From Flectonema sp. DT1601 (taxonomy: Eukaryota): 64,000 nucleotides of DNA. The stretch covers positions 744,001 to 808,000 of the forward strand of contig OZ025792.1 of NCBI GenBank assembly GCA_964019425.1, written 5' to 3'. The translations under genes were made by a program, and so were the position numbers. Positions 1-64,000 of this stretch are shown here, piece by piece; positions within the stretch are counted from its first letter, which is position 1, and every line of letters begins with the position of its first letter. The notes beneath the pieces were generated by a model. It was not told the origin of the DNA. It made no database searches and saw only the letters and a list, made by a program, of their open reading frames with translations.

Positions 1-1023
1 TTATTTGAGAGTGGTGTCGAATGGATGAGTACCTCGGGGTCCTCTCCAGTAGTTTGACTTCCCTGACTCTTATCTAAAAATAAATATTGGTGGTACTTTT
101 TGTGCTCAATGCTTACAGGTAAATGTGTCAGACTATAAACGATTTGTTTTTTTTCTTCTTTTTTCCGTAGATTATGGTGCGTACCAATGTGACGAAAACG
201 TATTTCTTAAGGCATTTGACGAAATGATAGGAATTCTTTGTTTTAGTGAGATGGTTCGCCAAGGAGGAGGGATGGTGGGGGGGAGATGAACCCATTCCTG
301 CTGATTAGACTTGACGTGGAGGTAACCTGGCAAGATTGAAACATTAGTTTCAGAAATGCACAAAAAAATAAATAAATAAAAAAAAAATGTTTTCAAAACA
401 TGTTTTAACTCTTTCTCGTAGTTTCTTTATGCAGAGTCGCCCTTCGCCAAAAGGAGCACCTCTCGCGGATAGGACTGCAAAAACGAAATAATCTGAAGCT
501 ATCTTGTCATCCTTTTTTATTCATCCCTTCCAAAAAGAAAACAAAAAAAAGAAAACAAAACAAAATAATAATTTTTAATGAGGGATTTTCTGTGTGTGCA
601 ATCCTGGTATTAGTATTTTTCTTGAACTGAATTTAGTACCCTTCTAGGCTCGCGATACATGAATAGATAAATACTATAAATCTAGCTTGCAATGGGAACT
701 TGCTGCTGTAACTCTCACTTTCTGCTGTGAAAGCTCTGCAGAAAACACCGAATGAATTATGAATGTTTATATTGGTTTTTTTTTTTTAAAATATATTTTT
801 TTATTTTAAAAATTCCTACATTTTTTGCGGTGTGTTTTTGCTTTACCTTTTTTTAGTCAAAAAAAAAAAAACTGTCTCATAAAAAATTACTAATTTTTTT
901 TTTATTTTTTATTAGTTATTATTGATACAACATAATATATTTTCATATCCTCGTAAATATGCTCAAAGAGTTAACCCCCCGTATGCCAGCCTTTCTTCTA
1001 TTCTTCTCAAGTACATAATGGCT

Positions 1024-1297
1024 TTTTTTATAAACATTATAACAAAGCAACTACATCCTAGTCTTGCTAACTAAGATGCTTCAGTCACAATAGATGATTG
1101 AATTACTTCTACACCATAACTGATGAGAGAAAATAGAGGTAGGAGGTATATGGATTACTCTCGAAACCTAATAGTTACTTTAAAAGGCTAAGTTAAGCAT
1201 CACACCTAGCCACTGTATCTAAAACTAATGTTAAATTATCGTTATGTTGTTTATGATACAATACATTTGTATTTTACGTACAAAATCAAATAGTTAA
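1024..1297 (+). mobile_element. Short non-autonomous hammerhead-carrying retroelement, copy A (subfamily A)
   Basis: Homologous by eye to 4359-4635 and 5271-5547. Flanked by an imperfect ~50-bp direct repeat starting with a C-tract (975-1023 / 1298-1352). Contains a CTGATGA...GAAA core. Confidence 0.75.
1103..1169 (+). ncRNA. Permuted (pseudoknotted) hammerhead ribozyme candidate, slightly degenerate
   Basis: CTGATGA 1120-1126, GAAA 1163-1166, AGGTA^TATGG with predicted cleavage after 1148. It has one extra A between stem I and the core, and a stem II mismatch relative to the 4445 copy. Confidence 0.6.
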
Positions 1298-2356
1298 CCC
1301 CCCTCGTATCCCAGCCTTTCTTTCTTCTATTCTTCTCAAATACATAATGGCTATATTCATTGGGACATAGTTTCGTGGACAGGCTACTTGTAGCGGTCTT
1401 GATAAAGACAAAGTAAAAAAAAAAAAGAAAGAAAAGAAGTATTATTTTTGCAGAGGACGGGCCACTAGATTTCCTCCGAACCGCCTTCGTCGTCGTAATC
1501 TCACATTTTGATGGGGCGGAATGGATTTCTGGCGCTCAACTTACCATTGTTTATTTCTTCCTTAATAATGAATGATGATAAAGTCTGCACGCTTTCTTTT
1601 TTTGTGTCGATGATGATATTTCGAGTTCTCAAATTTATTTTTCTTTTTCTTCCTCTTATATATATTATCAGAAACCCTCAAAGAGCTACATTACTTCCGC
1701 GCTTGAGTTTCGCAGCTTGGATACTGTCCCCTGAGGAAGCATTGAAAAAGTAATTATCATTTCCTTAAGTGGAAAAAAAAAGAAAGGGTCAGTTGTTTAT
1801 TCTAACATGAATAAAAAAATGACTAATTTTTTTTTTTTTTTTTTGCCTTCTTGTATTTAATTGTATTAAAAAAAAAACAATACCTTCTTTGCACTTCGGC
1901 AGGTGCGTCTTGCTTGCTACGTATTTACTGGTCTTGTTCTTTACCTCCTCCTCTTTTTTTTTTTTTCTTTACTCTTTATTTTTATGTTTCTGCGCTATAC
2001 TTCCGAAGAAGCTTGCACTGTCTTGCTGCAGTCTTCAAGTGTAGTAACATTTTATTTTATTTCATTTTTGTGTTCATTCATCGAAACATTACCGTTATCC
2101 CCATCCCTGCCCTCATTACAATGTAAAGGCTTTACGTCTTTATGCAGAGTGTTTTCCTTATATAGTCACTGTATCATAGATAACGTTTTATTTTAGTTAA
2201 CTCTGGTGCAATACAGATATTTATTTTCCTCATAAATGTATTCAAAAAAAACATAGTCAACCTCCCATTGTTGTTCCTTTGAGCTTAAAAAAAAAAATGC
2301 AGTATCAAGTTACCCCCTCCTGCCCTTCGTATTCTGGGGGGGGGGGGGGGGGGGTA

Positions 2357-4329
2357 GGGGGGGGTACAAGCTGTCGATAAAGTACTTTTTCCGAATTTTG
2401 GTAAATATAACCTTCCCGGGGGCAAAAAATACCCAGGACCCCATCAGAACCCCCAAAAATGTGATTTCGGGGCCGAAAAAACCTCGATTTGGCTGATTTC
2501 GGCAAAGGAATGAAAAATCTCAAAAAGTGTGGACCGTGTGGTACCTGGGGGTCCAATTTTGAGGCCTGTGAAATGCACCTTCAAATAATTTTTTTTACAA
2601 TGAGAAGAGGTGAGTCTTGGTGTGCCCCTGTATGCGCAGTTTGCTAATATACCATTTCCGTATCAGTTTCCACCTCAAGAACACGCCACGAAAGAGAGCA
2701 GCGCTCTCGCCCGGCCATGCTTGAGGTCATGAGGCTCACGGGCAGGATAACGCAGCTGAAAACGATGTTCTGCAGGGCAGCTCACAAAGTCATTCTGCGG
2801 AGGAGAGCATTGATCCCAGAGTGCATGAAAACACCTCCCGAGACATCCCTGAAGTCACTCAACAGCACTTGGACAGTCAGAAGTAAGATACGCGTGAGAA
2901 AGGGGTCCAGAAACGTCTAGTATCTGAATCGCGATCACAGAAGGCTCAGAGAATAGAGAAAGCGTCACGTCTGTACCCCAAACAGGGATAAGCCTGAAGA
3001 CAGCTGTAGTGGTAGTGCCTCAAATAGCAGTGCCATAGATAAGCAGCAGCGACTTAGGGCAACATGCCCCATCCAAAAAGCCGTTCAAGGCATCACTTCA
3101 GAAGACCCAACCATACTCACCAGCGGGGCATACAAGACACTCTAGTACATGCAGCATTCGAAGAAGTACGGAAGAGACATCCGCTTGCAACTGTACCCAA
3201 GCGAGGGGGATTTACTCCTAGAGTCTTGGAGTCGTAACTACACTGCAGATATTGCGGCAAGAAGGGATCGGCGCAGAGAGATCCAACAAAGCCCTGAGTG
3301 AGTGACATAGTTGACGTCGCCGGTGCACAGACTGAAGGGAAGCGGGTCGAAGTCCCCGACTATATCTCGAAGGACAGTCCGACATGTTGATGAATTCACA
3401 GGTGATCTGTCAGTGACCTGACTTCTTGAAGCAGCAGCTTCCTCCTCACCCTCCATCACATCGCTGCAACATGATACTTCCTCTAGTGCCCGTCATGCTC
3501 GTGGGCTGAAGCTAACAACCGTGGCGTTCGTTGTCCGCACCCCTCAAGGGATGGGGAGGTTATTCAGTGTGTTGTTGTTGATAGTTCTTAGTCAACTAAC
3601 GGAACCATTGGAGTGAGGGCTGCCCTACTGATAACGTACAACATATTCCGGAGGCACACGGACTTCCAAAGGCTACCACATCAACGCAGGACCACCAACC
3701 CTCTTCAGATTGGCAAGAACAAGCACAACAGGAAGCGCTACAGGGGCTGAAAGTACCACTTCGTCCTCACAGGGAAGACCTCTAGACAGCAAGGCCTAAT
3801 GCTAATCTGCCATCCGCATCCAAGGATTGGTCCTCTGTCTATCTTGTACAGAAAGAAGCACAGCTTCGAGCCGAATTTCGAAAGCTGAGCACATGGGATG
3901 TTCAAGAGAAGGCCAGTAGCCTAAGCATTGAAGATGGGGGAATTAACGACCCGGGTCTGGTGGAGCATATTATTAAGGTTCAAGATGGGTCGATAAAATC
4001 ATAAATTGGGTTCCCATTTCATCCCCCACACAACTCAGAGGGAAACCCTGGTTATGGATTGCTCAATGCACGGAATTACTTATAATTTTTGTGAGCCCTC
4101 CTAACACACCCCTTGTTTTCACCCCCCTCAGGTACCACACGGTCCACACTTTTTGAGATTTTTCAAAGACTTGTTCTAAAGTGCTGAAGAACTGTTTCTT
4201 TGGATCGCAATCCCCATTTTTGGGGTATATGTTGTACTTTTCATAATTTGGGTGCCCAAAAAACTTGTTCTCCGGGAAAAAACCGAAAGTGCCCAAAATC
4301 TCCGTAAAATCGATGCTTGTACCCCCCCC
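2357..4329. mobile_element. ~2-kb TIR-bounded DNA-transposon-like element, non-autonomous or decayed
   Basis: Perfect 15-bp TIR GGGGGGGGTACAAGC (2357-2371 / 4315-4329) with TA on both flanks (2355-56, 4330-31). Perfect 37-bp subterminal inverted repeat 2511-2547 / 4129-4165. The interior is GC-richer with no long ORF. A decayed second copy lies at 26734-29515. Confidence 0.8.
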
Positions 4330-4358
4330 TAGGGGGGGGGGGAAACAAGCATCGATTT

Positions 4359-4635
4359 ATTTTTTTTATTTATGAACATGAAACACAAAGTAACTACATT
4401 CCAGTCCTGCAAACTGGAATGACTCAGTCTCAACATTTGACTGACTTACTTCTACACCATACTGATGAGAGAGAATAGAGGTAAGAGGTATATGGATTAC
4501 TCTCGAAACCTATAGTTACTTTAATATGCTAAGTTGCGCATCACCCTTAGTCACTGTATTTAAAACTAATGTTAAATTATCTTTATGTTTTTATGATACA
4601 ACACAGTTGTAATTTTTACAAAATCGAACATACAT
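4359..4635 (+). mobile_element. Short non-autonomous hammerhead-carrying retroelement, copy B (subfamily B)
   Basis: Homologous to 1024-1297. Flanked by the 23-bp direct repeat CCCCCCTA(G)11AAAC at 4324-4346 and 4636-4658. Confidence 0.8.
4445..4511 (+). ncRNA. Permuted (pseudoknotted) hammerhead ribozyme candidate
   Basis: Stem I CCATA(4457-61)/TATGG(4491-95); CTGATGA 4462-68; stem II GAGAG(4469-73)/CTCTC(4500-04); GAAA 4505-08; stem III ACCT(4508-11)/AGGT(4486-89). GUA cleavage triplet ends at 4490. Extra helix CTTACTTCTA(4445-54)/TAGAGGTAAG(4476-85). Confidence 0.75.
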
Positions 4636-5270
4636 CCCCCCTAGGGGGGGGGGGAAACCAAAAAAAAACAATTCAGGATTAGCCTTATATTTCGTTGATA
4701 CGCACAAGAGAAAATAAATTATGACTAAGAAATAACGGCTTTTCAATCTGAATAGTTTCGTTCTTGGTACAAAAAAAAAAAGGGAAAAAAAAAAAAAAAA
4801 AAAAAAACGAAAATGGACAAAAAGGAGTGCACCTAATCTTTACCTAGCCATTGAAAACCCTACAGGGCAGACCAGCCACAGGATGATGAGTTCTCTTCCA
4901 TTCAATATCACTGATTTTTTTATATTCTTAGCGCACATCATTCGACATTTATTTGTTCCCCGATCTTAACAAACTTCATTTAGCTGCCAGTCCTTCTTGT
5001 CTTTCCCGTTTTCTCCCTCCTCGTTCTTTTTTTTTTTTTTTTTTTTTTTTGAATCCAAATCCACCGATGAAAGCAATGGACCGAAAATTTACAAAAAAAA
5101 AAAAAAAAAAGAAAAAGAAGAAGGCTGTATATAAACTCATCACGTACCTAATCTCCAACAGGAAACTCAAAAATAACGCTGTGAGATTCGCTGAGAGCTT
5201 TTCGTACAGGTAGTAAAAAGAAGAAAATTTATTATTATTATAATTATTATTGTTATCACCCCCCCCCAAC

Positions 5271-5547
5271 TACTTTAATATGCTAAGTTGCGCATCACCC
5301 ATAGTCACTGTATTTAAAACTAATGTTAAATTATCTTTATGTTTTTATGATACAACACAGTTGTAATTTTTACAAAATCGAACATACAAACCCCCCCCCT
5401 ACATTACTCTCGAAACCTAATAGTTACTTTAAAAGGCTACGTTAAGCATCGCACCTAGTCACTGTATCTCAGAACTAATGTTAAATTATCGTTATGTTGT
5501 TTATGATACAATATATTTGTATTTTACGTACAACATCAAACAGTTAA
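5271..5547 (+). mobile_element. Two tandem 5'-truncated copies of the short hammerhead element (B-type 5271-5390, A-type 5403-5547)
   Basis: Near-identical to the 3' parts of copies B and A respectively. Each ends at a C-tract. CCCCCCAAC flanks the pair (5262-5270 / 5548-5556). Confidence 0.75.
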
Positions 5548-5643
5548 CCCCCCAACAGGTACAGCGAGTAATCGGATCATGTAAAGAGAAAGTGATCAAA
5601 AAAAAAAAAAAAAAAAAAAAACTATTTTCGTTCCAAAGACAAT

Positions 5644-7965
5644 ATGGCTTCTTGTTTCTGTCAACTGTGGAATTCATTTCTGAGTATTTTTATATCACCG
5701 CTAGACAGCAGCTTACAATTACAACGAAAAAGAGCAATATTACCATTTTGCGTCCTGGCACTCACTTTATTTGCAGCAAATTGGTGGCTATTAATACTGA
5801 GTACCTTTGCAATAGTTAATGTAACGTATTGGATAGCCGGTATTAGCTCTATTGTTTTAATGATAATTATATATCTAACAAAGGAGATAACCAACTCACT
5901 GATTGCGGCGTTCACTGCTGCATGTATATTTTGTACATTAGTAGGTGATTGGAATTCGGCGCAGAATTTGGATCTACGTACTTGGCCTGTTGCTGTAGTT
6001 TTTGTTGATCTTTTATTAATGTGTAAAGTACCAGATCATTATACGAAGGTATTAATTTGTATTGTGGTGCCATACTTAGTGTTTGATAGTTTCGAACGGG
6101 TTTTACGATTTGGGTTTTACGATCTCCCGTTGGGATCAAACCAATCAAAGCGACGAAATGTTTGTGACTGCGACAAACTGCCGTGTCCCGTAGATATCAC
6201 AACTTGCATTGTTGATGGAGCTTTAGCATGCGGTGTTTTTATATTTAATTTTATTGTCACCCGGGAATTTTCCAATGGCATGATTGCTGAACAGAAGAAG
6301 CTCCGAGAGAGCTCAGAGTTAGCTGAGAAGGTTGTGAAATGTTTGGTTCGGTTCGATTTGGAACTGGCTGAAGATATACTGCGGCAGTCTGCCGATAAGG
6401 ATATGAAACAGGTGCTTCACAAGTTGCTCTGTAACTTGCGAGTGTACCGACCGTACTTGCCGACTGCGCTCTTCGAGTTCGAAGACAGGGCGTCAGTAGA
6501 TGTCCCAGTTCCGGGGATTTCTGGAGAGGAAGTGGCCGTCGTCTTCACCGACATCAAGAGCAGCTCCTTCTGTTGGGAGGCTGAACCCGAAGCGATGGCC
6601 CGGGCACTTCGCAGTCACAATGCGGCAATCACGCAGTGCATGGACAAGTATTCTGGTTATGAAGTGAAGACAATTGGTGATAGTTTCATGGTTGCTTTCT
6701 CATCCATAGTTGATGCTTGCAGCTTTGGTTTGAGTGTTCACGTGAAGCTGCTTGAGACTTCGTGGCCTCCCGAGTTGCTTGCGATCCCAATATGCATGCC
6801 AGACAGTTCTGGTGAGTGGGGCGGTCTGCGGGTTCGGATCGGTGTTGCGTGGGGAGAGGCGGTGGTGGAGCCGCAACGAACTTCTGACAAGTTTGACTAC
6901 TTTGGACCGATTGTAAATCAGGCGGCTCGCATTGAGAATGCCTGCGTTCCTGGATCTGTGTCTATCTCTGAGTCGGCGTACGATGAACTCCTGAAGTTGT
7001 CATCGGAGGTTGGCGGCGTGTCTGAATTGCTGTCTGCGAATTGCATTCAAATGCCTGCCGTGGAACTCCGAGGAATTGGGAAACGGAGATTGTGGACATT
7101 GGTTCCATCCTGCTTGCCAGTGAGGTGCCTGACTGTGGAAAATGAGATCAGTGGTGTTGCAATGCCTGTAGACGAGGCCCGCTCGTCTTGCTCATTATCG
7201 ACCTACGTGTCAACTTCAGTCTCAATATCGGGAAGGAACACCGAGGAAGCGCCATGCTTGGGCAGACCAATTATTGGAGTCGCTCACGTATCCATCCCCA
7301 GCAGTGAAGGAGAAGTAGCCTTTGAGATGAACCAAGGATTGCAAAGAGTGATCACATCTTTAGAAAGAACTTCTGGCATAGTTATTTCTGTTGTCGGTTC
7401 ATCTGTGGTGGCAGGTTGGAATGTCACAGGTCGGCAAGATAATCACATCGAATGCTGTTTCCGATTTGTGCACTACATCTCGAGGTACGAGACGTCGCAA
7501 TTCACGATTGGTGTTAGCAATGGGAGGGTTTGTTACGGTCGGGTTGGTGCTGTTGGTCAACGCTTTGTGACAGCTATCGGTCCCTGTGTTCCGTTGTCGG
7601 GAAGTCTCTGTTCTGCTGCGAAGGAACTCGGTACGTTCTGTCTTTACGCCTCAACTGATGAGTATCTCAGTTGTGCGACTTGTCAGCGACTATCTTGTGC
7701 TCTTCGCCCCGTTGATGAATGGTCATTTAATGTTTCTGGAAGCAGTGTTGTCATAGTTTATCAGGTGAGTCCAACATCACTTTCACCAGAACTCGATTCT
7801 CTTATGAACAATCTCACATGGGGGTGGTCTGATGATTATTGGGAAGCTTTCCAAGCGAAGGATGTCATATCCATCGCTGCTGTTGCTGGTGATCCCGTCT
7901 TGCATAATGTTTTGGAATTACTATCATCAAATCGTCATTTAAATTATGCCGTAGTGTTAAAGTAA
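5644..7965 (+). CDS. Multi-TM class III adenylate cyclase, paralogue 1 (active domain + degenerate second cyclase domain)
   Basis: 773-aa ORF with ~6 hydrophobic N-terminal segments. Motifs VFTDIKSS, EVKTIGDSFM, GLRVRIG and DYFGPIVNQAARIE. C-terminal VVAGWN / IGVSNG..YG.VG..GQRFVTAIG pseudo-cyclase. Confidence 0.92.
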   Translation: MASCFCQLWNSFLSIFISPLDSSLQLQRKRAILPFCVLALTLFAANWWLLILSTFAIVNVTYWIAGISSIVLMIIIYLTKEITNSLIAAFTAACIFCTLVGDWNSAQNLDLRTWPVAVVFVDLLLMCKVPDHYTKVLICIVVPYLVFDSFERVLRFGFYDLPLGSNQSKRRNVCDCDKLPCPVDITTCIVDGALACGVFIFNFIVTREFSNGMIAEQKKLRESSELAEKVVKCLVRFDLELAEDILRQSADKDMKQVLHKLLCNLRVYRPYLPTALFEFEDRASVDVPVPGISGEEVAVVFTDIKSSSFCWEAEPEAMARALRSHNAAITQCMDKYSGYEVKTIGDSFMVAFSSIVDACSFGLSVHVKLLETSWPPELLAIPICMPDSSGEWGGLRVRIGVAWGEAVVEPQRTSDKFDYFGPIVNQAARIENACVPGSVSISESAYDELLKLSSEVGGVSELLSANCIQMPAVELRGIGKRRLWTLVPSCLPVRCLTVENEISGVAMPVDEARSSCSLSTYVSTSVSISGRNTEEAPCLGRPIIGVAHVSIPSSEGEVAFEMNQGLQRVITSLERTSGIVISVVGSSVVAGWNVTGRQDNHIECCFRFVHYISRYETSQFTIGVSNGRVCYGRVGAVGQRFVTAIGPCVPLSGSLCSAAKELGTFCLYASTDEYLSCATCQRLSCALRPVDEWSFNVSGSSVVIVYQVSPTSLSPELDSLMNNLTWGWSDDYWEAFQAKDVISIAAVAGDPVLHNVLELLSSNRHLNYAVVLK

Positions 7966-8239
7966 TGTACTCTCCTTTGGTAGGTTAGCAGTCATGTTAT
8001 CAATTCTTATTTACATAGCAATCCAATGTAGTATTTCTATGCTACCGTTTTTGTTATTAGACAGCCGTGATTGATCTACTAGTATCGGTACAGTTTAATA
8101 TTTTTCTATTTTCAGTTACATAAAAATTATTAGAAAATCGTTGGACGTGACAGCGGGTGGAAAAGTCTTTTAATTCCTTTTCTTACTTTTGTATTCTCGC
8201 ATCTTCATATTACTCTATACAGTTTATCTTACTTAAAAT

Positions 8240-10219
8240 ATGATTTCTTCAATAGCTGTTATCGTCACCATCGCTATTTCTCAAAGGCCGTGTGATTCCT
8301 ACACGAATTTGAGAAGCTGCAGAAGAGCAGTGTGCCCAGATCTTTCTAATCAACAATGTTCTTGGATTAGATCTACGAGGGAGTGCAGATGTGTGAAACC
8401 TTCTTGTGATGACTTCTCGACTCCAAATCATTGTCAGACAGCCAATTGCCCAGACCAAGAAGGTCGTCAGTGCCTCTGGACTAATAACGGATGTAAGTGC
8501 AACACCGCTCCAAGAACCTGTGCTGACTTCTCGAGTCAAGCTGATTGTCAGACAGCCAATTGCCCAGACCAAGAAGGTCGTCAGTGCCTCTGGACTAATA
8601 ATGGATGTAAGTGCAACACCGCTCCAAGAACCTGTGCTGACTACTCAAGTCAAGCTGATTGTCAGACAGCCAATTGCCCAGACCAAGAAGGTCGTCAGTG
8701 CCTCTGGACTAATAACAGATGTAAGTGCAACACTGATCCAAGAACCTGTGCTGACTTCTCGAGTCAAGCTGATTGTCAGACAGCCAATTGCCCAGACCAA
8801 GAAGGTCGTCAGTGCCTCTGGACTAATAACGGATGTAAGTGCAACACTGATCCAAGAACCTGTGCTGACTACTCAAGTCAAGCTGATTGTCAGACAGCCA
8901 ATTGCCCAGACCAAGAAGGTCGTCAGTGCCTCTGGACTAATAACGGATGTAAGTGCAACACTGATCCAAGAACCTGTGCTGACTTCTCGAGTCAAGGTGA
9001 TTGTCAGACAGCCAATTGCCCAGACCAAGAAGGTCGTCAGTGCCTCTGGACTAATAACGGATGTAAGTGCAACACTGATCCAAGAACCTGTGCTGACTTC
9101 TCGAGTCAAGGTGATTGTCAGACAGCCAATTGCCCAGACCAAGAAGGTCGTCAGTGCCTCTGGACTAATAACGGATGTAAATGTAACACCGATCCAAGAA
9201 CCTGTGCTGACTTCTCGAGTCAAGGTGATTGTCAGACAGCCAATTGCCCAGACCAAGAAGGTCGTCAGTGCCTCTGGACTAATAACGGATGTAAGTGCAA
9301 CACTGATCCAAGAACCTGTGCTGACTTCTCGAGTCAAGCTGATTGTCAGACAGCCAATTGCCCAGACCAAGAAGGTCGTCAGTGCCTCTGGACTAATAAC
9401 GGATGTAAGTGCAACACTGATCCAAGAACCTGTGCTGACTACTCAAGTCAAGCTGATTGTCAGACAGCCAATTGCCCAGACCAAGAAGGTCGTCAGTGCC
9501 TCTGGACTAATAACGGATGTAAGTGCAACACTGATCCAAGAACCTGTGCTGACTACTCAAGTCAAGCTGATTGTCAGACAGCCAATTGCCCAGACCAAGA
9601 AGGTCGTCAGTGCCTCTGGACTAATAACGGATGTAAGTGCAACACTGATCCAAGAACCTGTGCTGACTTCTCGAGTCAAGCTGATTGTCAGACAGCCAAT
9701 TGCCCAGACCAAGAAGGTCGTCAGTGCCTCTGGACTAATAACAGATGTAAGTGCAACACTGATCCAAGAACCTGTGCTGACTACTCAAGTCAAGCTGATT
9801 GTCAGACAGCCAATTGCCCAGACCAAGAAGGTCGTCAGTGCCTCTGGACTAATAACGGATGTAAGTGCAACACTGATCCAAGAACCTGTGCTGACTTCTC
9901 GAGTCAAGCTGATTGTCAGACAGCCAATTGCCCAGACCAAGAAGGTCGTCAGTGCCACTGGACTAATAAGGGATGTAAGTGCAACACCGCTCCAAGAACC
10001 TGTGCTGACTTCTCGAGTCAAGCTGATTGTCAGACAGCCAATTGCCCAGACCAAGAAGGTCGTCAGTGCCTCTGGACTAATAACGGATGTAAGTGCAACA
10101 CTGATCCAAGAACCTGTGCTGACTTCTCGAGTCAAGCTGATTGTCAGACAGCCAATTGCCCAGACCAAGAAGGTCGTCAGTGCCTCTGGACTAATAACGG
10201 ATGTAAGTGCAAGAAGTGA
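8240..10219 (+). CDS. Putative secreted Cys-rich tandem-repeat protein, copy 1 (16 x 38-aa units + 1 divergent N-terminal unit)
   Basis: ATG follows a pyrimidine tract and AG (8221-22). Short hydrophobic leader MISSIAVIVTIAIS. 114-bp unit with C-x8-C-x4-C-x7-C-x-W-x4-C-x-C. Ends KCKK. Confidence 0.85.
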   Translation: MISSIAVIVTIAISQRPCDSYTNLRSCRRAVCPDLSNQQCSWIRSTRECRCVKPSCDDFSTPNHCQTANCPDQEGRQCLWTNNGCKCNTAPRTCADFSSQADCQTANCPDQEGRQCLWTNNGCKCNTAPRTCADYSSQADCQTANCPDQEGRQCLWTNNRCKCNTDPRTCADFSSQADCQTANCPDQEGRQCLWTNNGCKCNTDPRTCADYSSQADCQTANCPDQEGRQCLWTNNGCKCNTDPRTCADFSSQGDCQTANCPDQEGRQCLWTNNGCKCNTDPRTCADFSSQGDCQTANCPDQEGRQCLWTNNGCKCNTDPRTCADFSSQGDCQTANCPDQEGRQCLWTNNGCKCNTDPRTCADFSSQADCQTANCPDQEGRQCLWTNNGCKCNTDPRTCADYSSQADCQTANCPDQEGRQCLWTNNGCKCNTDPRTCADYSSQADCQTANCPDQEGRQCLWTNNGCKCNTDPRTCADFSSQADCQTANCPDQEGRQCLWTNNRCKCNTDPRTCADYSSQADCQTANCPDQEGRQCLWTNNGCKCNTDPRTCADFSSQADCQTANCPDQEGRQCHWTNKGCKCNTAPRTCADFSSQADCQTANCPDQEGRQCLWTNNGCKCNTDPRTCADFSSQADCQTANCPDQEGRQCLWTNNGCKCKK

Positions 10220-11543
10220 AGCTGGGTATAATTGCCGATTGATGTAGTCAGCGGTGTATTGTATGTCGTGTTGGTTTATAAGATCTGTGTTTTTATATTT
10301 TGCATCTTGCATAAACCGATCGGAGTGGCCATGTCGTGAGAATTGATTTTTATTAAATTAGATAAAATGCTTTAAGGATGAGAACCATGGAGAACTGTGT
10401 TGATTAACATATTAAGTGTGTGAAGAAGTATTGTTAATTGTTGTGAAATGGATGATGGTGTTTTCTCTTTGAAGTCTTCTATGAGTGTTTTAGATAGTTT
10501 GGTATAATTAATTCGTGTTTTATGTATTAGTCGCTGTTATTTTTTTTTATATATTTTTATCGCTCACCTGGTTTAAGTAGTGATGAATGCACTCTGTATT
10601 TAGTAGGATGTTGTTGCTTCTTCTTGTGCGGTGTGATCATGACTCTTCATTTTACTCTCTCACGACGGTATCTTTTTGTATGACATTTAGACAACTGTTT
10701 TAACTAACAATTCAGAAACTGATTGTTCATTGCTCTTTTTTCCTTCCTTGTCGGTTTTTCTAATTCCGTTCCCTAGCTTTTCCTGGAATACACTTCTTCA
10801 GGGGAATGAAATATTACAATATATGTTGTATTATTTGAGTATCGGTAGCATTGGACTGAAGTTAATTCATTCCAACCTACTGAGTTACCTGCTTATGCTT
10901 CTCATGTTATAGTGCAATGTTGGATAAAATCTGACTTATTTCTTCCTCGAGGGTGTTGTTGAGCACCGCTGTAGTTTTCCTCTTCTTCTTCCTCTGTTTA
11001 GATGGATACATGTCTCTGAAAGAGTTGTTGAAGTGAGTGGAAATCTTAGTCGGTGTCTGTTGTAGCCATCTTTACTACGTTGATTTTGTTATTCTTTCTT
11101 CTTTCTAATACTCGAATTAACAAAATGTCGATTCCATGATGAGCAGTGAAAGGTTTCGTATTTGGTCCTTGTAATTCATTATAACATAGGAATCGTACAA
11201 AACATGTCGCGTGGTATTGCTCACAAAATAAGAGTGTCTCTGCTACAGTTGACCAGTTCCTTTAGTATTAGTTTTTGGAAGGAAAATCATAACTATTTAA
11301 TTCCGTGTACGCTGCTTGTTGTTATTTGTCGTTGTTATTCAGTAACTAATATCTTTTAAAGTTCACAGCTCTGATTGATTTACTAGTATCGGTACTGTTT
11401 TATAATCATCAATTTTCATGTACATAAAAATTATAAGAACATCGTTGGACTTTACAGCGGGTGGAAAAGTCTTTGACTTTCTTTTCTTACTTTTGTATTC
11501 TCGCATCTTCATATTACTCTATACAGTTTTCCTTACTTAAAAT
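10220..11543. repeat. Intergenic spacer of the triplicated Cys-repeat gene unit
   Basis: Essentially identical to 14322-15645, and over its first ~1140 bp to 20134-21274. Confidence 0.9.
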
Positions 11544-14321
11544 ATGATTTCTTCAATAGCTGTTATCGTCACCATCGCTATTTCTCAAAGGCCGTGTGAT
11601 TCCTACACGAATTTGAGAAGCTGCAGAAGAGCAGTGTGCCCAGATCTTTCTAATCAACAATGTTCTTGGATTAGATCTACGAGGGAGTGTAGATGTGTGA
11701 AACCTTCTTGCGATGACTTCTCGAGTCAAGCTGATTGTCAGACAGCCAATTGCCCAGACCAAGAAGGTCGTCAGTGCCTCTGGACTAATAGGGGATGTAA
11801 GTGCAACACCGCTCCAAGAACCTGTGCTGACTTCTCGAGTCAAGGTGATTGTCAGACAGCCAATTGCCCAGACCAAGAAGGTCGTCAGTGCCTCTGGACT
11901 AATAACGGATGTAAATGTAACACCGATCCAAGAACCTGTGCTGACTTCTCGAGTCAAGCTGATTGTCAGACAGCCAATTGCCCAGACCAAGAAGGTCGTC
12001 AGTGCCTCTGGACTAATAACAGATGTAAGTGCAACACTGATCCAAGAACCTGTGCTGACTTCTCGAGTCAAGGTGATTGTCAGACAGCCAATTGCCCAGA
12101 CCAAGAAGGTCGTCAGTGCCTCTGGACTAATAACGGATGTATATGTAACACCGATCCAAGAACCTGTGCTGACTTCTCGAGTCAAGCTGATTGTCAGACA
12201 GCCAATTGCCCAGACCAAGAAGGTCGTCAGTGCCTCTGGACTAATAACAGATGTAAGTGCAACACTGATCCAAGAACCTGTGCTGACTTCTCGAGTCAAG
12301 CTGATTGTCAGACAGCCAATTGCCCAGACCAAGAAGGTCGTCAGTGCCTCTGGACTAATAACAGATGTAAGTGCAACACTGATCCAAGAACCTGTGCTGA
12401 CTACTCAAGTCAAGCTGATTGTCAGACAGCCAATTGCCCAGACCAAGAAGGTCGTCAGTGCCTCTGGACTAATAACGGATGTAAATGTAACACCGATCCA
12501 AGAACCTGTGCTGACTTCTCGAGTCAAGGTGATTGTCAGACAGCCAATTGCCCAGACCAAGAAGGTCGTCAGTGCCTCTGGACTAATAACGGATGTAAGT
12601 GCAACACTGATCCAAGAACCTGTGCTGACTTCTCGAGTCAAGCTGATTGTCAGACAGCCAATTGCCCAGACCAAGAAGGTCGTCAGTGCCTCTGGACTAA
12701 TAACGGATGTAAGTGCAACACTGATCCAAGAACCTGTGCTGACTACTCAAGTCAAGCTGATTGTCAGACAGCCAATTGCCCAGACCAAGAAGGTCGTCAG
12801 TGCCTCTGGACTAATAACGGATGTAAGTGCAACACTGATCCAAGAACCTGTGCTGACTTCTCGAGTCAAGCTGATTGTCAGACAGCCAATTGCCCAGACC
12901 AAGAAGGTCGTCAGTGCCTCTGGACTAATAACGGATGTAAGTGCAACACTGATCCAAGAACCTGTGCTGACTACTCAAGTCAAGCTGATTGTCAGACAGC
13001 CAATTGCCCAGACCAAGAAGGTCGTCAGTGCCTCTGGACTAATAACGGATGTAAGTGCAACACTGATCCAAGAACCTGTGCTGACTACTCAAGTCAAGCT
13101 GATTGTCAGACAGCCAATTGCCCAGACCAAGAAGGTCGTCAGTGCCTCTGGACTAATAACGGATGTAAGTGCAACACTGATCCAAGAACCTGTGCTGACT
13201 TCTCGAGTCAAGCTGATTGTCAGACAGCCAATTGCCCAGACCAAGAAGGTCGTCAGTGCCTCTGGACTAATAACGGATGTAAGTGCAACACTGATCCAAG
13301 AACCTGTGCTGACTTCTCGAGTCAAGCTGATTGTCAGACAGCCAATTGCCCAGACCAAGAAGGTCGTCAGTGCCTCTGGACTAATAACAGATGTAAGTGC
13401 AACACTGATCCAAGAACCTGTGCTGACTACTCAAGTCAAGCTGATTGTCAGACAGCCAATTGCCCAGACCAAGAAGGTCGTCAGTGCCTCTGGACTAATA
13501 ACGGATGTAAGTGCAACACTGATCCAAGAACCTGTGCTGACTTCTCGAGTCAAGCTGATTGTCAGACAGCCAATTGCCCAGACCAAGAAGGTCGTCAGTG
13601 CCTCTGGACTAATAACAGATGTAAGTGCAACACTGATCCAAGAACCTGTGCTGACTACTCAAGTCAAGCTGATTGTCAGACAGCCAATTGCCCAGACCAA
13701 GAAGGTCGTCAGTGCCTCTGGACTAATAACGGATGTAAGTGCAACACTGATCCAAGAACCTGTGCTGACTTCTCGAGTCAAGCTGATTGTCAGACAGCCA
13801 ATTGCCCAGACCAAGAAGGTCGTCAGTGCCTCTGGACTAATAACAGATGTAAGTGCAACACTGATCCAAGAACCTGTGCTGACTACTCAAGTCAAGCTGA
13901 TTGTCAGACAGCCAATTGCCCAGACCAAGAAGGTCGTCAGTGCCTCTGGACTAATAACGGATGTAAGTGCAACACTGATCCAAGAACCTGTGCTGACTTC
14001 TCGAGTCAAGCTGATTGTCAGACAGCCAATTGCCCAGACCAAGAAGGTCGTCAGTGCCACTGGACTAATAACGGATGTAAGTGCAACACCGCTCCAAGAA
14101 CCTGTGCTGACTTCTCGAGTCAAGGTGATTGTCAGACAGCCAATTGCCCAGACCAAGAAGGTCGTCAGTGCCTCTGGACTAATAACAGATGTAAGTGCAA
14201 CACTGATCCAAGAACCTGTGCTGACTTCTCGAGTCAAGCTGATTGTCAGACAGCCAATTGCCCAGACCAAGAAGGTCGTCAGTGCCTCTGGACTAATAAC
14301 GGATGTAAGTGCAAGAAGTGA
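11544..14321 (+). CDS. Putative secreted Cys-rich tandem-repeat protein, copy 2 (23 units)
   Basis: 925 aa = 55 + 22x38 + 34. Same leader and end as copy 1. Confidence 0.85.
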   Translation: MISSIAVIVTIAISQRPCDSYTNLRSCRRAVCPDLSNQQCSWIRSTRECRCVKPSCDDFSSQADCQTANCPDQEGRQCLWTNRGCKCNTAPRTCADFSSQGDCQTANCPDQEGRQCLWTNNGCKCNTDPRTCADFSSQADCQTANCPDQEGRQCLWTNNRCKCNTDPRTCADFSSQGDCQTANCPDQEGRQCLWTNNGCICNTDPRTCADFSSQADCQTANCPDQEGRQCLWTNNRCKCNTDPRTCADFSSQADCQTANCPDQEGRQCLWTNNRCKCNTDPRTCADYSSQADCQTANCPDQEGRQCLWTNNGCKCNTDPRTCADFSSQGDCQTANCPDQEGRQCLWTNNGCKCNTDPRTCADFSSQADCQTANCPDQEGRQCLWTNNGCKCNTDPRTCADYSSQADCQTANCPDQEGRQCLWTNNGCKCNTDPRTCADFSSQADCQTANCPDQEGRQCLWTNNGCKCNTDPRTCADYSSQADCQTANCPDQEGRQCLWTNNGCKCNTDPRTCADYSSQADCQTANCPDQEGRQCLWTNNGCKCNTDPRTCADFSSQADCQTANCPDQEGRQCLWTNNGCKCNTDPRTCADFSSQADCQTANCPDQEGRQCLWTNNRCKCNTDPRTCADYSSQADCQTANCPDQEGRQCLWTNNGCKCNTDPRTCADFSSQADCQTANCPDQEGRQCLWTNNRCKCNTDPRTCADYSSQADCQTANCPDQEGRQCLWTNNGCKCNTDPRTCADFSSQADCQTANCPDQEGRQCLWTNNRCKCNTDPRTCADYSSQADCQTANCPDQEGRQCLWTNNGCKCNTDPRTCADFSSQADCQTANCPDQEGRQCHWTNNGCKCNTAPRTCADFSSQGDCQTANCPDQEGRQCLWTNNRCKCNTDPRTCADFSSQADCQTANCPDQEGRQCLWTNNGCKCKK

Positions 14322-15645
14322 AGCTGGGTATAATTGCCGATTGATGTAGTCAGCGGTGTATTGTATGTCGTGTTGGTTTATAAGATCTGTGTTTTTATAT
14401 TTTGCATCTTGCATAAACCGATCGGAGTGGCCATGTCGTGAGAATTGATTTTTATTAAATTAGATAAAATGCTTTAAGGATGAGAACCATGGAGAACTGT
14501 GTTGATTAACATATTAAGTGTGTGAAGAAGTATTGTTAATTGTTGTGAAATGGATGATGGTGTTTTCTCTTTGAAGTCTTCTATGAGTGTTTTAGATAGT
14601 TTGGTATAATTAATTCGTGTTTTATGTATTAGTCGCTGTTATTTTTTTTTATATATTTTTATCGCTCACCTGGTTTAAGTAGTGATGAATGCACTCTGTA
14701 TTTAGTAGGATGTTGTTGCTTCTTCTTGTGCGGTGTGATCATGACTCTTCATTTTACTCTCTCACGACGGTATCTTTTTGTATGACATTTAGACAACTGT
14801 TTTAACTAACAATTCAGAAACTGATTGTTCATTGCTCTTTTTTCCTTCCTTGTCGGTTTTTCTAATTCCGTTCCCTAGCTTTTCCTGGAATACACTTCTT
14901 CAGGGGAATGAAATATTACAATATATGTTGTATTATTTGAGTATCGGTAGCATTGGACTGAAGTTAATTCATTCCAACCTACTGAGTTACCTGCTTATGC
15001 TTCTCATGTTATAGTGCAATGTTGGATAAAATCTGACTTATTTCTTCCTCGAGGGTGTTGTTGAGCACCGCTGTAGTTTTCCTCTTCTTCTTCCTCTGTT
15101 TAGATGGATACATGTCTCTGAAAGAGTTGTTGAAGTGAGTGGAAATCTTAGTCGGTGTCTGTTGTAGCCATCTTTACTACGTTGATTTTGTTATTCTTTC
15201 TTCTTTCTAATACTCGAATTAACAAAATGTCGATTCCATGATGAGCAGTGAAAGGTTTCGTATTTGGTCCTTGTAATTCATTATAACATAGGAATCGTAC
15301 AAAACATGTCGCGTGGTATTGCTCACAAAATAAGAGTGTCTCTGCTACAGTTGACCAGTTCCTTTAGTATTAGTTTTTGGAAGGAAAATCATAACTATTT
15401 AATTCCGTGTACGCTGCTTGTTGTTATTTGTCGTTGTTATTCAGTAACTAATATCTTTTAAAGTTCACAGCTCTGATTGATTTACTAGTATCGGTACTGT
15501 TTTATAATCATCAATTTTCATGTACATAAAAATTATAAGAACATCGTTGGACTTTACAGCGGGTGGAAAAGTCTTTGACTTTCTTTTCTTACTTTTGTAT
15601 TCTCGCATCTTCATATTACTCTATACAGTTTTCCTTACTTAAAAT

Positions 15646-18600
15646 ATGATTTCTTCAATAGCTGTTATCGTCACCATCGCTATTTCTCAAAGGCCGTGTG
15701 ATTCCTACACGAATTTGAGAAGCTGCAGAAGAGCAGTGTGCCCAGATCTTTCTAATCAACAATGTTCTTGGATTAGATCTACGAGGGAGTGTAGATGTGT
15801 GAAACCTTCTTGCGATGACTTCTCGAGTCAAGCTGATTGTCAGACAGCCAATTGCCCAGACCAAGAAGGTCGTCAGTGCCTCTGGACTAATAGGGGATGT
15901 AAGTGCAACACCGCTCCAAGAACCTGTGCTGACTTCTCGAGTCAAGGTGATTGTCAGACAGCCAATTGCCCAGACCAAGAAGGTCGTCAGTGCCTCTGGA
16001 CTAATAACGGATGTAAATGTAACACCGATCCAAGAACCTGTGCTGACTTCTCGAGTCAAGCTGATTGTCAGACAGCCAATTGCCCAGACCAAGAAGGTCG
16101 TCAGTGCCTCTGGACTAATAACAGATGTAAGTGCAACACTGATCCAAGAACCTGTGCTGACTTCTCGAGTCAAGGTGATTGTCAGACAGCCAGTTGCCCA
16201 GACCAAGAAGGTCGTCAGTGCCTCTGGACTAATAACGGATGTAAGTGCAACACCGCTCCAAGAACCTGTGCTGACTTCTCGAGTCAAGCTGATTGTCAGA
16301 CAGCCAATTGCCCAGACCAAGAAGGTCGTCAGTGCCTCTGGACTAATAACGGATGTAAGTGCAACACTGATCCAAGAACCTGTGCTGACTACTCAAGTCA
16401 AGCTGATTGTCAGACAGCCAATTGCCCAGACCAAGAAGGTCGTCAGTGCCTCTGGACTAATAACGGATGTAAGTGCAACACTGATCCAAGAACCTGTGCT
16501 GACTTCTCGAGTCAAGCTGATTGTCAGACAGCCAATTGCCCAGACCAAGAAGGTCGTCAGTGCCTCTGGACTAATAACGGATGTAAGTGCAACACCGCTC
16601 CAAGAACCTGTGCTGACTTCTCGAGTCAAGCTGATTGTCAGACAGCCAATTGCCCAGACCAAGAAGGTCGTCAGTGCCTCTGGACTAATAACGGATGTAA
16701 GTGCAACACTGATCCAAGAACCTGTGCTGACTACTCAAGTCAAGCTGATTGTCAGACAGCCAATTGCCCAGACCAAGAAGGTCGTCAGTGCCTCTGGACT
16801 AATAACAGATGTAAGTGCAACACTGATCCAAGAACCTGTGCTGACTTCTCGAGTCAAGCTGATTGTCAGACAGCCAATTGCCCAGACCAAGAAGGTCGTC
16901 AGTGCCTCTGGACTAATAACGGATGTAAGTGCAACACCGCTCCAAGAACCTGTGCTGACTTCTCGAGTCAAGCTGATTGTCAGACAGCCAATTGCCCAGA
17001 CCAAGAAGGTCGTCAGTGCCTCTGGACTAATAACGGATGTAAGTGCAACACTGATCCAAGAACCTGTGCTGACTACTCAAGTCAAGCTGATTGTCAGACA
17101 GCCAATTGCCCAGACCAAGAAGGTCGTCAGTGCCTCTGGACTAATAACGGATGTAAGTGCAACACTGATCCAAGAACCTGTGCTGACTTCTCGAGTCAAG
17201 CTGATTGTCAGACAGCCAATTGCCCAGACCAAGAAGGTCGTCAGTGCCTCTGGACTAATAACGGATGTAAGTGCAACACTGATCCAAGAACCTGTGCTGA
17301 CTTCTCGAGTCAAGCTGATTGTCAGACAGCCAATTGCCCAGACCAAGAAGGTCGTCAGTGCCTCTGGACTAATAACAGATGTAAGTGCAACACTGATCCA
17401 AGAACCTGTGCTGACTTCTCGAGTCAAGCTGATTGTCAGACAGCCAATTGCCCAGACCAAGAAGGTCGTCAGTGCCTCTGGACTAATAACGGATGTAAGT
17501 GCAACACTGATCCAAGAACCTGTGCTGACTTCTCGAGTCAAGCTGATTGTCAGACAGCCAATTGCCCAGACCAAGAAGGTCGTCAGTGCCTCTGGACTAA
17601 TAACGGATGTAAGTGCAACACTGATCCAAGAACCTGTGCTGACTACTCAAGTCAAGCTGATTGTCAGACAGCCAATTGCCCAGACCAAGAAGGTCGTCAG
17701 TGCCTCTGGACTAATAACGGATGTAAGTGCAACACTGATCCAAGAACCTGTGCTGACTTCTCGAGTCAAGCTGATTGTCAGACAGCCAATTGCCCAGACC
17801 AAGAAGGTCGTCAGTGCCTCTGGACTAATAACGGATGTAAGTGCAACACTGATCCAAGAACCTGTGCTGACTTCTCGAGTCAAGCTGATTGTCAGACAGC
17901 CAATTGCCCAGACCAAGAAGGTCGTCAGTGCCTCTGGACTAATAACGGATGTAAGTGCAACACCGCTCCAAGAACCTGTGCTGACTTCTCGAGTCAAGCT
18001 GATTGTCAGACAGCCAATTGCCCAGACCAAGAAGGTCGTCAGTGCCTCTGGACTAATAACGGATGTAAGTGCAACACTGATCCAAGAACCTGTGCTGACT
18101 ACTCAAGTCAAGCTGATTGTCAGACAGCCAATTGCCCAGACCAAGAAGGTCGTCAGTGCCTCTGGACTAATAACGGATGTAAGTGCAACACTGATCCAAG
18201 AACCTGTGCTGACTTCTCGAGTCAAGCTGATTGTCAGACAGCCAATTGCCCAGACCAAGAAGGTCGTCAGTGCCTCTGGACTAATAACAGATGTAAGTGC
18301 AACACTGATCCAAGAACCTGTGCTGACTTCTCGAGTCAAGCTGATTGTCAGACAGCCAATTGCCCAGACCAAGAAGGTCGTCAGTGCCTCTGGACTAATA
18401 ACGGATGTAAGTGCAACACTGATCCAAGAACCTGTGCTGACTTCTCGAGTCAAGCTGATTGTCAGACAGCCAATTGCCCAGACCAAGAAGGTCGTCAGTG
18501 CCTCTGGACTAATAACGGATGTAAGTGCAACACTGATCCAAGAACCTGTGCTGACTACTCAAGTCAAGCTGATTGTCAGACAGCCAATTGCCCAGACCAA

Positions 18601-20133
18601 GAAGGTCGTCAGTGCCTCTGGACTAATAACGGATGTAAGTGCAACACTGATCCAAGAACCTGTGCTGACTTCTCGAGTCAAGCTGATTGTCAGACAGCCA
18701 ATTGCCCAGACCAAGAAGGTCGTCAGTGCCTCTGGACTAATAACAGATGTAAGTGCAACACTGATCCAAGAACCTGTGCTGACTTCTCGAGTCAAGCTGA
18801 TTGTCAGACAGCCAATTGCCCAGACCAAGAAGGTCGTCAGTGCCTCTGGACTAATAACGGATGTAAGTGCAACACTGATCCAAGAACCTGTGCTGACTTC
18901 TCGAGTCAAGCTGATTGTCAGACAGCCAATTGCCCAGACCAAGAAGGTCGTCAGTGCCTCTGGACTAATAACGGATGTAAGTGCAACACTGATCCAAGAA
19001 CCTGTGCTGACTACTCAAGTCAAGCTGATTGTCAGACAGCCAATTGCCCAGACCAAGAAGGTCGTCAGTGCCTCTGGACTAATAACGGATGTAAGTGCAA
19101 CACTGATCCAAGAACCTGTGCTGACTTCTCGAGTCAAGCTGATTGTCAGACAGCCAATTGCCCAGACCAAGAAGGTCGTCAGTGCCTCTGGACTAATAAC
19201 AGATGTAAGTGCAACACTGATCCAAGAACCTGTGCTGACTTCTCGAGTCAAGCTGATTGTCAGACAGCCAATTGCCCAGACCAAGAAGGTCGTCAGTGCC
19301 TCTGGACTAATAACGGATGTAAGTGCAACACTGATCCAAGAACCTGTGCTGACTTCTCGAGTCAAGCTGATTGTCAGACAGCCAATTGCCCAGACCAAGA
19401 AGGTCGTCAGTGCCTCTGGACTAATAACGGATGTAAGTGCAACACTGATCCAAGAACCTGTGCTGACTACTCAAGTCAAGCTGATTGTCAGACAGCCAAT
19501 TGCCCAGACCAAGAAGGTCGTCAGTGCCTCTGGACTAATAACGGATGTAAGTGCAACACTGATCCAAGAACCTGTGCTGACTACTCAAGTCAAGCTGATT
19601 GTCAGACAGCCAATTGCCCAGACCAAGAAGGTCGTCAGTGCCTCTGGACTAATAACGGATGTAAGTGCAACACTGATCCAAGAACCTGTGCTGACTTCTC
19701 GAGTCAAGCTGATTGTCAGACAGCCAATTGCCCAGACCAAGAAGGTCGTCAGTGCCTCTGGACTAATAACAGATGTAAGTGCAACACTGATCCAAGAACC
19801 TGTGCTGACTTCTCGAGTCAAGCTGATTGTCAGACAGCCAATTGCCCAGACCAAGAAGGTCGTCAGTGCCTCTGGACTAATAACGGATGTAAATGTAACA
19901 CCGATCCAAGAACCTGTGCTGACTTCTCGAGTCAAGCTGATTGTCAGACAGCCAATTGCCCAGACCAAGAAGGTCGTCAGTGCCTCTGGACTAATAACGG
20001 ATGTAAGTGCAACACTGATCCAAGAACCTGTGCTGACTTCTCGAGTCAAGCTGATTGTCAGACAGCCAATTGCCCAGACCAAGAAGGTCGTCAGTGCCTC
20101 TGGACTAATAACGGATGTAAGTGCAAGAAGTGA
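15646..20133 (+). CDS. Putative secreted Cys-rich tandem-repeat protein, copy 3 (38 units)
   Basis: 1495 aa = 55 + 37x38 + 34. Same leader and end. Confidence 0.85.
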   Translation: MISSIAVIVTIAISQRPCDSYTNLRSCRRAVCPDLSNQQCSWIRSTRECRCVKPSCDDFSSQADCQTANCPDQEGRQCLWTNRGCKCNTAPRTCADFSSQGDCQTANCPDQEGRQCLWTNNGCKCNTDPRTCADFSSQADCQTANCPDQEGRQCLWTNNRCKCNTDPRTCADFSSQGDCQTASCPDQEGRQCLWTNNGCKCNTAPRTCADFSSQADCQTANCPDQEGRQCLWTNNGCKCNTDPRTCADYSSQADCQTANCPDQEGRQCLWTNNGCKCNTDPRTCADFSSQADCQTANCPDQEGRQCLWTNNGCKCNTAPRTCADFSSQADCQTANCPDQEGRQCLWTNNGCKCNTDPRTCADYSSQADCQTANCPDQEGRQCLWTNNRCKCNTDPRTCADFSSQADCQTANCPDQEGRQCLWTNNGCKCNTAPRTCADFSSQADCQTANCPDQEGRQCLWTNNGCKCNTDPRTCADYSSQADCQTANCPDQEGRQCLWTNNGCKCNTDPRTCADFSSQADCQTANCPDQEGRQCLWTNNGCKCNTDPRTCADFSSQADCQTANCPDQEGRQCLWTNNRCKCNTDPRTCADFSSQADCQTANCPDQEGRQCLWTNNGCKCNTDPRTCADFSSQADCQTANCPDQEGRQCLWTNNGCKCNTDPRTCADYSSQADCQTANCPDQEGRQCLWTNNGCKCNTDPRTCADFSSQADCQTANCPDQEGRQCLWTNNGCKCNTDPRTCADFSSQADCQTANCPDQEGRQCLWTNNGCKCNTAPRTCADFSSQADCQTANCPDQEGRQCLWTNNGCKCNTDPRTCADYSSQADCQTANCPDQEGRQCLWTNNGCKCNTDPRTCADFSSQADCQTANCPDQEGRQCLWTNNRCKCNTDPRTCADFSSQADCQTANCPDQEGRQCLWTNNGCKCNTDPRTCADFSSQADCQTANCPDQEGRQCLWTNNGCKCNTDPRTCADYSSQADCQTANCPDQEGRQCLWTNNGCKCNTDPRTCADFSSQADCQTANCPDQEGRQCLWTNNRCKCNTDPRTCADFSSQADCQTANCPDQEGRQCLWTNNGCKCNTDPRTCADFSSQADCQTANCPDQEGRQCLWTNNGCKCNTDPRTCADYSSQADCQTANCPDQEGRQCLWTNNGCKCNTDPRTCADFSSQADCQTANCPDQEGRQCLWTNNRCKCNTDPRTCADFSSQADCQTANCPDQEGRQCLWTNNGCKCNTDPRTCADFSSQADCQTANCPDQEGRQCLWTNNGCKCNTDPRTCADYSSQADCQTANCPDQEGRQCLWTNNGCKCNTDPRTCADYSSQADCQTANCPDQEGRQCLWTNNGCKCNTDPRTCADFSSQADCQTANCPDQEGRQCLWTNNRCKCNTDPRTCADFSSQADCQTANCPDQEGRQCLWTNNGCKCNTDPRTCADFSSQADCQTANCPDQEGRQCLWTNNGCKCNTDPRTCADFSSQADCQTANCPDQEGRQCLWTNNGCKCKK

Positions 20134-21319
20134 AGCTGGGTATAATTGCCGATTGATGTAGTCAGCGGTGTATTGTATGTCGTGTTGGTTTATAAGATCT
20201 GTGTTTTTATATTTTGCATCTTGCATAAACCGATCGGAGTGGCCATGTCGTGAGAATTGATTTTTATTAAATTAGATAAAATGCTTTAAGGATGAGAACC
20301 ATGGAGAACTGTGTTGATTAACATATTAAGTGTGTGAAGAAGTATTGTTAATTGTTGTGAAATGGATGATGGTGTTTTCTCTTTGAAGTCTTCTATGAGT
20401 GTTTTAGATAGTTTGGTATAATTAATTCGTGTTTTATGTATTAGTCGCTGTTATTTTTTTTTATATATTTTTATCGCTCACCTGGTTTAAGTAGTGATGA
20501 ATGCACTCTGTATTTAGTAGGATGTTGTTGCTTCTTCTTGTGCGGTGTGATCATGACTCTTCATTTTACTCTCTCACGACGGTATCTTTTTGTATGACAT
20601 TTAGACAACTGTTTTAACTAACAATTCAGAAACTGATTGTTCATTGCTCTTTTTTCCTTCCTTGTCGGTTTTTCTAATTCCGTTCCCTAGCTTTTCCTGG
20701 AATACACTTCTTCAGGGGAATGAAATATTACAATATATGTTGTATTATTTGAGTATCGGTAGCATTGGACTGAAGTTAATTCATTCCAACCTACTGAGTT
20801 ACCTGCTTATGCTTCTCATGTTATAGTGCAATGTTGGATAAAATCTGACTTATTTCTTCCTCGAGGGTGTTGTTGAGCACCGCTGTAGTTTTCCTCTTCT
20901 TCTTCCTCTGTTTAGATGGATACATGTCTCTGAAAGAGTTGTTGAAGTGAGTGGAAATCTTAGTCGGTGTCTGTTGTAGCCATCTTTACTACGTTGATTT
21001 TGTTATTCTTTCTTCTTTCTAATACTCGAATTAACAAAATGTCGATTCCATGATGAGCAGTGAAAGGTTTCGTATTTGGTCCTTGTAATTCATTATAACA
21101 TAGGTATCGTACAAAACATGTCGCGTGGTATTGCTCACAAAATAAGAGTGTCTCTGCTACAGTTGACCAGTTCCTTTAGTATTAGTTTTTGGAAGGAAAA
21201 TCATAACTATTTAATTCCGTGTACGCTGCTTGTTGTTATTTGTCGTTGTTATTCAGTAACTAATATCTTTTAAAATTCTAAACAGTTGTGTGTTATGATA
21301 CTTTAGTTAATAGTTGAAA

Positions 21320-23641
21320 ATGACTCTTTGTATATTAGAGGTTTGGGAATGGTTCTTAAACCTTTTTAAATCACCGGAAGATTCCGAACTGGATGCCCGA
21401 CGTAAGAAAATAGTAATCTCATTCTCATTAGTGGGATTGATGATTTGTATATTGTCAATTGGATATGTTGAGAGATTTACATGGGACAAGGGATCTATGT
21501 GGGTATCTGGGTGCGTCTCATTCTCAATGTTAACAAATATGTATCTCACAAAGAAGATATTAAATAAAAACATTGCATTGTACACATCACTACTGATTTT
21601 CGCGATTCTTGTTGGTGACTGGTGTACTGCACAAGTATCAGGAACAAGAGCATGGCCTGTTGTCGTTCTTTTTGCAGACATGTTACTATTATGTAATGTA
21701 CCTAAAAGTTATACAAAGACCTTAATCTGTGTTGTAGTGCCGTATCTAATGTTCGACTGTACAGAGCGCATATTCCGATTTGGATATTATGATTTGCCAT
21801 ACACATTTCCTAAAGAAGATCGCTACCTTCCTTGTGATTGTGATAACCCACCGTGTCCAAGGCATCCACTACCTTGTTTCATTGATGCCACTCTTGCTAG
21901 TTGTGTATTCCTCATGGATTTTATGATCACACGAGGATTCGCTGAAGGGATGCTTTCTGAACAGAAGAAGCTCCGAGAGAGCTCAGAGTTAGCTGAGAAG
22001 GTTGTGAAATGTTTAGTTCGGTTCGATTTGGAACTGGCTGAAGAAATACTGCGGCAGTCTTGCGAAACAGAGATGGGGGAAGTGCTTCAACAGTTGCTCT
22101 GTAACTTGCGAGTGTACCGACCGTACTTGCCGACTGCGCTCTTCGAGTTCGAAGACAGGGCGTCAGTAGATGTCCCAGTTCCGGGGATTTCTGGAGAGGA
22201 AGTGGCCGTCGTCTTCACCGACATCAAGAGCAGCTCCTTCTGTTGGGAGGCTGCGCCCGAAGCGATGGCCCGGGCACTTCGCAGTCACAATGCGGCGATC
22301 ACGCAGTGCATCGACAAGTATTCTGGTTATGAAGTGAAGACAATTGGTGATAGTTTCATGGTTGCCTTCTCATCCATAGTTGATGCTTGCAGCTTTGGTT
22401 TGAGTGTTCACGTGAAGCTGCTTGAGACTTCGTGGCCTCCCGAGTTGCTTGCGATCCCAATATGCATGCCAGACAGTTCTGGTGAGTGGGGCGGTCTGCG
22501 GGTTCGGATCGGTGTTGCGTGGGGAGAGGCGGTGGTGGAGCCGCAACGAACTTCTGACAAGTTTGACTACTTTGGACCGATTGTAAATCAGGCGGCTCGC
22601 ATTGAGAATGCCTGCGTTCCTGGATCTGTGTCTATCTCTGAGTCGGCGTACGATGAACTCCTGAAGTTGTCGACGGAGGATGGCGGCGTGTCTGAATTGC
22701 TGTCTGCGAATTGCATTCAAATGCCTGCCGTGGAACTCCGAGGAATTGGGAAACGGAGATTGTGGACATTGGTTCCATCCTGCTTGCCAGTGAGGTGCCT
22801 GACTGTGGAATATGAGATCACTGGTGTTGCAATGGCAGCTGATAATTGCAGCTTTAGCTCCATCAATTCAGTATCGACCTACATATCAACTACGATGTCT
22901 TTATCGAGAAGGAATACTGAAGAACGCCTAAGCAGACCGATTATTGGAGTTGCTCACGTGTCCATCCCCAGCAGTGAAGGAGAAGTAACCTTTGAGATGA
23001 ACCAAGGATTGCAAAGAGTGATAACATCTTTAGAAAGAACTTCTGGCATAGTTATTTCTGTTGTCGGTTCATCTGTGGTGGCAGGTTGGAATGTCACAGG
23101 TCGGCAAGATAATCACATCGAATGCTGTTTCCGATTTGTGCACTACATCTCGAGGTACGGAACATCGCAATTCACAATTGGTGTTAGCAATGGGAGGGTT
23201 TGTTACGGTCGGGTTGGTGCTGTTGGTCAACGCTTTGTGACAGCTATCGGTCCCTGTGTTCCGTTGTCGGGAAGTCTCTGTTCTGCTGCGAAGGAACTCG
23301 GTACGTTCTGTCTTTACGCCTCAACTGATGAGTATCTAAGTAGTGCGACTTGTCAGCGATTTTCCAGCGCTCTTCGCCCCGTTGATGAATGGTCATTTCT
23401 GCATTCTGATGGTAGTCTTTCTGTTTTAGTTTATCAGGTAAGACCTAGGGCACTTGTCTCTGAGGTCCCAGTTGGACTGCAAGAAGGTGACAACACATGG
23501 GAATGGTCTGATGATTATTGGGTGGCATTCCAAGCGAAGGATGTCATATCCATCGCTGCTGTTGCTGGTGATCCTCTGTTGAAGAAGGTTTTGAAATTAC
23601 TATCTACTGGTAACCACTTGAACCATGTTGTTTTTCTATAG
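21320..23641 (+). CDS. Multi-TM adenylate cyclase, paralogue 2
   Basis: First ATG at 21320. Same motifs as paralogue 1. Confidence 0.92.
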   Translation: MTLCILEVWEWFLNLFKSPEDSELDARRKKIVISFSLVGLMICILSIGYVERFTWDKGSMWVSGCVSFSMLTNMYLTKKILNKNIALYTSLLIFAILVGDWCTAQVSGTRAWPVVVLFADMLLLCNVPKSYTKTLICVVVPYLMFDCTERIFRFGYYDLPYTFPKEDRYLPCDCDNPPCPRHPLPCFIDATLASCVFLMDFMITRGFAEGMLSEQKKLRESSELAEKVVKCLVRFDLELAEEILRQSCETEMGEVLQQLLCNLRVYRPYLPTALFEFEDRASVDVPVPGISGEEVAVVFTDIKSSSFCWEAAPEAMARALRSHNAAITQCIDKYSGYEVKTIGDSFMVAFSSIVDACSFGLSVHVKLLETSWPPELLAIPICMPDSSGEWGGLRVRIGVAWGEAVVEPQRTSDKFDYFGPIVNQAARIENACVPGSVSISESAYDELLKLSTEDGGVSELLSANCIQMPAVELRGIGKRRLWTLVPSCLPVRCLTVEYEITGVAMAADNCSFSSINSVSTYISTTMSLSRRNTEERLSRPIIGVAHVSIPSSEGEVTFEMNQGLQRVITSLERTSGIVISVVGSSVVAGWNVTGRQDNHIECCFRFVHYISRYGTSQFTIGVSNGRVCYGRVGAVGQRFVTAIGPCVPLSGSLCSAAKELGTFCLYASTDEYLSSATCQRFSSALRPVDEWSFLHSDGSLSVLVYQVRPRALVSEVPVGLQEGDNTWEWSDDYWVAFQAKDVISIAAVAGDPLLKKVLKLLSTGNHLNHVVFL

Positions 23642-24156
23642 TTTACTAGATTGGTGTCTAACTGAAGTCAGTGAATGGTAAACCTGTTTTTTATTTTAGA
23701 GTTTTCACCTACTCTCTTTTGTGTTGAACAAGTGAAAGCTGAGCCCTTGTTGCTGTCGGAATGCGTGTGTTTATCTGTGATTCAGTTTTGGGAGAATTTG
23801 GAAGAGTTTTCATTGTACACTCAGTTCCCGAAAGTACTTCCGTACTTTGTCGGGAATCTCAAGTTGTTCGACTTCGTGTTTAATATACAAAAAAGAAATC
23901 ATATGTCGAATTTAAGAAGCATTATCTAACTACTGTCTGTGTTAATATTTTCCCCACAATTACTTTCATTAGGTTCTACTCACGGTTGATATGTTCTCAT
24001 CGTGTTGGATAATTTATTGTATTCTCACTTCTTCACTTCTGTTAGCTGATTATTATATTTAATTGTCTTTAATAGATTTTTCGAGTTCGTCAACACAAAA
24101 TTAAGATCCAGTTTGAAAAAAAAAACAATTTTATCCATTTTCATCCTGAGAAGGGA

Positions 24157-26469
24157 ATGTTTGGAGAGAGTATTTCCATATTAAATATCTGGAAATGTTT
24201 TTTAAAACCTTTTACGTCTGTTGATGACAGCAGTTTAGATAGACAACGAAAAGAGTTGCTTTTAATCTCGTCGTTGGTGGGCTTCGTGACATTTACACTA
24301 ACAATTGAAGTCGATTTCAATTTTTCGTGGCTGAAGGTTTCAATTTGGACAAATGGTTGTTCCTCATTCTTGCTGTTTTTAAACTTGTATATCACTAAAA
24401 AAATCACTAATAAAAAAATCGGAGCCTTTTCAGCCGCAATGGTCATCAGTATCCTTGTAGCAGATTGGACAGCTGCACAGATTCTTTGGGTTAGAGTTTG
24501 GCCACTTGTTGTGATTATTGCTGATCTAATGTTAGTATGCAAAGTTCCGAAGAGTTACTCAAAGACTTTAATTCGTGTTGTTGTACCCTATCTGATATTT
24601 GATGGATTCGAACGGATGCTTCGTTTTGGTTTCTATGACCTGCCTTACGGTGCTAGTAAAAGCAGACGACGCTTCGTCTTCAGCTGCGAAAACCCTCCCT
24701 GTCCCATACTTCCCAGCGTGGCAGTTAGCGATGTTATTTTGTCTACTTCTGTATTCATGTTGGATTTTATAATCACACGAGGATTTGCTGATGGCATGCT
24801 GAAGGAGCAGAAGAAGCTCCGAGAGAGCTCAGAGTTAGCTGAGAAGGTTGTGAAATGTTTAGTTAGGTTCGATTTGGAACTGGCTGAAGATATACTGCGG
24901 CAGTCTTGCGAAACAGAGATGGAGGAAGTGCTTCAACAGTTGCTCTGTAACTTGCGAGTGTACCGACCGTACTTGCCGACTGCGCTCTTCGAGTTCGAAG
25001 ACAGGGCGTCAGTAGATGTCCCAGTTCCGGGGATTTCTGGAGAGGAAGTGGCCGTCGTCTTCACCGACATCAAGAGCAGCTCCTTCTGTTGGGAGGCTGA
25101 ACCCGAAGCGATGGCCCGGGCACTTCGCAGTCACAATGCGGCAATCACGCAGTGCATGGACAAGTATTCTGGTTATGAAGTGAAGACAATTGGTGATAGT
25201 TTCATGGTTGCTTTCTCATCCATAGTTGATGCTTGCAGCTTTGGTTTGAGTGTTCACGTGAAGCTGCTTGAGACTTCGTGGCCTCCCGAGTTGCTTGCGA
25301 TCCCAATATGCATGCCAGACAGTTCTGGTGAGTGGGGCGGTCTGCGGGTTCGGATCGGTGTTGCGTGGGGAGAGGCGGTGGTGGAGCCGCAACGAACTTC
25401 TGACAAGTTTGACTACTTTGGACCGATTGTAAATCAGGCGGCTCGCATTGAGAATGCCTGCGTTCCTGGATCTGTGTCTATCTCTGAGTCGGCGTACGAT
25501 GAACTCCTGAAGTTGTCGACGGAGGATGGCGGCGTGTCTGAATTGCTGTCTGCGAATTGCATTCAAATGCCTGCCGTGGAACTCCGAGGAATTGGGAAAC
25601 GGAGATTGTGGACATTGGTTCCATCCTGCTTGCCAGTGAGGTGCCTGACTGTGGAAAGTGAGATCACTGGTGTTGCGATGTCCGCAGATGTAAGAAGCTT
25701 CAAATCGATTGAATCAGTTTCCACTATCTGTTCATCGAAGAAATGTGCAGACGATGACACCATGGATAAGCCAACTATTGGTGTTGCTCACGTGTCCATC
25801 CCCAGCAATGACGGAGAAGTAACCTTTGAAATGAACCAAGGATTGCAAAGAGTGATCACATCTTTAGAAAGAACTTCTGGCATAGTTATTTCTGTTGTCG
25901 GTTCATCTGTGGTGGCAGGTTGGAATGTCACAGGTCGGCAAGATAATCACATCGAATGCTGTTTCCGATTTGTGCACTACATCTCGAGGTACGAGACGTC
26001 GCAATTCACAATTGGTGTTAGCAATGGGAGGGTTTGTTACGGTCGGGTTGGTGCTGTTGGTCAACGCTTTGTGACAGCTATCGGTCCCTGTGTTCCGTTG
26101 TCGGGAAGTCTCTGTTCTGCTGCGAAGGAACTCGGTACGTTCTGTCTTTACGCCTCAACTGATGAGTATCTAAGTAGTGCGACTTGTCAGCGATTCTCTC
26201 GTGCTCTTCGTCCTGTTGATGAATGGAGTTATTCCTCTGGTCTCTCTGTTTTAGTTTGCGAAGTAAAGTTTGAGGCCCTCGCTATGGAATCTGAAGAAGC
26301 TAATTGTGAAGAGAACACCACATGGGGGTGGTCTGATGATTATTGGGAAGCTTTCCAAGCGAAGGATGTCATATCCATCGCTGCTGTTGTTGGTGATCCT
26401 CTGTTGAAGAAGGTTTTGAAATTATTGTCCTCAGGAACTCATTTAAATTACTCATTTGTGATGGCATAA
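24157..26469 (+). CDS. Multi-TM adenylate cyclase, paralogue 3
   Basis: 770-aa ORF with the same motifs. Confidence 0.92.
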   Translation: MFGESISILNIWKCFLKPFTSVDDSSLDRQRKELLLISSLVGFVTFTLTIEVDFNFSWLKVSIWTNGCSSFLLFLNLYITKKITNKKIGAFSAAMVISILVADWTAAQILWVRVWPLVVIIADLMLVCKVPKSYSKTLIRVVVPYLIFDGFERMLRFGFYDLPYGASKSRRRFVFSCENPPCPILPSVAVSDVILSTSVFMLDFIITRGFADGMLKEQKKLRESSELAEKVVKCLVRFDLELAEDILRQSCETEMEEVLQQLLCNLRVYRPYLPTALFEFEDRASVDVPVPGISGEEVAVVFTDIKSSSFCWEAEPEAMARALRSHNAAITQCMDKYSGYEVKTIGDSFMVAFSSIVDACSFGLSVHVKLLETSWPPELLAIPICMPDSSGEWGGLRVRIGVAWGEAVVEPQRTSDKFDYFGPIVNQAARIENACVPGSVSISESAYDELLKLSTEDGGVSELLSANCIQMPAVELRGIGKRRLWTLVPSCLPVRCLTVESEITGVAMSADVRSFKSIESVSTICSSKKCADDDTMDKPTIGVAHVSIPSNDGEVTFEMNQGLQRVITSLERTSGIVISVVGSSVVAGWNVTGRQDNHIECCFRFVHYISRYETSQFTIGVSNGRVCYGRVGAVGQRFVTAIGPCVPLSGSLCSAAKELGTFCLYASTDEYLSSATCQRFSRALRPVDEWSYSSGLSVLVCEVKFEALAMESEEANCEENTTWGWSDDYWEAFQAKDVISIAAVVGDPLLKKVLKLLSSGTHLNYSFVMA

Positions 26470-27464
26470 GTAGAAACAACGAAGTTAGTTCGTACTTGGT
26501 CAATGAGTTTCCGATTTTATTTCCATAATCCGATATCCCTTTACACTTTGTGAGTATTGCACCCATTATTACAAGCATTATCTAACTACTGTCTGTGTTA
26601 ATATTTTCCCCACAATTACTTTCATTAGGTTCTACTCACGGTTGATATGTTCTCATCGTGTTGGATAATTTATTGTATTCTCACTTCGTCACTGTTAGCT
26701 GATTATTATATTTAATTGTCTTTAATAGATTTTCCAAATTATAAAAATTGCAACACATACCCGATTGCGATCCAAAGAAACAGCTCTTGGGAGCTTTAGA
26801 ATTTTTTTTTGAAAAATCTCAAAATGTGTGGACCGTGTGGTAACTGAGGGGGTGAAAACAAGGGGTGTGTTAGGAGGCTTCACAAGAATTATAAGTTATT
26901 CTGTGCATTGAGCAATCAATAACCAGGGTTTCCCTCTGAGTTGAGTGGGAGATGAAAAGGGAACCGAAATTTTATTCTTATCGACCTGATTTGAACTTTA
27001 ATAATGTGCTGAACCGGCATTCCCCATGTTCGACCAGATTACTGTTTTAAGTACCTAAAGTTGTTACTGTTTTTTACATTATCGAAGTTTCACCCTATGT
27101 TCGATCAGTTTGACAACGTCTTCTGGTCAGTAAGACAAACAATATAATTTTCCCTTTTATGTTTTCTTTTTTAGCATCCCTCCTTTTTTTCTTTTTTGGG
27201 GTTTTCGTTTTATCATCATCAATATCAACTTCCTTTCCCCTCCCCAACTTTGTTAGTTTGCTAGCGAACCGGTCAAGTCCGAAACATTGAGGTATTCGTG
27301 TCTCTCGAACATTAGAATTCCTCGCTTACGCTAAAAAAGTGATCCTCTCAGGGATTACATAATGTTGTAGTATTGGGGACTCACAGGTGGTTAACCGTTC
27401 CACCCTGTCGTGTCTATCTAACCGGTACTCAATTGTATGTCGAGCTCGCTAACTAACGGAGGAC

Positions 27465-29400
27465 ATGTATGGAATACAAACGTTATTGGATAGTCGAATC
27501 TGATAAAGATGTAGCTGCTGATATTAAATTAAACACAACTCGACTAAAAAGCCTATCTCCCAAAACACACGACTTCACTACGATGTATACACGACTCCCC
27601 CCACCAGGAGATCAAAGATAAAGTGAATGAAGCAATTAAAGAAGCATTCGAATTCAAGAACATCATGCGACTTGAATCTAATGACCCTGCGACCTACCGT
27701 GCTTTATCACAGTTGGAATGTAGAGCGCTTCTAGGCTTTTGTGTGGATAATTCTCTAATATCAATGAGAGGAAAACTATGGAGACAAGTAGTTGGCACTC
27801 CCATGGGCGGCAATGCAAGTAGCGATATAGCTATTCTCTGCTGTTACAGAATCGAATCTAAATTTATGGATGACCTTGTAGCGAAAGGAGAGTTAGATTT
27901 AGCACGCAAACACGACTACTCTTGCCGGTACATAGACGATTTCCTTACATGCAACCCACCAGCAGAATTATATTCCAACTGAACTACACCGAGACCTCTA
28001 ATGGTATTGATGATGTTTCATACATCGGAATTAGAATCCGAATCGAAACCACAAAATCAAACAACAGATGGATACGTCTTAGCGTTAACGACAAAGCGCG
28101 TAGATGGCACATAATACCAACAAGATTCACTCACCAGCACTTGGCTGCTCAAGAATCGATGGGTACTGGTATCTTCACCACCATGCTCCTACGAGCACTC
28201 AGAATCTGTAATAATCAGACAGATCTTCTACAAGAGTTCGAGTTCGTAACATACAGACTACTCAACCGAAGATACAAGTTTAAGAACCTCGCAGTAGCTT
28301 GTCACAGCTTTATCAACTTATATATTGACGATGGCAATGTTGCAGCTGCAATTCGAAGACGTCTAAATATTACTTCCGAAAGGTTTAATCATGGTATCCC
28401 TGTAAGCGATGAAAAAGACACCATTAATCATAAAAGTTCCACACTTCACACCTTAGACAAACGATTCCCAATACAATCACATCAATCTTCAGGGGAAGGT
28501 CTAATTGGAGGTGAGTGTGGATGGGCATCGCTGAATTTTGTTGCAGACCATCTTTATCTTGACCGAATAAATTTCAGCTATTTACAAGAACTACAACAAA
28601 CATTCTACGAAGAACATCAAAAAGTAGAAGCTGGCAGCAGCAAGCAAAGACCATCCCCGGATGGTCTTTGCTTGTTGCTGCCAGCTGGTTCTCTTTAACC
28701 GTGCTGGGGGTAGCAAGCAAACAAGAACTCAACAGGGAAATCCACCAGTATGAAGATCCCAGTTCTATGGACTACCCAGCAATAGCCGCCGCATTCATTT
28801 TAAACAAAGCTGGTGCTAGAATGTCACACTACATAGTGGCCCTTGTCTCCTTTGATTCCATTATTGTACAGACCGGCGATTATCATTCGACCATTTTGAC
28901 AGACATTTTAAACGCCCAGAATATTGTTTTCACATGATTTTAAGAAAAACTCTGCAGGGTAATAATAATGATAACGACTGTACCATGGCACCCTCGAATG
29001 AAGGAATTCTACTCCTCACCAACACTAAGGAAAAGCGCAAGAAAGACGACTACAGCTCCGATGAAGGAGAACTCGCACTCGTAATAAAACGAACAGATGT
29101 AGAAGAGATAGAACGCTGATCAAAAGCAAATATATGCTAGCCCGTCCTGGCGAGCTCCGATGGACATTAAGAAATCAGTTCTTTTGAAATAGACCAATTG
29201 ATGGATCCGATTTATTATTTAACTGGAATGAAGTCCCTAGAACTTACTGATGAAGGCCTAAGAGGGACAAGTAGTATAAGATTAAGGCCTGAAACTACGT
29301 ATTCCGCAGTGTATTATGGAACAGCAGAACAATGTGTTTTTATAATTTTTCTTTTTTTTATATTTTAATTTAGTGCACTTTTTTATAATAAACTCATATT
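27465..29400 (+). mobile_element. 5'-truncated, frameshifted Penelope-like retroelement (RT + putative Josephin-like domain + 3' hammerhead)
   Basis: RT motifs across frames: YWIVES, HDFTTMYTRLP, GTPMGGNAS, RYIDD, YIGIRI, LLRALRIC. Flanked by the 16-bp direct repeat CTAACTAACGGAGGAC (27449-27464 / 29401-29416), whose 3' copy continues into host-element sequence. Confidence 0.85.
29233..29298 (+). ncRNA. Permuted (pseudoknotted) hammerhead ribozyme candidate in the PLE 3' UTR
   Basis: Stem I CTTA(29243-46)/TAAG(29277-80); CTGATGA 29247-53; stem II AGGCCT(29254-59)/AGGCCT(29285-90); GAAA 29291-94; stem III ACTAC(29294-98)/GTAGT(29271-75). GUA triplet ends at 29276. Extra helix GTCCCT(29233-38)/AGGGAC(29263-68). 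Confidence 0.8.
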
Positions 29401-29632
29401 CTAACTAACGGAGGACCAATCCTTGATTAGAATTAGACGTACTGACTGCGCTGGACTTCAACTATGTCACTCAGGACTTTGTAGGATCTCTCTACGCTGA
29501 TCCCTTCTTGCTGCTATCACGAGATCATTGCGAACCTGACTTTCTAATATTCTGACCGTAGATGTTTGTTTGCCATTTATTAGTATTTGTGGATCACAGT
29601 GTGACTATTTATTATTCTGAACAGATAATAAT

Positions 29633-31893
29633 ATGAAATTTGTGCGTACATCTACATAAATGATCCCCAAACATCTAAGAGAGATGTTTGGGGATCATTT
29701 ATGAAACTGTTCAGATCCCCGGAAGACACGGAATTAGATTCACGACACAAGGGAATAGTACTGGCTTTGTCAATTATTGTCTTGTTGGTTTCTGCAGTGT
29801 CAATGGATTTCAATTTTTACTTCTCCTGAGAGAGACTTACAATTTGGATATCTAGTGGAAGCTCAGTCGTCGTTATTGCAAATCTATACTTGACTAAGAA
29901 GATAACTGATCAAAAGATTGGCATCTTCGCAGCTTCTTTGTTATTCAGCATTCTAGTAATTGACTGGATAGCTGCTCAGGCATTGTGGGTAAGGAACTGG
30001 CCAGTTGTTGTCATCATTGCGGATCTACTCCTATTGTGTAATATTCCTAAGAGTTACGCTAAAGCACTATTCTATATCGTAGTACCGTATCTCATATTCG
30101 ATTCAATGGAACGGATATTTCGATTTGGTTTTTATGACATCCCTTACGGTGCGACAATGGAGCTGCGTCTCCGTCCTTGTGAATGCGACAAACCGCCTTG
30201 TCGTGTAAGTGCTGTACATGCGATTGCAGATGCAATCATGTCGTGTTCTATATTCCTGTTGGATTTTATGGTCACAAGAGGATTCGCTGAAGGGATGCTT
30301 TCTGAACAGAAGAAGCTCCGAGAGAGCTCAGAGTTAGCTGAGAAGGTTGTGAAATGTTTGGTTCGGTTCGATTTGGAACTGGCTGAAGAAATACTGCGGC
30401 AGTCTTGCGAAACAGAGATGGGGGAAGTGCTTCAACAGTTGCTCTGTAACTTGCGAGTGTACCGACCGTACTTGCCGACTGCCCTCTTCGAGTTCGAAGA
30501 CAGGGCGTCAGTAGATGTCCCAGTTCCGGGGATTTCTGGAGAGGAAGTGGCCGTCGTCTTCACCGACATCAAGAGCAGCTCCTTCTGTTGGGAGGCTGAA
30601 CCCGAAGCGATGGCCCGGGCACTTCGCAGTCACAATGCGGCAATCACGCAGTGCATGGACAAGTATTCTGGTTATGAAGTGAAGACAATTGGTGATAGTT
30701 TCATGGTTGCTTTCTCATCCATAGTTGATGCTTGCAGCTTTGGTTTGAGTGTTCACGTGAAGCTGCTTGAGACTTCGTGGCCTCCCGAGTTGCTTGCGAT
30801 CCCAATATGCATGCCAGACAGTTCTGGTGAGTGGGGCGGTCTGCGGGTTCGGATCGGTGTTGCGTGGGGAGAGGCGGTGGTGGAGCCGCAACGAACTTCT
30901 GACAAGTTTGACTACTTTGGACCGATTGTAAATCAGGCGGCTCGCATTGAGAATGCCTGCGTTCCTGGATCTGTGTCTATCTCTGAGTCGGCGTACGATG
31001 AACTCCTGAAGTTGTCGACGGAGGATGGCGGCGTGTCTGAATTGCTGTCTGCGAATTGCATTCAAATGCCTGCCGTGGAACTCCGAGGAATTGGGAAACG
31101 GGAACCAATGTCCACAATCCCATCCTGCTTGCCAGTGAGGTGCCTGACTGTGGAATATGAGATCACTGGTGTTGCATTGCTCCTTAATGAAAAAAGCTTC
31201 AAATCAATTGAATCAGTTTCCTATCCCATATCGAGTTCTATCTGTTCGAGAAGAAATACAGACAATAACACCATAGGTAAGCCAATTATTGGTGTCGCTC
31301 GCGTTTTTGTCCCAACCGTTGAAGGAGAAGTAACCTTTGAAATGAACCAAGGATTGCAAAGAGTAATCACATCTTTAGAAAGAACTTCTGGCATAGTTAT
31401 TTCTGTTGTCGGTTCATCTGTGGTGGCAGGTTGGAATGTCACAGGTCGGCAAGATAATCACATCGAATGCTGTTTCCGATTTGTGCACTACATCTCGAGG
31501 TACGAGACGTCGCAATTCACAATTGGTGTTAGCAATGGGAGGGTTTGTTACGGTCGGGTTGGTGCTGTTGGTCAACGCTTTGTGACAGCTATCGGTTCCT
31601 GTGTTCCGTTGTCGGGAAGTCTCTGTTCTGCTGCGAAGGAACTCGGTACGTTCTGTCTTTACGCCTCAACTGATGAGTATCTAAGTAGTGCGACCTGCCA
31701 TCATTTTGGTGATGCCATTCGTCCTGTTGATGAATGGAAATTTACTAGTTCTGTTGTTGTGTATTGGGAGGCATTCCAAGCGAAGGATGTCATATCAATC
31801 GCTGCTGTTGAGGGTCGTGATCCTGTTTTGACAAAAGTAGCGCATCTGCTTACGACTAATGCGCAATTGAAACATATAACAATATTAGAATAG
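29633..31893 (+). pseudogene. Adenylate cyclase paralogue 4, probable pseudogene
   Basis: A 23-bp templated insertion shifts the frame after ATG 29633. In-frame TGA at 29827-29 where paralogues have Trp. 19-bp inversion at 31101-31119. In-frame deletion near the C-terminus. Confidence 0.8.
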
Positions 31894-32164
31894 TTCTCAC
31901 ATAACCTGAGACATGGTTTGTTGAATGAAAGTTCTTTTCTCTTTGCTGCTTTGAAAGGAGCAGAACTTATTTGTGAATCTTATCTTTTGAGCAACCGGTT
32001 GAATATTTCACTTGAGACGAGAATAATGGTATTTCCATACCTCATTGTTTTTGTCAATTTGTTTATTCTTAACAAATAGATTCTGCTGATAATTTCGTTT
32101 TCTTTGTCGATAAGAAGCTATTGTAAGGCATTGAACATTACTAACTTCCCCTCTAGAAAGTAAT

Positions 32165-34504
32165 ATGTATAGTAGTTTTATTGCACGGTGTTGGAATTCG
32201 TTTCTGCTGCTGTTCGCATCTGTAGATGACACGGAACTAGATTGCCGTCGTAAACGAGTAATGCTTGCTTTCTCTGTTGTGGGATTGGCAGTTTTTGCAT
32301 TTCCTACTAAACATTGGGCGGACTTTTCGTGGCAAGTCGCAGCAAAGTGGCTCGGTGGAGGAGGCTCTCTGATTCTGATTATCAACTTGTACATAACAAA
32401 GAAGATAACTGATCAAAAGATTGGTTTATACACGATATGTCAAATGATATCTATCCTCTTGGGTGATTGGGTTAGTGGTCAAGTACTGGACATCAGGGCT
32501 TGGCCGGGAGTGGTTGTATTCGCGGATCTGCTACTGTTGTGTAATGCTCCTCGAAGATATTCAGTGATCCTTATTACGAGTCTTGTTCCTTACCTCTTCT
32601 TGGATGCAACTGAACGAACACTTCGATTTGGTTTCTATGACATCCCTTATGGTTCAACAGCTGCAGAACGCGCTGTTCCATGTGATTGCAGCAACCCTCC
32701 TTGTCCCATTGGTACTGTAAGGTCCCTTCTCAAAGCAACTTATTGCATCAGCATATTCATGTTGGATTTCATGGTCACACGGGGATTTGCTGATGGCATG
32801 CTGAAGGAGCAGAAGAAGCTCCGAGAGAGCTCAGAGTTAGCTGAGAAGGTTGTGAAATGTTTAGTTCGGTTCGATTTGGAACTGGCTGAAGATATACTGC
32901 GGCAGTCTTGCGAAACAGAGATGGGGGAAGTGCTTCAACAGTTGCTCTGTAACTTGCGAGTGTACCGACCGTACTTGCCGACTGCGCTCTTCGAGTTCGA
33001 AGACAGGGCGTCAGTAGATGTCCCAGTTCCGGGGATTTCTGGAGAGGAAGTGGCCGTCGTCTTCACCGACATCAAGAGCAGCTCCTTCTGTTGGGAGGCT
33101 GCGCCCGAAGCGATGGCCCGGGCACTTCGCAGTCACAATGCGGCAATCACGCAGTGCATCGACAAGTATTCTGGTTATGAAGTGAAGACAATTGGTGATA
33201 GTTTCATGGTTGCCTTCTCATCCATAGTTGATGCTTGCAGCTTTGGTTTGAGTGTTCACGTAAAGCTGCTTGAGACTTCGTGGCCTCCCGAGTTGCTTGC
33301 GATCCCAATATGCATGCCAGACAGTTCTGGTGAGTGGGGCGGTCTGCGGGTTCGGATCGGTGTTGCGTGGGGAGAGGCGGTGGTGGAGCCGCAACGAACT
33401 TCTGACAAGTTTGACTACTTTGGACCGATTGTAAATCAGGCGGCTCGCATTGAGAATGCCTGCGTTCCTGGATCTGTGTCTATCTCTGAGTCGGCGTACG
33501 ATGAACTCCTGAAGTTGTCGACGGAGGATGGCGGCGTGTCTGAATTGCTGTCTGCGAATTGCATTCAAATGCCTGCCGTGGAACTCCGAGGAATTGGGAA
33601 ACGGAGATTGTGGACATTGGTTCCATCCTGCTTGCCAGTGAGGTGCCTGACTGTGGAAAGTATGGTTACTGGTAATCCAATGGAAACAGATAATCAAATA
33701 GTTGCGATGTCCGGAGATGTAAGAAGTTTTGAATCTGGGAGCTCTGTTTCTTCGGCTTATATGTCCGTAGGTCGAAGAAAAAGTTATGATGGGGATACAA
33801 GTTTGAGCTGCCCGATCATTGGTATCGCTCACATATCTGTTCATGCCGTTAATGAAATAGCCTTTGAGATGAACCAAGGATTGCAAAGAGTGATCACATC
33901 TTTAGAAAGAACTTCTGGCATAGTTATTTCTGTTGTCGGTTCATCTGTGGTGGCAGGTTGGAATGTCACAGGTCGGCAAGATAATCACATCGAATGCTGT
34001 TTCCGATTTGTGCACTACATCTCGAGGTACGAGACGTCGCAATTCACAATTGGTGTTAGCAATGGGAGGGTTTGTTACGGTCGGGTTGGTGCTGTTGGTC
34101 AACGCTTTGTGACAGCTATCGGTCCCTGTGTTCCGTTGTCGGGAAGTCTCTGTTCTGCTGCGAAGGAACTCGGTACGTTCTGTCTTTACGCCTCAACTGA
34201 TGAGTATCTAAGTAGTGCGACTTGTCAGCGACTATCTTGTGCTCTTCGCCCCGTTGATATCTGGACTTATAGTTGTAGTACTCTCCCTATTTCGATCTAC
34301 CAGGTTAGACCTGAGGGAACAACTATCGAAGATCTGACATCCAATAACAACACATGGGAATGGTCTGATGATTATTGGGAGGCATTCCAAGCGAAGGATG
34401 TCATATCCATCGCTGCTGTTGAGGGTCGTGATCCTGTTTTGACAAAAGTAGCGCATCTGCTTACGACTAATGCGCAATTGAAACATATAACAATATTAGA
34501 ATAG
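32165..34504 (+). CDS. Multi-TM adenylate cyclase, paralogue 5
   Basis: 779-aa ORF with the same motifs. Confidence 0.92.
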   Translation: MYSSFIARCWNSFLLLFASVDDTELDCRRKRVMLAFSVVGLAVFAFPTKHWADFSWQVAAKWLGGGGSLILIINLYITKKITDQKIGLYTICQMISILLGDWVSGQVLDIRAWPGVVVFADLLLLCNAPRRYSVILITSLVPYLFLDATERTLRFGFYDIPYGSTAAERAVPCDCSNPPCPIGTVRSLLKATYCISIFMLDFMVTRGFADGMLKEQKKLRESSELAEKVVKCLVRFDLELAEDILRQSCETEMGEVLQQLLCNLRVYRPYLPTALFEFEDRASVDVPVPGISGEEVAVVFTDIKSSSFCWEAAPEAMARALRSHNAAITQCIDKYSGYEVKTIGDSFMVAFSSIVDACSFGLSVHVKLLETSWPPELLAIPICMPDSSGEWGGLRVRIGVAWGEAVVEPQRTSDKFDYFGPIVNQAARIENACVPGSVSISESAYDELLKLSTEDGGVSELLSANCIQMPAVELRGIGKRRLWTLVPSCLPVRCLTVESMVTGNPMETDNQIVAMSGDVRSFESGSSVSSAYMSVGRRKSYDGDTSLSCPIIGIAHISVHAVNEIAFEMNQGLQRVITSLERTSGIVISVVGSSVVAGWNVTGRQDNHIECCFRFVHYISRYETSQFTIGVSNGRVCYGRVGAVGQRFVTAIGPCVPLSGSLCSAAKELGTFCLYASTDEYLSSATCQRLSCALRPVDIWTYSCSTLPISIYQVRPEGTTIEDLTSNNNTWEWSDDYWEAFQAKDVISIAAVEGRDPVLTKVAHLLTTNAQLKHITILE

Positions 34505-34773
34505 TTGTCACATAACCTGAGACATGATTTGTTGAATGAAAGTTCTTTTCTCTTTGCTGCTTTGAAAGGAGCAGAACTTATTTGTGAATCTTATCTTTTG
34601 AGCAACCGGTTGAATATTTCACTTGAGACGAGAATGATGGTATTTCCATACCTCATTGTTTTTGTCAATTTGTTTATTCTTAACAAATAGATTCTGCTGA
34701 TAATTTCGTTTTCTTTGTCGATAAGAAGCTTTTGTAAGGCATTGAACATTACTAACTCCCTCTAGAAAGTAAT

Positions 34774-37074
34774 ATGTATAATAGTTTTATTGCACGATGT
34801 TGGAATTCGTTTCTGCTGCTGTTCGCATCTGTAGATGACACGGAACTAGATTGCCGTCGTAAACGAGTAATGCTTGTGTTCTGTATTGTGGGATTGGCTA
34901 ATTTTATGACCCCTTCTCCGTTTTGGGGAATTTCGTGGCCGGTCGTAGCAAAGTGGCTCGGTGGGGTGAGCTCCTTGATTCTGATTATCAACTTGTACAT
35001 AACAAAGAAGATAACTGATCAAAAGATTGGTTTATTTGCGATATGTCATATGATAGCTATCGGAATTGGTGATTGGCTTACAAGTCAAGTACTGGACATC
35101 AGGATTTGGCCGGGAGTGGTTCTCTACGCAGATCTGCTACTGTTGTGTAATGTTCCTCGAAGTTATTCAGTGATCCTTATTACGAGTCTTTTTCCTTACC
35201 TCTTCTTGGATGCAACTGAACGAACACTTCGATTTGGTTTCTATGACTTGCCTTACGGTTCAACAGCTGCAGAACGCGCTGTTCCATGTGATTGCAGCAA
35301 CCCTCCTTGTCCCGTTAGTGCTGCAACCGCCTATTCCAGAGCAATCTATTGCTTCAGCATATTCATGTTGGATTTTATTATCACACGAGGATTTGCTGAT
35401 GGCATGCTGAAGGAGCAGAAGAAGCTCCGAGAGAGCTCAGAGTTAGCTGAGAAGGTTGTGAAATGTTTAGTTCGGTTCGATTTGGAACTGGCTGAAGATA
35501 TACTGCGGCAGTCTTGCGAAACAGAGATGGGGGAAGTGCTTCAACAGTTGCTCTGTAACTTGCGAGTGTACCGACCGTACTTGCCGACTGCCCTCTTCGA
35601 GTTCGAAGACAGGGCGTCAGTAGATGTCCCAGTTCCGGGGATTTCTGGAGAGGAAGTGGCCGTCGTCTTCACCGACATCAAGAGCAGCTCCTTCTGTTGG
35701 GAGGCTGCGCCCGAAGCGATGGCCCGGGCACTTCGCAGTCACAATGCGGCAATCACGCAGTGCATCGACAAGTATTCTGGTTATGAAGTGAAGACAATTG
35801 GTGATAGTTTCATGGTTGCTTTCTCATCCATAGTTGATGCTTGCAGCTTTGGTTTGAGTGTTCACGTGAAGCTGCTTGAGACTTCGTGGCCTCCCGAGTT
35901 GCTTGCGATCCCAATATGCATGCCAGACAGTTCTGGTGAGTGGGGCGGTCTGCGGGTTCGGATCGGTGTTGCGTGGGGAGAGGCGGTGGTGGAGCCGCAA
36001 CGAACTTCTGACAAGTTTGACTACTTTGGACCGATTGTAAATCAGGCGGCTCGCATTGAGAATGCCTGCGTTCCTGGATCTGTGTCTATCTCTGAGTCGG
36101 CGTACGATGAACTCCTGAAGTTGTCGACGGAGGATGGCGGCGTGTCTGAATTGCTGTCTGCGAATTGCATTCAAATGCCTGCCGTGGAACTCCGAGGAAT
36201 TGGGAAACGGAGATTGTGGACATTGGTTCCATCCTGCTTGCCAGTGAGGTGCCTGACTGTGGAAAGTGAGATCACTGGTGTTGCGATGTCCGCAGATGTA
36301 AAAAGCTTCAAATCAATTGAATCAGTTTCCACTATCTGTTCATCGAAGAAATGTGCAGACGATGACACCATGGATAAGCCAACTATTGGTGTTGCTCACG
36401 TGTCCATCCCCAGCAATGACGGAGAAATAGCCTTTGAGATGAACCAAGGATTGCAAAGAGTGATCACATCTTTAGAAAGAACTTCTGGCATAGTTATTTC
36501 TGTTGTCGGTTCATCTGTGGTGGCAGGTTGGAATGTCACAGGTCGGCAAGATAATCACATCGAATGCTGTTTCCGATTTGTGCACTACATCTCGAGGTAC
36601 GAGACGTCGCAATTCACAATTGGTGTTAGCAATGGGAGGGTTTGTTACGGTCGGGTTGGTGCTGTTGGTCAACGCTTTGTGACAGCTATCGGTCCCTGTG
36701 TTCCGTTGTCGGGAAGTCTCTGTTCTGCTGCGAAGGAACTCGGTACGTTCTGTCTTTACGCCTCAACTGATGAGTATCTCAGTAGTGCGACTTGTCAGCG
36801 ATTCTCTCGTGCTCTTCGCCCCGTTGATATCTGGACTTATAGTTGTAGTACTCTCCCTATTTCGATCTACCAGGTTAGACCTGAGGGAACAACTATCGAA
36901 GATCTGACATCCAATAACAACACATGGGAATGGTCTGATGATTATTGGGAGGCATTCCAAGCGAAGGATGTCATATCCATCGCTGCTGTTGAGGGTCGTG
37001 ATCCTGTTTTGACAAAAGTAGCGCATCTGCTTACGACTAATGCGCAATTGAAACATATAACAATATTAGAATAG
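34774..37074 (+). CDS. Multi-TM adenylate cyclase, paralogue 6
   Basis: 766-aa ORF with the same motifs. Confidence 0.92.
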   Translation: MYNSFIARCWNSFLLLFASVDDTELDCRRKRVMLVFCIVGLANFMTPSPFWGISWPVVAKWLGGVSSLILIINLYITKKITDQKIGLFAICHMIAIGIGDWLTSQVLDIRIWPGVVLYADLLLLCNVPRSYSVILITSLFPYLFLDATERTLRFGFYDLPYGSTAAERAVPCDCSNPPCPVSAATAYSRAIYCFSIFMLDFIITRGFADGMLKEQKKLRESSELAEKVVKCLVRFDLELAEDILRQSCETEMGEVLQQLLCNLRVYRPYLPTALFEFEDRASVDVPVPGISGEEVAVVFTDIKSSSFCWEAAPEAMARALRSHNAAITQCIDKYSGYEVKTIGDSFMVAFSSIVDACSFGLSVHVKLLETSWPPELLAIPICMPDSSGEWGGLRVRIGVAWGEAVVEPQRTSDKFDYFGPIVNQAARIENACVPGSVSISESAYDELLKLSTEDGGVSELLSANCIQMPAVELRGIGKRRLWTLVPSCLPVRCLTVESEITGVAMSADVKSFKSIESVSTICSSKKCADDDTMDKPTIGVAHVSIPSNDGEIAFEMNQGLQRVITSLERTSGIVISVVGSSVVAGWNVTGRQDNHIECCFRFVHYISRYETSQFTIGVSNGRVCYGRVGAVGQRFVTAIGPCVPLSGSLCSAAKELGTFCLYASTDEYLSSATCQRFSRALRPVDIWTYSCSTLPISIYQVRPEGTTIEDLTSNNNTWEWSDDYWEAFQAKDVISIAAVEGRDPVLTKVAHLLTTNAQLKHITILE

Positions 37075-37243
37075 TTGTCACATAACCTGAGACATGATTT
37101 GTTGAATGAAAGTTATTTTCTCTTTGCTGCTTTGAAAGGAGCAGAACTTATTTGTGAATCTTATCTTTTGAGCAACCGGTTGAATATTTCACTTGAGACG
37201 AGAATGATGGTATTTCCATACCTCATTGTTTTTGTCAATTTGT

Positions 37244-37372
37244 CATACTTGTACCCCTTTAAAGGGGGCAAAATAAAGGGGAAATTAAAGGGCTTTTAAT
37301 GCCCTTATATTTCCGTAATTCCAAAATAAGGGGGAAATAAAGGGCTTTGAATCCAAATAAAGGCCTTTTTTT
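37244..37372. other. 129-bp insertion flanked by a 51-bp direct duplication
   Basis: 37193-37243 is repeated at 37373-37423 (1 mismatch). The insert is absent from the equivalent spacers at 31894, 34505 and 39864. Confidence 0.7.
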
Positions 37373-37523
37373 TTGAGACGAGAATAATGGTATTTCCATA
37401 CCTCATTGTTTTTGTCAATTTGTTTATTCTTAACAAATAGATTCTGCTGATAATTTTGTTTTCTTTGTCGATAAGAAGCTGTTCTAAGGCATTGAACATT
37501 ACTAACTCCCTCTAGAAAGTAAT

Positions 37524-39863
37524 ATGTATAATAGTTTTATTGCACGATGTTGGAATTCGTTTCTGCTGCTGTTCGCATCTGTAGATGACACGGAACTAGA
37601 TTGCCGTCGTAAACGAGTAGTGCTTGCTTTCTCTGTTGTGGGACTGGCATTGTTTGTAGCGCCTTCAAGATGGATATGGGTTATGTCGTGGATTGTTGTT
37701 GCAAAGTGGATAAGTGGAGGGAGTGCTGCGGTTCTGATTATCAACTTGTACATAACAAAGAAGATAACTGATCAAAAGATTGCTTTGTTTACGATATGTC
37801 AAGTATTATCCATCCTCTTGGGTGATTGGTTTAGTGGTCAAGAACTGGACATCAGGACTTGGCCGGGAGTGGTTCTTTACGCAGATCTGCTACTGTTGTG
37901 TAATGCTCCTCGAAGATATTCAGTGATCCTTATTACGAGTCTTGTTCCTTACCTCTTCTTGGATGCAACTGAACGAGCACTTCGATTTGGTTTCTATGAC
38001 TTGCCTTATGGTGCAACAGCTGCAGAACGCGCTGTTCCATGTGATTGCAGCAACCCTCCTTGTCCCGTTAATGCTTCAGTGTCGGTATTCAAAGCATCTT
38101 TTTGCATCATCGTTTTCATGTTGGATTTTATGGTCACACGGGGATTTGCTGATGGCATGCTGACGGAGCAGAAGAAGCTCCGAGAGAGCTCAGAGTTAGC
38201 TGAGAAGGTTGTGAAATGTTTAGTTAGGTTCGATTTGGAACTGGCTGAAGATATACTGCGGCAGTCTTGCGAAACAGAGATGGGGGAAGTGCTTCAACAG
38301 TTGCTCTGTAACTTGCGAGTGTACCGACCGTACTTGCCGACTGCGCTCTTCGAGTTCGAAGACAGGGCGTCAGTAGATGTCCCAGTTCCGGGGATTTCTG
38401 GAGAGGAAGTGGCCGTCGTCTTCACCGACATCAAGAGCAGCTCCTTCTGTTGGGAGGTTGAACCCGAAGCGATGGCCCGGGCACTTCGCAGTCACAATGC
38501 GGCAATCACGCAGTGCATCGACAAGTATTCTGGTTATGAAGTGAAGACAATTGGTGATAGTTTCATGGTTGCTTTCTCATCCATAGTTGATGCTTGCAGC
38601 TTTGGTTTGAGTGTTCACGTGAAGCTGCTTGAGACTTCGTGGCCTCCCGAGTTGCTTGCGATCCCAATATGCATGCCAGACAGTTCTGGTGAGTGGGGCG
38701 GTCTGCGGGTTCGGATCGGTGTTGCGTGGGGAGAGGCGGTGGTGGAGCCGCAACGAACTTCTGACAAGTTTGACTACTTTGGACCGATTGTAAATCAGGC
38801 GGCTCGCATTGAGAATGCCTGCGTTCCTGGATCTGTGTCTATCTCTGAGTCGGCGTACGATGAACTCCTGAAGTTGTCGACGGAGGATGGCGGCGTGTCT
38901 GAATTGCTGTCTGCGAATTGCATTCAAATGCCTGCCGTGGAACTCCGAGGAATTGGGAAACGGAGATTGTGGACATTGGTTCCATCCTGCTTGCCAGTGA
39001 GGTGCCTGACTGTGGAAAGTATGGTTACTGGTAATCCAATGGAAACAGATAATCAAATAGTTGCGATGTCCGGAGATGTAAGAAGTTTTGAATCTGGGAG
39101 CTCTGTTTCTTCGGCTTATATGTCCGTAGGTCGAAGAAAAAGTTATGATGGGGATACAAGTTTGAGCTGCCCGATCATTGGTATCGCTCACATATCTGTT
39201 CATGCCGTTAATGAAATAGCCTTTGAGATGAACCAAGGATTGCAAAGAGTGATCACATCTTTAGAAAGAACTTCTGGCATAGTTATTTCTGTTGTCGGTT
39301 CATCTGTGGTGGCAGGTTGGAATGTCACAGGTCGGCAAGATAATCACATCGAATGCTGTTTCCGATTTGTGCACTACATCTCGAGGTACGAGACGTCGCA
39401 ATTCACAATTGGTGTTAGCAATGGGAGGGTTTGTTACGGTCGGGTTGGTGCTGTTGGTCAACGCTTTGTGACAGCTATCGGTCCCTGTGTTCCGTTGTCG
39501 GGAAGTCTCTGTTCTGCTGCGAAGGAACTCGGTACGTTCTGTCTTTACGCCTCAACTGATGAGTATCTCAGTAGTGCGACTTGTCAGCGATTCTCTCGTG
39601 CTCTTCGCCCCGTTGATATCTGGACTTATAGTTGTAGTACTCTCCCTATTTCGATCTACCAGGTTAGACCTGAGGGAACAACTATCGAAGATCTGACATC
39701 CAATAACAACACATGGGAATGGTCTGATGATTATTGGGAGGCATTCCAAGCGAAGGATGTCATATCAATCGCTGCTGTTGAGGGTCGTGATCCTGTTTTG
39801 ACAAAAGTAGCGCATCTGCTTACGACTAATGCGCAATTGAAACATATAACAATATTAGAATAG
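37524..39863 (+). CDS. Multi-TM adenylate cyclase, paralogue 7
   Basis: 779-aa ORF with the same motifs. Confidence 0.92.
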   Translation: MYNSFIARCWNSFLLLFASVDDTELDCRRKRVVLAFSVVGLALFVAPSRWIWVMSWIVVAKWISGGSAAVLIINLYITKKITDQKIALFTICQVLSILLGDWFSGQELDIRTWPGVVLYADLLLLCNAPRRYSVILITSLVPYLFLDATERALRFGFYDLPYGATAAERAVPCDCSNPPCPVNASVSVFKASFCIIVFMLDFMVTRGFADGMLTEQKKLRESSELAEKVVKCLVRFDLELAEDILRQSCETEMGEVLQQLLCNLRVYRPYLPTALFEFEDRASVDVPVPGISGEEVAVVFTDIKSSSFCWEVEPEAMARALRSHNAAITQCIDKYSGYEVKTIGDSFMVAFSSIVDACSFGLSVHVKLLETSWPPELLAIPICMPDSSGEWGGLRVRIGVAWGEAVVEPQRTSDKFDYFGPIVNQAARIENACVPGSVSISESAYDELLKLSTEDGGVSELLSANCIQMPAVELRGIGKRRLWTLVPSCLPVRCLTVESMVTGNPMETDNQIVAMSGDVRSFESGSSVSSAYMSVGRRKSYDGDTSLSCPIIGIAHISVHAVNEIAFEMNQGLQRVITSLERTSGIVISVVGSSVVAGWNVTGRQDNHIECCFRFVHYISRYETSQFTIGVSNGRVCYGRVGAVGQRFVTAIGPCVPLSGSLCSAAKELGTFCLYASTDEYLSSATCQRFSRALRPVDIWTYSCSTLPISIYQVRPEGTTIEDLTSNNNTWEWSDDYWEAFQAKDVISIAAVEGRDPVLTKVAHLLTTNAQLKHITILE

Positions 39864-40134
39864 TTGTCACATAACCTGAGACATGATTTGTTGAATGAAA
39901 GTTATTTTCTCTTTGCTGCTTTGAAAGGAGCAGAACTTATTTGTGAATCTTATCTTTTGAGCAACCGGTTGAATATTTCACTTGAGACGAGAATAATGGT
40001 ATTTCCATACCTCATTGTTTTTGTCAATTTGTTTATTCTTAACAAATAGATTCTGCTGATAATTTCGTTTTCTTTGTCGATAAGAAGCTTTTGTAAGGCA
40101 TTGAACATTACTAACTTCCCCTCTAGAAAGTAAT

Positions 40135-42480
40135 ATGTATAATAGTTTTATTGCACGATGTTGGAATTCGTTTCTGCTGCTGTTCGCATCTGTAGATGAC
40201 ACGGAACTAGATTGCCGTCGTAAACGAGTAGTGCTTGCGTTCTGTATTGTGGCACTTGGATTATTTCTAGTGCCTTCAAGATTGTTATGGGTTATGTCGT
40301 GGAGTATTGTAGCAAAGTGGATAAGCGGAGGGAGCGCTGCGGTTCTGATTAGCAACTTGTACATAACAAAAAGAATAACTGATCAAAAGATTGGTTTGTT
40401 TACGACGTGTCAAATGATATCCATCCTAATTGGTGATTGGTTGAGTGGTCAGTTGCTGGACATCAGGACTTGGCCGGGAGTGGTTCTTTACGCAGATCTC
40501 CTACTGTTGTGTAATGCTCCTCGAAGATATTCAGTGATCCTTATTACGAGTCTTGTTCCTTACCTCTTCTTGGATGCTGCAGAACGAATGTTTCGATTTG
40601 GTTTCTATGACATCCCTTATGGTTCAACAGCTGCAGAACGCGCTGTTCCATGTGATTGCAGCAACCCTCCTTGTCCCGTTAGTGCTGCAACGTCCCTTCT
40701 CAAAGCAACTTTTTGCATCATCGTTTTCTTGTTGGATTTCATGGTCACACGGGGATTTGCTGATGGCATGCTGACGGAGCAGAAGAAGCTCCGAGAGAGC
40801 TCAGAGTTAGCTGAGAAGGTTGTGAAATGTTTAGTTAGGTTCGATTTGGAACTGGCTGAAGATATACTGCGGCAGTCTTGCGAAACAGAGATGGGGGAAG
40901 TGCTTCAACAGTTGCTCTGTAACTTGCGAGTGTACCGACCGTACTTGCCGACTGCGCTCTTCGAGTTCGAAGACAGGGCGTCAGTAGATGTCCCAGTTCC
41001 GGGGATTTCTGGAGAGGAAGTGGCCGTCGTCTTCACCGACATCAAGAGCAGCTCCTTCTGTTGGGAGGTTGAACCCGAAGCGATGGCCCGGGCACTTCGC
41101 AGTCACAATGCGGCAATCACGCAGTGCATCGACAAGTATTCTGGTTATGAAGTGAAGACAATTGGTGATAGTTTCATGGTTGCCTTCTCATCCATAGTTG
41201 ATGCTTGCAGCTTTGGTTTGAGTGTTCACGTGAAGCTGCTTGAGACTTCGTGGCCTCCCGAGTTGCTTGCGATCCCAATATGCATGCCAGACAGTTCTGG
41301 TGAGTGGGGCGGTCTGCGGGTTCGGATCGGTGTTGCGTGGGGAGAGGCGGTGGTGGAGCCGCAACGAACTTCTGACAAGTTTGACTACTTTGGACCGATT
41401 GTAAATCAGGCGGCTCGCATTGAGAATGCCTGCGTTCCTGGATCTGTGTCTATCTCTGAGTCGGCGTACGATGAACTCCTGAAGTTGTCGACGGAGGTTG
41501 GCGGCGTGTCTGAATTGCTGTCTGCGAATTGCATTCAAATGCCTGCCGTGGAACTTCGAGGAATTGGGAAACGAGGATTGTGGACATTGGTTCCATCCTG
41601 CTTGCCAGTGAGGTGCCTGACTGTGGAAAGTGAGATCAGTGGTGTTGCGATGTCCGCGGATGTAAGAAGTTTTGGATCTGGTAGCTCTATGTCTTCAGCT
41701 TATTTGTCCGCAGGTCGAAGAAGAGGTAATGATGAGGATACATGTTTGTGCAAACAGACTATAAGTGTCGCTAACATATCTGTTCATGCCGTTAATGAAG
41801 TAACCTTTGAGATGAACCAAGGATTGCAAAGAGTGATCACATCTTTAGAAAGAACTTCTGGCATAGTTATTTCTGTTGTCGGTTCATCTGTGGTGGCAGG
41901 TTGGAATGTCACAGGTCGGCAAGATAATCACATCGAATGCTGTTTCCGATTTGTGCACTACATCTCGAGGTACGAGACGTCGCAATTCACAATTGGTGTT
42001 AGCAATGGGAGGGTTTGTTACGGTCGGGTTGGTGCTGTTGGTCAACGCTTTGTGACAGCTATCGGTCCCTGTGTTCCGTTGTCGGGAAGTCTCTGTTCTG
42101 CTGCGAAGGAACTCGGTACGTTCTGTCTTTACGCCTCAACTGGTGCCTCAACTGGTGACCTTTTTGGTTGTGCGACCGCCGACCATTTTTCGCGATATCT
42201 ACGTCCTGTTGATGAATGGAGTTTCACGTCTCCTGAAAATTGTATTGTATTAGTGTTAGTTTATCAAGTTAGACCTACAGAAATAATTGAGCAGGATATG
42301 GAATCCAGTCTCACATGGGGGTGGTCTGGTGATTATTGGGAAGCATTCCAAGCGAAAGATATCGTATCCATCGCTGCTGCTGTTGAGAGTTGTGATCCTG
42401 TTTTAGCCCATGTACTGAAATTGCTGTCTTCTGGATTGCACTTGAATTATGATTATACTGGAGTGACTCTGTCTCTTTAA
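40135..42480 (+). CDS. Multi-TM adenylate cyclase, paralogue 8
   Basis: 781-aa ORF with the same motifs and a 12-bp tandem duplication (ASTGASTG). Confidence 0.92.
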   Translation: MYNSFIARCWNSFLLLFASVDDTELDCRRKRVVLAFCIVALGLFLVPSRLLWVMSWSIVAKWISGGSAAVLISNLYITKRITDQKIGLFTTCQMISILIGDWLSGQLLDIRTWPGVVLYADLLLLCNAPRRYSVILITSLVPYLFLDAAERMFRFGFYDIPYGSTAAERAVPCDCSNPPCPVSAATSLLKATFCIIVFLLDFMVTRGFADGMLTEQKKLRESSELAEKVVKCLVRFDLELAEDILRQSCETEMGEVLQQLLCNLRVYRPYLPTALFEFEDRASVDVPVPGISGEEVAVVFTDIKSSSFCWEVEPEAMARALRSHNAAITQCIDKYSGYEVKTIGDSFMVAFSSIVDACSFGLSVHVKLLETSWPPELLAIPICMPDSSGEWGGLRVRIGVAWGEAVVEPQRTSDKFDYFGPIVNQAARIENACVPGSVSISESAYDELLKLSTEVGGVSELLSANCIQMPAVELRGIGKRGLWTLVPSCLPVRCLTVESEISGVAMSADVRSFGSGSSMSSAYLSAGRRRGNDEDTCLCKQTISVANISVHAVNEVTFEMNQGLQRVITSLERTSGIVISVVGSSVVAGWNVTGRQDNHIECCFRFVHYISRYETSQFTIGVSNGRVCYGRVGAVGQRFVTAIGPCVPLSGSLCSAAKELGTFCLYASTGASTGDLFGCATADHFSRYLRPVDEWSFTSPENCIVLVLVYQVRPTEIIEQDMESSLTWGWSGDYWEAFQAKDIVSIAAAVESCDPVLAHVLKLLSSGLHLNYDYTGVTLSL

Positions 42481-42496
42481 AAATATTAGGGAACAT

Positions 42497-42980
42497 CATA
42501 GATGGAAGTGCCCTACAATTTGGAGGGCGTGTAGGGCGCTTGTAGGGCGCTTTTAATATAAATATTATTTTGGAGGGCGCTTTTTTTTTACCTTTTTTAT
42601 TACTATAAGACAGCTAAATTGACGGGGACTTACACTGACGCACAAGTATTTTGACGCAGAAGCAAAAAAAAAATTTTGACATGCTTGGCAGTCTTTCGAA
42701 AAAGAGAAAAAAAGGTGTCACGGGGTTCGAACCCGAGACCTCCAGGTCATGGTTCGGCGGTCAACAATGGCAAAAACAATGGGCCACTCCTTGAGAGCTT
42801 CCGGAGCCTGCTGCAATCCCTGAAGCTGAAACTCATTTCAGTAGGCGATGCATCCCAGATCTACAAGGAGCTGATTAGCCCGCAGAATGCACCGAGTTTT
42901 GGCCCTATTTTGGCCCTACAAAATTTTGTGGCTGATTTTCACCAGGCGCCCTCCAAATTTGGAGGGCACTTCCATCTATG
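42497..42980. mobile_element. 484-bp MITE-like element
   Basis: TIR CATAGATGGAAGTGCCCT (18 bp perfect, ~33 bp imperfect). 6-bp TSD GAACAT at 42491-96 / 42981-86. Confidence 0.85.
42714..42790 (-). pseudogene. tRNA-like (tRNA-derived) sequence inside the MITE
   Basis: The minus strand reads ...CCATGACCTGGAGGTCTCGGGTTCGAACCCCG...TTTTTTT: a T-arm/B-box, a variable loop and a possible CAT anticodon, followed by an oligo-T. The 5' half is degenerate. Confidence 0.45.
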
Positions 42981-43527
42981 GAACATGCTATTTAAAGTAA
43001 AGGGGAATTACCTTTATTAGTACAATTCAATTACAAAACAATAAGTAGCAGCATTGCTGCATTGCTGTTTGTGTGAAGTCGGAGTGATGTATTTTGTCAT
43101 CCCTTTACGCAGACAGTTTCAGATTGTTTTTTTTTTTTTTTTAATTCTTTTTTCTTAAATCCTATTTTTGAGTTATAGCCCAAAATACTTCAATTCAATC
43201 AAGCAAGCAAACTTCTAACACACATAATCAGTTTTTTACTGAGTGTAAATATGGAGAGGTATACACAACTTGATCAGATATTATTTTGAGTGAACACTTC
43301 TGCAACTGCATTTGGACAATGTATTTCGGGCCATTGTATTGTAGTAGTTCTACGATTTTGATTTTGATCTGGTCAGTGGAATCCATTAAAAGTAATCTTT
43401 TCTAACCAATCTTCCTCTCTTGGTATATTCGCGTATACTTGGAAAAAAAAAAAAAAAAAAGCGGTTTTTTTTATTTTTTTTAAATAAAGTTTTTCACGAT
43501 ACTTCTCTTTAAAAGACTGTTTTGAAC

Positions 43528-43555
<28 letters not shown>

Positions 43556-43560
<5 letters not shown>

Positions 43561-45169
43561 ACACGGTGATCTCAGGAAGCGGTCATCGGACCCAGATTTA
43601 GTATGTGACACGGACCCACTAGTAGAGGTTCCCACGTATGATAGTAAGCCGGCTGTAAATGTAAAGCAGCTGTTGATTTTATTCATGGCAGTCAACTTTT
43701 TGTCGTACTTTGACAGAGGTTTAATTTCAGGAGTTCTAACTAAGATAAAGAGCGATGACAGAATGACTGAACACAACAACACTCTCTCTGATGCTAAGGC
43801 TGGAGTGGCAGTGTCAGCTTTTATGGCTGGATTTATGGTTTGCAGTCCGATATTTGCTTCTGTTGGTGGGATATTTAGGCCTTCTTACATTTGTGCTTGT
43901 GGTCTTCTGATTTGGTGTGGAGCAGTTTTGCTAACCGCTTTTTCATCAACGTATCCAATGTTGATTACAATCAGATCATTAGTTGGAATTGGAGAAGCTG
44001 CATACTGTGGGTATATACCAACAATGATTGACGACATCGCTCCAGAAGCTTCAAGGACATTATACATTGGTCTTTACTTCTCAATGATTCCAGTTGGTGC
44101 TGCTGTTGGTATGGCTGCTGGAGGTGTTATTGGTGGATACGATAATGTAATTGGATTCCATGGTTGGCAGTTTCCATTCGCACTAGAGTGTTTCTTGATG
44201 CTTCCTTTAGTGTTACTTATTATCAGAATACCTGCTCATGTTGGTAACGGATCCGCTAAGGGTATTTCTCAAAAGAAGTTAGAACCCGTTGGAATCAACT
44301 ACACCTTCGACAACGACCGAGCAAGTCAAAGCAGCTGGTCTCTCCCTCCTGCGACAACATCAGTCGATAAGCAATCGTATCCGAATGCTTGGGAAGCACT
44401 TAAGAAACTCGTAGCGAATCCTCTGTTCTTATTAACATCATTTGGGTATGCGATGTACACATTAGTATTAGGAGGAGTGTCTGCTTGGGGAATAGCATTC
44501 TTAGAGCAAGGACAGTTGAATATGTCTTCAGGAAGTGCAGCTATCGCCTTTGGACTAGTCACTGCATTTACTGGTTTAGCAGGGACTGCTGTCGGAGGTT
44601 GGTATGTTGATAAAGGAGGTGGCAGCAAAGGCAATACCGGAATGATTCGCTGCCATGTCTTCAACATCATAGCGATTATTATCTCAGTACCATTTGGACT
44701 TGGAGCTTTTCTGATGCCGTCTCTCCCTCCTTTTCTCATTTTGGTATTTTTTGCTGAATTCGCTTTATTCGCAACCACTTCTCCGATCAACGCAATTCTA
44801 TTGGAAACTGTCGCTACTGAAATGAGAACTTACGCGATGACCTTCAGCATTTTAATAATTCACGCGGCTGGTGATTTCCCGTCTCCTATTCTGATTGGTA
44901 GCGTCTCAGATTTATTCAGTCAGGGCTGTCCTGATCATAAAGACCAACCTACCTGTCTAGCAGACACGTTATCACATTGTAAGTGGTGTGTGTCGGATGA
45001 TAAAAATACGAAATCAATCTGCCGCAATGAAACACAACTTCGCAATGCGATGTTGATTTGCTACTCGATTCTGGCACTGGCGCCATTACTGTGGGGCTTA
45101 GCACTTTCAATTACGAAGATGAGAAAAAAGAAGGAAATGCAAGAATGCGCTGACGCTGAGGCGGAATAA
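43556..45169 (+). CDS. Spinster-family MFS transporter
   Basis: 537 aa with ~12 hydrophobic segments. Motifs NFLSYFDRG, RSLVGIGEA and IHAAGDFPSP. Confidence 0.88.
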
Positions 45170-46142
45170 TTAATAATTTTTTTTTTTTCAATTTTTTTAA
45201 GTTAAAAAAGCAGCGAGCCTGCGTGTTTCCTGACAGACATCAACCATAATGATACGGCTGTCAGGTTTAATCAATTATTGGGCAGCGTACATTCAATACA
45301 GGCGATTCATTTCATCTTTTTTATGACATTTTCTTGTGAGTTTGTTTTGCACTACTCAAGCAGGCGATTTTTTCGTAGCAAAGACTGCGCGCGAAATCCA
45401 CGTTTGTGATGCTTCTCATGCTATGTTGTTGTTGTTCTTTTATTTGTATTGCGAGAAAGTTACCCGCTGCTCAATAGTTGAGATGCACTCTTTTCCCCTA
45501 TTCTTTTTAAGTAGTTGTCGTAATGTTTAGCATCCTAACGTAAGTCTCATCCGGTTGGAGTTGGTGTTGTTTCACGAGGTGTATGAATAAGTTAATGATA
45601 GTTTTTATTTATTGATCTATTTATTTTTTTGCATTTTTATAACCTTTTTTCTTTTGACACAAGTCTGTCTGCTGCATAACTCGCTACGTCGTTGTCTCTA
45701 AGTTGGTGTAAGCACCTCAAGGTCAACGACTTGTTTGTACGGCGAGACTTCTCGGTCGCAGCTTCCAATCCTTTAAGCATCATGTTTCTTGTGACTCTAA
45801 CCAACAGGAAGCAATCGAGGTGCTGTCAGGATTTGGGTACTGCGGTTGTATTAAATAAACGTAACAAGAGTCAACCGTTCGACTGAATTCTAGTTCTTGT
45901 TTGTGTTGTTTTGTTCTATAGTTGCCTTCAGGGTTTTTTATAATATTATTCTTCTTTTGTGGAATGGTGGCATTTATGTTTCATAAAGAAAGGATTCATT
46001 TATTACTCTCGTCTCCCCCCTTGTGACATGTTTGTCTATGTCTCTGGACAAGGTGGATATGTTCTTCAGCTAAACACAATCTCAGTGATTGAGTCTACCC
46101 AAACCCTGCAGTCATCAGTTCTTATCTTTGTTTACTAATCGA

Positions 46143-46477
46143 ACGAAAAGATTCTACTCCTCACTGGCAGTAATGAAAAGCTCAAGAAAGACGATTCCAG
46201 CTCTGAAGAAATAGCCGCACTCGTCGTTAAGGTGGGCAGCAATTAAAGAGATAGAACTCAGCTGATCAAAAGCAAAATATAATTGTTTGCCCGTCCTGAC
46301 GACTCCGATAGACATTAAGAAATCAGTTCTATTGAAATAGACAATAAACTGGAATGCAGTCCCGAACTTACTAACGAACCTACCCACTAAATGGAGCAGA
46401 AGATTTGTGTTTTATTAACTTTTTTTTTTTATCTTTGATTCAGTGCACTTCCTTATAACAAAACTCATATTCTAACT
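46143..46477 (+). mobile_element. Diverged 3' fragment of the Penelope-like element
   Basis: Aligns by eye to ~29000-29406, including the terminal AAACTCATATTCTAACT. The hammerhead region is deleted or degenerate. Confidence 0.8.
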
Positions 46478-46736
46478 TCAGTTATTTATTTGTGACAACT
46501 CCCGCCTACTAACCTTCAGTGAGTGCTGATCTGTTTTATTTTGTTACTATTTCTTAACTGCTGGTTTCTTTTATATAAAGTTTTCACAAATGTTGAATTA
46601 CCCGCCTTCTAACTCTGTACAGACTTCTCTCTTCATATGGAAGGTTGTTATTTTTAATTTTCACATTATTGAAGTCGTCTGAGTGTCGATGATGAATTTT
46701 TTTTTTTTTTTTTAAGGTACGAAAAATAACAAAAGA

Positions 46737-49700
46737 ATGGCTTCCAGTGTCAGTAGCTGGAATTCTAAAAAGGGGAGTCCAGTTCATTGCAGCATATTAC
46801 AAAGTATTGAAGGGACGAGTCCTCTAGGGGGACTTACTGCTGCAGTAGTAGATGGTGACAGAGTATGGGCAGCAACAGGTGAGAGCATCACATTAAGAAA
46901 TCAGCAGACTGGTGAAATTATTGAAACTATTCAGCCTCAAGAAGTAACTGACACTCCAATCACACACATGATTTCTTGTTGTGGATGTCTTTGGGCTGTT
47001 ACATCAAGCGGACAAGCACAGGTCTATACTATGCAAAATAAAAAACAAAGACACTCAATTATCATCAGTGACGAACCAGTCACGGGTGTTGCCGTCTTCG
47101 ATAGCACTGTTTACCTCACGACTACCAGCAGTTTGAAATTATATGATGGGTTCACAGGTATGAGTCGCTTTTTATATTATCTTAGGGATGGTTAAAACTA
47201 AAAAAAGTAATTAATTTACTCTTATCCAATCACACAGGTCAATGTACGAAGTGGTGGACAGTTCCTCGAGCAGCAACATCTGTTACAGTACTTTCACAAC
47301 AAGTAATTGTGACGGGACATTCAAACGGTCAATTGAGATATTGGGATTCAGACGGCAGCTTAATAAGAGAACACGAAGCTCACTCTGGTGATGTGACTGC
47401 ACTCTTACGAAAAGGACCGCCGTCCCCTTCTCTGATCAGCGGAGGATCAGATTCGATTATAAAAATTTGGGGAACTGATGGCAACTCCCCAACAGCTGAG
47501 CTCAGAGGACACAGCAGTGCTGTTAAAGGTTTGGTCGCTGTGTCGAGTTTCTTATTAGCATCGTGTAGCTTAGATGGTAGAATTGTATTGTGGGATCTGA
47601 AAGCACTAAAATCTGTTGGAGCTCTTGATCAACATGGATCACCACTAGTCGCTTTATCAGTTGCTCAATCTGTTGTGTCGAGTGTGTTATGGTCTTATGG
47701 ATCAGATCAGAGTTTAACTGTGTGGGGACTAAGACATGGATTACCTGAACAGTCTCACATTGATGAACTTACAGAAGCATTAACTCGTAAGGAACGACTA
47801 CTGAGAGCAGCTCATGAAGAACTTGAAAAAGTTGAGTCCACTGCTGCGGTATCTCAAAGAGAGCCTTCGACAAGTGCAAAAGGAATCCAAACAATGGATT
47901 GCACACCAACTCCACCAGTTCTTACTACCAGAAGCAGTCCGATAATCGCAACTTCTTCTGTGAAAATTCAACCTGTTGTTCCTGACTTTGTTAAGGCACT
48001 CGCATCTCTTTGTCAATTCGATCCTGCGATAGTTCAGCAAAAACCTACCACACCACTTGAACTACTGTCTCAGGGAAAACTTATTAATATTCCTCAAGAA
48101 TGGAGTGAGTACTCTGATTCTGTTCTTCATATCCAATCAAGTTTAAATGACAGATGGGATGCCTTACACATGTCTGAGAGTAATGGAGTCTCAGCAACAA
48201 CCGTATCGAGTGCTTCAAAGAAGATGTCTCAACAACTCCAACAATGTAATGAGAAGATCGCTCGCCTGACAACCTCAACAGTTTCTCACTTAAATAATAG
48301 AATAGAAGATTTAATGTTCCAACTTCACAATAAAGAAATCGAACTCAGAGACGCGTCATTGGCGAATGCAAAGTCAAAGAGCACCGAGGAATCGCTGACG
48401 ACTATCGCTCAACAGCGTAGAAATCAAATTGAGAAGATGACCAGCGTGCAGCAGCAGTTGACTGAAGACCTCTCCAGTCGTGATTATGAAATTCAAACTC
48501 TTCAGAGAAAGTTAAAAGAAGTCAGCGACATGAGTGATTGCAGTGCGGAGATTGAGTCTCTTCAAATGCAAAAGCAACTCGCTGAAGAAGAATCAAATAA
48601 ACTGCAATCAGAGAATGCCGAGCTGGTTGTACTTCTCGACAAGTACAGACAGCCATTATCTCGTACCATTGTTCACACAGCACCACAGCAAGCAGCTACT
48701 ACTACTGCTACTGAGACCTTTCAAGAAACCTTTCAGCGTCTGACTGATAATGGACAGCTCAGTGAGCTCAAGAGACGTCTTGGTTATGATGATATGGTTG
48801 CGGATCACTCAAGTGAGCTCCAACACCAAAAGCAACTTTCCAGAGATAGAGAAAGTGAATGGACAAGAGAGCGTCAACGACTGTTATCAGAATTGGAGAG
48901 GATGACTAGTACTTTGAACCAACCGAAACCATTCGATTTTAAGACAGCTTCTGAGGAAATAGTTGAAAGAGGTCTCGTCCAACAGCTAATGAAGATGGCG
49001 AATATCTCAACTGACACTACTCCAGACAGAACTGAAGAAGTCCAACACCTCAACTCTCAAATAGAATCTCTTGAGAAGACCATTCAAGAATCCAAATTCC
49101 ACCAACGTGATCTCATAGATAAAAATGATCTTCTTCAGGAATCGATCCGAACCATCGATGCAGAACTTGCTCTTGCGAAGGGCCACGCCACCAACATCAA
49201 CGAAAAGGATGAAACAATTAATTCAATGCAGGGGCGTATCTTAGGTAAGTTTTTGTTTTGTTTACTTTCCATTTGTAGTAGGTGAAAACGATTCCCTTTG
49301 TAAGGAAAATAAAAATAAACTCCAACAGGGTGGGAATCAGACGTGTTGTCTCTCAGAAGATCGCTGCCTACTTTGAAACAGGTTATGACTGACTTGACTT
49401 CTGTGGCGGAAATTGACTGCACTCCACTTGGTGATGTGATTCGACCATCGAGAGATGATGATGATGAGAAAGAGATAAACTTTGAGATCATTCAAGACAT
49501 TACATCACAGTTACGACTGGTGATCGCTTCTCTTAGAACTTTCAGAGAGTCGGAATCGAACATGAAGAATGATGTGGTTTCCCTTCACCAATTAGTAGAA
49601 GTAGAATTAAAAAGAATAGAACCATCAGCTGTACAATCTGATGTTACATCACCAGCTAGACTACAACACAAAAGATTAATCCACACGACTATCGCTAATA

Positions 49701-51536
49701 TGAGATTACTAATTCAATCATGGCACAGAGCTGAGGTTGACTTAAAAAGGAAATCCGATGATATCTCTGACAGTTTATCAGAAGCCAGACAACTATTAGC
49801 AGAACAGGAATCCGCATCAGAATTAGCTTCTCAATCTCAAGGAGGAGGTCTGAGACCAGGTACACCTAGCCATTCATCTAGATCATTACAGACTCCTTCA
49901 GTACACAGAGGGAATGAAGACTTACAATTATTAAGACAAGCATTAGAGAATAAGTCGAGGGAGTATTCCGCATTGCAGCAAGAAATCGCTGCAAATCGCC
50001 AACGCATGGAGGAAAAACACAAGAGAATATCTGCCCTTCAGGAACTAACAGAAGACCGCTCTCGGATGCTACAAGAAGAACGTCATAAGAGTTATCAACT
50101 ACAGAGAGAGGTGCAGTATTTGAAAAACAGAATCCGAAAGGAGAAGGCTCGGCCGGAAACGGAGGAGTTGGAAGATCGTTTAGCTGAGGCAGAAGAACGT
50201 CTCTCAAGTGAGAGAGATGAGAAAATAACGGCACTGCAACACAAACTTCAAGAAGTTGAGAAAATGCTCGAGACATCAGAAAAGCGTAACAGTCCAGACT
50301 TAAGTGAAAGAGTTCAGTGTTTGGAACAACAACTACGAGAAGCAAAAGAACAAGTTCAACTACAACAGGAATTGTTAGCTAGTCAAAGTGAGGACGCTGC
50401 GGAAGAACGCATTCTTGAGTACCAGGAAAAGATTTCTCTTCTCGAGTCTGACGTAGCAGACTTGGAAACGAGACTTCAGCAGTCGCTGTCGGATCACAGA
50501 AGTGCGGAAGCTCGTTGTTCTGAGTTAGAGAATGAAAACAGAGCCGTCAAAGATTCGATTCAAAAGAAATCAAGTCGCCCTCCTCCATCTCCTCAGAGGG
50601 ATACTACTCGACGTAATTCTGATGGAAAGCCGTGGCTGTCACCACCTGTTGAAAAACCGACAACACCAGTTGTTAGCAAACAATCACAACTGTCAGCAGC
50701 TATCACAGCTTCCCCTCCAGATCCGAGACCTGACTTGACTGTTCAGAGAGCTCAGATATCAAATTCAAAATTAGATCAGAACTCGTATTCGAATCAACAC
50801 ACTCGATCTGCTAGTGGAAGTGGTAACAGTTCGACTAGTAGAGTTTCTTATGAACAGCAACGGGGTAGATCAGGAATGCAAGCACCACCTCCACAGTACT
50901 CATTTCCTCCACAAACTCAAACAGAACCAACAAATACAACTCGCGCAATGTCTCCTGTAGAACAAAGGAGAATAAAAGCAGGTCTTATGAAAGAACATAA
51001 TGTGAATATTCCTTATACTAATAATGTAGTTAGGAAGGCTTCTCCTTCTAATATTAGTACCGTGTCTACCCAACAGCCGACACCAATCCCAACAACTCCC
51101 ATCATCGTTGCGGCCATTCCATCTCCTGAACGTTCTGATTTAAAACCAACGCTCAGAAGGTATGTGATGACTGGAGTCTTATCAAAACCTTTCTTTCAAT
51201 TATTTATAATCAAATCCTTGGTTGTAATAAAATCAATCAAAATTGTTGCCTTCCTTACTTAATAACAAAATAACAGGAAATCCGCACCCCTGTCCCCCTC
51301 AACAAATACCTCGTCGATATCAAGTTCTGCTTTAATGTTATCAAACGGATCGAGCCCTTCAGTATGTCATCATGATTAGAGTGTTTGTGGTGAGTGTTGA
51401 GAATTAATTAATCTATAAACTATAAAATAAAATCAAACAGTCACAGAAGCTCTCAGTCGATTACCGACAGCAGCAACGAAGACATTCATCTCAGTCTGCA
51501 GTAACCACATCCACCTACAGAAGGCAACGTCACTGA
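46737..51536 (+). CDS. WD40-repeat + long coiled-coil protein (multi-exon)
   Basis: Frame-consistent GT-AG introns 47158-47237, 49245-49328, 51160-51276 and 51362-51440. WD repeats (GHS...IKIW, LWD) are followed by E/Q/K-rich coiled coil and an S/P/T tail. The 3' exon structure is uncertain. Confidence 0.75.
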
Positions 51537-52007
51537 GACCTATCCTTTCGGTAATGTTGTTGTGTGGGGTTACAGTACTCTGTTGTTTATTAATATTTGA
51601 AATAGAACCTTCCGCAGATGTGGCAGAAGTACAGTTTTCGTTCTTCTGTCGGATAAAATATTTTTTTTCTCGTAGATTTTGTAAACTTTTTAAACTTGTT
51701 TCTGTGTTACTTTATTTAGATTAAAGTCGGAAAATCTTTTACACTCCCTCCACCGACACCCTTCCTGCTGTAGACTTCTCACCAATTGTTGTTTCTATAG
51801 ATGAGATTCACTTGTTCTTAATGATGATGGTGATGATTGTATTGACTTGCCGTGTTTTATTATTCTCCACAACACACAACAGGAAACATTATTCACTGAA
51901 AGGCAACTAATGAACTGATGAGTGAAATCTGAAGGAGGTGTCTTTTAGAATTACTTTTTATTTGTTCTCCCAGCCTCTCACAGAACTAAAATATGAAATA
52001 GCTTACA

Positions 52008-54472
52008 ATGAGGATGTTGGCACTGTGCCTCACATACTTGTTGGTGAATGCAGAGGTAATTCAATCTAATGAAAGACAGTTACGTAAGGGTGTGTTTAGT
52101 GGAAAGTGGAATGCAGAAGCTGGTGTTGACCTCTCTGTCTTTGATAGACTGCTACCGATTTCTGAATACGGCTACGATAACAGTTCTACAGAGAGAACTT
52201 CAATAGCTGGAAAACAAGAAGTGATGAATGTCAACCCTGGTTATATTCAACTCTATTTGACCCCCTCGAAGAACAACAGCCAACAACTAAAAGGAAAAGT
52301 TTTATTAGTTACCGGCAACAAGAACAAAGAATATCATATTCGAGGAGTAGTTTCTAATTCAAGCGATAAGATGGCTGTCATAATGATACCGACATCTCTA
52401 CAACATGTTGTTGTAAATAAATACATCGCTGAGTCGAGAATCGCGCATAGCTTTATAGACTCTTCTTATGCTGTAGAATTGTTTGGAAGGAATGAAACGA
52501 TGTGGTTGCAAACTCGAAATACAACAAATGAATTATTAACATTAAACTACACGATGCCGAATGAAACATCTGTCCGACAGAGTCCTCCAAAACGTCGAAA
52601 AGGAGAGAGACTTTGGGCTCAAACAAAAGCAGCTATTGATGGAGATGGTTGTGTTTGGTTTGCTGATTTCGATGTTAGAAATGAAACGAGGAAGATTCCA
52701 TATCATAAATCGAAATCTGAAACTTTTTATTTTCTCTCTGGTAGTCTAATCTCCCTGACCTGCAACACAACTTTATCAGTGATTTCTTCACAAGAATATG
52801 TTGTTGAGGAAACAGATGATTCTTTCAACTACCTCCTAGCAGGTCTTTGTGTTACCGTCATCCATGCCTGGGGTGTGTCGAGACAGATATCATACGCGAG
52901 AACGAGAAGTACTCTTTCTCGTATTAGTTGGATTACATTTCTAAATATCGGAACATTTGAATGGTCATTAGCAAGTTATCACTGGACTATACTTGATATA
53001 ATGCCAGCCTTAATGAGATTGGTTATGGCAATTAGTTTCTTTCATTTGATGGTTTTTCATTTCTGCGCCAGACACGCGTACGACAGTTTAGAATCTCAGA
53101 GATACCAATCGAGGATATGGTTGTTACCAACTCTTTCATTTCCAATAAACCTTTTATGGTGGTTGACTGAGAATCGTCTTTACGTTGGAGACTTCCCTCT
53201 TTGGATTCCGAGTCTCTTTATTGTTCATGCGGTATGGGTACCTCAGATATTTCACAGTGCAAAACATTCAGCAGTCAGACCTGTTACTATGCCCCTGTTG
53301 GCTACCACGTTGTTGTCGAGATGTTATTACAGTAGTTTTAGAGTAGCAGGTCAATCTGTTTTCACTCCATTCAAAAGTGAACCAGCAGTTTACTTCTCGC
53401 TGGTACTTTGGATGGTTGTTCAAACTGCTGTGGTTGTGGCTCAACAGGTGTTCGGACCGACATTCTTCATTCCTCAGAAAATGCTCTCTCCAGCATACGA
53501 CTATCACGGCCCTCTTCCTTCACAATATCGCATCGCTCCTTTTGAAGAACGTGAGCGTGGCACCGCCCGAAAGCGTGGAATGTCATCCAACGCTGTTGCT
53601 GATTTAGAAGCCGGTTTGGGGCCTCTCAGTAGTCCCTCTGTTCCAGCTGAGCCACTCGATTGCGTTATTTGTCAGGTGTGTACTTTTCTTACCATGGATC
53701 TCCTACAGGGAGACGTTAATAATCCTTCCTGTTGAAAATCCTACGAATTGTTTTCCAAATTCGTATTTCTTTTTGAATCAGAATTCTGTCTTTCTGAAGA
53801 CCACAAAACGTTATTTGAGATTTCTCCGCCGCCACAGACTCAGGTACACCAACCTTTCCAGCGTTCAAGTTGTTTGCCAGGCGTCGAAGGAACTTCAGAG
53901 CAAACCAATACCTCCCCGGCGTCCCTCGCCGACGCATGCATCAGCCTCCCCCCATCGATTCCAGCTGCCCGTCACCATACCAAGTCCACAGCCTCTAGCC
54001 TCCGCTTGATCTTCGACGAGACCTTCACTTCCGCCCCTTCATGATCGAAACCCACCCCCAAGAAGGCCTGCCGGCTTCCATGTCAGACAGAATTCATCAG
54101 CAGCCGCATCAAGATTCGGCGCTTCATGCCACTCGCATTTAACATTTCTTTTTGTTGATTTCTCTTATGTAAAATAGAAAAGATAAGACTGTTCAGATAA
54201 ACAAAACAACAAACAGACGAGTATTGACTCCGAAGTCAGCAGCAACTACATGCTGGCACCTTGTGAGCACGTATTCCACACTCACTGTTTACAGGAATGG
54301 ATGCTGGTGAAGTTAGAGTGTCCTGTCTGTAGGAGGTATGTTGTTGTTTATTAGTCGATGCGTTCTTGACGTCAGGAAAACAAATTTTCAAATTGAAAAT
54401 ACAAAAAAAAACAGAGCGCTCCCTGAAAGTCAAATGGAAAGCGCGGGATGGTCGATATTTGGACGAGTGTGA
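52008..54472 (+). CDS. Multi-pass transmembrane RING-H2 E3 ubiquitin ligase (Tul1/FLY1-like)
   Basis: Signal peptide, lumenal domain and TM block with WVPQI and GPTFFIP..YDYH. Introns 53676-54216 and 54336-54414 rebuild CVIC...PCEHVFHTHCL..W.....CPVCR. Confidence 0.85.
53820..54075 (-). mobile_element. Decayed RT C-terminal fragment of a TATE/DIRS-like retroelement within an intron
   Basis: GC-rich island in a 541-bp intron. Minus-strand peptides FLGVGFDH..EVKVSSK, GRLMHASA and YWFALKFLRRLANNLNAG, with stops and frameshifts. Confidence 0.5.
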
Positions 54473-54878
54473 TGTGACTCTTCACTCTGTTGGGAATTCA
54501 TCCGCACTGTTGATGTGAACAGTTGTTCCATATTATATTATCCGTTGCGTTGACAACGTTGAGCTTCCAAACAAACTAGTCAGAAGCTGTCTGGTGTAGT
54601 GAAGCAGCAGACATGAACCGTTTCGGGTACGAGACACGCACCTCGGCACCAAATCCTTGAATTGATGAGATGAGATGAGATGCCGGAAAAGGACGGATGT
54701 CATTCATCTCTTATTATAACTCATCCTCATCCCCCAATAGGTAGATGACGTTAATGAATGAACTGATGAGTTTGAAGTCCTCAATCTGTTGGGAGATCAG
54801 TTCTGCACACAAACAATATCACTGTTGAGATACAAGTCTATTTTTAACATCTTACCAGGGCAGAAAAATAATAATAAA

Positions 54879-56745
54879 ATGTCACAACAGGGGACTCCGG
54901 CCGCTGGCACTCCGCAGAGAAATGCAACGCCACAGAAAGTTGTAACGCCAAACAAGGCTGTCGGAACTCCGAAGGGTACTCCTACAGCAGCTCCACGGGG
55001 GAGTGTTACTGATAAGACAGCAACACCTCAACAAGGTAGTGCTCTGAAAGTGCAACAAAGTCCTGCGGCGGGTACACCAAGAGTGAGTCATCCTCAGACT
55101 ACACCAACAGGTAAGTCAGATATTACACAGCAAGTGAAGGAGAGCCCAGCTGGATCACCTGCTGCAGCAACACCCAAACCTGCTACTACTCAACAGGAGG
55201 ATCCGAACAAAAAACTGCAGCAGCTGCTTGAGGAGGAGGAAGCATTTGTTAATTCGAAAAAAGAAGAATTAGAAAAGCTACACAAAACTCTAACAGAAAC
55301 CAAAGACTCTGTTGATACTCTCACAGCGGAACTCTCCAGCAAGGCGAACACTCACGAGAATGAAATTTCAACTATTAAAGCACAAGACGAGGCGTTGACA
55401 CTTCAAATAAAGTCATCCATTGAACTGAGACAGTCTCAGCTAACTACGTCAACAGCAAACTTAAAGGTTAAAAGAGATGAAAAAACAGCACTTGACAACG
55501 AGCTGTTGCAGGTTCAAAAAAGACACAAATCTGACTGTGATGCCCGTGAGAAGTCTATTACAACTGCGAAGGATAAAACAGCTGCTGACTTCAAAGTGTT
55601 TTCGTCAGCAATCGAATCGCTTCGTTCTGATAAAGCGACTCGCCTGACTACTATCAAACAAATTCAGTCATCATATGCCACGGAGATCTCCGCTCTGAAA
55701 AAAGAACTTGCGGAGGGAAAGGACGCTGCCTCCAAGAAGCGTCGATCCCGCAAATCCGGGCCAACTCTTTCTGCCCCAGCCATTGCACTGACAGAGAAGC
55801 ATGAGGTTTGTGTGATGTTCATTTTAATATTCAAAGAATATCACATAAAGTACTTACACTAAAACAACAACAGGATGAGTTGGAAAAGAGAGATCAGGAA
55901 ATCAAACAACTTGAAGACCGCCTGAAGAAACGCACGGCCGTTTCTAAGAAATTGAAGTCTCAAATTGTATGTTTTCATCATCGGGAAAGTAATTCAAAAA
56001 CTCTCCTTCTTTACGATCAACACAAATAACACAACCAACACAATCACAGGAATCTTTATCCTTACAAGACGGAGTGACACAAGCAGACGTACTAAATGAA
56101 AGAAAGAATGCACTGAAATACCAAAAAGAGAAACACTGCAGAGCTATGGAGTATCTCAACACACAACTTGAAAACTTAAAAAAGGTCGAGGGGTGGAGTG
56201 AGGAACAGATGACAGAGCAAATGAAGAAAGAAATGGAGGAAACGGTCGCCAAGAGTAAGCAAACAGAAGAAAGTTGTAAGGATGATTTGATTGTTAATAA
56301 TTTTAAAGCGAAGATTGAATCGAAAACAACTTCAACAGAAACTGAGATGACTGAACTCAACAAACAAACTGAAGCCTTCCTCGAACGGAGTAAAACAGAA
56401 GCTACTTCCATCCCATTAGCAACTGATGGACTACAAGAAGTCATCGACTCTCTCAAGTCTGAAATTAAAAAGAGCGAAGAAACTCTGAAGTCAACAGAAG
56501 TTTCAATCAAACAAACCCAACGCGATATAAAAACGGCAACCGCAAAGTTGGTACTCGCGGATCCAAAAACACGTCACCACCTTGCTGCACCACCGAAAGG
56601 GTATGTTGGTTTTTTATTATTATTTTATTTTATTGTCAGTTACGTCGATTTCTGAAGTATGAAATAACAATCCAACAACAGCAAAGTAAAACGCACTCGC
56701 TCCCCTTCACCAGAATCGAAGACAAAGAGAAAGGGAAAACATTAG
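54879..56745 (+). CDS. Coiled-coil protein with TP-rich N-terminus and basic C-terminus (multi-exon)
   Basis: Frame-consistent introns 55806-55873, 55967-56049 and 56601-56681. Confidence 0.75.
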
Positions 56746-57294
56746 TCACTCAGCTGTTATGTAAGATGGTCAGCTAAATCGACAGTTTTTTTCTTCTTTT
56801 TTTTTTCTTTTTCTTTTACTGTTTTAATCCTTCTGTTAAGGTTCTAAAGTAGTTAACACACTTTACTTTTGATGAATTGTTTTTATATTTTCAGGTCATG
56901 AATATAAAAGAAACAAGTTGCAACTCATGCTTTTTTTTTTTTTTTTTTTTTGTATCCTTTTTTTTACAATAAGTTCTCTTTTTTATTATTTTTGTCCTTG
57001 TTGGGTATCCTCAGCAAGGCGTCAATTAGAACCCTTTCACTGCCTGTGTAGTCTGGTTTAGTGAAGCTGTGTGACGCTCTCCTACACACACAGGCAATTC
57101 CCTTAGTTAGACCACTAGTAGAAAAAAAAAAGAAAAAGAAAAAAGAAAATTAAATAACTAAAGTTAACTTGCCTACACTGGCAGGTCACCACTGTTTGGA
57201 CTGTACGGATGGATTGAGGTGAGAGTGTTAATGATCTTTTTATTTTATTATTCAGATTGTAACCTTGCATTAAAAAAAAGAATAAAAAAAAAAA

Positions 57295-58670
57295 ATGTCG
57301 CAGCTCGACACTCGTGTGCCCCTCGGTGAGGTAAGTGCCAATGGGCTCACTCCAAACACTAAAGCCAAGCACAACGTATGTATTGCTGTGAGGGAAGTGT
57401 TCGTTCTTTTCGAAATTTTCAATTCACATCAATCTGATGACGGTGAGAAACAACAATAAACAATACAGGAAAATATCCGTGAACAACTCCACGAGAGAGC
57501 CATGCGTATGAAGCAAGAGCACCAGGTATGGGAGCTCTATTTAAGTATCCCTTCTCGTTATTATTCACAAATCTATTTCATATAAAACAGAAGCTCAAGC
57601 CAGCTCAAGCCAAGCCAGTCGAACCAACGGCGAGAGTGATTCCTCAGGTTCCTTCGATAGCTGAACTTCCAAAAGCAGCTCCAGTGAAGGAAGTGAAGAA
57701 AGCGGTAGTCCCAGTTGTGGCTCCCGTCGTACCAGTGGCCGCAAAGAAGGTGGTGGAACAGAAGGCACCTGTCCCACAACCAAAGCCAGTAGAAAGACCT
57801 GTCGAGAAGAAGCTTGTTGTACCTGCACCACAATTGCAACAGCCAGCTCTCAGAGGAGACGAGGTGGATGCACCAACGTACAAACCAGCTGCTGCGGCAG
57901 TTGTTGAGCAAAAGGTGAAGAATGACCCTCCTGCAACTATTGAAGTTCCGCAGAAAGTTGTAGCCCCAGGTATCACTCCTCCAAACGTTCCTCCTGCAAA
58001 CCCAAAACCAGAAGCCAGGGAACAGAAGCCACGGAGAGTACTCGATGGTCAGGACGGTATCACCCAAGCCTGTCTCCTCCCTCCAAAGCGTGAGAAGAAA
58101 AGAGGAGCTGTTCCACCTCCAAATTTGGGAGGCGAAGCTCCAGCTGCTTCCAGAACTGAGAAACCAAGAGCAAAGCCAGTCGTCAGTAAGTTCGCTGAAA
58201 GACCAGCTGTTCCTTCATTAAATATTAGAAGAGAACCAGAAGTTACGAGAAGGGAAGATGTCCCACTTGCGAGAATGTTGGAAAGAGAGCGCGAGAGGTA
58301 CGCCCCTCAGAGAGATTTGCCAAACTACCGCGACCTGAGAATGGGTGGCCCTGAAATGCCACTTCCTCGTGGGCTTCCAGCACCTGACAGACACATGCCT
58401 GCCCCTGAAAGACGTCATCCGGGTGCTGGATTGGCAGCTCCTGATTTGGAGAGACTGAGATATGGACAGCCACCAGCGGCAGACATGCTTCACAGACCGT
58501 TTGGTGCTAATCCAAGAGACCTTCACGTTCCTGGTGGAATGCCACACTTTCCACCTGCATCTCACCTTCCTGGATTCCCTCCAGTTGGAGCTGGCTTACC
58601 GCGTGGTGGTCCTCTTCTTGATGATGCTGCACTTGCCAGACGTATTGCCATGGAGGAGTACAGCTGGTAA
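57295..58670 (+). CDS. Pro/Ala/Val-rich low-complexity protein with UIM-like C-terminus (multi-exon)
   Basis: Frame-consistent introns 57376-57468 and 57526-57590. Ends DDAALARRIAMEEYSW. Confidence 0.7.
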
Positions 58671-59383
58671 ACATCGTCGTGTTCGAATGTTTTGTTCTAT
58701 TGCTGTCGCCTGTACTATTATTTTAATTAGAAGTAATTCCGTAAAGAAATCAAAATATCATATTTAGTTGAAAAGAGTCCTTGGCTCGTTTCTCTTTTGA
58801 TCCAAGTCCGTTACGTCTTTACTGAATACTTGCAATGAGTTGGCTGTTAGAAAAAAGAAAATGAGCCACTAGTCGAATAAAGAGGAAAGAAAGACCTCTT
58901 TAGAAAAGAAAAAAAACAACAGAAAATTACTGCCCCTCACTTAGATTCATTTCCTCCACTCGGGTAATTATAAGGCTCATTATGACGGCCGATTTACCTT
59001 GTTCCCGCTAAGGGTTTCTTGTTGCATCTCCTCCCTGTTTTACCAGTTAGAAAGTTCTTCGTAGAAAATTAAAGAAAAAAAGTAAAAAAACAAAATAAAA
59101 AAACTAAAAAGCAATCCTTCCTTGTCAAATCGTTGAAACAATCAGCTAGACGCTGATGCTCCATATCTGTCGTACGAAGCTGAGGAAGAATTAGTTTACT
59201 TTACTGTCATAGTAAATAATAAATATGAGAACGTTGAGGTGTAATAATATAGACTAGTCGTCTGGTTGTTAATTATAAAGTTACTTTAGAAGAATTACTT
59301 CATCTGTTCCCTTTCAACAGTCTCCACCACACTCCACTGATAATAACGAGTAACAGATTTATAAATAAAAGAGATGGAATAAA

Positions 59384-60481
59384 ATGGAGGCCACAGATTT
59401 AGTGATCTGGGTCTTGGTGGTAGTCGCCATAGTTTTGGCGCTGGTAGCCGGGACTCTAGCTTGGAGACTTTATTCAGGTAGGGTTGGCACTACTAGGGAA
59501 AACGAAGGCTGGGTGGAGAGTGAGCGGCGAGCAGCAACACAAAAGGAACCCAAAAGCAATGATTTGATCCAGCGGGCATCTAATTTACTTCGATCTGTAT
59601 CGCCATCATTTCATAATTCACCTCCCAAAAATTGGGAAAAACTTGAAAAAATTGGATCCGGAAGCAACGGTGTTGTATTCAAAGGAAGGAGGAAAAACGG
59701 ATCGATCTTCGCTGTGAAATGTCTTCAAGTGACGAGTAACAACAGATCAACAAGTTTAATGAGAGAAGTTGATATGATGTGTGAACTACGTCATGATTGT
59801 GTTATTCGAGTATTCGGAAGTAAATACGACAAAGATCAATCCACCCTAAACATTTTTATGGAATTTGCTGACAGAGGTAATCTAGGTGAGCTCTCCCGAC
59901 TTCGTCCCATTCCAGAACCCGAAATGATTTGTTATTTACGGAATATCCTCTCTGGAGTTCAATTCCTACACAGCAAGAAAGTAGTTCACAGAGACCTTAA
60001 AGGTGATAATATTTTATTAACGAGCGACAATTCAGCTAAAATTTCAGATTTTGGAGCTTGCAAAGAAGTCGAAATTGAAAAAACAATGCAAGCTGGAACA
60101 CTAATAGGAACACCCTTATGGATGGCACCAGAAGCAATGACTGGTGAATGTTGTAAGGCTTCAGATATTTGGTCAGTCGGTTGTATTGTTGTGGAAATGT
60201 TGACTGGGAAGCCTCCATGGAAACCTTTTGCTAACCATTGGCAAGCAATGCTAGTAATCGGTCAGTGGTCTGAACCACTCCCACCAAGTGTTCCAACAAA
60301 CATCACTCCTGATTGTTTAGACTTCCTTACGAGATGTTTTAATACCGATCCAAGAAAGAGACCTTCTTCTACTACTCTCTTAAACCATTCATTGATATTA
60401 GGATCTTCTGAGAAGTACCAGCCAGCAACTCTACCGAGTGATCAATACTTCGATGACTACGCTGCCTATGAGAGGTTGTAG
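59384..60481 (+). CDS. STE (STE11/MAP3K-like) Ser/Thr kinase with N-terminal TM anchor
   Basis: GSGSNG, FAVK, HRDLKGDN, DFG, GTPLWMAPE, DIWSVGC. Hydrophobic segment at residues ~6-27. Confidence 0.9.
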   Translation: MEATDLVIWVLVVVAIVLALVAGTLAWRLYSGRVGTTRENEGWVESERRAATQKEPKSNDLIQRASNLLRSVSPSFHNSPPKNWEKLEKIGSGSNGVVFKGRRKNGSIFAVKCLQVTSNNRSTSLMREVDMMCELRHDCVIRVFGSKYDKDQSTLNIFMEFADRGNLGELSRLRPIPEPEMICYLRNILSGVQFLHSKKVVHRDLKGDNILLTSDNSAKISDFGACKEVEIEKTMQAGTLIGTPLWMAPEAMTGECCKASDIWSVGCIVVEMLTGKPPWKPFANHWQAMLVIGQWSEPLPPSVPTNITPDCLDFLTRCFNTDPRKRPSSTTLLNHSLILGSSEKYQPATLPSDQYFDDYAAYERL

Positions 60482-63400
60482 TTCTAAACTCTACTCTACT
60501 TTGTATGATTAACCATCTCCAATTATTTACTTTAACTGGAGAGAGTACTTTTGTCCTACCGTCGGTATTGTCTGGCGGTTGTTTTAATTAACGAATCTCT
60601 TTTTGAGACGTTCGTTTTTTTTTTCTTCTTCTTTTTTTTTCTTTTTCTCGTCGTCTTATTTTGTTTTGTTTTTTTTTTCCCTCTTTTTTTTTTTTTCAAT
60701 CTGTTATTTTAAAAAACTATTCTGACCTCCGAGAAGGAGCGAAGTAGCATCTCCCCCCCTTTTTTTTATTTTTTATTTTGTTAAACAAGTTTTTGGGGTT
60801 GGTTTAAGTTAATTTCGTGTACAAGCATGGTATGTCTCTTTATCACGGATATTCCGTCTTAGGCTAAAGCCAATTCACTTGACATCTGTTGGTGTGTATC
60901 AGATACCCGTCAAGCTCATATTTTATTATCCGAAATCTAAGAAGGAGATATTTCTTGGCCTTGAATGAAGTCTATCCCGCAAGATGCTGCGGTGCGTGTT
61001 TTTCTACTGCAAATTGCTTAAGTTTTTTTTGTTTTGTTTTGTTTCTTTTATTGTTTTTTATTGTTGTCCTCCCTTGTTTAAAAAAAAAAAATAGACAACA
61101 CTTCCTTCATATTCTATCTTACGGCTGCTGGAGTTCAAAAAATAATAACAACTCAATGAAATGTGTAAGACAGGACTGATAATCGTAGTCAAGAGGGTTG
61201 GGTTGAGTTGGGTAGGGTGGGTTAATGAACACCCAAAACCCAAAACCATTATTAGTTTGATGTACTTACACTTTGTTGATTTGATTATTTTATTTAATTT
61301 TGTGATAAACTCCCAAGCTGGCCAATGCTAACTAAGAAAAAACTTATTTTCCTAAAAATTCCTGACTAAGAGCAACTGCTTTATTGAGTCTGTTGTTGTA
61401 AAAATCTTTTTTTTGAACACCCTCCCATTATTATTTTTTTGATGCCGTTGTTTTCTTTTGGTTTGTAACGACAAAAAATGTTGAAAACCTTCTTAGCTCT
61501 AACAGTTAAGTCTACAGTTTGCATCGTATACAAAAAAAAAAAAAACATCTTTTTTTTTAGTAAAAGCCGGGTTTTTTTTTGTTTTTTTTTTTGTTCGGAC
61601 AATGACCCAAAATACACCCCTATTTTTTTTTCCAATGGACCAAGAAACACCAAGTGGCCCAAAAAAAGCACCAAATGGATTCTGGTTACACTTTAGTACT
61701 CGTGCCTGTCCCGCTCCTTTCGCAGCACTGTAACTGTGCTAAAGGTAAGAACAACCTGAATGATAAAGCATGGAATAGCAAGGGATCGATTCTCTCGGTC
61801 ATTTTTGTTAGTTCTTAACCCGAAAAGGAATAATTTAAGGTAAGGCTCCAAGACTAGCAGTAATGCTGGGGATTCATTGACTGTCGTAGAGACATCATTT
61901 ACATGTGTAGGGTGGCTCGACCTATCTATGCGGGTGCACGGATCAAAGCCCAGGTCATAGGTATACTTTGGGTCACTTCGGTGTATTTTGGCCTCTTTTA
62001 GTTTTGTTTTGTTTTGTTTGCAACAAATGAATTTTTTCTGCGCGTTTTTTGAAATCAAAATCCTTTGCAGTTTGCAACTCAACAATCTGCAGTAGTCGGG
62101 TGACCCAATTCTCTTATTGTGGAAACTTTTGGACTCGCAAAAATTTTCAAATGACTCTGCGACCAATCCTTTTAGAGGATCTGATAATGTGGTCTCCCAT
62201 GACCGTATTTAGTCTTGCAGTTCATTGCCATGCTCAATTCAGTGCTGAAGATGGAAGTTGTCTTCTATTTTCTTTCAGTCAGGAGCGCAAGTTGCTGCAT
62301 TTTCTTTTATTAACACATTTATCTTTACTAACTTAATATTATTATTTAATGATCAGCTCTCTAATATTCTTGAGGGTCAACATGAGAGTTAGCAACAGTT
62401 ATGTTGGTGGAGGTTTGTCCTTCAAATCAACTCGCTGGCGACAACGATGCTGTTTTTGTTTTGGTTGGGTTGTTTTTGTAAGCTCAACTTTATTGATAAA
62501 GTTGTGGCATTTTGCGGTAATTTATTCCTGTCATCTCTTCGGTAATCCTTTCTGTCACTTCTAATGAAAATCAGATACGTGTTACTGGTGAGGGAGTGAA
62601 ACCGTACGAAGTTTATTTAATTGCTTTCGAGGGGATGCTAAAAATAAATAATCTCAATACCTCTGAAATACGTGAGACGTCGCTAATTGCTTACCTTTCT
62701 TTTATTTTATGGTTTTCCGTTGGCTGAAGCTAAGCTGACAATCATTCTTATTGGATAGGGACCGTTCACTTTTGTGGAATACTTCTAGTACAAGATTCTT
62801 TGTTTCTACTTTGTTCTATTTCTTACCTAGTTTGAGGGAACCAACCAAGCAGTGCAGTAAACGGTTCTTTGTTAACAAGGGGCTAAAAAATATTGTTTTG
62901 GTAAAATCCCTTTTTTTTTTTTCAATCCTTATGTTAAGTACAACACCTGTTAAACAGATTTAAATATATTTCAAACCTCTCGGTGTTGTGGATAATTACA
63001 TTACTCTTCTTCATTTATCTTTGAAAGTTCACTTTTGTGTGAAGCGCTTCGTTTCATTGATATGGCTTTTGCTTCGCAATCTAAAAAACGTTTAAAAATA
63101 TGTTTGTAATTGTTGTTCTGTAATTGAATTCATGAACTTATTACAGCGGGGAACTTAATTAATGTTCAAAGTTAGGATCAGTTCATTTCTTATGAACGGC
63201 AGATGGCAGCGTTCTAGTGACTCTGTGTTCCGCTTCTTGTTTTGTCTTTGAAGGCGTCGTGCGTAAAGCACGGTGAGCAGTGAACCACACTGCGATGAAT
63301 CTACGCTGCCAACCTTCTTTTTTCGTTTGCGTCCTTTTCCCTGTGTAAAAGTTCATGTACCTTGAATAATCTCATACTAACTTGCAGATTGCTGAATGTG

Positions 63401-63774
63401 TGTTTCAGTATTTCAGCTATTTTTTTTTCCCCTTTTTTTTCTCTTTTTTTTTTTTGTGAATGCGATTTTTTTTTTTGTTGTTTTTTAATTTAGTACTTGT
63501 GGTACTTGTCGATCTTTATGGAAAGAAATCAGATCCGGGTTTGTGTCCTGTATGGAAGTGATAAACTTTTATGTTGCTCGTGTTTAGTTTTCTTTTACAG
63601 AAATTTCAGAGTTATAAATAAGAGAGGTCATCAGCCCTGCAATTTGGAGGCGCGTTATGACTCCAGCGTTGTTTAATTGGATTGGATGACAGCAAAATAT
63701 AAATTTAGTTTTTTTTAGAAAACTGATCGATTTAGTTTTCATCAACAGAAATAAAAGTTATTTGTAATAATATT

Positions 63775-64000
63775 ATGGGCTGCTCGCAATCACAGGAAGA
63801 GAAGAGAGTTAAGCACGCTCCAGCGAAGAGAGGTGTTGGGGGATTTGGAGCACCTACAGAAACTAAGAATCCAACACAGCTGCCGACTGGAATCTTTGAT
63901 GAAGGATCGTGGAATTCACTGCCTCCGTGTGATGTCGCTGATGAGATTCAGAACTTACATCCTTCAAAAGGAGGACCTGATAATGGAATAGTAATCCTAT
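63775..64000 (+). CDS. 5' part of a gene, dual-acylation-type N-terminus (MGCSQS), runs off the window
   Basis: Open frame to the window end, an upstream AG acceptor (CAACAG at ~63748), and a shift to coding-like composition. Confidence 0.6.
   Translation, partial: MGCSQSQEEKRVKHAPAKRGVGGFGAPTETKNPTQLPTGIFDEGSWNSLPPCDVADEIQNLHPSKGGPDNGIVIL

Follow-up and report, generated by a model that had tools for sequence, protein, structure and literature searches.

A probable type-CSG hammerhead ribozyme close to the 3ʹ end of a Chlamys-type Penelope-like element and in a second repeat family of Flectonema sp. DT1601

The window analyzed here is a 64,000-nucleotide stretch of DNA from Flectonema sp. 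DT1601 (assembly GCA_964019425.1, contig OZ025792.1, positions 744,001 to 808,000 of the forward strand), and all coordinates refer to it. Genes for membrane adenylate/guanylate cyclases, near-identical in their catalytic parts and variable in their N-terminal parts, form a tandem array at 5596–42480, the first of them matching the Pfam model Guanylate_cyc. Three genes of 38-residue cysteine-rich repeats, built from a 114-bp unit present in 77 copies in register, lie at 8237–20133. At 2511–4165 lies an element that is bounded by 41-bp terminal inverted repeats and lacks a long ORF, and related pieces are found at 26734–27010 and 29454–29517. The window also holds two families of short insertions, termed A and B (Table 1). 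All six of their pieces (1023–46477) lie on the plus strand, as do the long host ORFs, a bias that is statistically weak given five independent events. Sharing the strand of the host ORFs, the pieces would be transcribed as part of host polycistronic RNA.

Table 1. Features of families A and B in the window, and candidate type-CSG folds read by eye in nematode Naiad consensus sequences (Craig et al. 2021, PMC8557442)
Feature	Position	Strand	Details
Penelope-like element, assigned to Chlamys type	27466–29406	+	5ʹ-truncated, frameshifted; 3ʹ end 130 nt past predicted cut
Broken RT/thumb/C-terminal coding region	27475–28937	+	three frames; motifs A, B and C present
Target-site duplication, left copy	27449–27464	+	16 bp
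Target-site duplication, right copy	29401–29416	+	16 bp; overlaps element end by 6 nt
Family A copy A2	46139–46477	+	3ʹ part of element; mutated core, ribozyme mostly deleted
Predicted type-CSG hammerhead, family A copy A1	29233–29298	+	predicted cut after 29276
A1 outer helix P0	29225–29305	+	29225–29230 with 29300–29305, 6 bp
A1 helix P4	29233–29238 with 29263–29268	+	6 bp, no mismatches
A1 stem I	29243–29246 with 29277–29280	+	4 bp
A1 CUGAUGA	29247–29253	+
A1 stem II	29254–29259 with 29285–29290	+	6 bp
A1 stem III	29271–29275 with 29294–29298	+	5 bp
A1 cleavage triplet GUA	29274–29276	+
A1 GAAA	29291–29294	+
Family B copy B2	4365–4642	+	~280-bp non-coding repeat, ends in C-run; 23-bp duplication (4324–4346, 4636–4658)
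B2 larger folded domain	4387–4522	+	P0 of 10 bp; hairpins h1 (9 bp), h2 (6 bp); ribozyme last
Predicted type-CSG hammerhead, B2	4445–4511	+	P4 10 bp (one G-U), stems I 5, II 5, III 4 bp; GUA 4488–4490; predicted cut after 4490
Family B copy B1	1023–1304	+	83% identical to B2; ~70-bp duplication (963–1031, 1286–1360)
Predicted type-CSG hammerhead, B1	1103–1169	+	slightly damaged; predicted cut after 1148
Family B fragment B4	5271–5395	+	3ʹ fragment, B2-like (97.6%), without ribozyme
Family B fragment B3	5403–5553	+	3ʹ fragment, B1-like (94.7%); starts ≤5 nt from predicted cut
Naiad_Parc			P4/I/II/III = 11/6/5/12 bp
Naiad-1_Nbra			P4/I/II/III = 11/5/5/11 bp
Naiad-2_Nbra			P4/I/II/III = 12/5/5/6 bp
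Naiad-3_Nbra			P4/I/II/III = 9/4-5/4/6 bp
Naiad_Hcon			P4/I/II/III = 13/6/5/9 bp
Naiad_Hpol			P4/I/II/III = 16/5/5/7 bp

Self-comparison places family A at 28994–29406 and 46139–46477; the second, decayed copy was absent from the initial annotation, as were the two family B 3ʹ fragments at 5271–5553. The insert between the 16-bp duplications around the first copy measures 1.9 kb and carries a frameshifted reverse transcriptase (RT), the middle piece of which is 94% identical to the sequence P0001. The nearest named RT relatives are Diplonema papillatum proteins (38–43% identity), which makes the host probably a diplonemid or a related euglenozoan. Spacing between motifs A and B (IFD), measured in P0001, P0004 and relatives without a canonical Penelope-like element (PLE) alongside, is 71 aa in the first two and 63–99 aa in those relatives that yielded both motifs. 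A GIY-YIG domain lies upstream of the RT in 7 of 13 relatives scanned, the truncated window copy having no N-terminal half, and a CxC motif is present in 9 of 25; the relatives have DK with a variable third residue and an endonuclease core without the CCHH cysteines. In the supplement text of Craig et al. 2021 that was available, the RT motif A heptapeptide occurs once, in Chlamys-1_cBra, and the endonuclease motif of this element also matches the RT relatives. Based on the RT remnants, the duplication and the motifs of the relatives, the insert is therefore classed as a 5ʹ-truncated Chlamys-type PLE, by motifs rather than by a tree. Truncation at the 5ʹ end, a fixed 3ʹ end and partial tandems, all traits of Naiad and Chlamys elements, are seen here, and a full pLTR-ORF-pLTR unit is absent from the window. 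Pfam gave no RT match on the window fragments, and alignment of the RT to viral contigs returned no relatives. An independent contig of run X1 reproduces the tail at 29133–29408 with four differences, two gaps and the same 3ʹ end; the differences listed all fall outside the ribozyme.

Several further features of family A can be recorded. The PLE copy sits between two pieces related to the element at 2511–4165. Within the RT coding region, 28627–28688 is an inverted duplication, near-perfect and absent from P0001, that accounts for a weak miRNA-like Rfam match. The tail contains a long T-rich tract followed by AG (29330–29375, 46405–46445), resembling a trans-splice acceptor, and the ribozyme-less A2 ends ~260 nt ahead of a host ORF start. 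The RT relatives P0008, P0010, P0027 and P0030 carry a C-terminal ubiquitin-hydrolase-like domain, and some are annotated as host deubiquitinases.

Family B is likely a non-autonomous repeat. The initial annotation had described two retroelement families; this is borne out for A by its duplication and RT remnants, whereas no RT linked to family B lies within the window, and the retroelement nature of B is inferred from copies that share a fixed 3ʹ end, from truncation at the 5ʹ end and from the duplications at their flanks. These duplications start in C-runs, and a C-run target preference has been reported for Chlamys (PMC8557442). The B4 and B3 fragments, which belong to two B subfamilies, lie head to tail within a single 9-bp duplication (5262, 5548), as expected from an RT template jump. 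At the 5ʹ junction of B2 (4309–4358), an inverted copy of flanking DNA around C and G runs forms a hairpin. The copies in the window are dispersed except for this one fragment pair, with no tandem arrays. In run X1, family B is represented by two 3ʹ pieces, one of which stops at the same C-run, and no family B ribozyme was found there. Homology between the A and B 3ʹ tails was considered and rejected, as none was detected and 860 of 2,000 shuffles scored as well; similarity is borderline for the 5ʹ parts and the ribozymes (17 and 49 of 2,000 shuffles, respectively).

Both families contain the parts of a hammerhead in an unusual order. In A1, the first half runs from the 5ʹ strand of P4 through the 5ʹ strand of stem I, CUGAUGA and the 5ʹ strand of stem II to the 3ʹ strand of P4; the second half runs from the 5ʹ strand of stem III with GUA through the 3ʹ strand of stem I, ATTA, the 3ʹ strand of stem II and GAAAC to the 3ʹ strand of stem III. 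The B2 copy has the same layout in different letters, and in both copies every helix is free of mismatches and stems I, II and III directly adjoin the core. The core itself (CUGAnGA, GAAA and a UH site with A15.1-U16.1) is kept in all three window copies, whose core halves are 36–37 nt apart. Complete hammerheads had initially been annotated at all three sites; those at 29233 and 4445 are intact, but the one at 1103 has one A too many where stem I meets CUGAUGA, a stem II of 4 bp plus a mismatch, and a broken outer P4 pair. The fourth helix proposed in that annotation forms in both families. Of the linkers described as identical, ATTA is indeed shared, whereas the one after stem II is AAG or AA according to the family.

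The non-circularly permuted, pseudoknotted A-C-B order of the initial annotation held up. A descriptor covering all six block orders matches the whole window twice, both times in the order C-S-G, compared with 0.01 matches per window on 100 dinucleotide shuffles; the damaged B1 copy is not recovered. Neither A1 nor B2 has the C-G-S circular order with a pseudoknot-free core that defines types I, II and III, and a search for a canonical type I or III parse found none in either. The expectation that standard models miss this fold was likewise borne out, as Rfam returns no hammerhead match over the window at E ≤ 1. When the core letters are fixed, three stems are reached by 0 of 200,000 shuffles for the 29233 copy and 1 of 200,000 for the 4445 copy, and four helices by none for either. 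Helix sequences differ between the families while pairing is preserved: 5 of 11 aligned core pairs are changed on both sides and 33 of 33 cells are paired, in a three-row alignment that includes two close relatives. This comparison excluded P4 as well as the distal pairs of stem II, where the alignment runs out of register. Within family B, the differences between B1 and B2 inside the ribozyme are only breaks or G-U pairs, with no compensatory changes. Stem I of A1 has a duplex energy of +0.3 kcal, being only 4 bp long, and nested folding of family A, in which pseudoknots are outside the model, gives no signal (z of -0.1 and -1.9). Taken from sequence, the hammerhead fold at these sites is almost certainly real, and it is quite likely that the predicted ribozyme would cleave in vitro.

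An outer fifth helix, P0, not part of the initial annotation, is present in both families, where its 3ʹ strand begins 1 nt past the 3ʹ strand of stem III. The B2 domain that it closes folds with a z of -5.3 (0 of 200 shuffles), and in its hairpin h1, B1 differs from B2 by two compensatory changes and one break. The 11-mer said to precede the ribozyme in both families is real (1 of 5,000 shuffles, for a word chosen after the fact), but it sits 26 nt ahead of the core in one family and 50 nt in the other. In A it forms the 5ʹ strand of P0, in B2 one arm of a hairpin, and B1 does not retain it; because the partners differ and the word is lost in B1, it is not counted as a signal, and its standing as a conserved one is doubtful.

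Other sequence collections were scanned with simpler patterns. A loose pattern hit at least 120 loci in viral contigs, with one weak spurious match and none real among the matches listed. Tighter patterns gave 8 viral, 26 metagenome and 18 prokaryote loci, the metagenome pattern being one that excludes stem I of the published ribozymes CSG-1/2. All stems formed at 0 of these 52 loci, and an RT match lay near 0 of 52; therefore, the pattern alone does not give the fold.

The topology is already in print. The A-C-B order, with the same fourth helix, is that of type CSG, which Eckert et al. 2023 (PMC10085705) defined from two unique soil metagenome sequences. These two sequences share the fourth helix and cleave at the predicted site at 0.004–0.03 per min, and the parts of the paper available state no genomic context for them; its authors found type CSG in no genome of a known organism. 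The class rested on two similar sequences and modest covariation, which its authors considered weaker than the case for type SGC. A Penelope-like context for the topology was not found in print: a search for permuted hammerheads linked to PLEs returned none, in a literature whose subscription part was mostly beyond its reach. Naiad and most Chlamys elements have been stated to be without canonical hammerheads (Craig et al. 2021, PMC8557442), and the same paper lists eight 'HHR_half_core' cases with core halves 35–50 nt apart. For a canonical Poseidon element, the available text of another study reports that hammerhead mutants inserted normally in vitro and that no reads ended at the cleavage site (PMC11167929), which speaks against cleavage being required.

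The consensus file of Craig et al. (PMC8557442) contains further candidate instances of this fold. The file was read by eye, so that counts are not computed, and each tail was credited to whichever family precedes the following header when families are taken in metadata order. The places viewed cover 60 of 62 occurrences of CTGATGA, 23 of 23 of CTGACGA, 25 of 25 of CTGAGGA and 10 of 43 of CTGAAGA, in a format whose line breaks can hide motifs, together with the last ~600 nt of six families. By this reading, six of eight nematode Naiads hold complete four-helix CSG folds with differing helix sequences, and three of the eight 'HHR_half_core' cases are complete CSG folds. A seventh complete fold, with one extra U after the core, belongs to Naiad_Asuum or Naiad_Ptep (File S5, part 16). 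No CSG fold was seen in the last ~600 nt of Naiad_Ppac and Naiad_Asuum or in the Chlamys consensus passages viewed. Several non-nematode Naiad tails appear by eye to have the same cyclic order opened between CUGAUGA and stem II, such that the 5ʹ strand of stem II comes first and CUGAUGA last.

The preferred reading, to which we assign a probability of roughly 0.7, is that a type-CSG fold in the 3ʹ tail of a Chlamys-type element, and in a second repeat, cuts after GUA and likely frees element RNA from read-through or tandem transcripts. Cleavage would occur after 29276 and 4490, and perhaps after 1148, the chemistry being extrapolated from the core and from CSG-1/2. P4 may dock stems I and II in place of the loop-loop contact of ordinary hammerheads, which would allow a single RNA to fold and cleave without a partner, probably at a low rate. 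The ribozyme in the upstream tail of a partial tandem could release the following unit's 5ʹ end from host polycistronic RNA, and slow cleavage would leave the downstream tail uncut long enough to be copied. The fixed 3ʹ end of the element lies 130–156 nt downstream of the predicted cut, and it is here that the RT would start, on uncut or re-joined RNA; integrated copies would keep the ribozyme whole because of such a template. The A1, B1, B2 and X1 copies retain both sides of the predicted cut and thus point to templates that were uncut or re-joined. B3 may record an RT that ran off a cleaved RNA and then jumped to another template, as the fragment starts close to the cut with a second fragment ahead of it; B3 is weak evidence because, among ~6 truncated copies seen (B3, B4, A2 and three X1 pieces), it is the only one that starts near the cut. 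A role in the processing of element RNA is judged likely, at little better than even odds.

The alternatives differ in what follows folding. An active ribozyme could yield RNA that is re-joined into unit-length, retrozyme-like circles, on which the RT would start internally and cross the junction, with family B as a retrozyme-like parasite. Such circles would account for fixed 3ʹ ends and partial tandems as well as for ribozymes that stay intact; both ends are common to B1 and B2, which are ~280 bp long and non-coding, and the ~70-bp flanking repeat of B1 opens with a copy of the 3ʹ end of the element itself. Animal non-LTR retrozymes are reported to derive from PLE tails, and internal RT initiation has been shown for a Poseidon element (PMC11167929). 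However, the flanking repeats of B1, B2 and B3/B4 are wholly different (70, 23 and 9 bp), so target duplications fit them better than part of a circle, and the absence of tandem B arrays from the window also tells against circles, which we regard as a possible but clearly less probable route.

It is rather unlikely that the fold, while real, works mainly in pairs or as an RT-binding structure, with cleavage dispensable for jumping. All catalytic letters are kept in two window and six nematode families whose helices are fully different, stem II of family B is not palindromic, and stem III is long enough for a monomer. Against these points, the palindromic stem II of family A could swap between molecules and its stem I is short, PLE hammerheads are described as often weak, dimeric or protein-dependent, and lack of a ribozyme did not keep A2 and the 3ʹ fragments from moving or persisting. 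That the arrangement is a chance set of short complementary words around a common heptamer is very improbable: CUGANGA is frequent in the window and 1 of 100 shuffled windows gave a CSG match, but two unrelated-looking families each reach four helices at 0 of 200,000 shuffles and share their layout with the tested ribozymes CSG-1/2 and six nematode elements.

Should the preferred reading of a cleaving fold in PLE tails hold, type CSG gains a home, and two window families together with six or seven nematode ones would settle its biological reality. It would also correct the stated property of Naiad and Chlamys elements of having no canonical hammerhead (PMC8557442), at least as worded in the available text, open a ribozyme role in Penelope-like transposition to testing in a clade that was believed to manage without ribozymes, and supply many natural templates for structural work on pseudoknotted hammerheads. 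A broader and tentative proposal is that non-circularly permuted hammerheads are ancestral and clade-wide in PLEs with an N-terminal endonuclease, from euglenozoan Chlamys-type elements to nematode Naiads, that CSG-1/2 are pieces of such elements, and that cut-and-rejoin circles explain the 3ʹ end and partial tandems. If this were true, type CSG would be an abundant genomic ribozyme class rather than a two-sequence oddity.

Among known systems, the closest in fold is the pair CSG-1/2, which was the match when the window copies were set against published non-circularly permuted hammerheads. Compared by eye with Supplementary Figure 10, the layout is the same, including AUUA after the 3ʹ strand of stem I and the fourth helix, whereas all helix sequences differ, the window copies have GUA in place of GUC, a stem I of 4–5 bp rather than 6 bp and an additional P0, and they reside in a eukaryotic retroelement rather than in soil metagenome DNA. 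Naiad and Chlamys PLEs, with Chlamys-1/4/6_cBra nearest, resemble the element in RT motif A, the IFD and 5ʹ truncation, in the GIY-YIG and CxC motifs of its relatives and, for family B, in insertion at C-runs; the ribozyme near the 3ʹ end is a likeness to other PLEs. Unlike that clade as described, without a canonical hammerhead, the window copy carries a permuted one, and it lacks the N-terminal half, so that only the relatives show the endonuclease. The type I hammerheads found in canonical PLEs and in non-LTR retrozymes (PMC4209133, bioRxiv 10.64898/2026.07.22.740005) have the same core, a terminal-repeat position and short non-coding derivatives in common with the window copies; they form a three-way junction with a short stem III and are often dimeric, whereas the window copies have pseudoknot-crossed strands and a stem III of 4–5 bp. 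Type SGC and the core-opened Naiad variant share the cyclic order C, S, G and a short linker that joins stem I to stem II but are opened at another point; in the window copies, CUGAUGA is joined to stem II and no splint is needed.
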